Under the pieces are notes generated by a model. That model had not been told where the DNA came from. It saw nothing but the letters and a program-made list of their open reading frames with translations, and did not search any database. The position numbers and the translations under genes were made by a program. Source: Candidatus Saccharimonadota bacterium (lineage in GTDB: Bacteria > Patescibacteriota > Saccharimonadia > Saccharimonadales > 2-12-FULL-41-12). From it: a DNA stretch of 64,000 bases. Location: contig JALHOM010000001.1 in NCBI GenBank assembly GCA_022842995.1, forward strand, positions 10,444-74,443, read 5' to 3'. Positions 1 to 64,000 of the stretch are shown here, in pieces. Numbering within the stretch: the first letter of the stretch is position 1; each line of letters starts with the position of its first letter.

Positions 1-1364
<1,364 letters not shown>

Positions 1365-1644
1365 TCAGCTCTGCCGTTTAACTGCTAGGCGTTACACAGG
1401 GTTTTTATTTTACCACTTGTCGACGCCACGTTGTTTGACAGTGTTATTCGTTGCTAGATACAGCATAGCAGATTACCCCTTAGGACATCAATTACCGTCG
1501 GGTAGTTAGCCCTGTATTCGCTCACTCTTTCGACAAATCAACCAACTACTGAGGTCCACCTCTTGTAAAGAGGTTGATATTTATGATTTAATTAAGCTTA
1601 AGCAAAACTATATTAATTTACAAATAAAAAAGTGAGACACGCCC

Positions 1645-3606
1645 ATGTTTCGAAGAATCATCAATAACCTGGCCGTCAACCCCAGCAGCCTTAATCAATT
1701 TGTTTTTTATTCAAAACGTCTCAAAAAAGAGCGATCAATTCGAACTATCGGTGTTTCGCTCATGATATTAAGTCTTTTTGTCCAGCTTTTTGCAGCGGCA
1801 ATTCCTGCCGAGAAGTCTTTTGCTAACGGGGACAACGACATTGTAAAGACAAAGATACGTAATCTAGATCATCTCGTTAGTATCTGCAAGACTGACGCTA
1901 AAGTACGATCAATTTATGCTCGATTCGGGGCAAACTGTGACCAAATTGCCACCGCCAAACAAAAAACCATTAACGCTAACGGCGCGAATTACTGGAGCAT
2001 CGGCTACAGCCCCCTCTCCCAGTACAACATCAGCAGTGATGAATGGGGTGAAGTAGCGGTTAAAGTCGGTTCAGAAAACATCTTTCAACGACCTTTGCGA
2101 GCCTGGGGACCACATAATTACGTCGCATACGAGTTCAAAGCCAACGGCAAGACATACTGGATCCTCCAAGACTGCGGAAACCTCGTAACTATCGGCGCCT
2201 ACTCCAAGCCACCTAGTCTCGAGGTTCATAAGCAGTTAATTACTCCGAAACAAGTCCAGGTTGGCGACACCGTCAAGTATCGGATTACGTACCGAAACCC
2301 CGTTTTAGAATCTGTAGCGGTCGACTTTAGGCTCCGTGACTTACTCAATCCAAATCTTGAGCTTGTTGGCATGGACGGACGAAACGGCTTTGTCGACGGA
2401 GATCCCGTTATTGACCTCAAGGGCCTCGGAGGCTCCACAACGTTTAGAGAAATAACCTTGGCCGCCAAAGTAAAAACCCGGCCAGCCGATGGCAAAATAT
2501 GTAACGTTGTACGGGTTAGTGCCGATGTCGTCGGTCGTGTCGAGTCCAAAGAAGATGTCTGCGTCACCGTTGTGAAACCACCAACGCCACCACCGGTCAC
2601 ACCAACCACTCCGGCTCCAACACCTCCAACAACACCAGCCACTCCAACCACTCCAGTAACACCTAAGTGTGCCGTTCCGGGCAAAACAGACCTGCCAGTG
2701 GACAGCCCACTCTGCAAGCACGACGCTCCAGCGGGCATCTGTATTGCGTCTACGGGCTTCCTCGCAGGCTCTAACAAAGACTTCAAAGTCTCAACGGTAA
2801 GTAGTGTAGAAGGTACAACAAAAGTGCGCAAATACACCTACATTATGGACGGAGATACCGCAAATAAGCGTGAAGTCACGTCTTCAAGTTTAACCAACGA
2901 ACAAACCTACAATGGGCTCAAGCCTGGTACTCATAAAGTTGCCGTGACTGTTGATTTCACGAATGAAGTTGGCCAATCCGCCAGCGATAGCTGTACCGCC
3001 GAGATAACTGTCGCAGAAAATGCTCGCGTTACTCAAAGCAAATCAGTCAGCAAGGATGGCGCCGACATGAACGGCAAAAAAGTTTCTTCAGGTGACGTTC
3101 TGAAGTTCAACTTAACCACCCGTAATGTTACCGCCACTGAATACAAAAATTTTGCTGGCGAAGACTTCTTCGGTGACGTCCTCAACTACGCCGATATTGT
3201 CGACGTCTCGGAGCTCACCAAGCAAGGTATGAGCCTTGGTCAAGACAAAGTCATCCGCTGGACTACCCCATCAATTGCTGGAAATAGCGAAGAGGTAAAA
3301 ACTATCACGGTTAAAGTTAAGCCTAAAATACCAACCACCAATCAATCTTCCAACATCTCAAGCGACTTTGACTGCATCATAGACAATAAGTACGGTAATC
3401 AGGTTACCATGAGTGTTGACTGTCCGGTCATTAAAACCATCGAGACCACTACCGGCAAACTGCCCGATACCGGGCCGGGAACAGCCGCTCTCATCGTCTT
3501 TGGCGTGACCGTTATGGCCGGCTACTTTGCTGCTCGGGCACGATTAATGGCGAAAGAAGCTGACATTATCCGTAAGATGAATCAACACTCGCACGTCGGG
3601 GCCTAA
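1645..3606 (+). CDS. LPXTG cell-wall-anchored surface protein with an N-terminal signal/TM segment and a Pro/Thr-rich linker
   Basis: N-terminal hydrophobic segment. Linker PPTPPPVTPTTPAPTPPTTPATPTTPVTP. C-terminal sorting signal KLPDTG followed by a hydrophobic stretch (AALIVFGVTVMAGYFAA) and a basic tail (RARLMAKE). Confidence 0.7.
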   Translation: MFRRIINNLAVNPSSLNQFVFYSKRLKKERSIRTIGVSLMILSLFVQLFAAAIPAEKSFANGDNDIVKTKIRNLDHLVSICKTDAKVRSIYARFGANCDQIATAKQKTINANGANYWSIGYSPLSQYNISSDEWGEVAVKVGSENIFQRPLRAWGPHNYVAYEFKANGKTYWILQDCGNLVTIGAYSKPPSLEVHKQLITPKQVQVGDTVKYRITYRNPVLESVAVDFRLRDLLNPNLELVGMDGRNGFVDGDPVIDLKGLGGSTTFREITLAAKVKTRPADGKICNVVRVSADVVGRVESKEDVCVTVVKPPTPPPVTPTTPAPTPPTTPATPTTPVTPKCAVPGKTDLPVDSPLCKHDAPAGICIASTGFLAGSNKDFKVSTVSSVEGTTKVRKYTYIMDGDTANKREVTSSSLTNEQTYNGLKPGTHKVAVTVDFTNEVGQSASDSCTAEITVAENARVTQSKSVSKDGADMNGKKVSSGDVLKFNLTTRNVTATEYKNFAGEDFFGDVLNYADIVDVSELTKQGMSLGQDKVIRWTTPSIAGNSEEVKTITVKVKPKIPTTNQSSNISSDFDCIIDNKYGNQVTMSVDCPVIKTIETTTGKLPDTGPGTAALIVFGVTVMAGYFAARARLMAKEADIIRKMNQHSHVGA

Positions 3607-3630
3607 AGTTAAGAATAAGGAAGTAAAACA

Positions 3631-4200
3631 ATGAGCGAAAATGCACCCAAAGCACCTCAGCACGAACAAAAGAATACCGATACTTACGGCACGGCCGAAG
3701 AAAGAGAAAAGAATTTAGCCAAAGCCGCAGAACAACACTCCAAAACACCGGCTGAGCAAGCTAAAAAAAATCTCGAACAACTCCATCACAAAGCCGAACA
3801 TCAAGCATCGAAAGCCGAAGAATTACTTCAAAAAATGGATGCCGACAATGATCATGCGCACGCACCGCATCACTATAAAGCACCATCTATCAGTCAGACC
3901 TTGGCTCAAGCCAGACGCCACCTCAAGCCTTCTGAGCGTGCGCTTAGTAAAATAGTGCATAACCCTAAAGTGGAAGTTATTAGCGACGCCGCCGGCGCCA
4001 CCATTGCGAGGCCTTCAGGGTTGCTCTACGGCGCTTTATTCTCATTTATCGGGTCTTTGGGCTATTTAATCATTGCCAAGCGTTACGGGTATGAATACAA
4101 CGCTTTCGTGGCTATACTCACGTTTGGTGGAGGCTTTGTATTTGGACTATTCGTAGAAGCCATAAGTCGCCTCCTCAGTTTAGGCCGCAAAACCAGCTAA
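3631..4200 (+). CDS. hypothetical membrane protein: charged His/Lys/Glu-rich N-terminus and two C-terminal TM helices
   Basis: ORF with AAGGAAG SD-like sequence upstream. C-terminal hydrophobic helices (LLYGALFSFIGSLGYLIIA, FVAILTFGGGFVFGLFVEAI). Confidence 0.5.
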   Translation: MSENAPKAPQHEQKNTDTYGTAEEREKNLAKAAEQHSKTPAEQAKKNLEQLHHKAEHQASKAEELLQKMDADNDHAHAPHHYKAPSISQTLAQARRHLKPSERALSKIVHNPKVEVISDAAGATIARPSGLLYGALFSFIGSLGYLIIAKRYGYEYNAFVAILTFGGGFVFGLFVEAISRLLSLGRKTS

Positions 4201-4232
4201 CCAGCCACACCTCCTAATATTCAATAACTATT

Positions 4233-4266
4233 AAGCAGCCGCTCTAACCGGTTGCTTATTTTTTTT
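4233..4266 (+). terminator. rho-independent terminator after the 3631-4200 gene
   Basis: Stem AAGCAGCCG / CGGTTGCTT (9 bp, one G-U) with loop CTCTAAC, followed by ATTTTTTTT. Confidence 0.45.
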
Positions 4267-4315
4267 GCAAGACCAATGCCAAGATACTGTCGCTACCTTT
4301 CAGTAGCGAAGAAAC

Positions 4316-7300
4316 CTAACCCCGAAGCGAAATTTCACCTTCAGCACCGGCATCATTACTGATCTCGGTGTGACCTGTTGGCGAAGGTCCATCTATAGAA
4401 GCCTGGGCATGGGGGGTCTGGGGACCATAACTCATCGAATTTATATCTGTCATAGGTCGATTATTATTTGATACGACAGATGAATCGTTATCTAAATCTG
4501 TGGCATTAGATGACGGACTGTAGGGTCGCCGTGGAATGTCATTCGTAAATCGACTAGGCCCAGATGCATCAGAGTTACTTGGTGTCATCATGTCCGAAGC
4601 GCCAAGATTATCTCTCAAGCTTTGGCCTTGATCATTAAGACCGTCCGAAGACTGTCCAGTTGCATCTTGAACCCCTGCTTGATACTGTTGCCCCGAAAAC
4701 TGGCCCGAATCATCCATAGGACTAGAGGCGGTAGACCGATATTCAGAAAGCTGACCCGAGGCTGGATTTAATGTGGGATCTACCGACTGCGTTGCGTCTG
4801 CCATTGGCGCAGGATAAGGATTAGCCTGTGGCTGAGCCACAGGAGCTTGAGCGGCAGGATATGGCGGGGGCACTGGACCTTGAGTATCTTTCTTGGCCAA
4901 CCACTGGTCTAAGAATGAGCCGCCGGCGCCACCTGGATCTTGTGAAGCAAATGGATCGCCCGCTCCAGCCGGTGGCACACCTGGCTGTTGTTGACCCGTC
5001 GCATCGGTGTCGGTGTCCATACGACTAAAGATTTCCTTCTCTACCACCTGTCGAGGACGGCCGTATTTGGCTGCCGACAACTGCTTCAGGGCATCACCCA
5101 ACTCTTTATTCGGCGTACCTAATGGTGCGATTGTTGCCATACTAAATGGCTGCGTTGGCACTCCACCAATGAGAGTGCGAACGATCGTGTTATAGTTCGG
5201 AATTCTGAGCAGATCATCACCGTCAAACAGTGGCTGGAAGTAGCGCGACAGTACGTCGACATCATTCTGGCCAATACGAAACGCCACTGTCGTACCAATA
5301 TTTCCAAATACCGCGTCACGAATTTCTTCGGTTAACTGCGTCGTAAACTGGTTAGCCACTACCAAGTTAAGCCGGTATTTTCGAGCCTCAGACATAATTG
5401 TCGCAAACGAATCGGTCGAGAAGTTCTGGAACTCATCGACGTACAAACAGAAGTCCACGCGCTGATCTTCGGGGATATTTGCTCGGCTCATAGCAGCCGC
5501 TTGGAACTTCATGACAAAGATCATGCCCAGCAGCTTAGAGTTAAGTTCACCGGTCCGCCCTTTGCTGAGATTAACGATCAAAATCTTCTTATTATCCATG
5601 ATGTCACGCAGATCAAACGAACTATCAATCTGACCGATGATATTACGCATCATACCGTTGCTTAAGAACGCACCGAACTTACTCACGAACCAACTAACCA
5701 CCTCGCCGAAGTCGTTCGATCTCTTTGATTGAGGCATTTCTTTATACCAAAAATCCAAGACATTACGGTCAGTGACGTACTGAAGCTTAGACTTAACATA
5801 ATCGTCGTCTCTAAAGAGTTTCGGAATATCGATAAAGCTACCACCATCAGGGCCAGCCATAACCGTCAGAGCCGCCATCCTGAATAAGTGTTCATAGCGC
5901 GGGCCAATAATTCCCTGCCTTTGCGGGTCATACAGCTTATAAAGGACGTTGATAACTTCCTGAATAACGAAGTCTTTCTCGTCGTCGTTCTCGGCTTCAA
6001 AGATATTGAGACCAAGTGGATAGTCGGTGTCCGCGGGACAGAAATATATAACGTCTTCAGTTCGTTCCTTCGGAACCATAGAAATAAGTGTTTCTGCCGT
6101 ATCGCCGTGCGGATCAATAAATGCAAAACCATTCCCCATTAACATGTCCTGGAGCGCGAGGTTTTCGAGGAACGTAGACTTACCTGTACCTGTCTGACCA
6201 ACAACATAGATATGTCGTTGACGATCCTGGAGCGCCAGTCGAATCGGCTTTTTTATGCCACGGAATAAGTTGTAACCCAGCAATAATCCGTGTTCAGGCA
6301 CATTTCGAGGTCCATCTACTTGCTTGGAATCTTGGCGTGTCAGCTGCGATGTCGGAATATCTTCTTGTTGTGGAAAATGAAACAGCGTCGCTAATTCTAC
6401 GGAGTTTAAGATGTTCTTATTATGATGTTGAGGGAACAAACGTAGTATATAAGCTGTTGTAAATTCCTCTATATTTCCCGATGCAGACCACTTAAAGCCG
6501 TTTTTGCCCGGTGCATCAAATAGTGAGAAGCTCGCTACAACGTTGCTCAATATATCTTGAGCTCGTTGGTGAATATTAGAGGACACGACAATTCGAAGTG
6601 TCGTCTCGAAACCGGGGTGCCTTGTCTTGTCATCAATAGAATCAAGGATCTGCTGCTCATTTGCCGAAAGCTCTTTACCCGGACTACTGCCACCAGAACC
6701 TTTATCTTCAGGCGGCTTCGTGAGAGCATAAGCTACCTGCCCCATCCACCAGAAAATCTGAGAGACACCTTTTTTCTGCTTCTCACCTTTTCGCTTCTTG
6801 CTGGCGTGACCACTTGCCGATTTAGTCCATGAACTCTTTGCTGGTCGCACCAAGATCTGAATACCAACTCCGTCCTGTTTATCAAGTGCAGAAAGGGCGT
6901 TTAGAACAGACTGCATCGGATCACGCTTAATGTCTCTATACGTGGCAATCGGGTAAGCGTACTTCTCTTTCAGTGTTAGCTCACCACCGACAACCCCCGT
7001 TATGCCACCAACTTTATTGAACAAGTTATAATCAGCAACTTCTTCAAGTCGTGCCGAAGGATATGCACTTACCACCGCCTGCTTAACAACTTCAATTAAG
7101 GTTAGCGGCACCGACGCATAAAGATTTACCACACCATGTAAACATACTATTTCAAAGCCAATATGTCTTTGCCCATAGAAACTACTCTTGAAACCTGGCT
7201 GCGTCGTGCTCGAAATAATGTTGTAAATAAATTCTGCTTTTGAGATATTCTCATCTGTTACATCACGAATATCTCGTGAACCTATGTCAGTATCATCGCT

Positions 7301-7456
7301 AGGTGGCGGCAGATGGATTAGCAGCGTAACCATTTTTAGGCCACGCTCATAATTCTTCTGTTCTCTTAAGACTTTTCGAGACTGAAAGAAAATAATTGGG
7401 GCAACAATCAGCACCAACACCAGGACAAAAACAGCAAAGAATATTAATATGCCCAT
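4316..7456 (-). CDS. VirD4/TraG/TraD-like (FtsK-HerA superfamily) P-loop ATPase with an N-terminal TM helix, a ~400-aa non-ATPase N-terminal region and a ~260-aa low-complexity Q/P/S/D/G-rich C-terminal tail
   Basis: Walker A is VVGQTGTGKST, followed by FIDPHGD. Walker B is LYVDEFQNF, followed by RKYRLNLVVANQ, which fits the coupling-protein arrangement. N-terminal TM is ILIFFAVFVLVLVLIVAPIIFF. Confidence 0.6.
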   Translation of the reverse strand: MGILIFFAVFVLVLVLIVAPIIFFQSRKVLREQKNYERGLKMVTLLIHLPPPSDDTDIGSRDIRDVTDENISKAEFIYNIISSTTQPGFKSSFYGQRHIGFEIVCLHGVVNLYASVPLTLIEVVKQAVVSAYPSARLEEVADYNLFNKVGGITGVVGGELTLKEKYAYPIATYRDIKRDPMQSVLNALSALDKQDGVGIQILVRPAKSSWTKSASGHASKKRKGEKQKKGVSQIFWWMGQVAYALTKPPEDKGSGGSSPGKELSANEQQILDSIDDKTRHPGFETTLRIVVSSNIHQRAQDILSNVVASFSLFDAPGKNGFKWSASGNIEEFTTAYILRLFPQHHNKNILNSVELATLFHFPQQEDIPTSQLTRQDSKQVDGPRNVPEHGLLLGYNLFRGIKKPIRLALQDRQRHIYVVGQTGTGKSTFLENLALQDMLMGNGFAFIDPHGDTAETLISMVPKERTEDVIYFCPADTDYPLGLNIFEAENDDEKDFVIQEVINVLYKLYDPQRQGIIGPRYEHLFRMAALTVMAGPDGGSFIDIPKLFRDDDYVKSKLQYVTDRNVLDFWYKEMPQSKRSNDFGEVVSWFVSKFGAFLSNGMMRNIIGQIDSSFDLRDIMDNKKILIVNLSKGRTGELNSKLLGMIFVMKFQAAAMSRANIPEDQRVDFCLYVDEFQNFSTDSFATIMSEARKYRLNLVVANQFTTQLTEEIRDAVFGNIGTTVAFRIGQNDVDVLSRYFQPLFDGDDLLRIPNYNTIVRTLIGGVPTQPFSMATIAPLGTPNKELGDALKQLSAAKYGRPRQVVEKEIFSRMDTDTDATGQQQPGVPPAGAGDPFASQDPGGAGGSFLDQWLAKKDTQGPVPPPYPAAQAPVAQPQANPYPAPMADATQSVDPTLNPASGQLSEYRSTASSPMDDSGQFSGQQYQAGVQDATGQSSDGLNDQGQSLRDNLGASDMMTPSNSDASGPSRFTNDIPRRPYSPSSNATDLDNDSSVVSNNNRPMTDINSMSYGPQTPHAQASIDGPSPTGHTEISNDAGAEGEISLRG

Positions 7457-7459
7457 AGC

Positions 7460-7855
7460 CTAATTGCCCTCTGAAACCTTAATATCTTTGTTGTATCGTT
7501 TCTTCAAGTAATCGGCCTTCGCCCTACTAATCTCTTGTTGCTGGATGAAGGGGTTGGTAGCGGTTCTGGCCGCGATTTCCTTCAGGTGATTAACCCACTC
7601 CTTCTCGATAACATCTACATCGTTGGCTTCTGGCGGTATAGAACTGATCTGCTGCGCAAGCTTTGGCGTTACCGCAAAAGGGTCAGCGGGCGCCACGGCC
7701 GGCGGAACCTGGGCAGGAGCAGCAGGATCAAGCGGTGGAGCCATAGAAGGTATTGCTGGTGCTGCAGCAGGAGCGCTTGAGTCTAGCGCACCATCATTAT
7801 CTTGGGGCGTGTTCGAACCTGGGACTGGTAAAAAACTATTTTGATCCATTATCAA
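7460..7855 (-). CDS. small Pro/Ala-rich protein, translationally coupled upstream partner of the ATPase (3-bp gap)
   Basis: The ORF ends 3 bp before the ATPase start codon. The central region is P/A-rich low complexity; the C-terminal ~45 residues are charged and helical. Confidence 0.45.
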   Translation of the reverse strand: MIMDQNSFLPVPGSNTPQDNDGALDSSAPAAAPAIPSMAPPLDPAAPAQVPPAVAPADPFAVTPKLAQQISSIPPEANDVDVIEKEWVNHLKEIAARTATNPFIQQQEISRAKADYLKKRYNKDIKVSEGN

Positions 7856-7999
7856 ATACTAAACTGCTCATGCTTCTACTTCGTTAGGCGCGTTCAAACA
7901 AGTGCGCATTCTTCCCTGGATTATAGCACATATCACAATAAAAATCAGCATCCTGACAAGTGCGTAAATTCAGATCACAAAGAAGGATAAAACTGACCT

Positions 8000-8329
8000 T
8001 CAGAATTTATTGATATAGATGTAGGAAATAAGCATTAAAAGGCCGAGCAGCAGTATATCGCCTAATACGATTCCGCCACTTGATTGGAACAATAAAATCA
8101 AAGTTAAGCCAACCGCAAAGACGATGGATATAGTACGATGTTTCGTACTTGGGGTGCTCAGAAAAAATAATTTCATAAAAAGCGATGCAAATAAAAATCC
8201 AGCTATGAATACAAGCAAGACAGGGACCATCAATAGGCCGACGGGCAAATCTCTTGGATCGGTTAGCCCAAAAAATACGACTCCAATAGCCACTGTTGCT
8301 ACTAGTAGCATGGACATCTTAACTATCAC
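8000..8329 (-). CDS. small integral membrane protein (3 predicted TM helices)
   Basis: 109-aa ORF with three hydrophobic segments. Confidence 0.45.
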   Translation of the reverse strand: MIVKMSMLLVATVAIGVVFFGLTDPRDLPVGLLMVPVLLVFIAGFLFASLFMKLFFLSTPSTKHRTISIVFAVGLTLILLFQSSGGIVLGDILLLGLLMLISYIYINKF

Positions 8330-8880
8330 GATCTTTCTTGTCCTTTACGACTACTTTAATCTATATTCAAGACATAATCGTTTGAGAAATATCATACATA
8401 TTAAAAAAACAAAAACGCCTCGTGTATTAGTGTACCCTTTTTCAAGACGTTTTTGCTTACAAATTGTGGATTGATATTTAGAGGCCGGGACGATAAAACC
8501 GCTCCATTAAATAAACTATTTAGCGCTTATCGTCGACCGAGCCTTGACTGACCGCTCATCATTGCTTTAAAGGCAACTTTGAGCGTTATTTTTAAATGTT
8601 TTTATGTTCAACATTCATGCTCGTATACTAGCGCATTATGCCGCTTATGTCAATCCTTATTATAGACTTATCAACAACGTTCATCTGTAAATTAAAGGCG
8701 ATTCTATGTTGTGATCAATACAATATTAATTTTTTGCTATTGATATAATCCTCATTTAGACATAGGTTAAACTATAAAAAAGTATATCCATCGTGAATAA
8801 CTTTTCAATAAAATCCTAGCCTCATAAGGCCCAAATTTTCCAGACCCGAACAACTGATCCTGATGCTCATTTTGTTAAAT

Positions 8881-8910
8881 CTGTGTCGCGATCGCGACAC
8901 AGATTTAATA
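8881..8910. repeat. 30-bp perfect palindrome AAATCTGTGTCGCGATCGCGACACAGATTT in a long non-coding region
   Basis: Read directly from the sequence. It equals its own reverse complement and is centred on CGATCG. Confidence 0.9.
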
Positions 8911-9783
8911 TTTTTTGCTGATTCGATCATAGACTTTAGCAACCGAATCAAATTCTCAGGACTACATGATAATTAATTTTAATCCTGTATTTGTTTATTA
9001 AGCATATACATTAATCAATATTTTATCTATGGCGTTCGGCTTTAAGCGCGATATAACCAAGTATTTTCATGTTATCAATATCATGATGGTCTTTGTATCG
9101 ACATTTATAAATAGAAGTCGACCAATAACATTTTCTAGCAGGAAAAATTATCCGACCAACATTTCGCATAAAAATTCCTAAGAATGATTCATGGCCATTC
9201 AAATCCCCTCACCCGCCAAGTCTTCCAGCTAGGGCATCTTCCAAGCCTATCCTTATTTTTTGAAACCACCTTTTTACTAAAACGAGTGATTTTGCCATGC
9301 AGCATCGAGCCTGAATTTCATGAACAGGAAACCATAAAGATACAGTCGATAAGCTTTATTGGGTTAATTAAACTACGCGATTACATATTAATTTCATGGA
9401 TTATGAATGAGGTTTAACATAAACATTTTGAGCACTCATAAGCATAAAGTTTATGATTCAAAATATTGCATTTTTTGGCATACATTTATTGAATAAATAA
9501 TCTGTGGAAAACTTATGCACATATTGTACTCATTTCTTTATTGACAGGTTAAATCTCTCACAGTAATATGGGGTTAGCACTTGAATAAAAAAAGTGCTCA
9601 AAAACAAAAACGTCTCTGTTAACAACGGCTTCTCGCAAGCCGTTGTTCCATAACACTGGGACGTTCGATAACAGAAAATTATAAATAAAAACCGCAGAAA
9701 ATAACCCCGCAGCATAAGCTACGGGGTTGTTTTTATATTAAGGTAATTGTTCTTTTGCAAACCTGGGGTATACTTTCAGACAC

Positions 9784-11304
9784 ATGAAAACCAGATCCAA
9801 AATTCAGACAATCATCGAAGCATCTAATGGCGGTGTGATAGTCGATATTGAATGTCATATTTCAAATTCCTTACCAAACATCGTAATTGTTGGTTTTGCC
9901 AATCGATCGGTCGACGAAGCCAAAGAACGCATCCGCGGAGCTTTAGCCTCCAGCAATATCCAATTACCGAAAAAACGAATTACCGTCAATTTAGCTCCTG
10001 CCGACCTACCTAAAGAAGGTTCCTATTTTGATCTTCCGATCACTCTTGGCATTTTAACTGAGAGCGGGATTATTTCTCCAGGACCAATCAAAGACACCGC
10101 TTGTTTTGGAGAAATTGGACTCGACGGGTCGATACGCCCTGTTCGCGGAATCATCGGAAAAATCCTAAATGCGCAGAAACTCGGCTTTAATAAATTCCTT
10201 ATTCCCGAAGACAACTGCGATCAGGCGCGGCTGATACCTGGCGTTACTATTATTACGGCCAATACAATAAAAGGACTGGTCTCGTGCCTTAATGATCAAT
10301 CTAGTATATATGCGATCGATACTGGCGAAGGCAAACTACCTATGACTCCCCCCGCCAACCAAAATAGCGCAAACTCGATTGACGACGTTATAGGCCAACA
10401 GCACGCCAAACGTGCTCTCGTGATTGCAGCGGCCGGACACCACAACATCATGCTCAGTGGCCCACCGGGTGCGGGAAAATCAATGCTAGCAAACACTATT
10501 ACAAGTATCATGCCTCCCCTGACCTTAACCGAGATTCTCGAAACAACCCATATTCACAGCCTGGCTAGCCGAAACTACGACCAGATCATCCATGAGCGAC
10601 CGGTTCGCTCGCCTCATCATAGTGCCAGCGCAATCGCCGTAATCGGCGGCGGACAAAACCCGAGACCGGGTGAAATTAGCCTAAGTCACAACGGTGTTTT
10701 AGTTTTTGACGAATTTCCGGAGTTCAATCGGCAAGTCATCGAAGCCCTTCGGCAACCGCTGGAAGATAAGGTTATCAGTGTTGCCAGGGCCAAAGATACC
10801 GCCAACTTCCCTGCCGATTTTCTTCTCATAGCTACCGCTAACCCCTGCCCCTGCGGCTTTTTTGGAACAAGCAAAGAGTGTTCTTGCCTCCCATATCAGA
10901 TCACAAATTACCAACGGAAAATCTCTGGACCAATAATCGACCGTATCGACCTTTACGTCGATGTCGACGAGGTAGAGCACGCCTCTATATTGAAGACGCA
11001 GGCCTCTGAGCAAGCTCCCCGACTGTCCACACAGATAAAGGACGCTCGCGACAGGCAATTATCTAAGCGAGGAAAATTAAACTCGAGATTAAGCGGAAAA
11101 GACTTCCGAGACAGCAATCTACTTGCAGCCGAGGCCAAGAAGTACCTTGACGACGCCAGCAACCCCCTCGGACTGTCCGCCAGAAGTTATATAAGAGTTC
11201 TACGCATTGCTCGGACGATAGCCGATCTTGAGTTGTCAGAGAAGATTGAAGAACATCACGTCGCTGAAGCCCTGCAGTATCGGAAACGACATCAGGCACT
11301 ATAG
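9784..11304 (+). CDS. comM: YifB/ComM family Mg-chelatase-like AAA+ ATPase (competence protein ComM)
   Basis: N-terminal Lon-protease-like domain, Walker A GPPGAGKS, and a C-terminal Mg-chelatase subunit ChlI-like region. The whole-length pattern is typical of ComM. Confidence 0.85.
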   Translation: MKTRSKIQTIIEASNGGVIVDIECHISNSLPNIVIVGFANRSVDEAKERIRGALASSNIQLPKKRITVNLAPADLPKEGSYFDLPITLGILTESGIISPGPIKDTACFGEIGLDGSIRPVRGIIGKILNAQKLGFNKFLIPEDNCDQARLIPGVTIITANTIKGLVSCLNDQSSIYAIDTGEGKLPMTPPANQNSANSIDDVIGQQHAKRALVIAAAGHHNIMLSGPPGAGKSMLANTITSIMPPLTLTEILETTHIHSLASRNYDQIIHERPVRSPHHSASAIAVIGGGQNPRPGEISLSHNGVLVFDEFPEFNRQVIEALRQPLEDKVISVARAKDTANFPADFLLIATANPCPCGFFGTSKECSCLPYQITNYQRKISGPIIDRIDLYVDVDEVEHASILKTQASEQAPRLSTQIKDARDRQLSKRGKLNSRLSGKDFRDSNLLAAEAKKYLDDASNPLGLSARSYIRVLRIARTIADLELSEKIEEHHVAEALQYRKRHQAL

Positions 11305-11349
11305 GACTAAAAAAGCTCGGTCCTTACGTAAAGAAGTAAGTAAAAGCAT

Positions 11350-11378
11350 TTGACCTCTGTTGCTTCATCTGTTAGAAT
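11350..11378 (+). promoter_or_regulatory. sigma70-like promoter TTGACC-N17-TAGAAT for the infC-rpmI-rplT operon
   Basis: TTGACC at 11350-11355, 17-nt spacer, TAGAAT at 11373-11378, about 58 nt upstream of the infC start. Confidence 0.5.
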
Positions 11379-11436
11379 ATCCCCTAAGCCATTTGTATAA
11401 ATCTCAAGGAGAAGCAAGATTAGCACTACAACCCGC

Positions 11437-11946
11437 TTGAATCATGCAATTCGAGCAAGTAGTTTGCGAATTATCGATGAAGACGGTTCGCAAATAGGAA
11501 TATTAAGTAAGGAAGAGGCCCTTCGCTTGGCCGAAAGCCGCGAGCTCGACCTTGTCGAAATCTCTCCGAATGCTAATCCGCCCGTGGCAAAAATCGTAGA
11601 CTGGGGTAAATTCAATTACCAGCGAACGAAGCAGTTGCAGAAAAACAAACGCAACTCCAAGACCCTTGAGGTAAAACAAATGCGTTTTGGTTTAAAAATT
11701 AGCGATCACGATCTTGGCATTAAACTCAAGAAAACTTCGGAATTCCTTGAGCAAGGCCATAAAGTAAAGCTGGTTATCTTCTATCGAGGACGTGAACTTG
11801 CCCATAAGGACATCGGTTTCACGCTCGCCAACAAGGTAATCGATCAGCTTGGTGATGCTATTGCCGTCGACCAACAGCCACAGCTAAACGGCAAACAACT
11901 AATATTTGTAGTAAGGAGCAGTAATGCCAAAGCTAAAAACGCATAG
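11437..11946 (+). CDS. infC: translation initiation factor IF-3; TTG start in the track (an alternative non-canonical start is possible, as in many infC genes)
   Basis: Reads IRASSLRIIDEDGSQIGILSKEEALRLAESRELDLVEISPNANPPVAKIVDWGKFNYQ. Conserved rpmI and rplT lie downstream. Confidence 0.9.
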   Translation: MNHAIRASSLRIIDEDGSQIGILSKEEALRLAESRELDLVEISPNANPPVAKIVDWGKFNYQRTKQLQKNKRNSKTLEVKQMRFGLKISDHDLGIKLKKTSEFLEQGHKVKLVIFYRGRELAHKDIGFTLANKVIDQLGDAIAVDQQPQLNGKQLIFVVRSSNAKAKNA

Positions 11947-12118
11947 CGGAACAAAAGACCGCTTCCAAATCACCAAGTCAGGTAAGCTCAAGCGACGTCA
12001 CACTGCCATCAATCACTTCTTGAAAAAGAAGAGTGCGAGCACAAAGCGAACTTTCGCTGGTGTCGAAGACGTAACTGGCAAGAACATGAAAAACATCAAG
12101 CGAAAGCTAGGAGTTTAA
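11924..12118 (+). CDS. rpmI: 50S ribosomal protein L35
   Basis: MPKLKTHSGTKDRFQITKSGKLKRRH. It overlaps the infC 3' end, as is typical. Confidence 0.9.
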   Translation: MPKLKTHSGTKDRFQITKSGKLKRRHTAINHFLKKKSASTKRTFAGVEDVTGKNMKNIKRKLGV

Positions 12119-12125
12119 GTAGAAT

Positions 12126-12470
12126 ATGAGAGTTAAAAGAGGCGTTACTAGCCACAGCAAGCACAACAAGATCCGCAAAAGCACTAAAGGCATGACGCGG
12201 TCCAACCGCTCAAGCATTAAAAGAGGCAAACAGGCTGTCACGCGTGCGCTTGTTAATGCAACGCGAGATCGAAAAATTCGTAAACGAACATTTCGAAGTA
12301 TCTGGAATACACGCATTAATGCCGCCGCCCGAATCAACGGCACCACTTACAGCAAACTTATTGCCGGTCTGAAAGCCAGCAACATTCAGCTTGACCGCAA
12401 GGTCTTGGCTGAGCTTGCCGTCAACGAACCAAAAGCATTTGAAGCCGTCGTTAAGGCTACTGCAAAATAA
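12126..12470 (+). CDS. rplT: 50S ribosomal protein L20
   Basis: MRVKRGVTSHSKHNKIRK...RDRKIRKRTFRSIWNTRINAAAR. Confidence 0.9.
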   Translation: MRVKRGVTSHSKHNKIRKSTKGMTRSNRSSIKRGKQAVTRALVNATRDRKIRKRTFRSIWNTRINAAARINGTTYSKLIAGLKASNIQLDRKVLAELAVNEPKAFEAVVKATAK

Positions 12471-12495
12471 GTTTCTAGCAAAAACTATAAATGCA

Positions 12496-12530
12496 TAAAA
12501 AACCCTGGCATAATCCAGGGTTTTTTATTT
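12496..12530 (+). terminator. rho-independent terminator of the infC-rpmI-rplT operon
   Basis: Stem AAAAACCCTGG / CCAGGGTTTTT with loop CATAAT, followed by TTTTATTTT. Confidence 0.6.
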
Positions 12531-12627
12531 TGTCAGACTATCTATAAGCCGGGTTTTGTTCCCGCACCTTTTGATGACTTATTTTTAAACTTTGTAAAAA
12601 AGGATTAAATCAGCAAAAGGTGCGGGA

Positions 12628-13090
12628 GCCAATCATCTATCTAGTCCATCAATTACTCAATGGATCAAGCGGCTTTTACGGTCTGACTTCGGCGGGAAAC
12701 CTTTGAAGACAGACCTCCTTGCAACAGACAGGGTTTACCTACTGATCATGTCACCATGATCTGTTGTGGGCTCTTACCCCACTCTTTTCACCCTTACCCT
12801 CACACCCCTGCACCCAATCTCAGCCAGCAAGCAAAGCTTGCTGCGCCAGATTGTAGGGCTATTGCTACGTCAAAGCCTTGCGAGATTCAGTCGACGTATT
12901 CAAATACGTCTCCTTCGAATTTCTCAGACTTTTCCTAGCACTAGCCTCTTGCAGAGGCGTGAGGGCGGTATTGTTTCTGTGGCACTTTCCCTAGAGTTAC
13001 CTCTGGTTGCCGTTAGCAACTGTCATTCCCTACGTTGCCCGGACTTTCCTCCCGTGCCTTGTAAGGCACGGGCGATTGGCCGATAGTCTA
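12628..13090 (-). ncRNA. rnpB: RNase P RNA, bacterial type (rnpB)
   Basis: The minus strand contains the universally conserved P4 motif GAGGAAAGTCCGGGC, preceded by a P3 hairpin (CCCGTGCCTTACAAGGCACGGG). It also contains GGGTAAGGGTGAAAAGAGTGGGGTAAGAGCCCAC, matching E. coli AGGUAAGGGUGAAAGGGUGCGGUAAGAGCGCACC. The 5' GCCAATC and 3' GATTGGC can form P1. The overlapping + ORFs (12756-12938, 12766-13086) are spurious. Confidence 0.7.
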
Positions 13091-13128
13091 ACTCTCCTAG
13101 TATACCACCCGAAATTTACGATAGTTGT

Positions 13129-13803
13129 TTACTCAATCTGAGAATCAAGACATTCATTAACCATGCTATCGGCCAACTTATTTAGCTCGCGAGGTACGTG
13201 CGTAAAAGTTACTTTGCGAAACTCCAAAGCCAAAGTTTTCACCGACTCATAGACCGGCCATAGGTCACGGTTTTTCACTTTATAAACGCCCTTCATCTGG
13301 TTCACTACCAGCAAACTATCCATGTGAACCTGAACTTCTTGAATATTAAGCGATCGACATTTCTCTAACCCCACCTTCAAACCTTGATACTCCGCCTGAT
13401 TGTTCGTAGTAATTCCTAGGTATTTTGAGTCCTTGTGGAGCAAATTATCTTCTAGGTCATAGATCCCGTAGCCGATAGCCGATGGACCCGGGTTGCCACG
13501 CGAACCACCGTCGGTAAATAATTTTACGACGTTAGTTTTATTATTGGTAGCTACGCTAACCTCTAGTCCAAGGTTGAGTTGCGAGTCGTTATCCACATCA
13601 TTAAATTTATGAATATTCTTAAGCGCAAACTCACGCTCCTCGTTTTTGGTTACGTCAGTAGCGGTTAAAAACCACTGCTGCCCCGTATGCCACTGAGTTT
13701 CCCCGAACCAGACCTTAACAGGTATGATCACCCTGTCATTCGTCGCGCCCTTCCAATTAGTGTAATTAATTACGATTTTTTTATTTTTGCCTGTCATACT
13801 CAT
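13129..13803 (-). CDS. RNase H (type 1)-like protein with an uncharacterised ~95-aa N-terminal domain; start moved to the internal Met (MSMTGKNKK)
   Basis: C-terminal half has TDGGSRGNPGPSAIGYG ... NNQAEYQGL ... ELNKLADSM, the RNase HI D-E-D-D scaffold. The 5' 120 nt of the track ORF overlaps a tRNA-derived fragment and is probably not coding. Confidence 0.55.
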   Translation of the reverse strand: MSMTGKNKKIVINYTNWKGATNDRVIIPVKVWFGETQWHTGQQWFLTATDVTKNEEREFALKNIHKFNDVDNDSQLNLGLEVSVATNNKTNVVKLFTDGGSRGNPGPSAIGYGIYDLEDNLLHKDSKYLGITTNNQAEYQGLKVGLEKCRSLNIQEVQVHMDSLLVVNQMKGVYKVKNRDLWPVYESVKTLALEFRKVTFTHVPRELNKLADSMVNECLDSQIE

Positions 13804-13862
13804 TCCATAATACCACGCTCGTTTTAGCAAGACGACCAGAGTTATGCAATAATAAATACATC

Positions 13863-13898
13863 GATGTGGCGCAGATCGCAACCGCGTACGGCTGGGGT
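13863..13898 (+). pseudogene. degenerate copy of the 5' half of tRNA-Pro (D-arm plus anticodon arm)
   Basis: GATGTGGCGCAG...GCGTACGGCTGGGG matches the tRNA-Pro at 14124-14199 in two blocks of 13 and 14 identical nt, with a divergent D-loop. Confidence 0.4.
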
Positions 13899-14123
13899 GA
13901 GAAATGCCAGTGGCATTTCGCAAGGCCGGAAACTGATTTTAAGCTATGCTTAAAGTAAGTTGAGGCGGGTGAAGAGATTTAGTAAATCTCTGCAAGAAGA
14001 CTTTCTTCATCAAACTTGTTTAATTGAATGAAATCTTGGGGTGGCTGAAAGTGACCGCGGAACGTGACCGTGAGGTACCGAAATGGCTAAACCCCTCAAG
14101 ATAATGTGAGATAATAGACGCAT

Positions 14124-14199
14124 CGGGATGTGGCGCAGTTGGTAGCGCGTACGGCTGGGGGCCGTGAGGTCGCAAGTTCAAGTCTTGTCATCCCGACCA
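14124..14199 (+). tRNA. tRNA-Pro (anticodon GGG)
   Basis: Cloverleaf: acceptor CGGGATG / CATCCCG, D-arm GCGC-AGTTGGTA-GCGC, anticodon arm TACGG-CTGGGGG-CCGTG, T-arm GCAAG-TTCAAGT-CTTGT, then A-CCA encoded. Confidence 0.8.
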
Positions 14200-14203
14200 A
14201 ATT

Positions 14204-14236
14204 AAATAACCACTTTTTAAGTGGTTATTTAATTTG
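14204..14236 (+). terminator. hairpin terminator after tRNA-Pro (possibly bidirectional)
   Basis: Stem AAATAACCACT / AGTGGTTATTT with loop TTTTA, flanked by A- and T-rich runs. Confidence 0.45.
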
Positions 14237-14434
14237 AAGACAATCAAAAAACCGTCCCAGAGGGAACGGCGGACTGACTTGATTAATCCGCTGGTTAGCG
14301 GATGGGTTGCCTCACGTCAAAGCCACGGCTCTAACAAATATTAGCATCCCTTGTCGTAATGGTATTCAGATAATCTTTTGCCAGCTACCCGCCATCCCCT
14401 CAAGAACGGCTACTTACTAGTATACCGCGTAATA

Positions 14435-15049
14435 CTACAGTAGTAGACTAAGAACTTTGTTGTTTAATTCTACTATGAATCTTGGTGCCGCCAAGACCAA
14501 TGCGATAACAATAAATAGTCCAAATTGTTCAAGAGAAGCCAATAGTTTTTGCAAGGGTTCAGGAGAAAACGCATACAAGACTCGTGATCCATCAAGAGGT
14601 GGAATAGGAATCATATTAAACACAAACAATCCAACATTAATCATGACGAATATAACGACCACCTGAAGAACATCGGCCGTCATAGCTCCCTTGCCTACCA
14701 TTAAGACTATCGAGCCAAAGATTGCCAAGACTAGATTCGTCAACGGCCCCGCAGCGGCAATCATAGCAACACCGAATTCTTCGTACTTTACCCTATCCGG
14801 ATTAAATGGCACCGGCTTAGCTGCAAGAATTGGGACTTTAAATATCAGCAAAGTAATGATCGGCAAAGCAATGGTCGTAAGCGGATCAATATGCTTAGCC
14901 GGATTGAGAGAAATCCTTCCCTCCTCTTTCGCTGTATCATCACCTAAAAAATAGCCTGCATAGGCATGCACCGCCTCATGAAGCGTTATCGAAATTACCA
15001 AAACCACCAACACCGTCAGCAGATTGCTTAAACTCAGAGAATCTATCAT
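14435..15049 (-). CDS. site-2 protease (peptidase M50) family membrane metalloprotease
   Basis: HEAVHAY (HExxH inside a TM helix), a downstream LDGSRV motif, and several TM segments. Confidence 0.7.
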   Translation of the reverse strand: MIDSLSLSNLLTVLVVLVISITLHEAVHAYAGYFLGDDTAKEEGRISLNPAKHIDPLTTIALPIITLLIFKVPILAAKPVPFNPDRVKYEEFGVAMIAAAGPLTNLVLAIFGSIVLMVGKGAMTADVLQVVVIFVMINVGLFVFNMIPIPPLDGSRVLYAFSPEPLQKLLASLEQFGLFIVIALVLAAPRFIVELNNKVLSLLL

Positions 15050-15135
15050 TACAGATTAAAGTATACCATTAAACTCTCGCTCAGATACGTAAGCTTCCAC
15101 AGCAATAAACTAACTCTTTTATTGCCCCGATAAAG

Positions 15136-15164
15136 TTGACTTTTAAGGTGTTACAGGTTAGAAT
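15136..15164 (+). promoter_or_regulatory. sigma70-like promoter TTGACT-N17-TAGAAT for rpmB
   Basis: TTGACT at 15136-15141, 17-nt spacer, TAGAAT at 15159-15164. Same architecture as the infC promoter. Confidence 0.5.
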
Positions 15165-15213
15165 TAACATTAACATTCAATATAGTATAGAAGTGATTAA
15201 AGGTTAGTTTATT

Positions 15214-15408
15214 ATGCAAAAATGCGATATTACCGGTAAGGGCAAACAGTACGGACACAACGTCAGCTTCTCTTTGCGCCGAACTAAAAAAGTCTGGAAG
15301 CCAAACCTTCAAACCAAAACTGTCGTTGTTGACGGCAAAAAAGTTCGCCTTAAAGTGAGCGCCAGCGCCATTCGAACTCTCAAGAAAAAAGGTCTTTTAA
15401 CCTCTTAA
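15214..15408 (+). CDS. rpmB: 50S ribosomal protein L28
   Basis: MQKCDITGKGKQYGHNVSFSLRRTKKVWKPNLQ. Confidence 0.85.
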   Translation: MQKCDITGKGKQYGHNVSFSLRRTKKVWKPNLQTKTVVVDGKKVRLKVSASAIRTLKKKGLLTS

Positions 15409-15428
15409 AACTGTTTCCAAAAAACACA

Positions 15429-15477
15429 AATAACCCCGTGTTCCAAAGGACTTGCCAGCGGATACGGGGTTATTTTT
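15429..15477 (+). terminator. terminator after rpmB
   Basis: Stem ATAACCCCGT / ACGGGGTTAT (10 bp) followed by TTTTTT. The loop is long (~24 nt). Confidence 0.45.
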
Positions 15478-15513
15478 TGTCTAACTATTCTCTTGGCGCG
15501 TACGAAGGAGGTT

Positions 15514-16143
15514 CTACTTGCGATCTATAACGATAAGTCGGGTAACGTCCGACATTTCACCACCCTTTAGTTTCAGAACGTCCACCGTTTCTGCCGGCTC
15601 CATAGCCAACGTCTTCAAAGCAGTTTCTAGATCAGTTTGAGGTACTTCAAAGTTTAATGAAGCATCCGAGTAGTGGGTAGGAATAACAATTTTCGGCTCA
15701 ATTTTGCGCACAATCTTTTGTGCACCAATACCGTCTAACGTATAACCATTTCCCCCGACGGGAATCGTTAAAACATCGATGGTTCCCAACTCTTCAAGCT
15801 GTTCTTCACTTAAATCTGGGTGGATGTGACCAATGACGGCAATCCGAACATCATCGATAATCACGCGGTAAATTGTTGCCATCTTTCCGGCCTTTTCGTC
15901 GTCTACATGGGCCCTGGCTGCAATGCCCATGACCGAAACATCAGAAACCTCGTACTCGCCTGGGCCAGACACCACAAACTTGGCAACAGAAGAAATATTA
16001 CCCATACGCTCATCTGTTACGAGCTGAATGTCTTTGTCGGTAACCTGGCTTTTTGCTCCAAGGTGAACGATATCATCAACCACCACAGACGTCTTTTTTG
16101 TACTGAATCTCAGGCAATTACCACCGTAAAATTTTATTTCCAT
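15514..16143 (-). CDS. MBL-fold metallo-hydrolase (UPF0173 / UlaG-like Zn-dependent hydrolase)
   Basis: MEIKFYGGNCLRF start and an IGHIHPD motif typical of small MBL-fold hydrolases. Confidence 0.65.
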   Translation of the reverse strand: MEIKFYGGNCLRFSTKKTSVVVDDIVHLGAKSQVTDKDIQLVTDERMGNISSVAKFVVSGPGEYEVSDVSVMGIAARAHVDDEKAGKMATIYRVIIDDVRIAVIGHIHPDLSEEQLEELGTIDVLTIPVGGNGYTLDGIGAQKIVRKIEPKIVIPTHYSDASLNFEVPQTDLETALKTLAMEPAETVDVLKLKGGEMSDVTRLIVIDRK

Positions 16144-16160
16144 ATACCTCTCACTTACTC

Positions 16161-16841
16161 TTATGCTTTTTTGATAGTTTTTGAGCCAGACTTGGTCGCT
16201 ACCGATCGTTTCTCGGAATTCTCTTGCCCAGTCTCTGAGCCACTTTTATTCCCAAAAATCTTATCAACCAATATCTGCATCTTTGATTCCATCACTTTGG
16301 CCAAAAATTTATCATTGATCTGCCGACGGTATTCGAACTCACTAAGCGACATAGACGTATAGCGGATCTCTTTGCCTTCTTTTTGTTCCATCTCGGCAAC
16401 AAATTTACCAAGCTGGGTATGGTTAACATCCCCTACAACCATAAAATCTATTCCGCTTCTTTCGTCACGAGTAAACTGACCAGTCAACAGCGCAAGCTCT
16501 ACATGACCCAGAACTTTTAACTCACTCGGCATACTGCGAGGTTCACCTTCCGTAGCCGGATCAATTTTCACTGTACCGACGACTGGCGCTCCGCCAAAAA
16601 TTTGCGATAGCGGAATAAAATACTCGTATTTTTGATTAACTTCGTAATAAAGCTTATTGTTAGTGGTTTCTGAACTGATGATTCCGACACTGAGTAAATT
16701 CGATAGCTCACGCCGGACTGAATTAATTTGCTCATCAATTTTGCGAGTAATTTCACGGACATAAAAGGAGCGATTCGGGTTACTGTAGAACAGTTGCAAC
16801 AACTTAACTCGCGTCTTGGACCCAAATAACTGCTCAATCAT
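16161..16841 (-). CDS. hypothetical protein with an N-terminal winged-helix-like domain
   Basis: N-terminus KTRVKLLQLFYSNPNRSFYVREITRKIDEQINSVRRELSNL resembles a wHTH. The C-terminal domain is unassigned. Confidence 0.4.
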   Translation of the reverse strand: MIEQLFGSKTRVKLLQLFYSNPNRSFYVREITRKIDEQINSVRRELSNLLSVGIISSETTNNKLYYEVNQKYEYFIPLSQIFGGAPVVGTVKIDPATEGEPRSMPSELKVLGHVELALLTGQFTRDERSGIDFMVVGDVNHTQLGKFVAEMEQKEGKEIRYTSMSLSEFEYRRQINDKFLAKVMESKMQILVDKIFGNKSGSETGQENSEKRSVATKSGSKTIKKA

Positions 16842-16853
16842 AAATACATTGTA

Positions 16854-17702
16854 TCAAACTAGGCTTAGTTTTGCCCTGATTAATTGTTCACCTTCGGCAG
16901 CCGATCCAACCCATTGTATGTCTTTGTTTCGTTTAAACCAGGTCAATTGTCGCTTTGCGAGTGCTTTGTCATTCGCAATAAACAGATTAATTGCTTCTTG
17001 TTCACTTATTTTTGAACTCAAAAAATCAATAAACGGACGATATCCCGGAGCCGTAAATCCCGGCGCATCTGGACCATATTTTTCTACTAACCGCGAAACT
17101 TCCTGAACAAACCCGGCGTTTAGCATGGTATAGACACGTTGTTCGATCCTTTCATAAAGCACGTCTTGCTCAACACGCATTCCAAGGATTAATGCATCGG
17201 TGGACCCCCTTTTTCCTGGCTCCCCTCCTCTACGAATAAAACCCTTGAGATGGCGCGGGTTTTGATAAATCTGATCAGGCACAATGTAACCAGCATCACG
17301 AGCAATTGCCTGGAGTTCTGGCAAATCATCAGGTAAGGTATCTTCTACTTTTTGAATGCCAAAATCATAGTCATATAAAACCGCATCCGCGTACAGTCCA
17401 GTTCCGCCTACCAAAAAAGGCACTTTTCCTCGTGATTTTATGTCGGTAATTGCCATTTCGGCGGCTATTTTAAAACTATGGACGCTATAACTTTCACCAG
17501 GAGAAATGAGATTAATGCAGTGGTGACGAACTACCGCCATCTCCTCTGCAGTCGGCTTGGCCGTACCAATATTCATCTCTTTATATATAGTTCGTGAATC
17601 AGCCGCGATAATTTCACCGTTGAATCTCTCGGCTAATCTTATGCCGAGTGCACTTTTGCCACTGGCCGTCGGACCGACAATCGCAATCACTCCGGTTGCC
17701 AT
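16854..17702 (-). CDS. miaA: tRNA dimethylallyltransferase
   Basis: IAIVGPTASGKSALGIRLAERFNGEIIAADSRTIYKEMNIGTAKPT (P-loop and MiaA signature). Confidence 0.85.
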   Translation of the reverse strand: MATGVIAIVGPTASGKSALGIRLAERFNGEIIAADSRTIYKEMNIGTAKPTAEEMAVVRHHCINLISPGESYSVHSFKIAAEMAITDIKSRGKVPFLVGGTGLYADAVLYDYDFGIQKVEDTLPDDLPELQAIARDAGYIVPDQIYQNPRHLKGFIRRGGEPGKRGSTDALILGMRVEQDVLYERIEQRVYTMLNAGFVQEVSRLVEKYGPDAPGFTAPGYRPFIDFLSSKISEQEAINLFIANDKALAKRQLTWFKRNKDIQWVGSAAEGEQLIRAKLSLV

Positions 17703-18004
17703 AGATACCTCTGTATATCTATTTTGAAATCTACGTCTACCAATATACCCTCTGACTCAAGATGCTGTTTATGCGCAACCCTACCACCAGGGTAGCCAGA
17801 TGCCAAACCACCTCTCTTATTCACCACCCTGTGCCACGGCAAGGCAGGATCACCATAATGCGCAATCCCACCAACAATCCGTGCCGCCCGCGCATTGCCA
17901 CACAGGCCCGCAATCTGACCATAAGTCATGACTCTTCCGGGAGGGATCGAGGATACAATAACGTTCACGCGTTCCCGGAAATTCTGCGCACTAACTTCTG
18001 TCAC
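17687..18004 (-). CDS. alkyltransferase-like (ATL) protein: MGMT/Ogt DNA-binding domain with Trp replacing the active-site Cys
   Basis: The motif reads PWHRVVN rather than the canonical PCHRV; a helix-turn-helix (YGQIAG) lies upstream. The gene overlaps the miaA start by 16 nt. Confidence 0.7.
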   Translation of the reverse strand: MTEVSAQNFRERVNVIVSSIPPGRVMTYGQIAGLCGNARAARIVGGIAHYGDPALPWHRVVNKRGGLASGYPGGRVAHKQHLESEGILVDVDFKIDIQRYLWQPE

Positions 18005-18018
18005 AATACCCGTCTCCC

Positions 18019-19878
18019 CTACAGGGAGGTTTTACTGACGCGCATTTTCGTCTCGTTGCGCACCGTTTTAAAGAAGTCCTCTATCTGAAGCTCTGGGTGC
18101 GTCGAGATAACGACCAAATCTTGTCGAACACGTGGCGTAACTCGCCCACTGGCAATCTCTTTTTCGCCAAGTACCAGCGTATACGGCACCTTCCAGACCT
18201 CGGCATCGCGAATTTTTTTGCCAACCGATTCGTTAGAGTTATCTACCTGAACTCGGATACCGAACTGCTTAGCAGTTTCTATGACTTTGCCGGCGAATTC
18301 CAAAGTCTCAGCTTCTTGGTTAACAGTAATCAGCCTAACTTGCTCAGGTGCAAGCCAAATTGGAAACTTCCCGGCGCTATGCTCAATATAAATAGACAAA
18401 AAGCGTTCAATTGACCCCATAATTGCAGCATGGACCATCAAAATTCTTTCTTCCTCACCAGCTTCATTGGTACAGTTCAGATCAAAGCCTTCTGGCTGGT
18501 TGAAATCAAGCTGGATTGTTGCCACCTGCCACACACGACCGATAGCGTCTTTGGCCATAAAATCAATTTTCGGACCATAAAATGCCGCTTCACCGACGCC
18601 CTTTAGGAAGTTATCTCCGACCTTGCTCGTAATAAGGCTCAGTAGTTTATCTTCGGCATTCAGCCAGTCAGCTTCTGTGCCAGAATACGCATTCATATTT
18701 TCAGGATCGTGAGTCGAGAATCGTACTTGTAGCTCAAACCCGCAAACCCCGTAAAACCGATCAATTATGTCCCAAATCTTCATAGCCTCGTCTTCAACTT
18801 GACTGTTTCGGCAAAAAACATGAGCATCATCTTGGGCAAATGATCGAACACGGCTCAAACCAGAAAGCTCACCGGTCTGCTCATCGCGGTAACAAGTAGT
18901 CGTTTCGCGGTACCTAATGGGTAGCTCCCGGTAAGATCGTTGTCGGGAGGCGTAAAGTTGCGTGTGATGGGGGCAATTCATCGGCTTCATCGCAAATTCA
19001 TGTCCTTCACGCGTTGTAATCTTGAAAAGCTCTTCTTGAAACTTCGCCCAGTGGCCACTCTTCTCATACAAGTCTTTCTTGGTTATATGAGGGATTGAAA
19101 CCTCCTGATAGCCATATTCGTCACGCATTTCTTGCACAAATTCGTTCAGTTTGTTGCGCAATACCGTTCCTCTCGGTGTCCAAAGCGGTAAGCCAGGACC
19201 CACAAGATCTGAAAACGTAAACAAATCTAATTCCTGGCCCAACTTACGATGATCACGCTTCTTGGCTTCTTCCAACATCTCGAGGTGCGCCCGCAGTTCT
19301 TTAGGTGTTTTAAAAGCCACACCGTACAATCGTTGCATCTGCGGATTAGTCTCTTTACCGCGCCAATACGCACCGGCGACTCTCATAAGCTTGAATGCTC
19401 CAACCAACCCCGTATGTTCAACGTGCGGGCCCCGGCATAAATCGCAGAAATCGCCATTAGTATAGAAAGAAACGTTCTCAACCTTACTATCCCCACCAGC
19501 TTCAAGACCCAATTCAGCCGTATCTAAATCCTTCGCAACAGTGGTGCCTGCTCGCTTGAGGTCATTAAGCAACTCTTCTTTATACGGTTGCCCTGCCCCT
19601 TTAGCCCAGGCAATGGCCTCGTCAATTGGCTTTTCGGATCTTTCAAAAGGCTGCTTAGCGTCAATTACCCGCTTCATCTCACCTTCAATTTTGTCAAAGT
19701 CGTCTTCGCTGATCTTGGTCTCACCAAGGTCAATATCATAATAAAACCCGTTCTCCACCACTGGACCAACGCCTAATTTGGCACCCGGCCACAGAGTCGT
19801 GACGGCGGTCGCCATAATATGCGCCAAGCTGTGTCTCATCGCATATAGATACTGTTCGTCTGTTTGCTTCTCTGCCAT
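18019..19878 (-). CDS. thrS: threonine--tRNA ligase
   Basis: Second-additional domain HxxxH (RHSLAHIMATAV), class II aaRS core motifs and a C-terminal anticodon-binding domain. Length 619 aa. Confidence 0.9.
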   Translation of the reverse strand: MAEKQTDEQYLYAMRHSLAHIMATAVTTLWPGAKLGVGPVVENGFYYDIDLGETKISEDDFDKIEGEMKRVIDAKQPFERSEKPIDEAIAWAKGAGQPYKEELLNDLKRAGTTVAKDLDTAELGLEAGGDSKVENVSFYTNGDFCDLCRGPHVEHTGLVGAFKLMRVAGAYWRGKETNPQMQRLYGVAFKTPKELRAHLEMLEEAKKRDHRKLGQELDLFTFSDLVGPGLPLWTPRGTVLRNKLNEFVQEMRDEYGYQEVSIPHITKKDLYEKSGHWAKFQEELFKITTREGHEFAMKPMNCPHHTQLYASRQRSYRELPIRYRETTTCYRDEQTGELSGLSRVRSFAQDDAHVFCRNSQVEDEAMKIWDIIDRFYGVCGFELQVRFSTHDPENMNAYSGTEADWLNAEDKLLSLITSKVGDNFLKGVGEAAFYGPKIDFMAKDAIGRVWQVATIQLDFNQPEGFDLNCTNEAGEEERILMVHAAIMGSIERFLSIYIEHSAGKFPIWLAPEQVRLITVNQEAETLEFAGKVIETAKQFGIRVQVDNSNESVGKKIRDAEVWKVPYTLVLGEKEIASGRVTPRVRQDLVVISTHPELQIEDFFKTVRNETKMRVSKTSL

Positions 19879-20399
19879 ATTTGCTCCTTATAAACATAAA
19901 AAACGCCCCGAAAAAAGCTAAAAAAAGCTACCTTTCGACGCGCCTCGGCCCCGCCTTCACTGAAGATTCGACGGATGATCCCATCGGAATTTCAGAGAGT
20001 TCAGAGAGGTTCCACCTTGGCTGATACTCTTGTCGCCTCTGTTATCGTACATCGGCTGACCGCTCAAACGAAGCTCCACGGTTGGTGAGTCCGTATCTCC
20101 ACTTACTGTTAAGTATACCGCTATTCAAACTGAATCTCACTACAAAAACCTAAAAAATGAAAAGATCGCGTCTTCTCGCAATTAGACACGATCGTTTCTG
20201 CAAAACACCCGGCAAAACTTGCCTCGCTACCTATGATAGCAAGGTTAGTACTATAAGGCTAGTATTGATTTGTTGTTTTATGCACATTTACCCCACTACT
20301 TATCCACGTGTGTTTAATGAAACCATTGATACGATTTATACCACATATGGTTATTTAACTAAAAGCTACATTTGTGGTATCTTAATATAGTTCATTTGT

Positions 20400-20476
20400 G
20401 GGCGATTAGCTCATTTGGCTAGAGCGCAGCATTGACGTTGCTGAGGTGATAGGTTCGAATCCTATATCGCCCACCA
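20400..20476 (+). tRNA. tRNA-Val (anticodon GAC)
   Basis: GGGCGAT-TA-GCTC-ATTTGGCTA-GAGC-G-CAGCA-TTGACGT-TGCTG-AGGTG-ATAGG-TTCGAAT-CCTAT-ATCGCCC-A-CCA. Confidence 0.8.
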
Positions 20477-20865
20477 TGATAAGACCTCCTTAAAACTTTT
20501 TAAGAGGTCTTTTTTAATGCCTCACCCCTGTTATATACTGACCTCAAATTGACTTTTTTGCTGTTTTGTGTTAACATAAGCGTGTTAAACAAGGTTTTTG
20601 TGTGAGTAACACCTCAAGCAATGTCTTGGAGGAATTTGCGCTCTTTTACGAAGAGCTCGAGAAATCCGCCAAGCCAGCTTCACGGATCAAGCGTTAAACT
20701 AGAGACTGACGCTTCTCCACCAGGGTAAAACCACTATAATCAACCGTTGCTAACGCGCATTGGAGTCTAGTTCATGGACTCTTTTTTTATGCCAAATTAT
20801 CGGTATCCATAGCGCTTATACACAGAAACCCACAGGCTTATCCACTAGCTTTTTGAACAGCTGTA

Positions 20866-20881
20866 TGTCAATATATTGACA
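20866..20881. promoter_or_regulatory. 16-bp perfect palindrome TGTCAATATATTGACA overlapping the nrdR start codon (NrdR-box-like operator)
   Basis: The core CAATATATTG matches the published NrdR-box core CwAtATaTwG. The palindrome ends on the A of the ATG. Confidence 0.45.
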
Positions 20882-21285
20882 TGGTTTGCATACATTGCGG
20901 TTCAAAAACAAAGACCACTAATTCTCGCCGGGTTGCCCGGCACAACCAAACATGGCGTCGTCGCCAGTGCCTCGTTTGCCAGGCTATATTCACCACCCGG
21001 GAGGCGCTTGACTACGATTCGGCGATCCGCGTAAAATCTGCCGATAAAGCTCTTGAGAGCCTGTCTCGCGACCGTTTGTTCATAGATATATTCCGAAGCC
21101 TCTCGCACAGAAAAACGGCTCTCAGCGACGCCAGTGCCCTCACAGACACAATCTTGAGCGCCCTCATTGCCGATTCAACAAACGGAGTCATCACCACCCA
21201 AGAAATCGTCCACAAATCGACCGAAACGCTACAACGCTTCGATACGGTCTCTGCCACTGTTTATACAGCCCACCACGCGGATTAG
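20881..21285 (+). CDS. nrdR: transcriptional repressor NrdR (zinc ribbon plus divergent ATP-cone)
   Basis: MVCIHCGSK...RRRQCLVCQAIFTTRE compares with E. coli NrdR RRRRQCLVCNERFTTFE. Confidence 0.75.
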   Translation: MVCIHCGSKTKTTNSRRVARHNQTWRRRQCLVCQAIFTTREALDYDSAIRVKSADKALESLSRDRLFIDIFRSLSHRKTALSDASALTDTILSALIADSTNGVITTQEIVHKSTETLQRFDTVSATVYTAHHAD

Positions 21286-21419
21286 AAATTCGAATTCGCT
21301 ATACAGCGAAAAAAATTAGAAATTAGACGATAGATTAAAGATGAAAGTTTATAGATAAATAATAGGTACGCTAGTAGTCTTGAGTCTTGAGCTATGAGGC
21401 AAGAGGCGTGAGTTAAGAG

Positions 21420-22001
21420 TTATGAGGCAAGAGGCGTGAGCTGGGAGCGACGTATTTTTAGCATAATGACGAATGCACCATTCACCAAAACCGAAAAAGC
21501 GGGATATAGCACGGTGACCGCAGTGAAGTTCTCTAATGCCATAATTGCAACAATAAACTTTACCGAAGAAAGCGCGTAGGTGATTGCGGTCTCCTCGAAA
21601 GGTTTATTAAATGCCTTCCTGAACGTAGGGGCAAAACCTGCTACATAGATGACCGTTACCAATATAACAGCGGTCAATGCATCATCTGTTGCAAGCCAAA
21701 ATATCATGGCCAGGAAAGCCATGACCAAGAAAATCCAATCAGATCTCCTAATATCTTTATCGCCCCTGTAAAGCGCTAAGACAAAAATTGCTAAACACAC
21801 AACAGCAGTAAAACCGGTGGCCCATGCGCCCGCCCCACCACCATCTTGCAGCTGAGCTACGAATCCGATCGCAGGAAGGATTCCCCAGACTAGCCAGCTG
21901 AACGCAAGGGGCTTAGTTTTTCCCTTAAAAATGTCGCGAAAATACGGGATATAGCTATACAAAGCAATAGCTACTGCAACAATACCTAAGACCTCTTTCA
22001 T
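21420..22001 (-). CDS. hypothetical polytopic membrane protein
   Basis: 193 aa with 5-6 hydrophobic helices. Confidence 0.45.
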   Translation of the reverse strand: MKEVLGIVAVAIALYSYIPYFRDIFKGKTKPLAFSWLVWGILPAIGFVAQLQDGGGAGAWATGFTAVVCLAIFVLALYRGDKDIRRSDWIFLVMAFLAMIFWLATDDALTAVILVTVIYVAGFAPTFRKAFNKPFEETAITYALSSVKFIVAIMALENFTAVTVLYPAFSVLVNGAFVIMLKIRRSQLTPLAS

Positions 22002-22111
22002 TTATGTCTGATTGTACATCACAAACAGTTGTTAAACTCGAACTAACTGCCTTTGAGCCCCGAGCACCTGGCTTCATTAGAACTTAGAAACAACTATTCT
22101 TAGGTATGATT

Positions 22112-23104
22112 TTATCTGTTGAGGGTTTGGAGAGCTCGGGCTTTAACGTGTTCATACTTTTTTGGTTGATCCGTCTCAACATAAAAATTCATTGCCCCGA
22201 TAGCAGTTACAAGCTGGTAGCAAGCTATTCTTTCGTCAAAATTTCGCCTCAACCCACAGTCTGGCTGATCAGAATAATACTCCTTGAACCATGCTTGGTA
22301 GCCAATCTCAGGATCCCAAAAATCCAACCGAGCAACGTCATATAGCGGGTCGCCATAAGCAGACTGCTCCCAATCAATAACCCCTGAAACTTCTCCGTCG
22401 TGAACCAGTACATTGTCCATACCAAAATCACCATGTAACAATTGGCGTTCTTCTGGGCATTTTGGCATAAGTCCCTCTACTGCTCGTTGCATTCTTAACT
22501 GCAGCGAACCGTCGTAATAAGGAGGCAATACGTCAAGTCTCAAAGATCCTAACGATGAAAGAATGTACTGACGCCAAGATTTATACTGACCCTTTCCATC
22601 TAGGCCCCACTCACCAAATCCCTCATTAAGAGGCTTACAAGCGTGAATTGCGTTGAGAACATTTGCTATTTTTGGGAGGATCGCGATTCTCTGCCCTACA
22701 TCCAGCTTGTCTAAAGTTACACCAGGGACGGCTTTACTGACTGCATAGTAATAACCCGACGCTAATGTGCCTGTGTGTAAAACGCGCGGTATTGGCAAAG
22801 TCGGACCAACAAACTCTGTCGCAGCAAGCCCGTCTTTCAAAAACCCTTTTTCCGCATGAGCGTTAACCCTCAAAACATGCGGTCCATCAGAGGTTTTAAA
22901 TCTAAACGCCTGTGAACTCTCGCCGCCTTTTATGGCCTGAACTTCTGGATAAGGCAGCTCGTAGTAATCGAGCAAAAATTGTCTGGCTTGTGCCTCGCTA
23001 AACGATGTTTTATGTAGCGATACTGACTTTTCATGCCCTTCTTTTGTCGTCATACACTCAATTCTAGCGCCATCCTGACATAAACCCCAAAGCAAATAAT
23101 CCAC
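22112..23104 (-). CDS. aminoglycoside phosphotransferase (APH)-family protein kinase-like enzyme
   Basis: Catalytic loop HGDFGMDNVLV and metal-binding GVIDWEQSAYGDPLYDVA. Confidence 0.7.
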   Translation of the reverse strand: MDYLLWGLCQDGARIECMTTKEGHEKSVSLHKTSFSEAQARQFLLDYYELPYPEVQAIKGGESSQAFRFKTSDGPHVLRVNAHAEKGFLKDGLAATEFVGPTLPIPRVLHTGTLASGYYYAVSKAVPGVTLDKLDVGQRIAILPKIANVLNAIHACKPLNEGFGEWGLDGKGQYKSWRQYILSSLGSLRLDVLPPYYDGSLQLRMQRAVEGLMPKCPEERQLLHGDFGMDNVLVHDGEVSGVIDWEQSAYGDPLYDVARLDFWDPEIGYQAWFKEYYSDQPDCGLRRNFDERIACYQLVTAIGAMNFYVETDQPKKYEHVKARALQTLNR

Positions 23105-23407
23105 ACGTATCCAGCTTTGAAAAAACTGATTTAAAAATTATTAGAGACTAGTTCCCGATTCGAGGACTGTCTGAAGCCGCCAGCTGCCGGAGATTTCCCC
23201 GTAATCATTTTATCTCTAGAAAAAATAAGTTCTATTTAAATTTCGTAAACAACCCCAAATACGCCAACTAACCACAGACGCGGAAGCTGCAGTTTGAGTG
23301 CAGTTTCGGATGAAAAACGAGCACATAAATTGAGCCGTACCTACCGTACGGTGAGATTTATTGTCGCAGTTTTTAACCGAAAATGTGCCAAATTCCAGGC
23401 TTTCGTA

Positions 23408-24988
23408 CTACTTTTTGACGGCTTTTTCCGTAACATCAAACTTATCCAAATACTTCCCAAAAAGTAATCGAGTCTGTGAGTTCAAAGCTGCCATAGAGTT
23501 ATACAAAATTGTAGTTACTGGCAATAGGACCCACTGAAGCGCCATAAAAACGCCGTGACGCTTCTTGTACCTCTCAGGCTTGGGTGGCAAGGACTTGAAG
23601 CTGAGATACATCGTCACCACCAAACCCACCATGGCAATCCGTTGTATGGTGCTAATAACCGACGGTAGTTGATTGGATGCAATATCGTCTGGGTTGAATA
23701 ATATCGGAACAAAGCCAGCAAACGCCAAAATCAGCGGAGCAGTTGCCCAGCTAAGATGACTCTCCATTAACCGCAACAGCTTAGCCAGTTTATCGAAGGT
23801 CGGAATATTGTTCGGCGTATTAAAGGCCTTGGTCCACACGTAGGCGATGTCCGAAGCACCCCAAGCCCAGCGACGTATCTGGATAAATTGCGCCTTCAAG
23901 GTCCGCCGATAGCCCTCAGCTAATACGGCATCCTGATAAATCGGCACATAGATCGGGTAAACCTCGTGTCGACCATCGTAACGAAAATACGTCCGCCAGA
24001 ATTGGTGACCATCCTCCACGATAGTGCGCGCGCTCCAGTAATTGGTATCGATCAACGCGGCCATACTTTGAGCGTGAGAAGAGAAATTACGCATCATGTG
24101 CTGGCGCAAGCTGAGCGTGATATTCCAAAACGAGTTACCAGTCGCGATGACGCGCATCAGTGCCGGCGCATCCCAGATGTTATTGGTATAGATCGGAATT
24201 GGCTGGAAAGAAACATATTTTGGCTCTGGCACAAGACAAAAAACATAGGTCAGTGCCGCGATATAAAATTTATGCGGTCGGTTATCTGAATCCAAAGTTG
24301 TGACCTGCACGTTGATCGGGTCAATCTTCCACTTCTTGAGCTTCTTTTCTAAGATACGGGCAGCATAGCTGATATTGCCGCCTTTGCCACGCACTTCATT
24401 CGGTGTAACCGGGTGCTTGATCGCCTCGGCATGCATAAATTTCTTGCCATATTTTTTTACCAGTTCTAAGCAAGCTGCTTCAGATCGGGCGCCGTCGCGC
24501 TCTTCGTAGGCAAAAGCCAAAATAACCTTTTTCATGTCGTATTCAGACGCCAAAACAGATTGGACCGTCGGCTCCAAGATATCCAGACCCTCGTTATAGG
24601 CCGCGATCAGCATGATATGCACTGCTTCAGACGGCTTGACCTTTGCGGGATATTTTTTGAGTCTCTCTATATTACGAATATGCCAATCTGGTGCATTTTT
24701 GGTCTTTACTTCCCCGCTCTCGATATCTTTTAACAGATCAGTCCACGGCGCTTTTTCGTGGCGTTTCATGCTGGCGTAACCCTGCAAAACCCGCACGTTA
24801 AGTGCGATAGTGCGAATGAACCATAGCAAAATAAAAGCTACGATAAAAAATACCGCCACCAATGGACTAAGCAGAGCTAAAACGAATGGCAAGGCCAACA
24901 TTGACCAACTCAAAATTGCCGGTAATTTCTCGAAAAACTTATAAGAAGCGGTTTTCTCGTGCTGAAGAGGAATTTCGATGTTTTTCAT
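23408..24988 (-). CDS. processive family-2 glycosyltransferase (cellulose/chitin/hyaluronan synthase-like), membrane-embedded
   Basis: LDSDN motif, a QxxRW-type motif (QIRRWAWG), and N- and C-terminal TM helices. Confidence 0.7.
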   Translation of the reverse strand: MKNIEIPLQHEKTASYKFFEKLPAILSWSMLALPFVLALLSPLVAVFFIVAFILLWFIRTIALNVRVLQGYASMKRHEKAPWTDLLKDIESGEVKTKNAPDWHIRNIERLKKYPAKVKPSEAVHIMLIAAYNEGLDILEPTVQSVLASEYDMKKVILAFAYEERDGARSEAACLELVKKYGKKFMHAEAIKHPVTPNEVRGKGGNISYAARILEKKLKKWKIDPINVQVTTLDSDNRPHKFYIAALTYVFCLVPEPKYVSFQPIPIYTNNIWDAPALMRVIATGNSFWNITLSLRQHMMRNFSSHAQSMAALIDTNYWSARTIVEDGHQFWRTYFRYDGRHEVYPIYVPIYQDAVLAEGYRRTLKAQFIQIRRWAWGASDIAYVWTKAFNTPNNIPTFDKLAKLLRLMESHLSWATAPLILAFAGFVPILFNPDDIASNQLPSVISTIQRIAMVGLVVTMYLSFKSLPPKPERYKKRHGVFMALQWVLLPVTTILYNSMAALNSQTRLLFGKYLDKFDVTEKAVKK

Positions 24989-24994
24989 GCCAAT

Positions 24995-25345
24995 TTAGCG
25001 CAAACTGAGCAGCGCATTAGCGACAATTAAATTGATGGTCAACAGCAGAAAAGTCATAGCTAGGACCACATGAGACGAAACTTTACGGATTTTATGGAAT
25101 TGCAACGCCATAAAAATATGGACCACAAATAGCCCCGCGGCAAAAAGTACAAAGGCCACCAGCTCACTAGCCCCGCCAACAGATACAGACCCGAGGCCCA
25201 AATTCGACCGAAACGATTGAATATACCGTCCATCGCCACCGAGTCGAAACAGCACACTGACCACTGTCACCAAAGTTAAAAACCCGTTAACAGTCAACAG
25301 AAATAAAACTAATCGATCATGAAAAAACGCTTTTGTGTTCGTCAT
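24995..25345 (-). CDS. small 4-TM membrane protein immediately upstream of the GT2 gene
   Basis: 116-aa ORF with four hydrophobic segments and a 6-bp gap to the GT2 gene. Confidence 0.45.
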   Translation of the reverse strand: MTNTKAFFHDRLVLFLLTVNGFLTLVTVVSVLFRLGGDGRYIQSFRSNLGLGSVSVGGASELVAFVLFAAGLFVVHIFMALQFHKIRKVSSHVVLAMTFLLLTINLIVANALLSLR

Positions 25346-25569
25346 TCTGTTATTAGTTTAAAGTGAAAAGCCAAAAGAATAAAGCATGAGCCCTGAAAAT
25401 GAATGCTTTGGGGTTGAGTAGTTTGTATGAGCGAGTCGAAAGACGATAAATAAACTACGGTTCTTCGACAAGCTCAGAATCATTCGACTCTAATATTGAT
25501 TTAACCTCATCGGCCGACACCCTGTTCGAGGTCGAATGGTTTACCATGAGCGAGTCCAAAGACGAGTCG

Positions 25570-25644
25570 AATGGTGCGGGTAGAGAGAGTCGAACTCTCG
25601 TCTCATCCTTGGGAAGGATACATAATAGCCGTTATACGATACCC
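25570..25644 (-). tRNA. tRNA-Gly(CCC)-like gene with a non-canonical D-arm (possibly a pseudo- or atypical tRNA)
   Basis: Minus strand: acceptor GCGGGTA / TACCCGC, anticodon arm TATCC-TTCCCAA-GGATG, T-arm GAGAG-TTCGACT-CTCTC, then A-CCA. The D-arm region cannot be folded canonically. Confidence 0.45.
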
Positions 25645-25656
25645 GCGGGATAAAAA

Positions 25657-25732
25657 TGGAGCCGAAGATGGGACTCGAACCCACGACCTGCTCGTTACGA
25701 ATGAGCTGCTCTACCAACTGAGCCACTTCGGC
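25657..25732 (-). tRNA. tRNA-Thr (anticodon CGU) candidate
   Basis: Minus strand: GCCGAAG-TG-GCTC-AGTTGGTA-GAGC-A-GCTCA-TTCGTAA-CGAGC-AGGTC-GTGGG-TTCGAGT-CCCAT-CTTCGGC-T-CCA. There is an A-C mismatch at the base of the anticodon stem. Confidence 0.6.
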
Positions 25733-25883
25733 GTGCTTTTATCTGCGATAAAATTTATTATAACAAACAAACATCCCTTGAGTTTTACTTCTTAATTTGT
25801 TATGATCACATCTGTCGATCAAGATACGTTAGTATGTGTTACTAAGTCCAAACAGCCACATACCAGCAGCTCTTGGTCACCAT

Positions 25884-25959
25884 GGGCTCGTGGTGTAGAG
25901 GCCTAACATGCCTCCCTGTCACGGAGGAGATCGCCGGTTCGAATCCGGTCGGGCCCGCC
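25884..25959 (+). tRNA. tRNA-Asp (anticodon GUC)
   Basis: Acceptor GGGCTCG / CGGGCCC (one G-U), anticodon arm CCTCC-CTGTCAC-GGAGG, T-arm GCCGG-TTCGAAT-CCGGT, then G-CCA. Confidence 0.8.
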
Positions 25960-25962
25960 AAG

Positions 25963-25996
25963 AAAAGACCGTCACTTTCAAGTGGCGGTTTTTTCT
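25963..25996 (+). terminator. terminator downstream of tRNA-Asp
   Basis: Hairpin AAGACCGTCAC / GTGGCGGTTTT followed by TTTTTTCTT. Confidence 0.5.
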
Positions 25997-26389
25997 TGGG
26001 CAGACTTGTCTGCGATTCTAACCGCTCGAAGAGTTGGTTCGGTCATCCAGGCTACGCACAGAAGCTTGCTTCGAGCATGGCTGCAGATGTGCACTAGTCG
26101 GTCGGGCTAACTTTTCGAAATTCAAACATTTTCTATCCGAGTACCGCAGGAAAGATGAAAATCACCTACAAAGGTGGTTCTTCATTTTGATGGGTGCACC
26201 AATAAACGGTCTTGCTCCTAGCCTATCCAGCCTCAACATGAACTAAACTAACCAAACATTATATGTTTGCGTTACATATTCCGCTCACGGCCTTTGCAGC
26301 ATAGACACCGAAATCTGTAGTTCTATTCCAAGGTGTATACGTACACTAAAGATAGCATTACAAGGCTAAATATTATATAATTAGGAATA

Positions 26390-26986
26390 ATGAGCTACCT
26401 TGAAGGTATTGTTCCACCACAAATCCCCGCTAAAATACCGGGACTCGAAGCGGTTATCAGCCATATAGGACCGCAGGTAGTGGCCGAAGTGATTGGGTCA
26501 AATCCTGACACCGATGTCGCGGGCCTAGCCCACGATATTTCGCAAATTGAGGGGTGGACTATGGTTGGGGGCGAATCACCAGCAAGGTGCGGAACTTCAT
26601 ATGAATTGATAGAGCAGCTAGGAGGCGACGTACTGCGAATAGCAATGGGTGTCCCCAAGCATACGACAACCGATCAATTACGCCTTGGGATTCAAGAATT
26701 ACATAGACGCGACACAGTTAGACGATTAGGCCTACCCCCTAACGCCACCAAAGAAGAAATTACTGCAGAGATCGACAGGCTTCATCGTCTTGAAAAAATC
26801 GAACGTCTAGGACTGCCTGCTAATGCTTCGACAGAGGAGTTAAGAGCTGCATTGGACAAAGAACGGCAAGAAGATATAGAGCGTGAAGCTGCCCGCCAAG
26901 ATGCCTACACTCCAATCCCCACACCTTCAGGCAAACGCCGCGATGGAGAGACCTGGGAACAGTGGGCGCAACGCCATATTTTTTAA
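26390..26986 (+). CDS. hypothetical protein with an internal tandem repeat (RLGLPPNATKEEI / RLGLPANASTEEL)
   Basis: 198-aa ORF with no recognisable catalytic motif. Confidence 0.4.
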   Translation: MSYLEGIVPPQIPAKIPGLEAVISHIGPQVVAEVIGSNPDTDVAGLAHDISQIEGWTMVGGESPARCGTSYELIEQLGGDVLRIAMGVPKHTTTDQLRLGIQELHRRDTVRRLGLPPNATKEEITAEIDRLHRLEKIERLGLPANASTEELRAALDKERQEDIEREAARQDAYTPIPTPSGKRRDGETWEQWAQRHIF

Positions 26987-27107
26987 GGAATAAATCAATC
27001 TCATGAAAAGTATCGGATAGTAACCCGACATTAATGAAACCGCAAAACATGTTGCTGCCGAGCTTAAGCCGACTTTCGACCTTTTACTGGCGCCAATCTT
27101 TGAAGAA

Positions 27108-27929
27108 TTGGACCAACTGCCAAGGCAGGATTTATATAGCCCTACCGACATTATCCGACTGCTGAGTAGCGCTAAGCCACGTCTCGTGAAACTATATCCC
27201 GAATTAGCCGATTGGAAGTTCATTGTCGAAACGGCTAGCGACAAACGGACCCAGGCCTTTGAAAGTGACGGCAAGACAAAAACCGTTAGAGTTGGTGCCG
27301 ACAACCGTGGCCGGCCATACGATAAAACCAAAGGCAAAATCGCTCACGAATTAACACATACCCTCCGTTCAGTATTTGGTGCGGTATTAAACGACGATTT
27401 GAGCTACGACGGCTACCCTGGATTTCTGCAAGCCGAGGAAGGACTGGCCTGTTTAGCGCAACTAGCCTACGACGGAGAGATCCCGGCCATCAGGACAGAA
27501 CGTTACCTTGATTATGCACTAGCACTTCAGGTCGTCGGAGATCACGCCTTAAGCCGAGCAGAAATAACAGAATTGTTCAGAAATAGAAAATATATCGAAG
27601 GCTTTATATCCGGAAAACCGCCCAAAGAGGCAGACCTCGACCGGCAAGCAACAAAATATGCTCACCGGATGTTCAAGGGCACCCGTGGCGAAAGTTACGC
27701 CGACGGTCAACACCCCGCGGTAAATACTCAGGACCTGGCCTACTCGCTCGGTTTTGTGCGCGCCACTCAGGAAATTAATAAACGTTTGCAGAACGGCAAA
27801 AAAACGCCGCACGAAATTATTTTATCTCTGTTATATGGCGGTAAATACGACTTCACCGACGAAGATCATACCAAGAGGTTCCACGGCGTTATTAAAAATG
27901 CTTTTGACCCGAACAAAGAAGAAGATTGA
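27108..27929 (+). CDS. hypothetical protein with an HExxH motif (putative zinc metallopeptidase-like fold)
   Basis: KIAHELTHTLRSVFG is the only HExxH in the protein. No signal peptide. Confidence 0.4.
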   Translation: MDQLPRQDLYSPTDIIRLLSSAKPRLVKLYPELADWKFIVETASDKRTQAFESDGKTKTVRVGADNRGRPYDKTKGKIAHELTHTLRSVFGAVLNDDLSYDGYPGFLQAEEGLACLAQLAYDGEIPAIRTERYLDYALALQVVGDHALSRAEITELFRNRKYIEGFISGKPPKEADLDRQATKYAHRMFKGTRGESYADGQHPAVNTQDLAYSLGFVRATQEINKRLQNGKKTPHEIILSLLYGGKYDFTDEDHTKRFHGVIKNAFDPNKEED

Positions 27930-27986
27930 TTTTTACGCCTACTAGGTAGACAATTAAGCCATAAGGTTAAATCAAGGAGTAACACT

Positions 27987-28682
27987 ATGGCTAAATCAGC
28001 CGATAGCGCACAAGCACCACGAGAAGTGACCGGTGCATTTGGATTATTTTCTAAGAGCTGGAATATTGTTAAGTCAAATTTGAGCGTCTTTATTATTCTG
28101 GCGCTGGCGAGTTTTGCATCTACATTTTACGATGGATTTATTGCCGATCAACCTGAAAATATTGATTCTACTAGTTTCGCTGCCATTTTTGAAGGAATGG
28201 TTCAAAGCCAAGATGGACTCAGCATAATCTTGGCACTTATCGCTACCTTGTTAATTGTTCCTCAGACGATTCTGTTTCTTAAAAGTGCCCAGGGTAAAAA
28301 ACCAACTCTGAGCGAATTAGCTACCTTAACTTCTACAAAGCTCTTCCCACTGATTGGTCTGTACCTTCTGCTGATGCTCATTATTGTTGCAGGCTTAATT
28401 GTGTTTATTGTTCCTGGTATCATCTTTATCGCATGGTTCATCCTCGCGCCATACATCATGGTCGACAAGAATACCGGCATTATTGATTCATTAAAACAAA
28501 GCAAAGAACTTAGCAAAGGATATTTCGGAGCTATATGGTCAGTATTGCTCGTTACCTTGCTCTTTGCACTACCAGCGGCGATCGGTTCAATCGGCGTTTT
28601 GACATCTATAGTGCTTACTTTTATGTACTCAGTTGCTCTGGCTATCAGATATACCGAGATAAAGAAGATCAAGAAAGCCTAG
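27987..28682 (+). CDS. polytopic membrane protein (about 6 TM, DUF975-like topology)
   Basis: Strong SD AAGGAG 8 nt upstream. Multiple hydrophobic helices and a basic C-terminus (IKKIKKA). Confidence 0.5.
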   Translation: MAKSADSAQAPREVTGAFGLFSKSWNIVKSNLSVFIILALASFASTFYDGFIADQPENIDSTSFAAIFEGMVQSQDGLSIILALIATLLIVPQTILFLKSAQGKKPTLSELATLTSTKLFPLIGLYLLLMLIIVAGLIVFIVPGIIFIAWFILAPYIMVDKNTGIIDSLKQSKELSKGYFGAIWSVLLVTLLFALPAAIGSIGVLTSIVLTFMYSVALAIRYTEIKKIKKA

Positions 28683-28705
28683 GTTCAAATTAGTACAGCC
28701 GGCGC

Positions 28706-30814
28706 TTATTGATCTAGGATTTTATTGATCTCACGTGCTAAGTCGGCGAAGTTCGAGGCCGTAGAACCTTCACTCATAATCGACAGTATATACATACCGC
28801 CCGGATGATAAATAATTGCCGCCTCGTGCCTGGTTCTTCCAGCGGAGCCGGCTTTATTAGCTACAAACATACCTGGTGAACCTGCCGGTATGCCTGATCT
28901 ATTTACTTCTCGGTTGAGATTTTGCAATAAGGCCGACGAATGAGACTTGGTGACAATATTGCCACTATAAACCCTCGCAAACCATTTGCTAAGGTCTGAC
29001 GCAGAGGTCAAGCCTGCACCGGCCGTCAACGTTGTACTCTCGAAGCCTTGGCTTTTTAGTAAGCTATCGCTCGCTCCCCAGTCGACCATGTCACCAAGCA
29101 CATTGGTGCAGCCTGCTTCCGATTCGGCCAACATTCGGTCCAAACACGTTCCGACAGACTGGCCGTTTGCCAAAACAGTTGCCGTACTGATCGATCCAGA
29201 AGCAATTTTGTTATATATAAGCGACCCGATAAACATGCGATATACTCCGGTACTCGGCCTAATCTGATGCGGGTTTATATTGCCAACCATCCGACCATTG
29301 ACTGTCTGGAAATCGATACTATGTTCGCCATTATGATTTGCCACCCAGTGGCTTAGCATGGTCTGAATGCCGGTACTGTCTTTCGTATATTTTCTGTCGA
29401 TCTTCTCTGGAGGAGGCAAGGTTGTAACGACGGCTTCAAGATTCGTGATCGAAGGTGAAGTCGTTGCCAAAACCCGGTCTACAAGTTCCTCGAATTTCAG
29501 CGATTTACCAACAGCTCCCTCCTCTCTACCGGCCGGAACGCCATTAAGATACGTGACAATAGTGTCTACGGCTGGATAATCTACCTTCGACCTTAATTCT
29601 GCCAAACTTGCTGCGACACGATCACGATTAAAGTTGATGTCGACTGATTTTTCTTCTGGCTTGGGAGTAATATCAACCCACGAAGCCATCAATGCCGAGT
29701 CTACCTTAAAACTCGTGACCTCTGCCGTTATAAACAATGGCGCATCAATGCGTTGCTGCATGCGCTTAACAACCGCTTCGGCAGTCTCGCTGGTTATGTT
29801 CGGTGGCAAAACTGTTGGCGCGAAAACTATTTGGCCATTATCCGCCAAATCAGACCTCAGAAGATGCGATCGTAAAACCTCGCCTTGATAGGCATAGCCT
29901 TCTTCTGATGGCGTTATGACCAGCTGAGTTCCTTGTTTTGTTACCACAGCGTCAGCCGGCTGTTTGTTCGTCTGGTTTATGACATCTTTAACATAGAGGT
30001 TCAGCTGCGATTCGTTCAAATCACGACTGATATTATAGGTTTTATTACCTTTCAATAAGATGGAAAATGGAATTAGTCGCTCCCTCAGGGAATAACTGGT
30101 CATTGCCTCGATGGTCTTGTCTGGAGCGATCGTGACTCCAAGATCTTTATAGGACGTTGTGAGAGTTTTTGTATGCGTGTGCACAGTGACGATTCGTGAA
30201 TCGAAATCTTCAAAAGTCTTGAGGATTTGACGTTCATCGGCAAACCCCAGATAACCATTGGCCTGCATCCTGCTGAGCGGTAAGGCGCGATTACTGGGGT
30301 AAAAAAGCTGAATTCCGATAACAAAAAACAGCAGCATACCAACTACCAATACAGACCTTTGCACACCCCTTCGAACCACTAAACGCCTCTTGATGCGAGT
30401 AAACAGATTATCGCTAGGCTGTTCTTTTGCTTCTGATGCTTCCATGACAGGCGGCTGGTGCTGCTCGATACCCAAAACATCTTCATAAAGCCGACGATCA
30501 GACGCATGCTTATAGCCGCCTTCGGCAAGGGCTTTTCTGAGAAGTTCTGAAGGGCTTTCGGCCACCTGCGCCGGCTGATCAAGCAGTGTTTCATCTGACG
30601 CCGGAACGACCTTTAAGGGCTCGTCCTTAGCTGGTTTTGCGCTCTTTTTAGCCGATACGCTGTTCTTCGACTCTTTGCTGGATACGACTTCGGGACTTTC
30701 GGGACTTTTTGCTTCTGCCTCTATAATCGCAACCAACAGCAAATAAAGCGCAATGCGCCGTTCAAGATACCGCTTCTGGGAGGGGTGCAACTCTGGCTGC
30801 TTTTGATTTTTCAT
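28706..30814 (-). CDS. membrane-anchored protein with a large extracytoplasmic region and a C-terminal class-A beta-lactamase-like serine hydrolase domain
   Basis: TM helix VLVVGMLLFFVIGIQLF. The C-terminal FVANKAGSAGRTRHEAAIIY resembles the KTG ... D-x-A-I-I box of class A beta-lactamases / Beta-lactamase2. Confidence 0.5.
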   Translation of the reverse strand: MKNQKQPELHPSQKRYLERRIALYLLLVAIIEAEAKSPESPEVVSSKESKNSVSAKKSAKPAKDEPLKVVPASDETLLDQPAQVAESPSELLRKALAEGGYKHASDRRLYEDVLGIEQHQPPVMEASEAKEQPSDNLFTRIKRRLVVRRGVQRSVLVVGMLLFFVIGIQLFYPSNRALPLSRMQANGYLGFADERQILKTFEDFDSRIVTVHTHTKTLTTSYKDLGVTIAPDKTIEAMTSYSLRERLIPFSILLKGNKTYNISRDLNESQLNLYVKDVINQTNKQPADAVVTKQGTQLVITPSEEGYAYQGEVLRSHLLRSDLADNGQIVFAPTVLPPNITSETAEAVVKRMQQRIDAPLFITAEVTSFKVDSALMASWVDITPKPEEKSVDINFNRDRVAASLAELRSKVDYPAVDTIVTYLNGVPAGREEGAVGKSLKFEELVDRVLATTSPSITNLEAVVTTLPPPEKIDRKYTKDSTGIQTMLSHWVANHNGEHSIDFQTVNGRMVGNINPHQIRPSTGVYRMFIGSLIYNKIASGSISTATVLANGQSVGTCLDRMLAESEAGCTNVLGDMVDWGASDSLLKSQGFESTTLTAGAGLTSASDLSKWFARVYSGNIVTKSHSSALLQNLNREVNRSGIPAGSPGMFVANKAGSAGRTRHEAAIIYHPGGMYILSIMSEGSTASNFADLAREINKILDQ

Positions 30815-30920
30815 TTTGATTTTTGTAGGTATCTAGGATGAATTATACAACAGATTAACACAAAGCAAATGCTTTATTTTTAATCACCTCCCTGGCACCG
30901 GTCTTCCTGAGCATCGAGGT

Positions 30921-31961
30921 CTAAAAAGAAATGTAGGCTCGTGATTTCTTAGATGCTTTAATATCGTTTAAATATTCATCGATGTCCTTAAAATCGAACA
31001 AGATATGTGCCGCCCGGAGCTGAGAGCCCTTAGTTTCGATGTTCTTCACAATTTCTAGGCCATAACCCATATCCACGACTTCAGAAAACTGACCTGGCTG
31101 CAGAGCAAAAAGAGCTTCAATAGTTTTTGGCGGAATATCGCGGTTAGATTTATCTACCAAGAATGGATACTCACCACCATTGTCTTTGGTTGCGGCATCT
31201 TCTGAAACTTCTTTTGCAAGGGTCGCAAAATCTTTGCCGTTTTTTAGTTGCGCCAATGCAGCGTTTGCGCGGTCATGCGCTCCGGTATCGAGACTGGAGG
31301 CTACCTTTTGAGATAAAATCTGATCTTTTAGCGACCTTCTAAAATCATTTATAGACCAGCCCCAATAATCGCTCAGGATTGCCTCCAGCTCGGTATCGTT
31401 ATCACTGAGCCGGTTCTGGTTACGAACTATCTTGATCGCATCATCAACCTCAGCCTCAGATACAGATATCCCCTTTTCATCGGCAATATTCTTTACGTAA
31501 ACGTCGTTAATAACCTTGTCGAGTGCCCGTTTCTTGAACTCAGCGAGCTGAAGCTGACCGGCTTCGGACTTGAAGTCCAGCTCTTGCTGATTCTCGTAAT
31601 AATGAACGTAGTGATTAATCTCGAACAAATAACTCTCGTACGAAACAAAGTCAGACCCAATACGCGCAACCGGAAACGGAACAACTTTAGTGACTTTATA
31701 AAGAAACAGCGAGGTTGATTTCTGCCTGTAGAGAGCGTAACTGGTATAGCCCAAAAAGCCGATCAAGGCGACCAAAAAAATAGAGATCGAAATCATGACG
31801 AGGCGATGCTTAGTGTGCTGAAGTGGATAAATATAGCGACGGGCGCCTCTTAAAATCTCTTCGCGGTGCACCGCTACGGTGTCGTTAGTAACGCGCGCTT
31901 CTTTATCTATGACAGGCTCACGCTTGGCGCGCCTTTTTAGGTGCTTGATCTTCTCTTTCAT
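30921..31961 (-). CDS. membrane-anchored parvulin-type peptidyl-prolyl isomerase (PrsA/SurA-like foldase)
   Basis: N-terminal TM. Rotamase domain reads LAQLKNGKDFATLAKEVSEDAATKDNGGEYPFL...MGYGLEIVK...AAHILF. Confidence 0.65.
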   Translation of the reverse strand: MKEKIKHLKRRAKREPVIDKEARVTNDTVAVHREEILRGARRYIYPLQHTKHRLVMISISIFLVALIGFLGYTSYALYRQKSTSLFLYKVTKVVPFPVARIGSDFVSYESYLFEINHYVHYYENQQELDFKSEAGQLQLAEFKKRALDKVINDVYVKNIADEKGISVSEAEVDDAIKIVRNQNRLSDNDTELEAILSDYWGWSINDFRRSLKDQILSQKVASSLDTGAHDRANAALAQLKNGKDFATLAKEVSEDAATKDNGGEYPFLVDKSNRDIPPKTIEALFALQPGQFSEVVDMGYGLEIVKNIETKGSQLRAAHILFDFKDIDEYLNDIKASKKSRAYISF

Positions 31962-31973
31962 AGTATGCGTAGA

Positions 31974-32504
31974 TTAGTTCGCGTCCTGCGCCATCGGCGG
32001 CAAGGCGTTTATAAATCCTTTTTCTCTCAAGATTGATAACAGTTTTTTCTGAGTCTTGGCTGGGTGATGAACGTCGTGTATAACCAAATCTCCTACAAAA
32101 GTCTGTACAGTTATTGTACCAAATCCTAGCAAAGTCTCCTCAAGCCCGCTTACTGAATAGTTAACCATCTGTATCTGGTTAAGCCCAATATCAACGACGC
32201 TCTTACTCCAGAAGCCCTTTTGAGTAATCTGTATTAAGCGCTGATCAGTTACGATATAAAAACTATAATTCCAGCTAATCCAATATGGCAGGAAGATGAT
32301 ACCGGCCAAAACAAAGCCACCCAAAAGACCACCGATGAAATAGATGTATTCTGGTTTGATGAGCGACGGAATTGTCCCGAGTAAAATCGCCAAACTAGAG
32401 TAAATTAAACCTTTGCGCATGACGACGGGGTGTTTCTTGAAGACATAAATCAATTCTTCATTATCGAGCTGGTCGTCGAAGTACTTTTTCTCTTTCTTTG
32501 CCAT
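31974..32504 (-). CDS. bacterial PH-domain (bPH_2/YdbT-like) membrane protein
   Basis: Two TM helices followed by ...YIVTDQRLIQITQKGFWSKSVVDIGLNQIQMV... Confidence 0.55.
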   Translation of the reverse strand: MAKKEKKYFDDQLDNEELIYVFKKHPVVMRKGLIYSSLAILLGTIPSLIKPEYIYFIGGLLGGFVLAGIIFLPYWISWNYSFYIVTDQRLIQITQKGFWSKSVVDIGLNQIQMVNYSVSGLEETLLGFGTITVQTFVGDLVIHDVHHPAKTQKKLLSILREKGFINALPPMAQDAN

Positions 32505-32559
32505 TATGCTTATAAGTATATCCTACATCGGGATCAGGCCAGAAAGAGACGTGCTCCAG

Positions 32560-32973
32560 CTAGTCTATCGTCTTGAAGTCGTAGTCCGGATAAAGGCTTT
32601 TACACTTTGCAAGTCCATCCTTCAATATAGGCTGACCTGATTGAACCTGCCCCTTACAGTAAAGCCGCTGATCGATTTCATTAAATACACTATTGAGCAG
32701 AATCGGTACAATGATCAGCGCTAAGAACGCTATCAGCCCAAATCTACGATCGTTGCCCCTACCCCGAAATAGCAAGATGACTGATACAACAGTTGCGGTC
32801 GTAACACTCAAGTACATTACAAACCCTAGGCCAATATTGGCATCTCCAGGCCCAAAAATAGTAACTAGCGAGAGCAATAAGACGATAACGGGTGCTGATA
32901 AAATTATAATTTTGTATATTTTTATCTCTGTATATCGATTAGGACTACGCGGTGTATCGTCTTTTTTAGACAT
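32560..32973 (-). CDS. small integral membrane protein
   Basis: 137 aa, 3-4 TM segments. Confidence 0.4.
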   Translation of the reverse strand: MSKKDDTPRSPNRYTEIKIYKIIILSAPVIVLLLSLVTIFGPGDANIGLGFVMYLSVTTATVVSVILLFRGRGNDRRFGLIAFLALIIVPILLNSVFNEIDQRLYCKGQVQSGQPILKDGLAKCKSLYPDYDFKTID

Positions 32974-33053
32974 TAAATTTATCGACCTTTTTAAGTTAAT
33001 TTAAAGTTTTTACATTTTACTCGTTAGGATGATAAATATTCGAATAAATCGGC

Positions 33054-33128
33054 TGGTGCCCCCGCCACGAGTCGAACGTGAAGCTTCTCCTTAGGACGGA
33101 GCTATTTTATCCATTGAACTACGGGGGC
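33054..33128 (-). tRNA. tRNA-Arg (anticodon CCU) candidate
   Basis: Minus strand: acceptor GCCCCCG / CGGGGGC, anticodon arm GCTCC-GTCCTAA-GGAGA, T-arm TCACG-TTCGACT-CGTGG, then A-CCA. The D-arm is irregular. Confidence 0.5.
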
Positions 33129-33199
33129 CCAACAGGCCTCATTATACAAGATGATGGAGGCCTGCGAAGTTTAATACCTGCGAATTTCTTGCGTAATAA

Positions 33200-33706
33200 C
33201 TATTTTTTGGTTGGCTGTGTATAGGACTGGTGTACGGTCGGATAATCAAACAACTCTGACTCGCTAAACCAATGGGTGATTTCTTCGGCAGCTTCGGCTG
33301 CATCACCTGAGGCATGGATGATATTTGGGATACCCATCTGTTGCTGATCGGCATGCGCAAAACTAACATGAGCGTAATCACCTCTGATAGTTCCGGGAGG
33401 GGCGCTCTTTGGCTCGGTGGTACCAACCATCTTACGAACAAGCTCGATAGCCTCAACTCCTTCTAATACATAGGCGATTACCGGACCAGCCAGCATCATA
33501 TCCATGGTCACATCGAAAGCCTTTTGGCCTCTGCGCGAGATCATCTTGCTAATATTTTCGTAATGATGATGGTAGTGATCAAGATCTGGCTGAACCATTT
33601 TACTGCCAACAATCTTGAGCCCAGCACGCTCAAACCTTGTGAGAATTTCTCCAACAATTCCACGCTGCACTGCATCGGGCTTGAGAATAATAAGCGTTCG
33701 TTCCAT
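33200..33706 (-). CDS. ndk: nucleoside diphosphate kinase (start probably at MERTLIIL; the track ORF starts 9 codons earlier)
   Basis: ERTLIILKPDAVQRGIVGEILTRFERAGLKIV ... NIIHASGDAAEAAEEITHWF contains the catalytic His. Confidence 0.85.
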   Translation of the reverse strand: MERTLIILKPDAVQRGIVGEILTRFERAGLKIVGSKMVQPDLDHYHHHYENISKMISRRGQKAFDVTMDMMLAGPVIAYVLEGVEAIELVRKMVGTTEPKSAPPGTIRGDYAHVSFAHADQQQMGIPNIIHASGDAAEAAEEITHWFSESELFDYPTVHQSYTQPTKK

Positions 33707-33802
33707 TGATCTTCCTTTTTCTTTAATGCTCACATTTTTGGGTAAGCAAATTTATTACTGAATACAAATAGTATACCAAACCTCCTGCCGTAACCACGAA
33801 TC

Positions 33803-33840
33803 TACCACACTTTTTGAACGATCGTTCAAAAAGTGTGGTA
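33803..33840. repeat. 38-bp perfect palindrome TACCACACTTTTTGAACGATCGTTCAAAAAGTGTGGTA (copy A of a palindrome family; arms 11 + CGATCG + 11)
   Basis: Read directly; self-complementary. It lies 12 bp upstream of the ATG of the 157-aa gene and in the ndk upstream region. It contains divergent TTGAAC hexamers. Confidence 0.9.
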
Positions 33841-33851
33841 CTATTTTTCAT

Positions 33852-34325
33852 ATGGACAGGAAGTTGACAGGAACACAATATATTTTGCTTGCGCTTATTC
33901 CCTATACCAAAGCAAACTTGCAGTTTAGCTTTGCCAGAAAGTCATTCTTTAGAGAAGTAGCGATCAGGGATCATGTTCACGAAAAAGCAGCTCGCAGTGG
34001 GTTTTACCGAGCAATGAAACAAGGGCTCATAGAAGAAGACGAAAAGGGCCAAATAAGACTCACCAACAAAGGTAAGCGTCGAATAGCGACATACACTTCT
34101 CGCTACCTACCGAACAGCAACCTTATGGTAATATTCGATATCGCCGAAGCAGAGCGAGCAAAGCGTTCTCACGTCAGAGCACTCCTCAAAGAATTATCTT
34201 TCAAGCAAGTTCAAAAGAGCGTATGGGTCAGCGAGTACGATCATCGATCTTTAGTGCAAATGGAAGTCGAACACCTGAAGCTGCAGGACTCCATCCAAGT
34301 ATTCGAATGCTATCGCCTATCATAA
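33852..34325 (+). CDS. putative DNA-binding regulator (wHTH-like N-terminus) with a C-terminal Cas2-like motif
   Basis: The C-terminal ~65 aa (LMVIFDIAEAERAKRSHVRALLKELSFKQVQKSVWVSEY...VFECYRLS) follows the Cas2-like pattern hhhhYDI...R..h...L...G.R.Q.SVF..., which is also seen in PaaX-type regulators. The N-terminus is basic and helical. The gene is exactly bracketed by palindromes A and B. Confidence 0.5.
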   Translation: MDRKLTGTQYILLALIPYTKANLQFSFARKSFFREVAIRDHVHEKAARSGFYRAMKQGLIEEDEKGQIRLTNKGKRRIATYTSRYLPNSNLMVIFDIAEAERAKRSHVRALLKELSFKQVQKSVWVSEYDHRSLVQMEVEHLKLQDSIQVFECYRLS

Positions 34326-34329
34326 ATTT

Positions 34330-34367
34330 TTACTACACTTTTTGAACGATCGTTCAAAAAGTGTAGT
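34330..34367. repeat. 38-bp perfect palindrome TACTACACTTTTTGAACGATCGTTCAAAAAGTGTAGTA (copy B), 5 bp after the stop of the 157-aa gene and 118 bp upstream of the recombinase gene
   Basis: Read directly. Differs from copy A at one symmetric position. A TAGTAT -10-like hexamer sits at its right edge. Confidence 0.9.
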
Positions 34368-34484
34368 ATTGTTGGTTATTCGATTGTTTGTTGCTCGGGG
34401 GGTTGGAGTATAAAAGATTTTGGATAGAAGCTGTGGAGGTCTTGTAAATGAGGTGGTTTGGTTGGGGTGAGATAGAATAAGTAC

Positions 34485-35399
34485 ATGGATTACCAAAAGC
34501 TACTTGTCGACTTCTTGGAATACCTCGAGATCGAACAAAACCGATCACAAAAAACGATCGCCAATTATCATCATTACCTTATACGGCTTTCTGACTTTGC
34601 GGGCGAAATTAAAGTAGAAGACATCACTCCAGAACTGATCAGAAAATGGAGACTTTGGCTTAACCGACTTGGCACCAACACCAGCGACGAACTTGGGAAA
34701 AGTACCCAAAACTATCATTTGATAGCGCTGCGAAGTTTCTTAAAATACTGTGCCAAACGCGACATAAAGACCATGAGCCCCGAGAAAGTAGAACTCGCCC
34801 GTACCAAACGCAAGCAAGTAACTTTTCTAACGCCCGGAGAGCTTGAGCGACTTTTTGATCAGCCAGACACCTCGACTTCTGCAGGCCTGCGTGATCGGGC
34901 TATCTTGGAGCTTCTCTACTCAAGCGGGCTCCGTGTCTCGGAGTTATCCGGTCTGAACCGCGATCATATCAACCTTGAGCGACGAGAGTTCATGGTGCGC
35001 GGTAAAGGCCAGAAAGATCGCCCTGTTTTCATTAGCGATCAAGCCGCAGACTGGATTTTGAAATACACCGAATCTCGCGACGATAAAGCCCCTGCTCTTT
35101 TCATCCGATTTGGCGGCGTCAAAAACCCAGACCTCAGCGGTAACTACCTTCGACTCACACCACGCAGTATACAAAGGATGGTCTTGAAGTATGCGCTGCT
35201 CGCAGGAATCACAAAGAAAGTCTCTCCACACACCCTCAGACACTCCTACGCGACAGACCTCCTTATGAACGGAGCCGATTTACGCTCGGTTCAAGCCATG
35301 CTCGGGCACAGCAACATCCAAACTACACAAATCTACACACACGTAACTGACCCACACCTAAAAAAAGTCCACGAGCAATTCCATCGGCGAAAAGAATAA
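34485..35399 (+). CDS. xerD: tyrosine site-specific recombinase, XerC/XerD family
   Basis: Catalytic residues R ... K ... HTLRHSYATDLLMNGADLRSVQAMLGHSNIQTTQIYTH (H-x-x-R ... Y). The N-terminal SAM-like core-binding domain reads LSDFAG...NYHHYLIRL. Confidence 0.8.
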   Translation: MDYQKLLVDFLEYLEIEQNRSQKTIANYHHYLIRLSDFAGEIKVEDITPELIRKWRLWLNRLGTNTSDELGKSTQNYHLIALRSFLKYCAKRDIKTMSPEKVELARTKRKQVTFLTPGELERLFDQPDTSTSAGLRDRAILELLYSSGLRVSELSGLNRDHINLERREFMVRGKGQKDRPVFISDQAADWILKYTESRDDKAPALFIRFGGVKNPDLSGNYLRLTPRSIQRMVLKYALLAGITKKVSPHTLRHSYATDLLMNGADLRSVQAMLGHSNIQTTQIYTHVTDPHLKKVHEQFHRRKE

Positions 35400-35497
35400 A
35401 TTAATCTCCCGACCTTCCGCTTGAGGTATCTCTGGCTCCAGTCTAATCGAAAATTAGCCTGCCCCGCATCTATACCTATGAAAACGATATTCTAAAA

Positions 35498-36550
35498 TTA
35501 ATCAGCGCATGAAGCGTCGGTGAAGCTGGCTGACGACTGAGCCTGATTGACATCAATCAGCTTACAGATCGATTCTTTAGTAGCCAATACATCTGAACCC
35601 CCCGTACCAGGAGTCGTGTATTGCAAACTTGCTGGCAAGCGAACTTTTATTCTACGTAAAACATCATTAGCCTTACCAGTAGAATCAATTTCGATTTGCG
35701 CATCGACGAAGCCGACAGTTCCATTATTTGCAACGACCGTTACACGATTATCTGTATACAGGCTCTTAACGTTTAATGTCCAGTTATCGGTTGGAAGTAT
35801 GTTGAGTCCAGTCAACGTAACCACGCAACCACCTAGTGCATCGCTACAACCACCCGGGGTTATCATTCCCTGATTATCAGGATAAGCAAGACTCCCGACA
35901 TTCAGGCTACCACCTACGCCGCCGTTACGAGGCAAAAAATAACCAATGTAAGTACTTTTGATCGTCTGTTCACGATTGGCTCCCAACCTAAATAACTCAA
36001 ACCTTACGCCGCCAACATTACAGTTCGCCCCCAGGCTCGAAGGCAACCCAGAACCCGTACCCGCGCAACCACCGACTTGATTACCGCCAGGGTTGGCGTT
36101 CCAGGTAAATCTTAGTGAGGTAATGGGTACTGTAGATTTTATCGGATAAGACTTATTTTCATCAGTAGATAGCGGTTTGATTTCTAACGAACTTGGTTCA
36201 CGATTAAAAAGTACGCAGGAGTAGCTATTGACCCCACCGTCAATCGGGCCCTTAGGTGCATCATCAGGGAATGCAGATGTGTCGCAAACGGTCTTAGACT
36301 TCTCTGTTGTCCTGCCAGACGTCAGATACTCAGCCCAATCACTAATTCCAGATTCTGCGTTATAAAAAGCCTGGTCGCTCAACTGACGATCCAAAGATTG
36401 TCGCTGTTCACGATTAGAATTCTCTGCCATGGCTAGCACAATCATACTGATCAGTAAGATAAACACCACGGTAACCAATATCGAAACAACGCCACCCTGG
36501 TCTTTGGTTATTTTTTTCATTTCCTGCCCCTTATAAGAAACCTTTAGCAC
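35498..36550 (-). CDS. PilX-like minor pilin / pilus assembly protein (N-terminal hydrophobic pilin-like helix without Glu5)
   Basis: QGGVVSILVTVVFILLISMIVLAMA N-terminus. Last gene of the pilin operon. Confidence 0.45.
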   Translation of the reverse strand: MLKVSYKGQEMKKITKDQGGVVSILVTVVFILLISMIVLAMAENSNREQRQSLDRQLSDQAFYNAESGISDWAEYLTSGRTTEKSKTVCDTSAFPDDAPKGPIDGGVNSYSCVLFNREPSSLEIKPLSTDENKSYPIKSTVPITSLRFTWNANPGGNQVGGCAGTGSGLPSSLGANCNVGGVRFELFRLGANREQTIKSTYIGYFLPRNGGVGGSLNVGSLAYPDNQGMITPGGCSDALGGCVVTLTGLNILPTDNWTLNVKSLYTDNRVTVVANNGTVGFVDAQIEIDSTGKANDVLRRIKVRLPASLQYTTPGTGGSDVLATKESICKLIDVNQAQSSASFTDASCAD

Positions 36551-37236
36551 TATTGTACCCGCCTCTTGACTATCGTGTCCAGTCTCGATGCAGCACAGAA
36601 GCTACTTCCTGATACACCGGTTAAGCATCGAGCGTTGGTAATATCTGTGAATCTACCAGCACTATAGTTGCTCATCAGATCAGCGTCACCGTAGGCTACG
36701 GCCACCGAAATACTCCAAGCGTCTGAATTAGCTATTTTTACTACTGAAAATTGCTGCAAGCGCATATTCTCGGCCAGAAGCTGCTGCGTACTTCCGGCGC
36801 ACGAGGGATTGCTATTTAGGCAAGTCTGGCAAGAAAAGCCGCTATTCAAGCGTTGGGCAACCAAACCCTCTCGGCCGAGATCACTCTGAGCCGTACTATA
36901 TGGAGCCTTAAATTGTGTCCCTAGGCTATAAAAATATCGCGTATCACCTATGCAAAAAACCCTGGTGGGATAATCAGGGTCGCCTGGGTTTACGGGCGTT
37001 TCAACACTGATATCTGCCGAAGAAAATTGAACTACCCGCGTCATCTCTTCCATAATATTACGGTTAACTTCCTGGGTTTTAGCGACTGTTACACCCTTGT
37101 AATACTGCTGGCCAATACGGATAATCACCGAGGTAGCGATAAGAACTATCACGCTAAATATCGCCGTAGCGATAAGAAGTTCAATTATCGTAAATCCACC
37201 CTGACTTTTCCTAACTACACGAAAACCGTATTTCAT
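36550..37236 (-). CDS. type IV pilin-like protein (minor pilin)
   Basis: Prepilin leader plus GFTIIELLIATAIFSVIVLIA (N-methylation motif with Glu5). Confidence 0.6.
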   Translation of the reverse strand: MKYGFRVVRKSQGGFTIIELLIATAIFSVIVLIATSVIIRIGQQYYKGVTVAKTQEVNRNIMEEMTRVVQFSSADISVETPVNPGDPDYPTRVFCIGDTRYFYSLGTQFKAPYSTAQSDLGREGLVAQRLNSGFSCQTCLNSNPSCAGSTQQLLAENMRLQQFSVVKIANSDAWSISVAVAYGDADLMSNYSAGRFTDITNARCLTGVSGSSFCAASRLDTIVKRRVQ

Positions 37237-37799
37237 AAGCCGCCCAAGTCCCCACTACCAGGATAGATGTTCTGGACAATAGTCACTTGATTAATCTGCT
37301 GTCCATTTGGCGCTTCCCACCGAACATAAGCCGTGTAGGTATTTGGCGTACCCGGAAGGCTCCCCCCGCCGCGCTGAATATAGAAGTTAAATAAACCATC
37401 ATAATCAAGACACTCGACTGGATATACGACATCATCAAACTCAGGATCTTCATTAGGGTCCGTATCAGGTGTTACGCCAGTAAATTGATGATCGCTGATC
37501 ACACCCACATTGGCTCCAGATTCAGCAATCGTCAGACAAAATGCCCCGCCAGAACCCACCAAAGTTGCACTAGAAGTATTGGCATAAATTTTTAAAAGTT
37601 CAATTTGCTGATTAGCTAGTTTCGTCGCCTGTCCACGCTCACCAGCTGATCTGTTTGCGGCAGTGCTCCGATTAACCAAAACGTAGGAGCTGGCAAGGAT
37701 AAGGCCAAGCACTGACATAGAGATCAAAACCTCCATTATCGTATCTCCGGCCTGACCAATCGACCGCCTACGTTTAGTTAATTGCAACTGGCTGGCCAT
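37233..37799 (-). CDS. type IV pilin-like protein (minor pilin)
   Basis: QAGDTIMEVLISMSVLGLILASSYVL prepilin-type N-terminus. Confidence 0.55.
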   Translation of the reverse strand: MASQLQLTKRRRSIGQAGDTIMEVLISMSVLGLILASSYVLVNRSTAANRSAGERGQATKLANQQIELLKIYANTSSATLVGSGGAFCLTIAESGANVGVISDHQFTGVTPDTDPNEDPEFDDVVYPVECLDYDGLFNFYIQRGGGSLPGTPNTYTAYVRWEAPNGQQINQVTIVQNIYPGSGDLGGL

Positions 37800-38722
37800 T
37801 CGTCGACTGTTCTTTCAATTTTCAACTCAGGAGTAATCTTCAAAGCGGCTTTTCGACCATCCCCGTCTTGAGCCAGGCAAATGAATGCACCTTCAGTTAA
37901 TTCATAGAGTTGTTTTCCGTTAAAATCTGCCACGTCATTTACCTTGTATTCGCTCAAGGTTAACTGACCATTGCCGAGAGGCGCAGTATGCCATCCCAGC
38001 ATTCCATATAATTTCGTTCTAGAGGCCACTCCTCCGCTGCCTGCGCCTGGATCACTACCATCAAAGGCAGTAATAATAGCTATACTATGATGCCTAATTC
38101 CAGTTCTTGGGTCTACTATGCCGAAAACCCCGTTACCTAGATTTTTTGGGACAGCCTCTATTGAACCGCCTATATCAAATATCTCCACCGAACCAGGAAC
38201 TATTGGCGTCGCTCCTGACTTACGAAATCCAAGCGCTACAATATCACCAGTCAATCCGTCTAGACCGGTGGTATCAGACGGGGCAACCAAGCTCAATACT
38301 TCCACTTTATTATGATCAAAAGTACTGGAACTCGTTTGAGTGTGAAAATGAATCAATTTTCCAATAAATATACACTGATTGTTTTCTCCCTGTTCTGTCG
38401 TTCCTCCAGGGTTTATTCTGACAGTAAATGGACTCTCGTCTGCGCCATTAGAAAGTGACCAGGATCCAGGAGTAGGAACTTTAGTGCACGTGAAGTTACT
38501 CCCTGCCGGATAATAGCCAGTGGCCACATCATTAAATACGTCCTGTAAACGCTGGTCGAGGCCCACAATTCCTTGGTCAAAGCGAGCACGATCTTGCCTT
38601 CCAGTAATCAAGAAGCTGGCCGATAAGAGCAAAGCTCCCGAAATAGCCAAGAAAATAATGACCTCTACAATCGTATAGCCATCAACGCATCGCCCGACAC
38701 CCCGAAACTTAGGCTTTTTCAT
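37778..38722 (-). CDS. large pilin-like protein (minor pilin); start moved to MKKPKFRG, which removes the overlap with pilD
   Basis: GYTIVEVIIFLAISGALLLSASFLI prepilin-type N-terminus. The track ORF has a 34-codon N-terminal extension. Confidence 0.5.
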   Translation of the reverse strand: MKKPKFRGVGRCVDGYTIVEVIIFLAISGALLLSASFLITGRQDRARFDQGIVGLDQRLQDVFNDVATGYYPAGSNFTCTKVPTPGSWSLSNGADESPFTVRINPGGTTEQGENNQCIFIGKLIHFHTQTSSSTFDHNKVEVLSLVAPSDTTGLDGLTGDIVALGFRKSGATPIVPGSVEIFDIGGSIEAVPKNLGNGVFGIVDPRTGIRHHSIAIITAFDGSDPGAGSGGVASRTKLYGMLGWHTAPLGNGQLTLSEYKVNDVADFNGKQLYELTEGAFICLAQDGDGRKAALKITPELKIERTVDEWPASCN

Positions 38723-38751
38723 CTTAGTAATAAGTATAGCACAAGCGAAAT

Positions 38752-39579
38752 CTAGCCAATACCCATGGTGACTTTTGTATAATATTCGATAATTTGCTTG
38801 CCAAATACGACGCCAACGATGCACCCCAAGATCAGGAAGGGGCCAAATGGTATCTTATGGGCCGGCTTGCGCCCACCGCGCGACAGTAAGAACGGCAACG
38901 AATATATAGTCCCGAACAGCGAGGCCAAAAATAGCATAAGTACCGCAATTAACGGTTCGAGGGTTAGTAGGCCAAGTAAAAAACCCAGCTTTACATCACC
39001 CCCACCTATCCACTTGCCCCTAGATACCTGGAACAAGATCCAAAATAGTCCTCCGCCTACTATAGCTGCACCTGCTGCCATAGTTATAGAGCCGAATATA
39101 TCCTCGCCCTGGATTAACCGGCCGATTGCGAACACAGCCCCAAATCCGTACAGCGGGAACACTATCCGGTTAGGCAATAACATCCACCGAAAATCATACA
39201 CGGCCAAAGCCATGAATCCAGTTAACAGACCCAGCCAAGCACCGAAGGCCAATATCTCAAAACCTTCGACAGAAAGAGGCCAAAATATGTATGAAGCAAC
39301 AAAGGCCGCTGCCGTAGACAGCTCAACCAAAGGGTAAGTTACCGGGATCGGTTTTTGACAGTAACGACACTTGCCTCTCAGAAACAACCAGCTAAATAAA
39401 GGAACCAGATCTTTTGCGACAAGCATATGACCACAATGAATACACATTGAACGGCCTTTAACCACCGAGTACTTATTGGACGGTTTTTTGGCGGCAAGCT
39501 GTTTATGGACACGCCAAACCAGGGCGTTCACAAAACTCCCCAGACACAGACCTAGCAGACCCAGAGCAAGATATATCAT
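38752..39579 (-). CDS. pilD: prepilin peptidase (A24 family; PilD) with an N-terminal zinc-ribbon
   Basis: CIHCGHML...CRYCQKPI tetracysteine, catalytic Asp residues within polytopic TM domains, and a GGGDVKL motif. Confidence 0.8.
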   Translation of the reverse strand: MIYLALGLLGLCLGSFVNALVWRVHKQLAAKKPSNKYSVVKGRSMCIHCGHMLVAKDLVPLFSWLFLRGKCRYCQKPIPVTYPLVELSTAAAFVASYIFWPLSVEGFEILAFGAWLGLLTGFMALAVYDFRWMLLPNRIVFPLYGFGAVFAIGRLIQGEDIFGSITMAAGAAIVGGGLFWILFQVSRGKWIGGGDVKLGFLLGLLTLEPLIAVLMLFLASLFGTIYSLPFLLSRGGRKPAHKIPFGPFLILGCIVGVVFGKQIIEYYTKVTMGIG

Positions 39580-39657
39580 TTAAAGTAAAACCTTTTCCTC
39601 AATAATAGAGGCGAGCCAACTGCCCGCCTCTATTCCTAAGCCTGTTAACTTACTAAC

Positions 39658-40167
39658 CTAGATGCTTGTGCATTGTGCCGTAAAGCCTGGTGAAACCCCA
39701 TTAGCAGCGGCAGTTCCTGGGCTCTCAACCAAATATGTAGCGGTCATTTGTCGACTAGTGCCACCAGTTAAACCGATTTGACCGTTTCCACCCGCTCCAC
39801 AGACAGAGAAGTTCCTAATGTAGATAGTTTCTCTGTTAAGTGCTGTTGGTAACGACTGGAAAGCAGTTGCATGCACGCTATAGTCCGAGGTTGTTAGCTG
39901 TGAAGCTGTAGAACTTAGTTGCGTTGTTATAACTGTTGGCGCAGTAGTCCCTGTGGGCGCTTTTCCATTATTATTATTAACCGCCTCTTGCAGGACACCC
40001 ATGATTTTACTGGCGTCGTTTCGAGTCTGTGTATTCCTGCTATTTCGCTGCAGTGCCGGGACCGCCAAAAAGACGATCAAAATAATTAGACCCGCGATTG
40101 CCAAGACAATCAAGACTTCGATGATCGTGAAGCCTTCTTGTCTTTTAGTTTGTAATTTACTTTTCAT
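39658..40167 (-). CDS. pilA: type IV pilin (probable major pilin)
   Basis: MKSKLQTKRQEGFTIIEVLIVLAIAGLIILIVFLAVP: class III signal peptide, G-1/F+1/E+5. Confidence 0.8.
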   Translation of the reverse strand: MKSKLQTKRQEGFTIIEVLIVLAIAGLIILIVFLAVPALQRNSRNTQTRNDASKIMGVLQEAVNNNNGKAPTGTTAPTVITTQLSSTASQLTTSDYSVHATAFQSLPTALNRETIYIRNFSVCGAGGNGQIGLTGGTSRQMTATYLVESPGTAAANGVSPGFTAQCTSI

Positions 40168-40256
40168 GATTCTATGCCCCCTAGAAGCATTAATAGATTA
40201 AGTTGTATAGCATTAATATATGTCAAAGCGCTCATGCTTGCAAGGTAAATGAACTT

Positions 40257-41474
40257 TTAATTAATTAAATCTTTGCCGGCCAGCGAATATATCGGCAGCA
40301 GCACTGCCGCGACGATAATAAAAGCAACGACACCTAAAATCACCATAAGAAGAGGTTCGATGATTGTGCTGATCGTTTTGATCTGATTATCCACTTCCTT
40401 TTCGTAATATTCGGCTGTTTTTTCGAGCATATCCTCCAAAGCACCGGACTGTTCGCCGATCCGAAGCATATTTGGAACCAGCGGCAAGAAATTAGGATCA
40501 CCGTCTAAGCCATCCGCCAAAGATTTACCGCCCTTCACCTTTTCGGTAGCGTTAAGGATGGAACGCTTAACATGTACATTGTTTACCGCTTCAGAAATAA
40601 CTTCAAGCACCTTAATTAAAGGCACCCCACTGGCTACCAAAGTAGTCCCGGTGCGCGCAAACCGCGCCATATAGACTTTCATAAACAGGCTCCCGATTGG
40701 CCAAGCTCGCATTTTGATACGATCTATCACTTCCTTACCAGGCCCAGTACGAGCATAGCGAGTGGTGGCAAAGGCCAAGACCACCAAAGCAATCAGAACT
40801 ATATACCAATATTTAATCGTAAAGTCTGAGATCGCCAACAATACCCTTGTAACAATCGGCAGACTCGCTCCCGGCAAGTCCTCATACATCACCTTAACTT
40901 GGGGCAATACCTTGACGATCATAAAGCCCACCACACCGAACATAACCAAGATCACAATCGCCGGGTAGGCCATTGCTCCACGGATTTTACTCACAATTTC
41001 GGCATCTTTTTCTTGCTGGAAAGCTATTCGCTCCAGAGCTTTATCTAAATTTCCAGATACCTCACCAGCTGCAATCAGATTAATGTAGACGTTATTAAAT
41101 ACTTTTGGGTGCTTGGCGAGCGCATCACTTAGTGCACTACCGCCCTCAACGTCGGCTATGACCTTATTTATCACCAACTTAAAGGATTTGTTTTCCGTCT
41201 GATCAGCTACATTTCTCAGGCTCTGAACTAGTGGCAAACCAGCATTTATCAAAGTTGACATCTGGCGAGAAAAAACAATCTTCTGCTTGGTTTTGATCCG
41301 CCCTTTTACGCTTGCGCCCGTAACGGACTTTACAGCCGCCGGACGGATATCCAAGGGAGCCAATCCCTCTTCTTGAATAAGCTTCGAAGCTGCCGACTCA
41401 TTAGAAGCCTCGACAGTAGACTTAACCTTCTGGCCAGTCCGTGGATCCCGAGCTTCATATTCAAAAGTCAGCAT
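40257..41474 (-). CDS. pilC: type IV pilus assembly platform protein PilC (GspF family)
   Basis: Two GspF-type repeats, three TM helices, 405 aa. Confidence 0.85.
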   Translation of the reverse strand: MLTFEYEARDPRTGQKVKSTVEASNESAASKLIQEEGLAPLDIRPAAVKSVTGASVKGRIKTKQKIVFSRQMSTLINAGLPLVQSLRNVADQTENKSFKLVINKVIADVEGGSALSDALAKHPKVFNNVYINLIAAGEVSGNLDKALERIAFQQEKDAEIVSKIRGAMAYPAIVILVMFGVVGFMIVKVLPQVKVMYEDLPGASLPIVTRVLLAISDFTIKYWYIVLIALVVLAFATTRYARTGPGKEVIDRIKMRAWPIGSLFMKVYMARFARTGTTLVASGVPLIKVLEVISEAVNNVHVKRSILNATEKVKGGKSLADGLDGDPNFLPLVPNMLRIGEQSGALEDMLEKTAEYYEKEVDNQIKTISTIIEPLLMVILGVVAFIIVAAVLLPIYSLAGKDLIN

Positions 41475-41569
41475 AGCAAACTAATCTTTCACCCTCGAAA
41501 ATAAATGACCGTCGCCTCGGCGATTTGGTGCCACTTTAATTTCTAATTTCAAATTTCTAATTTCCATTA

Positions 41570-42637
41570 TCAGCCTCTCATCAACCGATCTAGCTCTTCT
41601 AGATCTACGGCGTAATTACGAGCTTCGTCATACGAAATAGTCCCCGCATGAATCAAAGACACGAGCGTCTTATCCATAGACTGCATTCCGTAGTCCCCAC
41701 CCGTCTGGATGACTGCATCTAACTGATGGCTCTTACCCTCGCGGATAATATTCCTGACCGCCGGTGTAGCGACGAGAATTTCTGCTGAAGCGATTCGTCC
41801 CCCACCGATCGTCGGGATCAAACGCTGCGAGCAAATAGCCATCAAGATATTTGAAAGCTGAGCACGAACCTGCGGCTGCTGATGAGGCGGAAAAACATCG
41901 ATCATACGATCGATACTTTGGGCTGCCGAGTTAGTGTGGAGAGTCGCAAAAACGAGATGCCCGGTTTCGGCAATAGTAATTGCCGCCGCAATAGTCTCGA
42001 GATCGCGCATTTCCCCCAGCAAAACAACATCAGGGTCTTGTCGCAAGCTCGATCGCAAAGCAGCCGAAAATGAATAGGTGTCATAATGGACTTCACGCTG
42101 CACGATTACCGATTTTTTACTTTTGTGAGTAAATTCAATTGGATCTTCTATAGTTACGATGTGCGATGCGCGTTCGGTATTGATCTTGTCTACCAATGCA
42201 GCTAGCGTCGTGGACTTTCCCGATCCTGTTGGTCCAGTAACCAGCACCAAGCCTCTTGGATAATCGGCAAATTTCTCGACTACTTTTGGCAAGCCAAGTT
42301 GCTCAATACTCTGCAAATCATTTGGGATAAGACGCAGTGCAGCAGCTAAATTACCCCTCTCGTGAAAAGCATTTACACGAAACCGACCGAGGTCACCGAA
42401 CGCAAAACTGAAGTCGAATTCTTTGTCTTTGAGCAAAATTTGCTTTTGCTCGTCATCTAAAATTGCGAAAATAAGGCCCTCAATAGAGTCTTCAGTAAGT
42501 ACGGGCATGCCAGCAATCGGAGCAAGTGCACCATCTACACGCAAAATTGGCGCGAGACCCACCTGCAAATGAAGGTCTGAGGCCTTTTGCTTTATCACCT
42601 CTTCGAGAAGTAATTCAATTCGGAGCGCTGTTGCCAT
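41570..42637 (-). CDS. pilT: twitching-motility retraction ATPase PilT
   Basis: Walker A GPTGSGKST and an AIRNLIRE-like motif (AVRNIIREGK). Length 355 aa. Confidence 0.85.
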   Translation of the reverse strand: MATALRIELLLEEVIKQKASDLHLQVGLAPILRVDGALAPIAGMPVLTEDSIEGLIFAILDDEQKQILLKDKEFDFSFAFGDLGRFRVNAFHERGNLAAALRLIPNDLQSIEQLGLPKVVEKFADYPRGLVLVTGPTGSGKSTTLAALVDKINTERASHIVTIEDPIEFTHKSKKSVIVQREVHYDTYSFSAALRSSLRQDPDVVLLGEMRDLETIAAAITIAETGHLVFATLHTNSAAQSIDRMIDVFPPHQQPQVRAQLSNILMAICSQRLIPTIGGGRIASAEILVATPAVRNIIREGKSHQLDAVIQTGGDYGMQSMDKTLVSLIHAGTISYDEARNYAVDLEELDRLMRG

Positions 42638-42672
42638 ATGTTATTCCACCCTTTTTCTGTACATTTATCCCT

Positions 42673-44490
42673 CTAGGCGCTATCTGCAGCCGCAACGCGG
42701 TTAACCTCTGCAATGGTTGTCATGCCTGCCAGCGCTTTGAAGTATCCGTCTTCACGCATATTTACCATGCCGTTCGCCTTTGCAGCTTTCTGGATTTCGC
42801 TACTCGTCGCGCGCGATAATATGAGCTTTTGAATAGTTTCTTCAACCTCAAAGACTTCGTACAACCCCATTCGACCCTTGTAGCCTCCTGGTGTGTCGGG
42901 ACTGTCTTTACCCTTGTACAAAGTATAAGCGTTTTCGGTGCTTAGAGGCAAGTTTTCGTACCCAATGTCTGCAGCTTTTGCCGGCTTTTGATCTTCACTT
43001 TGTGGGAGTAAATAACCTATATTGTCGATGATCGCCTGTCTCTCGGCGGCGTCAGACTGGTACATTTCTTTGTTCTTGTCGGCAATACGCCTGACCAATC
43101 TTTGTCCAATCACCGTCCTCACTGTCGATGCGATCAGGAATGGTTCTATACCCATATCAAGTAGTCGAGGCAAAATTCCCGCAGCCGAGTTTGTGTGCAA
43201 GGTACTAAACACTAAGTGCCCAGTCAATGCTGCCTGAACGGCCAATGTTGCCGTTTCTTTATCACGGATTTCTCCGACCATCACCACGTCCGGGTCTTGT
43301 CGCAGGATAGACCGAAGACCAGAAGCAAACGTCAAACCTACCTCTGGATTAACCTGGATCTGGTTAACGCCATCCATTTTGTATTCAACCGGATCTTCCA
43401 GTGTAACGATGTTGATTGTGTCAGATTTGATCTCTTGCAGCAGCGCATACAGCGAGGTAGACTTACCGGAACCTGTCGGCCCAGAGGTCAAGATCATGCC
43501 ATTCGAGCTTTCTAGGCCTTTACGAATCGCCTTGAGAGCGCGCCCCCTATAGCCCATGTCTTCGAGCTTGAGAGTAGTGCCTGACTTATCGAGTAAACGA
43601 ATAACCACTTGTTCACCCCAGACCACCGGACTAATCGCAATACGAAGGTCGATAGCTTTCATTGCGACTCTCACCGTAAATTGACCGTCCTGAGGTATTC
43701 GGTGTTCATCGATTTTTAGATTGCTTAAAATCTTGATACGCGAAATTAGTGGCGGCTCAGTCTCTTTGGGCAGCTTCATAATTTCTCGTAAAACCCCGTC
43801 CACCCGACAACGAATTTTAAGTTCATTTTCCAAAGGCTCTATATGAATATCGCTGGCCCGATTCTTTGCTGCATATTCTAAAATAGCAGACAAAGCTTTT
43901 GAAATCGGCGAATCTTGAACAATCGTCTTGATGCTTTCGCCGTCCTTGCCCGTATTATGTTCAATACTCTTTGTGAGATCGGCAGTAACATCTGAGCCAT
44001 CCTCCATAACAACACCAATAGCCTTGGCGACGTCGGCTTCAACATCTTGGTCGTATTGAGCTAGAACATTACGTATACCTTCTTCCGACGCTGTATAAAC
44101 CTTTAATTGCCGCCCAATTCGATTTGCCAAGAAGTCAACCGCCTGGACATTATCGGCATCCAGCATGGCTACAACCAATTTGCCCTGTATCTGGCCGAGC
44201 GGGACCGCCATATATCTTTCTGCAACTTCTTTAGACAGTAATCGCAGAACGTCCTTCTCGATATGGGAATCGAGAAGATTAACATACGGCACTTTATTGA
44301 TCTGAGCCATCACTTTTGTGAGGTACTCATTGGAAATATGAGCCTCAGAGACTAAAACCTCAAAAAACGGACGGCCGTTTTTATGAGCATGATCCTTAAC
44401 CGTAATCAGGTCGTCGGATTTAATCTGGCCGTCTTTAACCAGGATTTCTTCAATCTGTTTTTGAGTCACCTCGGAGAGTATAGAAGCCAT
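42673..44490 (-). CDS. pilB: type IV pilus assembly ATPase PilB (GspE family)
   Basis: N-terminal GSPII domain, Walker A GPTGSGKST, Asp and His boxes. Length 605 aa. Confidence 0.85.
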   Translation of the reverse strand: MASILSEVTQKQIEEILVKDGQIKSDDLITVKDHAHKNGRPFFEVLVSEAHISNEYLTKVMAQINKVPYVNLLDSHIEKDVLRLLSKEVAERYMAVPLGQIQGKLVVAMLDADNVQAVDFLANRIGRQLKVYTASEEGIRNVLAQYDQDVEADVAKAIGVVMEDGSDVTADLTKSIEHNTGKDGESIKTIVQDSPISKALSAILEYAAKNRASDIHIEPLENELKIRCRVDGVLREIMKLPKETEPPLISRIKILSNLKIDEHRIPQDGQFTVRVAMKAIDLRIAISPVVWGEQVVIRLLDKSGTTLKLEDMGYRGRALKAIRKGLESSNGMILTSGPTGSGKSTSLYALLQEIKSDTINIVTLEDPVEYKMDGVNQIQVNPEVGLTFASGLRSILRQDPDVVMVGEIRDKETATLAVQAALTGHLVFSTLHTNSAAGILPRLLDMGIEPFLIASTVRTVIGQRLVRRIADKNKEMYQSDAAERQAIIDNIGYLLPQSEDQKPAKAADIGYENLPLSTENAYTLYKGKDSPDTPGGYKGRMGLYEVFEVEETIQKLILSRATSSEIQKAAKANGMVNMREDGYFKALAGMTTIAEVNRVAAADSA

Positions 44491-44506
44491 AGTTCTTCAA
44501 GCCCTC

Positions 44507-44743
44507 CTAAAATGGTGTCGTGCTCTTATTCTCGCCGATTTGAATTAATTGTGTAGGATTGATGCTCTCGCTATTGAAGTACCGTTTATCGGGCTGATCA
44601 AAGCCGGCACTAATGCTATCGACTTTTTGCGCCTTTAATTCTTTCGTTGACTTTGGCGTAAACAATAAATTAGATAAAACTAACGAAAATATAGCCGCAA
44701 AAACACCGACCGCCACAATTACTGCAATATCATTCTTCTTCAT
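44507..44743 (-). CDS. small single-TM protein within the pilMNO operon (PilP-like position)
   Basis: 78 aa, one N-terminal TM helix, coupled to its neighbours. Confidence 0.4.
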   Translation of the reverse strand: MKKNDIAVIVAVGVFAAIFSLVLSNLLFTPKSTKELKAQKVDSISAGFDQPDKRYFNSESINPTQLIQIGENKSTTPF

Positions 44744-45417
44744 TATCGCACCACCTCTTCGGTAATCCCCAACTTCTTCTCAGGCAAGAAATAAGTTTTC
44801 GCAGTTACATCAACCGCGATATTATTTTCTCGTACAGCAACGCCCAGCTTCTGAACTTTGATAGGTCGGATTGATCTCTCGTACAGCTCAAGGTACCGCT
44901 TTCCACTATCCGATCCGATTTCGGCACTCACCGAAAAAGGAATTTCAACCACTTCAGGATTAGAAGAATTACCGCTAGCTGCTTGATTTAGCTCGTCATC
45001 TGTCCCCGTGATAGTCTCTGGCGTAAAACCACCGGTCTTGAGCAACTTATCTATACTAGTCGTAAGGGCCGGAAAATCATATTTACTCGGCAAGGCGTCT
45101 AGCACGATGCGCGCATTCTCACCATCCCTATCGCCCTGACCCTTCGGGTTGCCGCCAATAGCATTTTCCGGCAAGCCAATAAATTCTTGATAAGACGTGT
45201 TAAGTTCTGCCACTTTTTGATTATTGTCTTTTAATTGTTTGAGTGTCTTTTCTTTGGCATTAATTACCCGCGACTGGTAAGACAGCTGATTATACAGCGA
45301 GCGAGTCGCGACAATGCAAAAAATTGCGATGAAAACAGTGATCGCTACCGTCAGAATAAGACGAGCATTGGTTTTATCAATCTGAATCCTCTTGGCTGAG
45401 AGATTTGGCTTTTTCAT
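44743..45417 (-). CDS. PilO-like pilus assembly protein
   Basis: N-terminal TM followed by a coiled-coil and a C-terminal periplasmic-type domain. Position after pilN. Confidence 0.5.
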   Translation of the reverse strand: MKKPNLSAKRIQIDKTNARLILTVAITVFIAIFCIVATRSLYNQLSYQSRVINAKEKTLKQLKDNNQKVAELNTSYQEFIGLPENAIGGNPKGQGDRDGENARIVLDALPSKYDFPALTTSIDKLLKTGGFTPETITGTDDELNQAASGNSSNPEVVEIPFSVSAEIGSDSGKRYLELYERSIRPIKVQKLGVAVRENNIAVDVTAKTYFLPEKKLGITEEVVR

Positions 45418-46160
45418 TGTTGCGTTCCCCCCCCTTGGTCTTGCGACTCGGACTGCTGAACAGAAGTAATTGATGGCTTCTGGGTCTCTGAAGGCGTGGA
45501 GATTATTGACGGGATTACAAGCTTGACCCCGTTTTCAAGAGGCTTATTTTCAACCGCCGTGTTCTTAAAAATCATTGGATCGAAATTAAAACTAACCTCG
45601 AAGCTTGCCGCACGCGCAGCGTTGTTGCCAGCTGTGGCTAGGCTAAAGTTATTTAGAACAACCGAGCTGAAAGCCTGTCCTTCAGACACACTGTCACCAC
45701 TTCCTTGAGTATACTTAGTAAACTTCAACGTATCGACAAATTTATTAATACTGGCGATACTATCTGTTTCACCCTTAACAGCCATGGTGTTACCCTCGGT
45801 ATCGACTGACAATGAAGTAACAAACATCTTGTCATGCTTTAACTGTGTCATGTAGTCAAACACTCGCGAGGTCATTGCTTTTTCCTCGTGAAGCTGAGGT
45901 AATTTTGAAAGCTGATTCTGGATAGTTAACACTTTGTCTAAATCTTTGTTCTCTTTCAGAGTATTCAGATTAGCAGTTATATCTTTATCTAGGTCTTTTA
46001 GCTGAGCCTGCTGGGTAACCCTGACAAACATGAACATCAGCACAAATATAGTTAAAAACGACCCTGCAACTATCAGGCTAACGAGTGTAATGATTCGCCG
46101 GCGATACGTCGCCTTTATGTACTCGAGCTTTACGTCTGGCAGGAGGTTAAATTGAATCAT
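45414..46160 (-). CDS. PilN-like pilus assembly protein
   Basis: MIQFNLLPDV...ITLVSLIVAGSFLTIFVLMFMF (PilN N-terminus plus TM). Overlaps pilM and pilO by 1-4 nt. Confidence 0.55.
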   Translation of the reverse strand: MIQFNLLPDVKLEYIKATYRRRIITLVSLIVAGSFLTIFVLMFMFVRVTQQAQLKDLDKDITANLNTLKENKDLDKVLTIQNQLSKLPQLHEEKAMTSRVFDYMTQLKHDKMFVTSLSVDTEGNTMAVKGETDSIASINKFVDTLKFTKYTQGSGDSVSEGQAFSSVVLNNFSLATAGNNAARAASFEVSFNFDPMIFKNTAVENKPLENGVKLVIPSIISTPSETQKPSITSVQQSESQDQGGGTQQ

Positions 46161-47201
46161 CTATTCCCTCCTCTCCGCTAAACCGACAGCCACAGCGAAA
46201 TGATTCGAAAGAGCCATTAGTTCGTTTTGCCTATCGGGAGTGTACTGCACATTCGCCCAGGCATTACCGATCTCTACATTTATGCCAAATTTGTTTGCAA
46301 TATATAGCGGAAATTCTGGCAACGAGGAGGCTCCACCGGTCATGATGATTTTCTCTATCTTGACGTCTTTGTAGCGAGCCTGGAAGAACTTTATTGATTT
46401 GTCGATATCGCTCATCAACAAATCGACAGTGCTAATAATCGCATTATAGACTTGGCCTTCTAACTTACTCTGACTGAGACCAAATTTAAACACAAATTCT
46501 TGAGCTTGGTTTTCGTCAATATTTAGATTCTGAACAGCTGCCTTCACGATGGCATCGGACCCAGTGGGTATTGCTCGCGTTAAGCGTGGAGCTCCGTTCA
46601 TGGTTATAACCATGTCCGTACTCTTGGTGCCAATATCTATGACCATCTGCGGGTTAAGCGCATCAGGAGAAACGACGGATCGGATCATAGCCAAATTATC
46701 TGGCTCGAAGGCCACGACATTAAGGCCGATTGATTCCAGCAAGTCTAACCGACCTTCCACGAAATCATTGGCAACGCTCGAAAGCAGAACTTCCACTTTA
46801 TTGGGATCTTTCGGTGAATCACCTATGACCGCAAAGTCTAACTTTGACTCAGCTATCGGCGTAGGTATCAATGAATCCGCCTGAAAATGGATAGTTTTTG
46901 CCATCTCTTGAGGATTGAGCCTCTCGATATCCACCACGACCGTAAAGACTCGGGACGACGGGATACCGACAGCAACATTCTTTGTAGTGATCTGGGCCTG
47001 CTCGAGGATCACCTTAAGCTTATCTGCAGCTTTTTGACGATCCGCTTTGGAATCACTAAAAGCGAGCTTACCATCTACAGGGGCCATGGCGTATTTTAGC
47101 AACTGACGAGCACCGTTATTATTGCTCAGCTGAACAATCCGTACCGAGCTCGTGCCGATATCCAGGCCAAAAAAATCTGAAACACCGCTTAAAAAGCCCA
47201 T
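46161..47201 (-). CDS. pilM: type IV pilus assembly ATPase-fold protein PilM
   Basis: GLDIGTSSVRIVQL actin-like fold start. 346 aa. Confidence 0.8.
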   Translation of the reverse strand: MGFLSGVSDFFGLDIGTSSVRIVQLSNNNGARQLLKYAMAPVDGKLAFSDSKADRQKAADKLKVILEQAQITTKNVAVGIPSSRVFTVVVDIERLNPQEMAKTIHFQADSLIPTPIAESKLDFAVIGDSPKDPNKVEVLLSSVANDFVEGRLDLLESIGLNVVAFEPDNLAMIRSVVSPDALNPQMVIDIGTKSTDMVITMNGAPRLTRAIPTGSDAIVKAAVQNLNIDENQAQEFVFKFGLSQSKLEGQVYNAIISTVDLLMSDIDKSIKFFQARYKDVKIEKIIMTGGASSLPEFPLYIANKFGINVEIGNAWANVQYTPDRQNELMALSNHFAVAVGLAERRE

Positions 47202-47338
47202 TACTAGTCAGCTCCAACTATTAATTTTGATATTGATTTTGCAAACATTGAAAGACTTTGCCCACATCCTTACTTGATAGCAGTATACCATAAGCATGAC
47301 CGTATCTAAACCATCCCAGCTTGACTTTATCTGCACCC

Positions 47339-50335
47339 TTATAAGATTGGGGGGAGCGTAGCTATATACTGATAATCACCACTGGTTGGTCTACTGGTTG
47401 GTCTGGTAGCCGAATTGGCATGATACACCTCTGGAGTGAACACGAATACTTCTGCCGCACGGGACTTGTTAGTGCCCACAAAATCCTCTTGAGTCAGCGA
47501 ATCTCGAATTGATGGGCCAATCCTTCCTAAAATCACCTCGTTAGCCACAAATGACCCAAAGACCGTAAGCTGAGTACCGCAATCTGTAAAGCGCTGATTA
47601 GAATTACTTATCGGAGCCCCCATGCCACTAGTACAGGTAAATATTTTACCCTTCGACCCATCTGCTATAGGCTGAGCGACAAACATACCGTCAAGTTGAG
47701 ATACCGCCCTGTCGATATAAATATTGCCTCGTACGAACATCCTAAAGCTACCTACATTAGCGGGGTTTCCGTTGAAAGTCGTATTGCTCGTAATATTACC
47801 CGTGATATAAACATCGCCATCGACAAACATTGAATGTCGCTTATTTCCAAGATCGACTGCCCCGGCGGTAGTTACATTTCCCCCAGAAAATAGAGTCTGT
47901 TTATTTGTTTCTAAGATATTAAGATCCAAACTATTATTATTCATACTGCCAGTAGACTGCAGATCATCGCTGTCCGAAGCGACCCGCTGAGTCGTAAAGT
48001 AATCTTTTAGACACTTATTGGCTTCGTAGTTACCACCCCAGTACGGTGAAAGTAGATCGCCTCCGCCAGTAGCACCGGAAATAGTGGTTAAGCCAGCTGG
48101 TGCGATTGGCGCTGCCCCTCGCAGCGATGCGCTGAAGAAGCCGTTAACAGACCCTGGGGCCATAGCAGCAAGCTGGGTGCCTGCACCCTTTTTACCCTCT
48201 GCGAAAGGACGCATGTTAGCTTTGATATCCGAGTTCAGACTGACGTCGCACGAGCCATCGGCCCCCGGAAAGACCGCTCCAGCAACTACGTCACCACCGA
48301 AAGTCTTCACGTATGGCTTATCCAATCGACTAACACAATCCTCCGTGCTATCCGACTCATCTGGATCGGTCGCAATGATATCACCTCCAGGGCCGTGCCA
48401 ACCAGCCGCCGGAGAAACAGTTATTCTTCCGCAATACTCTAAAGCAGGATCAATTGGTCCGGTGTAAGTATCCTGCCAAGGTGCCGGCCTCGTTGGGCCA
48501 AATGCCATACCGTCTGTATTCAAACTCTGGTTTACAGCAGGATTAAAGTTAGCTACAACCGAACCATTATCCTTACGAAGTATCGATCGGTTAATTGTAA
48601 TCCCAGGAACCGAGCCTGAACCGCCATCAGGAGTCTTGCTCGCGTTACTCGAGAACGCAATCCGAGTTGGACTCTCAGGGTCAGGACCTAATTGCACCGC
48701 ATCTGCATTCGGCACAATCTGGAACGGCAGGTATGTATCAATGGATCCACAAATGCCCCCGAGAGCGTATTTGTCAAAGAGGTACGGGTATACTCCCCAA
48801 GAACTAATACTATTCGGTGCGGTAACGCTAATCGTAGCCGTCGCCATATTAGCGGCGGTTGGCGCCGCCGGGTTGGCTGGCGCTGGAATTGGGCCAATTG
48901 GAGTAGTTGGGTGCGTAACCCTATTCCCTGCCGGATAATCGTACGCTGCCCTGAAAGAATTTGCCGGAATAGGCAGTCTGCCCGTGTTGGTCAACCTTAC
49001 CGTGGCGGTAAAAGCGGACCCAGCTTGAACACCAGTTGGGCGAGATGGGTGTACTGAGGGGCTTACACTGATTAGTGTGCATGTTGCTGAGTAGCAAGTG
49101 GTGTCTATAAGGTCAACGGGTCCAATGTATTGTGGGTTTATTTTGTCACCCCTTGGGTTCGTGTCATACACATTGAGTTCCAGTCTCCAGCCCTGATTCA
49201 CATTATCATCCGCAGCCCATGGCCAAGGAATTAATACATCGCCTCGCTGGTTATCTAAGTCGAAGTTTTGAATTGGCGCAGAGGCACTGACACCCCCCGA
49301 TGTATATCGATGCTTGATCTCGCCATAAATCCTAACACCTGCGTTCGGATTATCTCTATCGACTAAATTCCTCACCCAGACTCCTTGACATGTGGCTTCC
49401 AGATTAAACGTAGGCCGGATTGGTTGCGCAGGACCAGTGCACGGAAGACTCTGATTGACTGCCGTGTCTACTATTCTCCATGTTGGCGTAGCTACAGTAG
49501 TGTCAAGAACCTGGAGCTCAAGATAGTAAGGTCCAGCCCCGCCAAGCGATACCGGAAAGCTATCAACCGAATCTGCTCTAGAAGTGTTAGCGACAACAAC
49601 ACTCGGAGAACCTGCTAAATCCCTCTTCAGTAAAATATATCTAATCGCCAATGAGGTATTTCTCTGTAAACCTAATGAAGTAAAATTCCTACAATCTAAA
49701 AAATTGATCGTTCCAGTATTTGGCTGCGCCGGTGGTGGAGGCGGTTCACGATAAGTTATAAATGTATACTGAGTAGTGCCGTTTGTAGGATTGATCGGTG
49801 CGACCGTCCATCCATAGCTCGGGTTATTTATGTATGCCCCATAAAGGGCACGAGCACCTGACGGCGTTCCCTGACCAGTGGCAGTAAAGGGTTGATTTGA
49901 GGTACCGCGAACACTTCTATCGCAGTCTAGCGCCCATTCACCAATTGGACCACCCGTAGGTTGAGATGTTCGACCGTAACCAAAAACAGCACTATGCGAG
50001 CCTTGATTACCGGCGCAAGAATTATCAATTTGCGTAAAATTTCCTGCTATAAATCGTCTACCGCTATCAAGGTCGTAAATATTGCCAGCCGGCGTAGATG
50101 GATTCACTGCTCGAATATAAACCGGAGTTGATCTAGGAGCCTCCCTCACAACGCCAGTTGAGCTCCTTATTCTAACGTCAATAACCGCACCTGCATAGCC
50201 ATGAATGGTAGCCCCGTTAGCTCCGCAATCGGCATACACTTTGCCGTTCGATACGATACCGCTGACCATAAAAAAACCGGAAAATAATACAAAAAATCCA
50301 ACGATCTTATGACTCAATGATAATGAACCAATCAT
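47339..50335 (-). CDS. large (998 aa) secreted/surface protein encoded directly upstream of the pilus operon; candidate pilus-associated adhesin
   Basis: N-terminal signal/TM. Gly/Asn/Thr-rich repeat-poor sequence with beta-rich low-hydrophobicity stretches. No catalytic motifs recognised. Confidence 0.45.
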   Translation of the reverse strand: MIGSLSLSHKIVGFFVLFSGFFMVSGIVSNGKVYADCGANGATIHGYAGAVIDVRIRSSTGVVREAPRSTPVYIRAVNPSTPAGNIYDLDSGRRFIAGNFTQIDNSCAGNQGSHSAVFGYGRTSQPTGGPIGEWALDCDRSVRGTSNQPFTATGQGTPSGARALYGAYINNPSYGWTVAPINPTNGTTQYTFITYREPPPPPAQPNTGTINFLDCRNFTSLGLQRNTSLAIRYILLKRDLAGSPSVVVANTSRADSVDSFPVSLGGAGPYYLELQVLDTTVATPTWRIVDTAVNQSLPCTGPAQPIRPTFNLEATCQGVWVRNLVDRDNPNAGVRIYGEIKHRYTSGGVSASAPIQNFDLDNQRGDVLIPWPWAADDNVNQGWRLELNVYDTNPRGDKINPQYIGPVDLIDTTCYSATCTLISVSPSVHPSRPTGVQAGSAFTATVRLTNTGRLPIPANSFRAAYDYPAGNRVTHPTTPIGPIPAPANPAAPTAANMATATISVTAPNSISSWGVYPYLFDKYALGGICGSIDTYLPFQIVPNADAVQLGPDPESPTRIAFSSNASKTPDGGSGSVPGITINRSILRKDNGSVVANFNPAVNQSLNTDGMAFGPTRPAPWQDTYTGPIDPALEYCGRITVSPAAGWHGPGGDIIATDPDESDSTEDCVSRLDKPYVKTFGGDVVAGAVFPGADGSCDVSLNSDIKANMRPFAEGKKGAGTQLAAMAPGSVNGFFSASLRGAAPIAPAGLTTISGATGGGDLLSPYWGGNYEANKCLKDYFTTQRVASDSDDLQSTGSMNNNSLDLNILETNKQTLFSGGNVTTAGAVDLGNKRHSMFVDGDVYITGNITSNTTFNGNPANVGSFRMFVRGNIYIDRAVSQLDGMFVAQPIADGSKGKIFTCTSGMGAPISNSNQRFTDCGTQLTVFGSFVANEVILGRIGPSIRDSLTQEDFVGTNKSRAAEVFVFTPEVYHANSATRPTSRPTSGDYQYIATLPPIL

Positions 50336-50337
50336 AC

Positions 50338-51432
50338 CTACTGCGCTCCTTCTGTGTTTTGGACCCCAGACTGCTGAGGCTGTTCTGCTTCTGGTTTTGC
50401 CAAGGAATTAATGTCAACGTCTTCACCGGGCTGAACATTTACCTCGTAATCCCGTATATACTTAAATTCACTGTTTAATGAAACGAGGGAAGTGTCAAAA
50501 TCCGCTTGAGACACAACCTTAGTTGACGGAACTTTCTCTAATGCAGTGAAATAATAGAACATCTCTTTCTTCTGTGTCTCATCAGCAAAGTTACCGCCAA
50601 CATATCCACCGCCAATTTTAAGTTCAGATACGCCAGTAGTTTCTTGGGAAACTACTGCATCAACGACATCAGAGTAACCAATCTTTTGAGTCCAATCCCC
50701 TTCTTGACTTGACTTAAAAGGATTTTCAACCGTATAGAACTGATTTGCTAATTTGGGGTCAGCCTTAATAACGTCAGACACCTCTGCGGCAGACATCTTG
50801 CCGTCTTTAACCTGAGCATGGTAATACTCAGCCTTATCCTTGGCATAAGCTTTATCTTGAGCAATAAGCGCAGGGTCGTTCAAACCTTCCGGCTTGTAGT
50901 CATCACCGTAGTCAATACGTTGACCGAAATAAAATACTAACGCATATCCTTCATATCCCGGAGCATATTGCTGATTAACATATCTATCGACTGCATTTGC
51001 TCTGGCTACAAGATCAAACCAAGCCCGATACTCATCTTTGTAGCCTTCGCTTTTTTTAATATCGTCGGTAAGTACCTGAGACATCTCATCATTAATATCT
51101 GCTTCCGACGGATTTACCCCTAGTTTTTCTGCATTTACAATTTTCTTCTGTAGTTGGAATATCTCCTGGACCGTACTTTCCTCGGACTGAGATATGCGCT
51201 CCATTGGATACTGCGCAATTTTCAATATCTCATCTTTATAATATTCTTTTCCATCTATAACAAAAACCACAGCGCTTGATCGGCTGTTTGTTTCTGTCGA
51301 ATTATCCTTTGCAAACTGCATTACTAAAAAGATCAGGACTAATATCAATAAAAAAACCCCGCCGGCGATGAAAGGCATCTTCTTATTCTTCATCACCATT
51401 CGAAGATCTAGTTTTTTCTTCGTTTCTGCCAC
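50338..51432 (-). CDS. single-pass membrane protein with an acidic extracytoplasmic domain
   Basis: N-terminal TM FIAGGVFLLILVLIFLVM. C-terminal region D/E/Y-rich. Confidence 0.45.
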   Translation of the reverse strand: MAETKKKLDLRMVMKNKKMPFIAGGVFLLILVLIFLVMQFAKDNSTETNSRSSAVVFVIDGKEYYKDEILKIAQYPMERISQSEESTVQEIFQLQKKIVNAEKLGVNPSEADINDEMSQVLTDDIKKSEGYKDEYRAWFDLVARANAVDRYVNQQYAPGYEGYALVFYFGQRIDYGDDYKPEGLNDPALIAQDKAYAKDKAEYYHAQVKDGKMSAAEVSDVIKADPKLANQFYTVENPFKSSQEGDWTQKIGYSDVVDAVVSQETTGVSELKIGGGYVGGNFADETQKKEMFYYFTALEKVPSTKVVSQADFDTSLVSLNSEFKYIRDYEVNVQPGEDVDINSLAKPEAEQPQQSGVQNTEGAQ

Positions 51433-51556
51433 CTTTTACAACCTCGTCTTTATTGCATTAAACCAAAAAGTAATGATTATGCTTTCTCTCAAATAATAAT
51501 ATAATCTCTCCTGATAGGAATTACAAGAACTGCTGACGCTAACAAAACACGGACAT

Positions 51557-51594
51557 GAAAAAACCCAGGCCATATTTCGTACCTGGGTTTTTCT
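51557..51594 (-). terminator. bidirectional hairpin terminator (serves the minus-strand gene 51659-52705)
   Basis: GAAAAAACCCAGG [12-nt loop] CCTGGGTTTTTC, with U-tracts on both strands. Confidence 0.55.
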
Positions 51595-51658
51595 ATACTT
51601 CTTATGAAGATTCCCGAAAGTCCCCTAAGACAAGCACAAAGCGGCCAGAGGATACTTT

Positions 51659-52705
51659 TTAGCGACTAGTCGCGGTGGCGCCTGTTGCGGTGAGGCAATT
51701 AGAGCCGTTAACCGAAGGAGGCACCACACCGGTAGTAACCAGTCGAGGGGCTCTCCTTACGTTTGTTGCGGTAGTAAATGGAATTCTCATGACCGTACTT
51801 CTACCCGGAGCAATGTCTTTCGTAAGGTCAACGTTTACTGCACCACTACGACTGAGGACGGCTGGACTATTCTTAAAAGCGATACGACTAGCCGCGATTA
51901 CGCGATATCCAGCGGCTGCTCGTGCCTTCGCCGGGTTTCTATGGGCAGCATTTCCGTCTGACTCGATTGTGCCATTACCGGTGTTTTTTGTAATGAAAGT
52001 GAGTAACCATTTGCCCGGGCCAGTTCGAACTACCTTGGAAGTAGTGATGTTCATCCTGCCGCAGAGCCTAACCGGCGGAGCGGGAGGTGTTATTGGCTCT
52101 GTTATTGTTGGTGGAGCGGGAGCGTCTGGCGTGGTAGGTGTTGTAGGAATCGGTGGAGGTGTCACGCCGCCCACTGGGTTACAATCAAGCGTCTGCTCAA
52201 CTGCAGGGAATCCTGTAAGTTGAACCCTCCAGGTTGACGGCCCTTCTCCAGCATCAAATCTAATTGTCGAAACGCCAGAATATTGATCTTCAAGATTCCA
52301 TGCAGGCGTAGTTTCGCCATCTCCTAACCGAAATGGCGATAATACGCTGCGAATATCAACCTCTTGAACAAGCTCTTCCGGCCCGGAAGCTGGGATTCTC
52401 CTGACAGCCTGAACAAGACTACCATCGTTGAAGCCTTGCAGGTTATCAAAAGTATGCCTTACCTCAACCATCTTTAAGGCATCTGGCCCGAGATCTGGGT
52501 TTGTTACACAAGATAATACTGTAGTAGCACTACCCGTTACTGCAGCCTCCGCTCTATCGGGGTTATACACGCCGGCAACGTCTGCAAGACCAGCTCCGGC
52601 CAAACCAATACCACCCACCATGAAAGGCCTCGCAAGCGGGGTCCTAAGCGCGTTCCCAATCCGAGTCATTACGCCCGACTGAACTTCTGGTTTTATAGCG
52701 TTCAT
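51659..52705 (-). CDS. secreted Pro/Thr-rich hypothetical protein
   Basis: N-terminal hydrophobic region and a linker TPPPIPTTPTTPDAPAPPTITEPITPPAPP. Confidence 0.45.
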   Translation of the reverse strand: MNAIKPEVQSGVMTRIGNALRTPLARPFMVGGIGLAGAGLADVAGVYNPDRAEAAVTGSATTVLSCVTNPDLGPDALKMVEVRHTFDNLQGFNDGSLVQAVRRIPASGPEELVQEVDIRSVLSPFRLGDGETTPAWNLEDQYSGVSTIRFDAGEGPSTWRVQLTGFPAVEQTLDCNPVGGVTPPPIPTTPTTPDAPAPPTITEPITPPAPPVRLCGRMNITTSKVVRTGPGKWLLTFITKNTGNGTIESDGNAAHRNPAKARAAAGYRVIAASRIAFKNSPAVLSRSGAVNVDLTKDIAPGRSTVMRIPFTTATNVRRAPRLVTTGVVPPSVNGSNCLTATGATATSR

Positions 52706-52933
52706 ATATTCCCTTACCTCTTCTCTAACCTTAAATTGCTTAAATCACACAATATTTTGTTAGTTTCATGGCTATTTATAGGACTTTTTGAAAGAAATGT
52801 CAATTAATTATGCTTAGATTTCACTATTATTACATCTTTTCGTATAATCAATGTTTTATTTTATTATGCTTGTGCTTTTAGTGTTTTTATGCTATATTTA
52901 TAAGTGTTAATTTAATACAAAAACAACCAAAAA

Positions 52934-54901
52934 ATGCTAACAATTGCGGGCCAATTTCATGTCCACCATCTCCCTACTTTTCGTGTCAGGCTATCTGTTA
53001 ATTGGCCACTCGTTGTTACTGTAGCGGCTGCCCTGATCGGCTCGACGCTCCTGCTCCTCGGCGTTAATTTTGTAACGCCAAAAACCCTGGCCTTCAACTA
53101 CGCCCAAAACAACAGTTGCATAGTAAATCCCACACTCTTCCCCGGCGCGACCAAAGTAGCGAGTGATAATTATCACGTAAATCGCATTGGCAATATTTCG
53201 TTCGGTAATTTTCCACTGTATTCTCACTCAACTTGTTTTCAGGCCAAAAAGCTCACTAACCAACAGGCTAGCTCAGCCAAAATTAATCTCTCCGCCCTGC
53301 CATGGCCATCTCAAAACATAACCATAAAATCTGCGCCTGCGCCGATGTTGAACTTGACCCAAGCAGCCGATAAACCAATTTCTCTGACCGACCAGCTCAA
53401 GATCAACCTCAGTTCTACCGACAAAACACATAACTATCTCCTGCAAGCTAACAATAAATCCGTCTCCTGCAACCTCGAACAGATGAGCTTGAGTTGTCCT
53501 CTCGAGGAGCTTGGGCTCAATCAAGCGACTTCTTACCCGATCGAGATCGTTCGCGAACTTGGCGGTTCGGAAAGTCAGCCGATTCTTAAATCAACCATCA
53601 CCACGGTTACTGCAGTCACCATAACGTCCAGTTCGATCAGCCCCGGCGCGCTCGTCCTAGACAAGCCAGACAAGCTAACGATCACCACCGACAAACCTCT
53701 AACGCAAGCTTCCAAAATCTCTCTTAGCTCTACTAAAGCCGGCGCTCAATCTGATATAAAGTTCAACTACACGATTGAGGGAGCAATGATCACGATCACT
53801 CCACTCACGGCTCTTCCGCGCGAAAGCGTAATCACGCTGAACATCGGTGAAATTACTGCGAGCGACAGTGGCTACTTAGAAAAACCATATAGCCTCAGCT
53901 TTACGACCAGTGGCGGACCAAAGGTTACCTCAACGGGTCTCGGGACATACGGCCAAAGCACTGCGTCGTCGGCCACCCTAAAATTTGACTCCAAACTGCT
54001 GGCAAATCAAAACTTCGGCCAGGTTGTCAGCCTTACTAAAGCCGGCTCGCCAGTAGCCACATCTGTCACGCCTGCCAGTCCCACAAGTCTCACGCTCAAG
54101 CCAAATGCTCCGCTAGAACGTTGCACAACGTATACAATCACCGTCAACGGCTCAATTGCTAACGAGTTCGGCGTCCCTGCCGAAAGCCCCTACTCTTTTA
54201 ACTTCAGGACGCTCTGCCAAGAAGTCTTCAGCATCGGAACGAGCAACGCCGGCAGATCAATCACCGCTTATAAATTTGGTAACGGCCCAACCAAAATTTT
54301 ATATATCGGCGCCACGCACGGCGACGAATTAAGCTCCAAATACATATTAGATTCCTGGATTAACGACCTCGAAGCCAATTACGCCAAGATTCCGAGTTCT
54401 AAAACCATCATCGTTATACCAGTCATCAACCCCGATGGTGCTCTGGCCGGCACGCGAGTCAATGGACGCAACGTCGACCTTAACCGAAACTTCCCGATAG
54501 CCAACTGGAAATCCGATGTCATCATGCCAGACAAAAAGCTTCTTGTCGGCGGCGGAGGCTCGGCGCCCCTATCGGAACCTGAGTCGAAAGCCCTTGCCGA
54601 CTACACCGCTTCACTCGCCCCGCGCCTAGTCCTCACCTACCATTCCAAAGGCGGTATGGTCGTCGCCAACGAAGCAGGCGACTCAGTCGCGATAGCTCAA
54701 AACTACGGCAAATCAACGCGCTTCTGGGCCACTGCCGAAAGCAAGCTCGGCACGGCATTTGCCTACGACACGACCGGTGCCTACGAAAACTGGCTAGCCG
54801 AAAAACTGTCGATCCCCGGCCTGCTCATCGAGCTAAAATCCCACACCACCAATGAATTCTCTGCCCACAAATCCGCCATGTGGGCTACCGTCAATCTGTA
54901 A
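52934..54901 (+). CDS. secreted protein with N-terminal beta-rich repeats and a C-terminal M14 zinc carboxypeptidase domain
   Basis: N-terminal TM/signal. C-terminal GATHGDELSS (HxxE Zn ligands), NPDG and NRNF motifs of M14 peptidases. Confidence 0.7.
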   Translation: MLTIAGQFHVHHLPTFRVRLSVNWPLVVTVAAALIGSTLLLLGVNFVTPKTLAFNYAQNNSCIVNPTLFPGATKVASDNYHVNRIGNISFGNFPLYSHSTCFQAKKLTNQQASSAKINLSALPWPSQNITIKSAPAPMLNLTQAADKPISLTDQLKINLSSTDKTHNYLLQANNKSVSCNLEQMSLSCPLEELGLNQATSYPIEIVRELGGSESQPILKSTITTVTAVTITSSSISPGALVLDKPDKLTITTDKPLTQASKISLSSTKAGAQSDIKFNYTIEGAMITITPLTALPRESVITLNIGEITASDSGYLEKPYSLSFTTSGGPKVTSTGLGTYGQSTASSATLKFDSKLLANQNFGQVVSLTKAGSPVATSVTPASPTSLTLKPNAPLERCTTYTITVNGSIANEFGVPAESPYSFNFRTLCQEVFSIGTSNAGRSITAYKFGNGPTKILYIGATHGDELSSKYILDSWINDLEANYAKIPSSKTIIVIPVINPDGALAGTRVNGRNVDLNRNFPIANWKSDVIMPDKKLLVGGGGSAPLSEPESKALADYTASLAPRLVLTYHSKGGMVVANEAGDSVAIAQNYGKSTRFWATAESKLGTAFAYDTTGAYENWLAEKLSIPGLLIELKSHTTNEFSAHKSAMWATVNL

Positions 54902-54912
54902 ATACGCTATAA
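54887..54912 (+). repeat. 26-bp direct repeat ACCGTCAATCTGTAAATACGCTATAA (copy 1, overlapping the last codons of the M14 gene)
   Basis: Identical to 56872-56897. Confidence 0.9.
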
Positions 54913-54952
54913 AGTCGGCAATTATCCAAAGAAGATCATCTCTTGTCTAAGA

Positions 54953-56776
54953 TTAATTTGGGACGACACTCAATACTAGGATGCTTCTTAAATTCTTAGC
55001 CAGATAATAATCGGTGCGACCTTTTATCTTTTGCTGATAATCGGCGTCGTCCGTACTACACTCTCTAATCATTGCGTGTAGACTTTTAACTATCTCACTA
55101 GGGTCTTCAGCGTGGATACCGTGTCTTGAGACAAGGTAACTTAGTTCACGCGCATCAGCTGGATTATCATAAGGGTTAAACTCGGGCAAAATATCAGCTC
55201 TGACTTCTCGAACTCTAGCTCTAAATCGCCCGCTTTCATTCGCATGCACCTTGATTCGATCGTTGCCAACTGCGTCTAACGCTAAAGCCTGGAGCCTGTC
55301 ATCGCGAAAAATCATATTTTCAGCAAGCTTCCAGGCGGGCGTCGGACGTTGCTGATTTTTGTCATAACCTACGATCGTATCTTTCAATATTGCATTATTA
55401 AAGCCACCAGAAATGGCATCAAGAACATACAGTGTTTCAATTTCTTCATGCCCTAATTTTCCCCTCATTCGAAACGCGGCCGCCATAATTGCGCGAGGTA
55501 ATTCAAAATCATCTGGTAAATCCGATAGCCCTGCCGCAATCTTTAAATATTCGGTCGTTACGTACTCTATAAAATTCTCTCGACTACTCTTACTTGGCTG
55601 ACTATCGGCTTTTCGAAAATCAATAACTTCAGCCACGTATTGAGTTAAACTTACAAATGCCTTGCTTTTTACCTCACTCTTAGCAAACAAATCCAACATT
55701 AATCCCGCAGAGCGTACCTCTGTCCGATCCAAATGTCGCATAGCCGATAGGGCATCCCCCTCTAAAGCCCAGGTAGCATCGATAATCGTGACTTCCGCTG
55801 CACCTTCAGAACCGATAGTAATGAAAGTATTCCAGGCATGCCCATCGCGCGATGGTCCCCGCTGTATACTGCTCGGGTTAGGACGTGCATCTAAATATCC
55901 TTGGCCACCCAGTCCAGCATCAAAAACAGCGTATGTATTTGCAAGCATACTTAAATCAGTCTGCGTTGCCTTAAGAGCCTCAAATACTGCTTTCACATTC
56001 GCGGCGACGTTTCTGCAAATACCATTTCCTTTCCAGGTCTTATTTCCTCTGTTAGCCATTCCTTCTCTCAATAATTCAATCGCTGTTGACCTGTCGGCTG
56101 TCGTTAATTCTTTTACCCCCACATCTTCGCTACTATACTTTGAGACACTCTGGACAAATGCCGCACTGAGCTTAACTGCCTGCTCAGGTGTCAGATGGCT
56201 CAACGAACGGATCTTTAAAGTCTCTAATAGCCGTTGGCCATCGGGATTGTATTCAGTAAATTCATTAACTACGCTTCTTAGTTCTCTCTGCCAACCGTCT
56301 CGTCGAATAGTATTTTGATATGTGTGCCCGCCATTGAAAGGATCTTCGAATAGAACATCTAGATAGGCGGGTACTGGGTGAGCCTCAGAACCTGGTGCCA
56401 CTTTTGGGGCATAGTGTTCGAGTGTCGTAAACCCAATTTTAGCTTTTGGAGTCATCTCGACGAAGACTCTGGTTCGTGAATTAATTTTCTCTAGCGACCT
56501 CATGTTCTCTAGACAAACCCCGACAGCACCGTCTTTATCATAGCCCTCACCAATCTTTGATCTCTCGTGAGTCCCATCGCTCATTTTGCGAGTAGTTACA
56601 GTGATACCTCTAGGCCCGGCAAAAAAGTAGACATCGTCCACCCCATAAAAATGACCAGCCGAAATCATTAAATCATGTAATGCAATCTGTCCAAGCCCTT
56701 TGCCGGTCAGGGGTGGTATTGGAGCTTGAGGAGCGCCTTCGCTACGGATATCTTCAGGGGGTAGTGTGTCTGCCAT
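54953..56776 (-). CDS. transglutaminase-like superfamily (papain-like Cys-His-Asp) domain protein
   Basis: KGNGICRNVAANV (G-x-C motif) and DGHAWNTF (HAW-type His). Confidence 0.5.
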   Translation of the reverse strand: MADTLPPEDIRSEGAPQAPIPPLTGKGLGQIALHDLMISAGHFYGVDDVYFFAGPRGITVTTRKMSDGTHERSKIGEGYDKDGAVGVCLENMRSLEKINSRTRVFVEMTPKAKIGFTTLEHYAPKVAPGSEAHPVPAYLDVLFEDPFNGGHTYQNTIRRDGWQRELRSVVNEFTEYNPDGQRLLETLKIRSLSHLTPEQAVKLSAAFVQSVSKYSSEDVGVKELTTADRSTAIELLREGMANRGNKTWKGNGICRNVAANVKAVFEALKATQTDLSMLANTYAVFDAGLGGQGYLDARPNPSSIQRGPSRDGHAWNTFITIGSEGAAEVTIIDATWALEGDALSAMRHLDRTEVRSAGLMLDLFAKSEVKSKAFVSLTQYVAEVIDFRKADSQPSKSSRENFIEYVTTEYLKIAAGLSDLPDDFELPRAIMAAAFRMRGKLGHEEIETLYVLDAISGGFNNAILKDTIVGYDKNQQRPTPAWKLAENMIFRDDRLQALALDAVGNDRIKVHANESGRFRARVREVRADILPEFNPYDNPADARELSYLVSRHGIHAEDPSEIVKSLHAMIRECSTDDADYQQKIKGRTDYYLAKNLRSILVLSVVPN

Positions 56777-56871
56777 TATTTTTGATTTTTGTTTTTACTA
56801 TTCTATATAAACATTAGCACTTTATCGACCGAATGTCAATGTGATGGATTACTGAATTAATACTAAAACAT

Positions 56872-56897
56872 ACCGTCAATCTGTAAATACGCTATAA
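56872..56897 (+). repeat. 26-bp direct repeat copy 2; it contains the ychF -10 element (TATAAT at 56893-56898)
   Basis: Identical to 54887-54912. It lies 11 nt upstream of the ychF ATG. Confidence 0.9.
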
Positions 56898-56908
56898 TAC
56901 TGATCAAT

Positions 56909-57988
56909 ATGAGTTTATCTATCGCAATTGTTGGCTTGCCGAATGTCGGTAAGTCTACCCTATTTAATGCACTGACCAACAGTAACATTTTGGCGGCTAA
57001 TTATCCGTTCGCGACGATCGAGCCAAATACCGGGATCGTGCCAGTACCTGACGATCGATTAAACAAGCTCGCCCAGATGTATTCTGCACAAAAAATCGTC
57101 CCCGCCACAGTAACCTTTGTCGATGTTGCCGGCCTGGTTGCTGGCGCTAGCCAAGGTGAAGGTTTAGGCAACCAATTCTTAAGTCATATCCGGAGCTGCA
57201 ATGCTATTTGCCAAGTAGTACGCGCGTTTAATGACGACAATGTGGTGCACGTCGACAACCATCTCGACCCACAAAAAGACATGGACGTCATCAATACCGA
57301 GCTAGTACTTGCCGACCTCCAGACCCTCGAAAAACGCCTACCCCGCACCGAAAAAGAAGCCCGCGCCAACCCTAAACTCAAACCGCTTGTCGACACGCTA
57401 AACAAAGTAAAATCAATTCTAGACAGTGGTACGCCACTTGCCCATGCCGGCGAGGAAATTGACCCAGAGCACATCGCTGATTTGCAGCTTATCACTGCTA
57501 AACCGATGATCTATCTATTTAATGTCGACGAGGATACGCTCACTAATGAATCCCGTAAAAACGAGCTAAAAGCCCTCGTTGGATCCGCTGAGGCTATTTT
57601 TGTATGCGCCAAGTTAGAGAGCGAACTAGCCGGTCTAGACGAATCAGAAGCCGGCGAACTGCTCGAAACGTACGGCGTTGAAGAGTCAGGCCTTAAGCAA
57701 CTAATTCACGCCGCCTACGACACACTCGGCCTGCAGAGCTACTTAACAGCTGGCGAAAAAGAAGTGCGCGCCTGGACAATCAAGAAAGGCTCGACAGCCC
57801 CACAGGCCGCCGGCGTTATTCACGGAGATTTTGAGCGTGGTTTTATTGCGGCGCAAATCGTCAGCTACCTGGATCTTATGGAAGCTGGTTCCGAAAGTGC
57901 CGCCCGCTCGGCTGGCAAAATCCGCACCGAAGGCAAAACCTATATCATGCAGCCAGATGATGTTGTCGAGTTCCGCTTCAACGTCTAG
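56909..57988 (+). CDS. ychF: ribosome-binding ATPase YchF (Obg-family)
   Basis: IVGLPNVGKSTLFNALT Walker A, NxxE instead of NKxD, C-terminal TGS domain. Confidence 0.9.
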   Translation: MSLSIAIVGLPNVGKSTLFNALTNSNILAANYPFATIEPNTGIVPVPDDRLNKLAQMYSAQKIVPATVTFVDVAGLVAGASQGEGLGNQFLSHIRSCNAICQVVRAFNDDNVVHVDNHLDPQKDMDVINTELVLADLQTLEKRLPRTEKEARANPKLKPLVDTLNKVKSILDSGTPLAHAGEEIDPEHIADLQLITAKPMIYLFNVDEDTLTNESRKNELKALVGSAEAIFVCAKLESELAGLDESEAGELLETYGVEESGLKQLIHAAYDTLGLQSYLTAGEKEVRAWTIKKGSTAPQAAGVIHGDFERGFIAAQIVSYLDLMEAGSESAARSAGKIRTEGKTYIMQPDDVVEFRFNV

Positions 57989-58043
57989 TGATCCCCAAAA
58001 CTAAACTGCCAACAATTTGATATCATCAAGCCGCTTGATTAGT

Positions 58044-58820
58044 TTATGCATGAACTAGAGTCGGTCGAGACTGATTCGGGCTTGTCTCCGACAAACGAAT
58101 CAAACGCCTGGTGGTCCTGAAAATTCCACGAATAAGACCATCCTGGCAAGGATCATACTCCGCTACGTTAAATATATAGAACGGATCTTGATCAGTAAAA
58201 TAATAGTCTGTTGTGTCTAACCTGGTGCGTACCTCCTGCATAAGAGCATACTCGCCACTGTTATAAAATTTATTTACCCGATCAACATCAATTGTGTAGT
58301 CGCTACAGCTATGCAACTTAACCCATGCTATACCTAGATTGGCTAACCAACCCTGCAAATTTCTGAAGTTTTTACCCGCCTGAGGTAATTCAACGAACCT
58401 ATCGTGCAGAATAGCCATCTCGGGTGTTTGGTACTTTGTCACTAGTCCAGAATCAACCACTTCCTCGATGTCTTTACCTTGTTCTAGAGCTCGACTAACC
58501 AGTGACCGCCAACCCTTGGATAATACAGAAAATTGCAGATCCACTCCGTGAATTGCTGGTTCTCTGGTCGAACCCATAACGTTCCTAACATTGCCCTCTA
58601 TGTTACGCGCCACCATTTCAAATACACCAACCCCAAGCAACGGCTCAATATGCCATGAGTCAGATAGTATACCTTGAAGTTCTTCTACTCTGGCGCGACC
58701 ACGACTATCTCTGTTGAGCCCTGTCTTTGGGCTAAGTCTTTCGGCGTATGCCTCAATTAGACCTGGCAACATTTGATGAAAAACGGGCGCATCTTCTGCT
58801 ATTCGATTACCTTTTGACAT
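58044..58820 (-). CDS. hypothetical protein (258 aa), downstream partner of the ParA/NifH-like ATPase
   Basis: No recognisable motif. A 36-bp gap to the upstream ATPase gene suggests co-transcription. Confidence 0.4.
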   Translation of the reverse strand: MSKGNRIAEDAPVFHQMLPGLIEAYAERLSPKTGLNRDSRGRARVEELQGILSDSWHIEPLLGVGVFEMVARNIEGNVRNVMGSTREPAIHGVDLQFSVLSKGWRSLVSRALEQGKDIEEVVDSGLVTKYQTPEMAILHDRFVELPQAGKNFRNLQGWLANLGIAWVKLHSCSDYTIDVDRVNKFYNSGEYALMQEVRTRLDTTDYYFTDQDPFYIFNVAEYDPCQDGLIRGIFRTTRRLIRLSETSPNQSRPTLVHA

Positions 58821-58856
58821 TTATATTTCTCCTCTTTTTTTATTGAAACTAATTTT

Positions 58857-59693
58857 TTATTCGGTCTTTACTAACCTGCTTCTTGCTCTTTGCAACCTTA
58901 TCGCTCTCGAGCTGTTAAAACCTTGTGACATACCAACAAGCTTTGTAAATTCCTGATAGTCATGATCGCTCGGACCGACAACGCCATATTCGACCTCGGC
59001 GAGCTGCTCCAATTCATGAAAAATCAGATCTGGAGGTCGACCAAACCTCTCGGATACCCGGTCAGTTTGTGATTTTGAACGTACTTTATTCAAAGCCAAA
59101 ATATGAGACACCCTCAAGTAATCCAGCTCTTGTATTATTTGCTGCGCGGTAGCGACCGAAGCGGCAGTACCTTCGCTCACAACCACAGCCAAGTCAACAC
59201 CAGCTGCCACGCCGGTGCCTACGCCATCTGTACCGGCCTTTTCATCTATCACCACCCACTGACCATTAGCTAGCTCTAAGTTTGGCAAAAGTAGTTTCAG
59301 TGGCGTAAATAGCGAATGACTACACGACCTGTCCGCTCGGATATCATCAGTATGACCACCACATTTCATCAACGATATCTTCCCTAAGCTCACCGAATAC
59401 TTACGAAAGAACTCTGACTCAACATCAAATGCGATATGTCTTTCAGCTGTCAGCAATGCCTCGCGGTAGTCCTGACAAGATGTTTCGCCAATCAAATTTA
59501 TAAGCTCTTCCAACGCACCAGAATACGGAACTACATCGCGATCACCCAACAGAGCGCTCGCCAGGTGCATATTGTGATCAGCGTCGATCGCCAAGACTCT
59601 TTCTACGGCTGGATCATTCTCAAGATACTTAACAAAGCTCGTTGCCAACGTAGATTTTCCGGCCCCTCCTTTCCCCACAAATTCAACAATCAT
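58857..59693 (-). CDS. ParA/MinD/CooC-NifH-like deviant-Walker-A ATPase (start moved to MIVEFVGKGG)
   Basis: Deviant Walker A VGKGGAGKST, then LAIDADHNMHL, the ParA/CooC-type second motif. The track ORF has a 98-codon N-terminal extension overlapping the divergent promoter. Confidence 0.6.
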   Translation of the reverse strand: MIVEFVGKGGAGKSTLATSFVKYLENDPAVERVLAIDADHNMHLASALLGDRDVVPYSGALEELINLIGETSCQDYREALLTAERHIAFDVESEFFRKYSVSLGKISLMKCGGHTDDIRADRSCSHSLFTPLKLLLPNLELANGQWVVIDEKAGTDGVGTGVAAGVDLAVVVSEGTAASVATAQQIIQELDYLRVSHILALNKVRSKSQTDRVSERFGRPPDLIFHELEQLAEVEYGVVGPSDHDYQEFTKLVGMSQGFNSSRAIRLQRARSRLVKTE

Positions 59694-59802
59694 AAATGCT
59701 AATGTACGTCGCTTCAAAATTTTCTGCAACTTTGTCGCATTAATATACATAAATGCGATATTAGCTTGTAAGTAGTCACTATACAAAGTATAGTGTAGCA
59801 AT

Positions 59803-60558
59803 ATGAACGATTCAGCACTGAGTATCTCGAAACTCAAAAAAACATATTCTAACGGCACGATCGCCCTAAAAGGTATCGACCTTGAGATTCCGGAAGGTTC
59901 GTTCTTTGGACTACTTGGACCAAACGGTGCCGGTAAATCTACCATCATCAACATCGTTATGGGCCTCGCCCGTCCCAGCTCTGGCAATGCAACGGTTTTT
60001 GGCCATGATGTCGTGAGCGACTACCAAAAAGCTCGGAGCCATGTGGGCCTTGCTCCACAAGAGGTAAATCTGGACTGGTTCTTGACCGTCCGCGACACCC
60101 TGGACTATCACGGTGGATACTACGGCATGCCCAAAAAACTACGCAAAGAACGTATCGACGAATTGCTCGAAGTATTCTCTTTAACCGAAAAAGCTGACGT
60201 TAATACGAGGATGCTGTCTGGTGGCATGAAACGCCGAGTCATTTTAGCCCGCGCAATGATGCATCGTCCAAAAATTCTTATTCTAGACGAACCGACGGCC
60301 GGAGTTGACGTCGAACTACGACTAGAACTCTGGAAATATATGGAGAAGGTCAACAAAGAAGGAACTACTATTCTACTAACGACCCACTACATAGAAGAAG
60401 CTGAACAAATGTGCGATCAACTAGCCCTGATCAATAACGGCAAAATCGTCAAAACTGGAACCTCTTCCCAGCTTAAAAAAGCTTACAAACAAAAAACTTT
60501 GGAGGATGTTTACCTGGAAATGGTTGGGCGCGGTGAACTTACGAGGACTACGCGATGA
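59803..60558 (+). CDS. ABC transporter ATP-binding protein (ABC-2 exporter type)
   Basis: Walker A GPNGAGKST, signature LSGGMKRRV, Walker B ILILDEPTAGVD. Confidence 0.85.
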   Translation: MNDSALSISKLKKTYSNGTIALKGIDLEIPEGSFFGLLGPNGAGKSTIINIVMGLARPSSGNATVFGHDVVSDYQKARSHVGLAPQEVNLDWFLTVRDTLDYHGGYYGMPKKLRKERIDELLEVFSLTEKADVNTRMLSGGMKRRVILARAMMHRPKILILDEPTAGVDVELRLELWKYMEKVNKEGTTILLTTHYIEEAEQMCDQLALINNGKIVKTGTSSQLKKAYKQKTLEDVYLEMVGRGELTRTTR

Positions 60559-60631
60559 GTAGGATATATTTTTCTTCAAAGCATTTGAACCAACAGCTGA
60601 TATTTTTATTCTCAAAAGATAAGCAGGCGCA

Positions 60632-61402
60632 ATGATGTATAGATTTTTACCGTTCTGGACAGTACTTCGACGTGAACTCTACCGTTTCTGGGGAATTAAG
60701 CGTCAGACCATTCTTGGCCCACTACTAGAAACTTTCCTCTATATCAGCATTTTCGGTGCCGCACTAGGTAGCCGAATCAACGAACTCGACGGCGTACCCT
60801 ACATTATCTATATCATTCCAGGACTCTTAATGATGGCCTTTGCAATGAACACGTTCTCAAACAACGCATCATCGCTGATGCAGCAAAAAATTCAAAAATC
60901 TATCGACGACCAGCTTGCGTCACCCGTTTCGAATACTCAACTCTTTATGGCCTATGGAATGGGCGGGCTTATCAGGGCTAGTATTATCGTTTTTATAACG
61001 TGGCTGACGGCATTTATCCTCATCGACGACCTGCCCATGGCGCACCCATTCTTCTTCTTGTTAAGCCTCGGTTTGATCGGTTTTTTCTTCGCCATGCTGG
61101 GCGTATTCGTGGGGCTAAGGGCCGAAAAATTCGACGACTTGAGCCTATATGGAACATTCATTTTGCAACCACTCATATTCTTGGGAGGTGTTTTTTATTC
61201 GGCCGAATTACTGCCGCCACTGTTCGAGACACTGACCAAATTTAACCCGCTCTACTACATGATCAACACAGTACGCTACAGCATGCTCGGCCAAGCCGAC
61301 GTCAACGCTGCCGTCTGCTTAGCAGTAATAGCCGTCGCCGGGCTCGCCCTCTTCGGACTCAATTACAAATTGTTTTCGTCGGGCCACCGCCTCCGGCCAT
61401 AA
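60632..61402 (+). CDS. ABC-2 family transporter permease
   Basis: Six TM helices, 256 aa, 73-bp gap after the ATPase gene. Confidence 0.75.
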   Translation: MMYRFLPFWTVLRRELYRFWGIKRQTILGPLLETFLYISIFGAALGSRINELDGVPYIIYIIPGLLMMAFAMNTFSNNASSLMQQKIQKSIDDQLASPVSNTQLFMAYGMGGLIRASIIVFITWLTAFILIDDLPMAHPFFFLLSLGLIGFFFAMLGVFVGLRAEKFDDLSLYGTFILQPLIFLGGVFYSAELLPPLFETLTKFNPLYYMINTVRYSMLGQADVNAAVCLAVIAVAGLALFGLNYKLFSSGHRLRP

Positions 61403-61501
61403 CCCCAGTCGACTTTGCTCGTTAGTTATAGCCAGCACAGATGCAACCCTAATTCTAAGCGCACCACACAAATAATCGACTTCCTCCACCCCAAAACTAC
61501 G

Positions 61502-61547
61502 CTCAAAATTTGTACTACACTTTTTGAACGATCGTCACAATTTTGAG
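61502..61547. repeat. palindrome family copy C: half-site TACTACACTTTTTGAACGATCG nested in an imperfect 46-bp palindrome (CTCAAAATT...AATTTTGAG)
   Basis: Read directly. The left arm is identical to copy B; the right arm is replaced. Confidence 0.8.
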
Positions 61548-61578
61548 GTATAAATTTACGTGTTAACAGATACAGGCG

Positions 61579-61614
61579 TGTTCCACTTTTTTAACGATCG
61601 TTCAAAAAGTGGAA
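61579..61614. repeat. palindrome family copy D: GTTCCACTTTTTTAACGATCGTTCAAAAAGTGGAAC (36 bp, one mismatch)
   Basis: Read directly. Same core and CGATCG centre as copies A and B. Confidence 0.85.
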
Positions 61615-61718
61615 CTGGTTGTGGTTAGGGTTTTTCTGGCTTATTTTGGCGATAAGCGTGTAGCGAATCTTTGATCGAATATGGACCGGGATAAGATAAC
61701 GCGGTTACCCTGCCGAGA

Positions 61719-62678
61719 TTACGGGAGCATGATATTGTCGATTTGTTCGGCCAGGTCGGCAATGTTTTGCCAGGATCCATTTTCGGTCATTATCACTACT
61801 ACATAACGAGCGCTATCGTGTGTAACAATTGCAGCGTCGTGTTTAACGTTATCGATATCGCCGGTTTTATTGGCTACCAGACATTCCTGGCCGCAGCCTT
61901 TAGGAATCCCGTTGCGAAACTTCTGGGCATACAAGGCGTCAAACACCGCTCTTCGCGCCTTGTCGCTGAGTATCTGGCTGTTTTGAAGCCGGTACATCAT
62001 TTCAGCAACGTCGCGAGCAGTGGTAGTATTGCCTGATTTATCGCTAATATTCGTATGCGTGAACCCCAATGATGCATTCAGCGGGTTAACGTTTTTCCAC
62101 CCGGCATACTCACCTACCGATCGGGGGCATTCGTTATCAGAGACTTTTATCATGGCGATGACGCAGTCATTAATCGTTCCCTTACCCAAACGGCTCTTCC
62201 AGTTATCGGCATTAATTTTTTTCTCGAGGGCTGGTAGCAAAAACAATTTATACAGACTGGCCGACTCCATTTTACGATCGGAATTTATGTTTGCCATCCG
62301 ACCAGTATTTAAGTCACGAACCGATACGGCCCACGTAACCGACTTCGGCATGCCGTCGATTTTTTTCTTTATTTCATTAGAAAGTTTTTCGTCTTCACGT
62401 AATCGGAAAGCTTGCGGTGAAAGATTTTCTGAATCTTGTTCGTCAAGGCTAGCAGGCTTTTCTGAAGGGGTCTCATTGGACTGCAAGACCGGTCGTGGAG
62501 ACGTAAGGAAATGGAACTGCTTGTACCCAAAATAGCCCCCGCCACCAAGGGCAGAAAAAACCAAAACCATCGGCAAAAGTACGGTCAATAAACGAGAGCG
62601 ACCTCGCGCTACCGTTCCACTTTGATAATTGTAGTACCGAATATCTCGGCCACGAATAAGCTTTGTGTTGCGTTTCAA
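61719..62678 (-). CDS. class A beta-lactamase-like serine hydrolase, membrane-anchored
   Basis: SLYK (SxxK), SDN and KTGD (KTG) motifs in the canonical order and spacing. N-terminal TM. Confidence 0.7.
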   Translation of the reverse strand: MKRNTKLIRGRDIRYYNYQSGTVARGRSRLLTVLLPMVLVFSALGGGGYFGYKQFHFLTSPRPVLQSNETPSEKPASLDEQDSENLSPQAFRLREDEKLSNEIKKKIDGMPKSVTWAVSVRDLNTGRMANINSDRKMESASLYKLFLLPALEKKINADNWKSRLGKGTINDCVIAMIKVSDNECPRSVGEYAGWKNVNPLNASLGFTHTNISDKSGNTTTARDVAEMMYRLQNSQILSDKARRAVFDALYAQKFRNGIPKGCGQECLVANKTGDIDNVKHDAAIVTHDSARYVVVIMTENGSWQNIADLAEQIDNIMLP

Positions 62679-62814
62679 TTTTTTTCTCTTTGTTTAACTT
62701 TTATTTTGCGGATTAAAAGTTTGTCTTTGTTCCACTCTTTGACTTTTTTGTCTGTTTCGAGTTTCTACACGAAGATTACCACACACCCTGAAATAAGCGC
62801 AAGCAATTCACGAA

Positions 62815-63501
62815 TTAGTTATTCGCAGCAGATTCTGTATCTGTTCTATCCCAACTGAGTACAATTTTTTGCATAATTTCTACCACTGTCTTATCGTCCG
62901 GAATAGCGTTCAAATCATAGTAGTGATTCACGCCGATAAAACTCTCGACACTACGCAAACAAAAAATTTGATCAACCAAGACATGCATCTTATCTATCGC
63001 CTTCCCCGAAGCTATAGGCGTAGCAATTATAAGTTTTTTAATATCAATGCCCTTTAAAAAGTGGGCAGCTAGTTCAAGCGATAGAGCGTTATTGAGCCCG
63101 TCAGAAACAAGAATAATCGTATGGCGTTTTAGTAACTGGCGTGGGATGGTTCCGTCCTTCCCGGCTACATGATTAAGCTTCAAAAATTCATTTAAGCTAC
63201 GCTGGTCGGTGTACATTCGAAAGGCATCGGCATCTTCTTCGAGGGCACCGAAAGCAATGGCCGTATTATAAGAAAAAACTCCGCCCGAGCCTAAAGCAGT
63301 GGCTTCGCCGTCGCTGTCACCAGCAACTTTTTGAGATGCAAATATATACAAACTACAATGAATTCTTCTGGCGATCTCGGCCCCCACTACTACCGCTCCT
63401 TCACTCAAGGCGATAACCAGTGTGTTGTCGCCACTAAATTGAACAGCGACTTGGTCGGCAAGCAGGTTTCCGGCAGCCGTTCTGTCTGGGAAATAATTCA
63501 T
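62815..63501 (-). CDS. phosphoribosyltransferase-fold (PRTase type I) family protein
   Basis: HTIILVSDGLNNALSL PRPP-binding-like loop. An N-terminal half-domain repeat reads TLVIALSEGAVVVGAEIA. Confidence 0.5.
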   Translation of the reverse strand: MNYFPDRTAAGNLLADQVAVQFSGDNTLVIALSEGAVVVGAEIARRIHCSLYIFASQKVAGDSDGEATALGSGGVFSYNTAIAFGALEEDADAFRMYTDQRSLNEFLKLNHVAGKDGTIPRQLLKRHTIILVSDGLNNALSLELAAHFLKGIDIKKLIIATPIASGKAIDKMHVLVDQIFCLRSVESFIGVNHYYDLNAIPDDKTVVEIMQKIVLSWDRTDTESAANN

Positions 63502-63513
63502 ACCACCACACTA

Positions 63514-64000
63514 CTACTTTGTGACTGCTGGCGTCAAAACATAAAAACGCTCTTTGTTACCTTTTTCTCCAGAAACAGCGCTGTCTTGCTTTTTGCGTAT
63601 TATAAAATCTTTCTTAACCCAAGCTTCAAAATCCTGCAAAATCTGGCGACGCATTGCTTCATTTTTGATCACGCCTTTATGCTTCAAGTTGCTATTAATC
63701 GCTTCAAACTGAGGCTTAACCATCGCGAGCACAACAGCACCACTCCTGGTAAGTTTCGCGACACTCGGAAGCACACTCCGAAGAGAAATAAACGACACAT
63801 CAATAACTACGATTTCAGGAGATGGCACAAGTTTTTTCAAATCGCGAATATCTGTTTGTTCATGAAGCTCAATCCGATCATCCGTTCGCAGTGTGGGGTG
63901 AAGCTGATTAGTGCCTACATCGACGGCATACACTTTGACGGCTCCATGACGAAGAGCATAATCGGTGAAGCCACCAGTACTGCTGCCGACGTCGAGAACA
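63514..64000 (-). CDS. tlyA: TlyA-family rRNA 2'-O-methyltransferase (5' part beyond the window end; the N-terminus is not in the window)
   Basis: The reading frame continues upstream of the track ORF: VLDVGSSTGGFTDYALRHGAVKVYAVDVGT (SAM-binding motif), then VVIDVSFISL and KPQFEA. Confidence 0.7.
   Translation of the reverse strand, partial: VLDVGSSTGGFTDYALRHGAVKVYAVDVGTNQLHPTLRTDDRIELHEQTDIRDLKKLVPSPEIVVIDVSFISLRSVLPSVAKLTRSGAVVLAMVKPQFEAINSNLKHKGVIKNEAMRRQILQDFEAWVKKDFIIRKKQDSAVSGEKGNKERFYVLTPAVTK

What the first reader, a model, noticed from the sequence alone, without database searches (positions are those of the whole stretch)
54887..56897. 26-bp perfect direct repeats bracket the transglutaminase-like gene, as if it were an inserted single-gene cassette
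ACCGTCAATCTGTAAATACGCTATAA occurs twice. One copy is at the last codons of the M14 peptidase gene (54887-54912). The other is 11 nt upstream of ychF (56872-56897), where it supplies the TATAAT -10.

The 1.98-kb interval between them holds exactly one gene, on the opposite strand: the 607-aa transglutaminase-like protein.

This looks like a duplication of the peptidase-3'-end/ychF-promoter junction produced by insertion of the gene. No integrase or transposase is nearby. The mechanism could be replication slippage or micro-homology-mediated insertion. A consequence is that ychF keeps its promoter on the duplicated copy.
Basis: seen in the sequence. Interest (0 to 1): 0.6.

Follow-up and report, generated by a model that had tools for sequence, protein, structure and literature searches.

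The report
Single-gene insertion with 27-bp target duplication
A foreign, self-promoted gene of unknown function was recently inserted exactly between two normally adjacent housekeeping genes of a Saccharibacteria genome, duplicating 27 bp of the junction so both neighbours stay intact; it is a clean but fairly ordinary footprint of horizontal gene acquisition, and the enzyme that did it is unknown.

Summary
The repeat is real. It is 27 nt, not 26: TACCGTCAATCTGTAAATACGCTATAA at 54886-54912 and 56871-56897. It is perfect, has sharp edges, occurs only twice in the window, and is about 1e-7 expected by chance.

The insertion reading is supported. In the three closest relatives, the M14 peptidase gene is followed directly by ychF (gaps of 13-28 nt). 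The closest relative carries one copy of the junction sequence.

The 1,958-bp insert holds one 607-aa gene with its own TTGACA-17-TAATGT promoter. Its GC3 is 0.38, against 0.53-0.58 in the flanking genes.

"Transglutaminase-like" is not confirmed. The family has an invariant Cys-His-Asp set but no Pfam, PDB or Foldseek match.

Homologues are restricted to Patescibacteria and sit in many different contexts:
- Two clades ride a ~3.6-kb large-serine-recombinase element inserted at tRNA-Ser 3' ends.
- Several gene-only copies are also bracketed by duplicated target sequence of 17-126 nt. One of these also has a verified empty site.

The mechanism is inferred, not shown. I favour recombination across a sequence shared by a circular cassette and the target, giving an integrase-less attL/attR-like (CIME-like) island. 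A true target-site duplication remains a serious rival.

Novelty: new member of a known kind. Interest is moderate.

The parts
54886..54912 (+). Left copy of the 27-nt direct repeat. It holds the last 16 nt of the M14 peptidase ORF including the TAA stop, plus 11 nt. It reads TATAAa at its end, so it is not a full -10 hexamer.
56871..56897 (+). Right copy of the 27-nt direct repeat. With the next base (T at 56898) it forms the TATAAT hexamer 10 nt upstream of the ychF ATG.
   Evidence: A TATAAT lies 7-16 nt upstream of the ychF ATG in L009, L010 and L012 as well.
54913..56870 (.). The 1,958-bp inserted segment, absent from the three nearest relatives. It has no terminal inverted repeats.
   Evidence: Empty sites. 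Inverted-repeat test. GC 0.43-0.47 against 0.50-0.57 in the flanks.
54953..56776 (-). The only gene of the insert: a 607-aa protein of a Patescibacteria-restricted family of unknown function. C254, H313 and D333 are invariant. GC3 is 0.38.
56811..56839 (-). The insert's own sigma-70-like promoter: TTGACA (56839-56834), a 17-nt spacer, TAATGT (56816-56811). It lies 34 nt upstream of the ATG. The same TTGACA-17-TAxTGT arrangement precedes homologues in L017 and L018 (TTGACA-17-TATTGT), and L069 has a close variant, TTGCAA-17-TAATGT.
   Evidence: The consensus scan did not list it, because the -10 matches only 3 of 6 positions.
52934..54901 (+). M14 zinc carboxypeptidase gene (655 aa), the left neighbour. 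Its C-terminus is intact (…SAMWATVNL*, compare L009 …SAMWTVLNL*).
56909..57988 (+). ychF (ribosome-binding ATPase/GTPase, 359 aa), the right neighbour. It is native: 87% aa identity to L009, with uniform ~75% nt identity and no sign of a mosaic.

Best explanation
**What is shown (about 0.95 sure)**

A 1,958-bp segment carrying one promoter-equipped accessory gene was inserted recently at the junction between the M14 peptidase gene and ychF. Those two genes are contiguous in related Saccharibacteria. The 27-nt repeat is that junction, present once on each side of the insert. As a result the peptidase keeps its last codons and stop, and ychF keeps its -10 region.

**What is inferred (the confidence given below)**

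The two copies are attL/attR-like products of conservative recombination. The partners were the chromosomal junction and an identical 27-bp sequence carried by a circular, or circularisable, form of the cassette (Campbell-type integration). This makes the locus an integrase-less, CIME-like minimal island.

The recombinase was either supplied in trans, lost afterwards, or was the host's homologous recombination acting on DNA taken up by natural transformation.

The gene belongs to a family that is habitually mobile in Patescibacteria. Some copies travel with a large serine recombinase. Others travel as the gene alone.
For: **Empty sites.** P0103/L009 (68% aa identity to the peptidase), L010 and L012 have peptidase followed by ychF with gaps of 28, 24 and 13 nt. 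Upstream (PilM...) and downstream (ABC transporter, beta-lactamase, PRTase) synteny matches the window. L009 has a single ...CTCAATCTGTAAATACGCTATAAT....

**Recency.** The two window copies are 27/27 identical to each other. Each differs from L009 at 3 positions.

**Foreign composition.** GC3 is 0.38, against 0.575 (M14) and 0.53 (ychF).

**Mobility of the family.**
- Fifty genome loci were found, all in Patescibacteria-type MAGs (a few carry other bin labels). Their neighbours are diverse: 144 Pfam families among 150 neighbours.
- Within one tight clade (74-90% nt identity), copies sit in at least 4 contexts. Detectable homology ends at the stop codon in most pairs; among L018, L069 and L004/L005 it runs a further 123-158 nt downstream, and between L001 and L065/L068 it continues into the adjacent recombinase gene.

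**Recombinase-borne copies.**
- The gene followed by a large serine recombinase forms a ~3.6-kb element at tRNA-Ser 3' ends. L001 has a 14-nt repeat and a dyad-symmetric attP.
- L065 and L068 carry a 99.9% identical element in two different tRNA-Ser genes.

**Gene-only copies that carry their own copy of the target.**
- L060 has a 126-nt repeat of the 3' end of a bPH-domain gene (bacterial PH domain, Pfam bPH_2). The distal 51 nt are perfect, and the proximal ~75 nt are diverged with indels. The closest relative, L070, has an empty site.
- L018 has a second ychF 5' fragment on the far side of the gene. It differs at 4 of 23 positions, all third-codon and synonymous, so it came from another functional ychF allele.
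- L069 has ychF promoter/5' fragments on both sides.

**Literature.**
[quoted passage not shown] Elements that keep attL/attR but lack integration genes are defined as CIMEs (PMC5704250).
- Saccharibacteria are naturally transformable and integrate DNA by homologous recombination (PMC10633639).
Against: - No recombinase gene lies in the insert or within about 8 kb on either side. There is no serine-recombinase homologue anywhere in the 64-kb window.
- The reconstructed circle junction and the empty site show no convincing dyad symmetry. The L001 attP does.
- The window repeat has sharp edges and no diverged extension. That is equally what a fill-in target-site duplication would leave.
- Serine-recombinase copies of this family leave only 7-14-nt repeats at tRNA-Ser genes. 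The window site is neither.
- The 27-mer is lineage-specific. A circle carrying it must have come from a near relative that already had the insertion, so the very first duplication event is still unexplained.
- No circular form, donor or close relative of this copy exists in the databases searched. The best homologue is 54% identical.
- Gene-flanking repeats are not unique to this family: 6 of about 265 other genes in the same loci score as high, against 4 of 47 for this family.
Confidence: 0.45

Rival explanations
1. A true target-site duplication. Linear foreign DNA, for example taken up by natural transformation, was joined into a staggered break or across sister chromatids at a replication fork. 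The 27 nt were filled in or copied. The incoming DNA carried no copy of the target.
For: - The repeat is perfect and sharp-edged, with random-level flanks.
- It has no dyad symmetry, and no recombinase is nearby.
- Repeat length varies among family members (17, 27, 32, 126 nt), as expected for a mechanism with no fixed ruler.
- There is precedent for long, variable-length duplications without a mechanistic model: IS1549 and IS1634 give 8-514 bp (PMC2266710).
- Saccharibacteria are naturally competent.
Against: - L060 and L018 show that in related cases the distal copy is a diverged copy of the target, not an in-situ one. L060 switches abruptly from 100% to ~70% identity with indels. In L018 all 4 differences are synonymous.
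- No known bacterial pathway makes a 27-nt staggered cut.
- Illegitimate joining usually deletes sequence rather than duplicating it (general knowledge).
- The second insertion next to ychF (57989-~59700) has no duplication at all, so this is not a general signature of DNA uptake in this genome.
Confidence: 0.3
2. A self-mobilising single-gene element. The 607-aa Cys-His-Asp protein is itself a new kind of DNA-mobilising enzyme, and the cassette behaves like an insertion sequence that makes long, variable duplications.
For: - The mobile unit is essentially promoter plus ORF, with about 2-94 nt upstream and 2-77 nt downstream inside the repeats.
- The gene is the only constant content.
- Its size (1.96 kb, about 600 aa) and its variable long repeats resemble IS1634 and IS1549.
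- The fold is an orphan, so no function is excluded.
Against: - There are no terminal inverted repeats in the window, L060, L015 or L036.
- Only one copy was found per genome among 50 genomes.
- There is no nuclease, DDE, HUH or recombinase signature.
- Two clades travel with a dedicated serine recombinase, which a self-sufficient element would not need.
- The Cys-His-Asp set with Cys at a helix N-terminus is protease/transglutaminase-like chemistry.
Confidence: 0.07
3. The gene is ancestral at this locus. It was deleted in the relatives by recombination between the two repeats, leaving what looks like an empty site.
For: - Deletion between direct repeats would leave exactly one copy, as seen in L009.
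- Homologues lie next to ychF in the same divergent orientation in L017 and L018, and near it in L021 and L005.
Against: - Three separate relatives all lack it.
- The window copies are identical to each other but differ from L009 at 3 of 27 positions, so the duplication post-dates the split.
- GC3 is 0.38 against 0.53-0.58.
- The gene's tree does not place the window copy with the ychF-adjacent clade.
- In L017 and L018 the other neighbour is not the M14 peptidase.
Confidence: 0.05
4. An assembly artefact: a loop through a shared k-mer joining an unrelated 2-kb molecule into the chromosome.
For: The window comes from a metagenome-assembled genome. A 27-mer shared by two molecules could create a graph loop at small k.
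Against: A Logan contig (k=31, longer than 27) reads from 14 nt left of the left copy to 52 nt right of the right copy at 100% identity. Both integrated junctions are therefore supported by k-mers that span the whole repeat.
Confidence: 0.02

Closest known systems
[quoted passage not shown]
   Same: - Direct repeats bracket the inserted DNA.
- The repeat contains the 3' end of the target gene, so the gene is not disrupted.
- There is no recombinase inside.
- Relatives of the cargo occur on recombinase-bearing elements.
   Different: - It carries only one gene.
- No cognate integrase or parent element is known for this att-like sequence.
- The repeat shows no recombinase-type dyad.
- Excision or mobilisation has not been shown.
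- The host is a Patescibacterium.
Large-serine-recombinase integrative elements (e.g. SCC-type or Tn4451-type IMEs). Here, the gene+recombinase elements of L001 and L065/L068 at tRNA-Ser 3' ends.
   Same: They carry the same cargo gene family (about 50-54% aa identity to the window copy). They have the same compact architecture, with the cargo gene next to the element end.
   Different: The window has no recombinase gene and its target is not a tRNA-Ser. Its repeat is 27 nt, against 7-14 nt, and lacks the TGGCGGA core.
IS1634 / IS1549 insertion sequences (long, variable-length target duplications, 8-514 bp; PMC2266710)
   Same: Both are about 2-kb units with one ~550-600-aa ORF, flanked by unusually long direct repeats whose length varies between insertions.
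   Different: There is no DDE transposase signature. There are no terminal inverted repeats. There is a single copy per genome.
Integron gene cassettes
   Same: Both are single-gene mobile units without their own recombinase, inserted by recombination at a short site.
   Different: - There is no attC-like imperfect palindrome.
- The cassette has its own promoter.
- There is no integron integrase or attI.
- The insertion is not in an array.

Membership tests
CIME-like integrase-less att-flanked island | Direct repeats (attL/attR) bracket the element. | tested here: met
   A 27/27 perfect repeat sits at both junctions.
CIME-like integrase-less att-flanked island | [quoted passage not shown] | tested here: met
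   The left copy holds the last 5 codons and the stop of the M14 gene. The C-terminus matches L009.
CIME-like integrase-less att-flanked island | There are no integration or transfer genes inside the element. | tested here: met
   There is one ORF, with no Pfam, PHROG, PADLOC or NCBIfam hit. There is no serine-recombinase homologue in the window.
CIME-like integrase-less att-flanked island | It derives from, or is recognised by, a cognate site-specific recombinase, and it excises as a circle. | not testable with these tools
   No reads are available and the rest of the genome is unseen. There is no dyad symmetry in the reconstructed junctions, which is weak evidence against.
Large-serine-recombinase integrative element (as in L001, L065/L068) | It encodes a large serine recombinase (Resolvase + Recombinase + Zn_ribbon_recom). 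| tested here: not met
   tblastn of three such recombinases against the window gave no hit better than E=0.69.
Large-serine-recombinase integrative element (as in L001, L065/L068) | It has short repeats at a specific target (a tRNA-Ser 3' end with a TGGCGGA core). | tested here: not met
   The target is the M14/ychF junction and the repeat is 27 nt. There is no tRNA-Ser in the window.
DDE-type insertion sequence (including IS1634-like) | It has a transposase with a DDE (or other known) catalytic domain. | tested here: not met
   No Pfam family matched at E<=10 for the core segment, at E<=0.01 for the full-length window protein, or for 18 homologues.
DDE-type insertion sequence (including IS1634-like) | It has terminal inverted repeats. 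| tested here: not met
   The best inverted match of the ends is 7 nt, no better than shuffles (p about 0.5). The same holds in L060, L015 and L036.
Integron gene cassette | An attC recombination site (imperfect palindrome) lies at the cassette end, and the ORF is promoterless. | tested here: not met
   There is no dyad in the junctions. The cassette carries TTGACA-17-TAATGT upstream of its ORF.
Xer-dependent element (IMEX) at dif | It has flanking dif-like 28-bp sites (11-6-11 dyad) at the replication terminus. | tested here: not met
   There is no dyad. GC skew does not switch sign across 50-62 kb. The site is a conserved gene junction in relatives.
Transglutaminase-like / papain-like cysteine hydrolase superfamily (label for the 607-aa protein) | It gives a significant match to a family profile such as Transglut_core. 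| tested here: not met
   Pfam gave nothing, even at E<=10 for the core and for distant members. A PDB profile search gave nothing relevant.
Transglutaminase-like / papain-like cysteine hydrolase superfamily (label for the 607-aa protein) | The Cys-His-Asp triad appears in that order, with Cys at the N-terminus of a helix and His and Asp on neighbouring strands. | tested here: met
   C254, H313 and D333 are invariant in 39 sequences. In the AlphaFold model (pLDDT 86), helix 254-270 starts at the Cys, strand 313-321 starts at the His, and the Asp follows strand 327-332.
Transglutaminase-like / papain-like cysteine hydrolase superfamily (label for the 607-aa protein) | The fold resembles solved members. 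| tested here: inconclusive

The most novel reading that the evidence does not exclude
The gene-only copies of this Cys-His-Asp family may form an undescribed class of single-gene mobile cassettes in Patescibacteria. They would insert beside the 3' ends or promoters of conserved genes (ychF repeatedly), with long duplications of variable length (17-126 nt) and no element-encoded canonical recombinase.

Two routes are possible. The cassette may carry a fragment of its target and integrate through the host's competence and recombination machinery. Or the encoded protein may itself take part in DNA mobilisation.
Probability: 0.12. Interest if true: 0.75.

Novelty: new member of a known kind. Interest (0 to 1): 0.42.

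Why it matters

This locus gives a base-precise, recent gene-gain footprint with verified empty sites.

It also points to an uncharacterised, phylum-restricted protein family of about 280 clusters at 50% identity. This family is repeatedly mobile, sometimes on a minimal two-gene serine-recombinase element at tRNA-Ser genes. That makes the family a candidate for a conflict-related function (defence, effector or addiction). Its neighbours include toxin-antitoxin, Fic, PLD-like and Shedu genes.

Saccharibacteria are now genetically tractable by natural transformation, so the integration mechanism could be tested directly.

The window feature on its own is an ordinary kind of event.

Tried and rejected
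**Searches that found nothing**
- Exact scan of the JGI metagenome collection for the 21-nt core of the repeat: 0 hits. This gave no evidence for a dispersed motif, but also no same-species empty site or circle.
- Exact-protein look-ups of the window's ychF and M14 products: not on record.
- The gene in phages, plasmids and viral contigs: none.

**Tests on the sequence that were negative**
- Logan contig L008 ends near both repeats. I checked whether the break points fit a mixed occupied/empty population in a k=31 graph. That model predicts ends at 54883 and 56900, but the contig ends at 54872 and 56949. It is therefore not informative on this point (inference).
- Terminal inverted repeats: none.
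- Dyad symmetry or a dif-like site: none.
- Extended diverged homology beyond the window repeat: none.
- A mosaic, donor-derived patch in ychF: none detectable. The relatives are only ~75% identical, so the test is weak.

**Caveats on the comparative evidence**
- The short repeats in L015 (A-rich 17-mer at two start codons) and L036 (a promoter shared with a tRNA-Ser gene) could be similar regulatory sequence rather than insertion footprints. I do not lean on them.
- Gene-flanking repeats are only about 3.7-fold enriched for this family over other genes in the same loci, so the phenomenon is not family-specific.


Full report
**Observation**

The reported 26-mer occurs exactly twice in the window, at 54887-54912 and 56872-56897. 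There are no additional copies with up to three mismatches and none in shuffled controls.

- The identity extends one base to the left. The repeat is therefore 27 nt, TACCGTCAATCTGTAAATACGCTATAA, at 54886-54912 and 56871-56897.
- About 1e-7 such repeats are expected by chance in 64 kb.
- The edges are sharp. The 80 nt on each side match at 16/80 and 19/80, and gapped alignments of the flanks are no better than shuffles.
- The left copy covers the last five codons and the stop of the M14 carboxypeptidase gene (52934-54901), plus 11 nt.
- The right copy ends 11 nt before the ychF start (56909). It provides TATAA of the TATAAT hexamer at 56893-56898.
- Between the copies lie 1,958 nt with one long ORF, 54953-56776 on the minus strand, 607 aa.
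- A Logan contig from run SRR28154521 (L008, 2,078 nt) is 100% identical to window 54872-56949 and reads through both junctions. This excludes a k-mer loop artefact.

**Is it an insertion?**

Yes. The peptidase's closest homologues in a 5.8-billion-protein collection are P0103 (68% identity), P0106 and P0110 (45% and 44%).

- In all three contigs the peptidase gene is followed directly by ychF, with gaps of 28, 24 and 13 nt.
- The wider gene order is the same as in the window. Upstream are PilM and three large unannotated genes. Downstream are an ABC transporter, a beta-lactamase-family gene and a PRTase.
- L009 carries a single copy of the junction...ATGTGGACTGTCCTCAATCTGTAAATACGCTATAATATTG...ATG.
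- L010 and L012 likewise have a TATAAT 7-9 nt upstream of the ychF ATG.
- The two window copies are identical to each other but differ from L009 at 3 of 27 positions. The duplication is therefore younger than the split of these lineages.
- The inserted gene has GC 0.45 and GC3 0.38. M14 has GC3 0.575 and ychF 0.53.
- ychF itself is native: 87% aa identity to L009, with uniform ~75% nt identity and no mosaic.
- The peptidase C-terminus is intact.

**What was inserted**

The insert is a compact unit: 40 nt, the ORF, then 94 nt of upstream sequence. The upstream part contains TTGACA (56839-56834), a 17-nt spacer and TAATGT (56816-56811) on the gene's strand. The same TTGACA-17-TAxTGT arrangement precedes homologues in L017 and L018, and L069 has the variant TTGCAA-17-TAATGT.

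There are no terminal inverted repeats. There is no convincing dyad symmetry in the reconstructed empty site or in a hypothetical circle junction.

The protein has no hit in any of the following:
- Pfam (full-length window protein at E<=0.01, core segment at E<=10, and 18 homologues)
- PADLOC, PHROGs, NCBIfam
- PDB sequences
- Foldseek against PDB or BFVD, using a confident AlphaFold model (pLDDT 86, pTM 0.80)

- C254, H313 and D333 are invariant across 39 homologues.
- The Cys sits at the N-terminus of a helix.
- The His and Asp sit on adjacent strands.

That is papain/transglutaminase-type geometry, but membership of the superfamily is not demonstrated.

**The gene family is mobile**

Sequence searches find about 100 homologues (30-54% identity) and about 280 clusters at 50% identity. 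All are in Patescibacteria-type MAGs or metagenomes. None is in phage, plasmid or viral collections.

Neighbourhoods are unrelated to one another, with 144 Pfam families among 150 neighbours. The single most frequent neighbour is ychF:
- In L017 and L018 the gene lies next to ychF in the same divergent arrangement as in the window.
- In L021 it is one gene away.
- In L005 it is 5 kb away.

In a tight clade (74-90% nt identity) copies sit in at least four contexts. Detectable homology stops at the stop codon in most pairs; among L018, L069 and L004/L005 it extends a further 123-158 nt downstream, and between L001 and L065/L068 it continues into the recombinase gene.

Two clades carry the gene immediately upstream of a large serine recombinase. 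Together these form a ~3.6-kb element inserted at the 3' end of tRNA-Ser genes:
- L001-L003 have a 14-nt repeat, TTCTATCTGGCGGA, and a dyad-symmetric attP.
- L065-L067 and L068 carry a 99.9% identical element in two different tRNA-Ser genes. This is direct evidence of recent site-specific movement.

The window has no such recombinase.

**Other gene-only copies with duplicated target**

- **L060 (Moraniibacteriota).** The gene is bracketed by a 126-nt repeat of the 3' end of the upstream bPH-domain gene (bacterial PH domain, Pfam bPH_2). The distal 51 nt are perfect. The proximal ~75 nt of the second copy are ~70% identical, with indels. The closest relative (89% aa identity, L070) has the bPH gene followed directly by a penicillin-binding-protein gene, which is an empty site.
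- **L018.** A second ychF 5' fragment lies on the far side of the gene, at the contig end. It differs from the resident ychF at 4 of 23 positions. All four are at third codon positions and synonymous, so the fragment evolved as part of another functional ychF before it arrived.
- **L069.** ychF promoter/5' fragments lie on both sides of the gene.
- **L015 and L036.** The shorter repeats here (17 nt and 32 nt) could be similar regulatory sequence, and I do not rely on them.

Gene-flanking repeats are not exclusive to this family. Six of about 265 other genes in the same loci score as high, against 4 of 47 for this family.

**Mechanism**

Insertion with duplication of the junction is shown. How it happened is inferred.

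I favour conservative recombination between the chromosomal junction and an identical sequence on a circular form of the cassette. This gives an attL/attR-like, CIME-like island. The reasons are:
[quoted passage not shown] This is the hallmark of recombinase-type integrative elements, and integrase-less derivatives of such elements are a recognised category (PMC5704250).
- The family is demonstrably cargo of site-specific elements.
- In L060 and L018 the incoming DNA carried its own diverged copy of the target. A fill-in duplication cannot produce that.
- The crossover position within the ychF upstream region differs between lineages, and repeat length varies. This fits homology-driven integration better than a fixed core. 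Saccharibacteria take up DNA and recombine it (PMC10633639).

Points against this reading for the window specifically:
- The repeat is clean and lacks a dyad.
- No recombinase is nearby.
- The serine-recombinase relatives leave 7-14-nt repeats at tRNA-Ser genes.
- A circle carrying this lineage-specific 27-mer presupposes an earlier, unexplained first duplication.

A genuine target-site duplication therefore remains a strong rival. It could arise from staggered or replication-associated illegitimate insertion of transformed DNA. Long, variable duplications are known for IS1549 and IS1634, with no mechanistic model (PMC2266710).

A self-mobilising role for the protein is unlikely. There are no inverted repeats, only a single copy per genome, and a dedicated recombinase in some clades.

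Ancestral presence with deletion in relatives, and an assembly artefact, are also unlikely.

**Comparison and verdict**

The locus works like an integrase-less att-flanked mini-island. It fails the membership tests for DDE insertion sequences, integron cassettes, Xer/dif elements and the serine-recombinase elements of its own relatives.

It is a new member of a known kind: a precise footprint of horizontal single-gene acquisition. The interest is moderate. It comes mainly from the phylum, where mobile elements are barely described, and from the recurrently mobile orphan gene family and its minimal tRNA-Ser-targeting serine-recombinase elements.

Noticed in passing
window 57989-~59700: There is a second insertion on the other side of ychF. 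A 258-aa ORF with no family match (58044-58820, minus strand) and a ParA/CbiA-like ATPase (~58857-59693, minus strand) lie between ychF and the ABC transporter. L009, L010 and L012 have only a 36-93-nt spacer there. GC3 is low (0.39-0.44). No flanking direct repeat was found.
   Followed up: partly
window 33803-33840, 34331-34368, 61513-61545, 61584-61611: There is a 38-nt near-perfect palindrome, TACCACACTTTTTGAACGATCGTTCAAAAAGTGTGGTA, with an identical 28-nt core. Two copies bracket a small gene (33852-34325, 157 aa) whose C-terminal part looks Cas2/PaaX-like by eye. Two more copies lie between the ABC-2 permease gene and the beta-lactamase-family gene. It could be an operator or another bracketed mini-cassette.
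   Followed up: no
window 59778-59794; L009 ~11056-11072; L012 ~9029-9045: The palindrome ACTATACAAAGTATAGT lies just upstream of the ABC-transporter ATPase start. It is conserved in the window, L009 and L012, with a variant in L010. It is a likely operator.
   Followed up: no
L001 5767-9443; L065 ~121-3723; L068 ~576-4178: These are minimal (~3.6 kb) two-gene integrative elements: the Cys-His-Asp gene plus a large serine recombinase, inserted at the 3' end of tRNA-Ser genes. The core is TGGCGGA (14 nt shared in L001). The L001 attP has a 9/10 dyad. L065 and L068 are 99.9% identical elements in tRNA-Ser(gct) and tRNA-Ser(cga).
   Followed up: partly
L015 377-452, 1194-1269, 4855-4930, 5665-5740; L016 2696-2761, 3759-3824; L018 ~7798-7878; L069 ~5730-5813: A 66-76-nt repeated element is present. 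On the opposite strand it begins a small ORF, MPPTDRGGRGYSDE(L/Y)V.... It often lies right after the stop of the Cys-His-Asp gene and between toxin-antitoxin-type genes. Its nature is unknown (a gene 5' fragment or a recombination site).
   Followed up: no
L060 7639-7669 and 8784-8814: The gene after the L060 insertion (327 aa, weak MarR and PRTase-CE matches, 7773-8756) is itself bracketed by a 31-nt repeat with 2 mismatches. An inverted copy lies at the contig end. It is also absent from the relative L070. This may be serial insertion at one site.
   Followed up: partly
L015/L006 499-1180 and 5364-5630; L069 1946-2983; L001 5050-5607: Neighbours of the family often look like defence or conflict genes: Gp49/HTH and YafQ toxin-antitoxin pairs, a PLD-like protein, Shedu (SduA), Fic, and type IV secretion pilins. 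This hints at a conflict-related role for the 607-aa family.
   Followed up: no
L004, L005, L006/L015, L002, L065-L067, L018: Many contigs carrying homologues end within a few hundred bases of the gene. Three independent assemblies start 317-319 nt upstream of it. This suggests assembly breaks at element boundaries or strain-variable sites.
   Followed up: no
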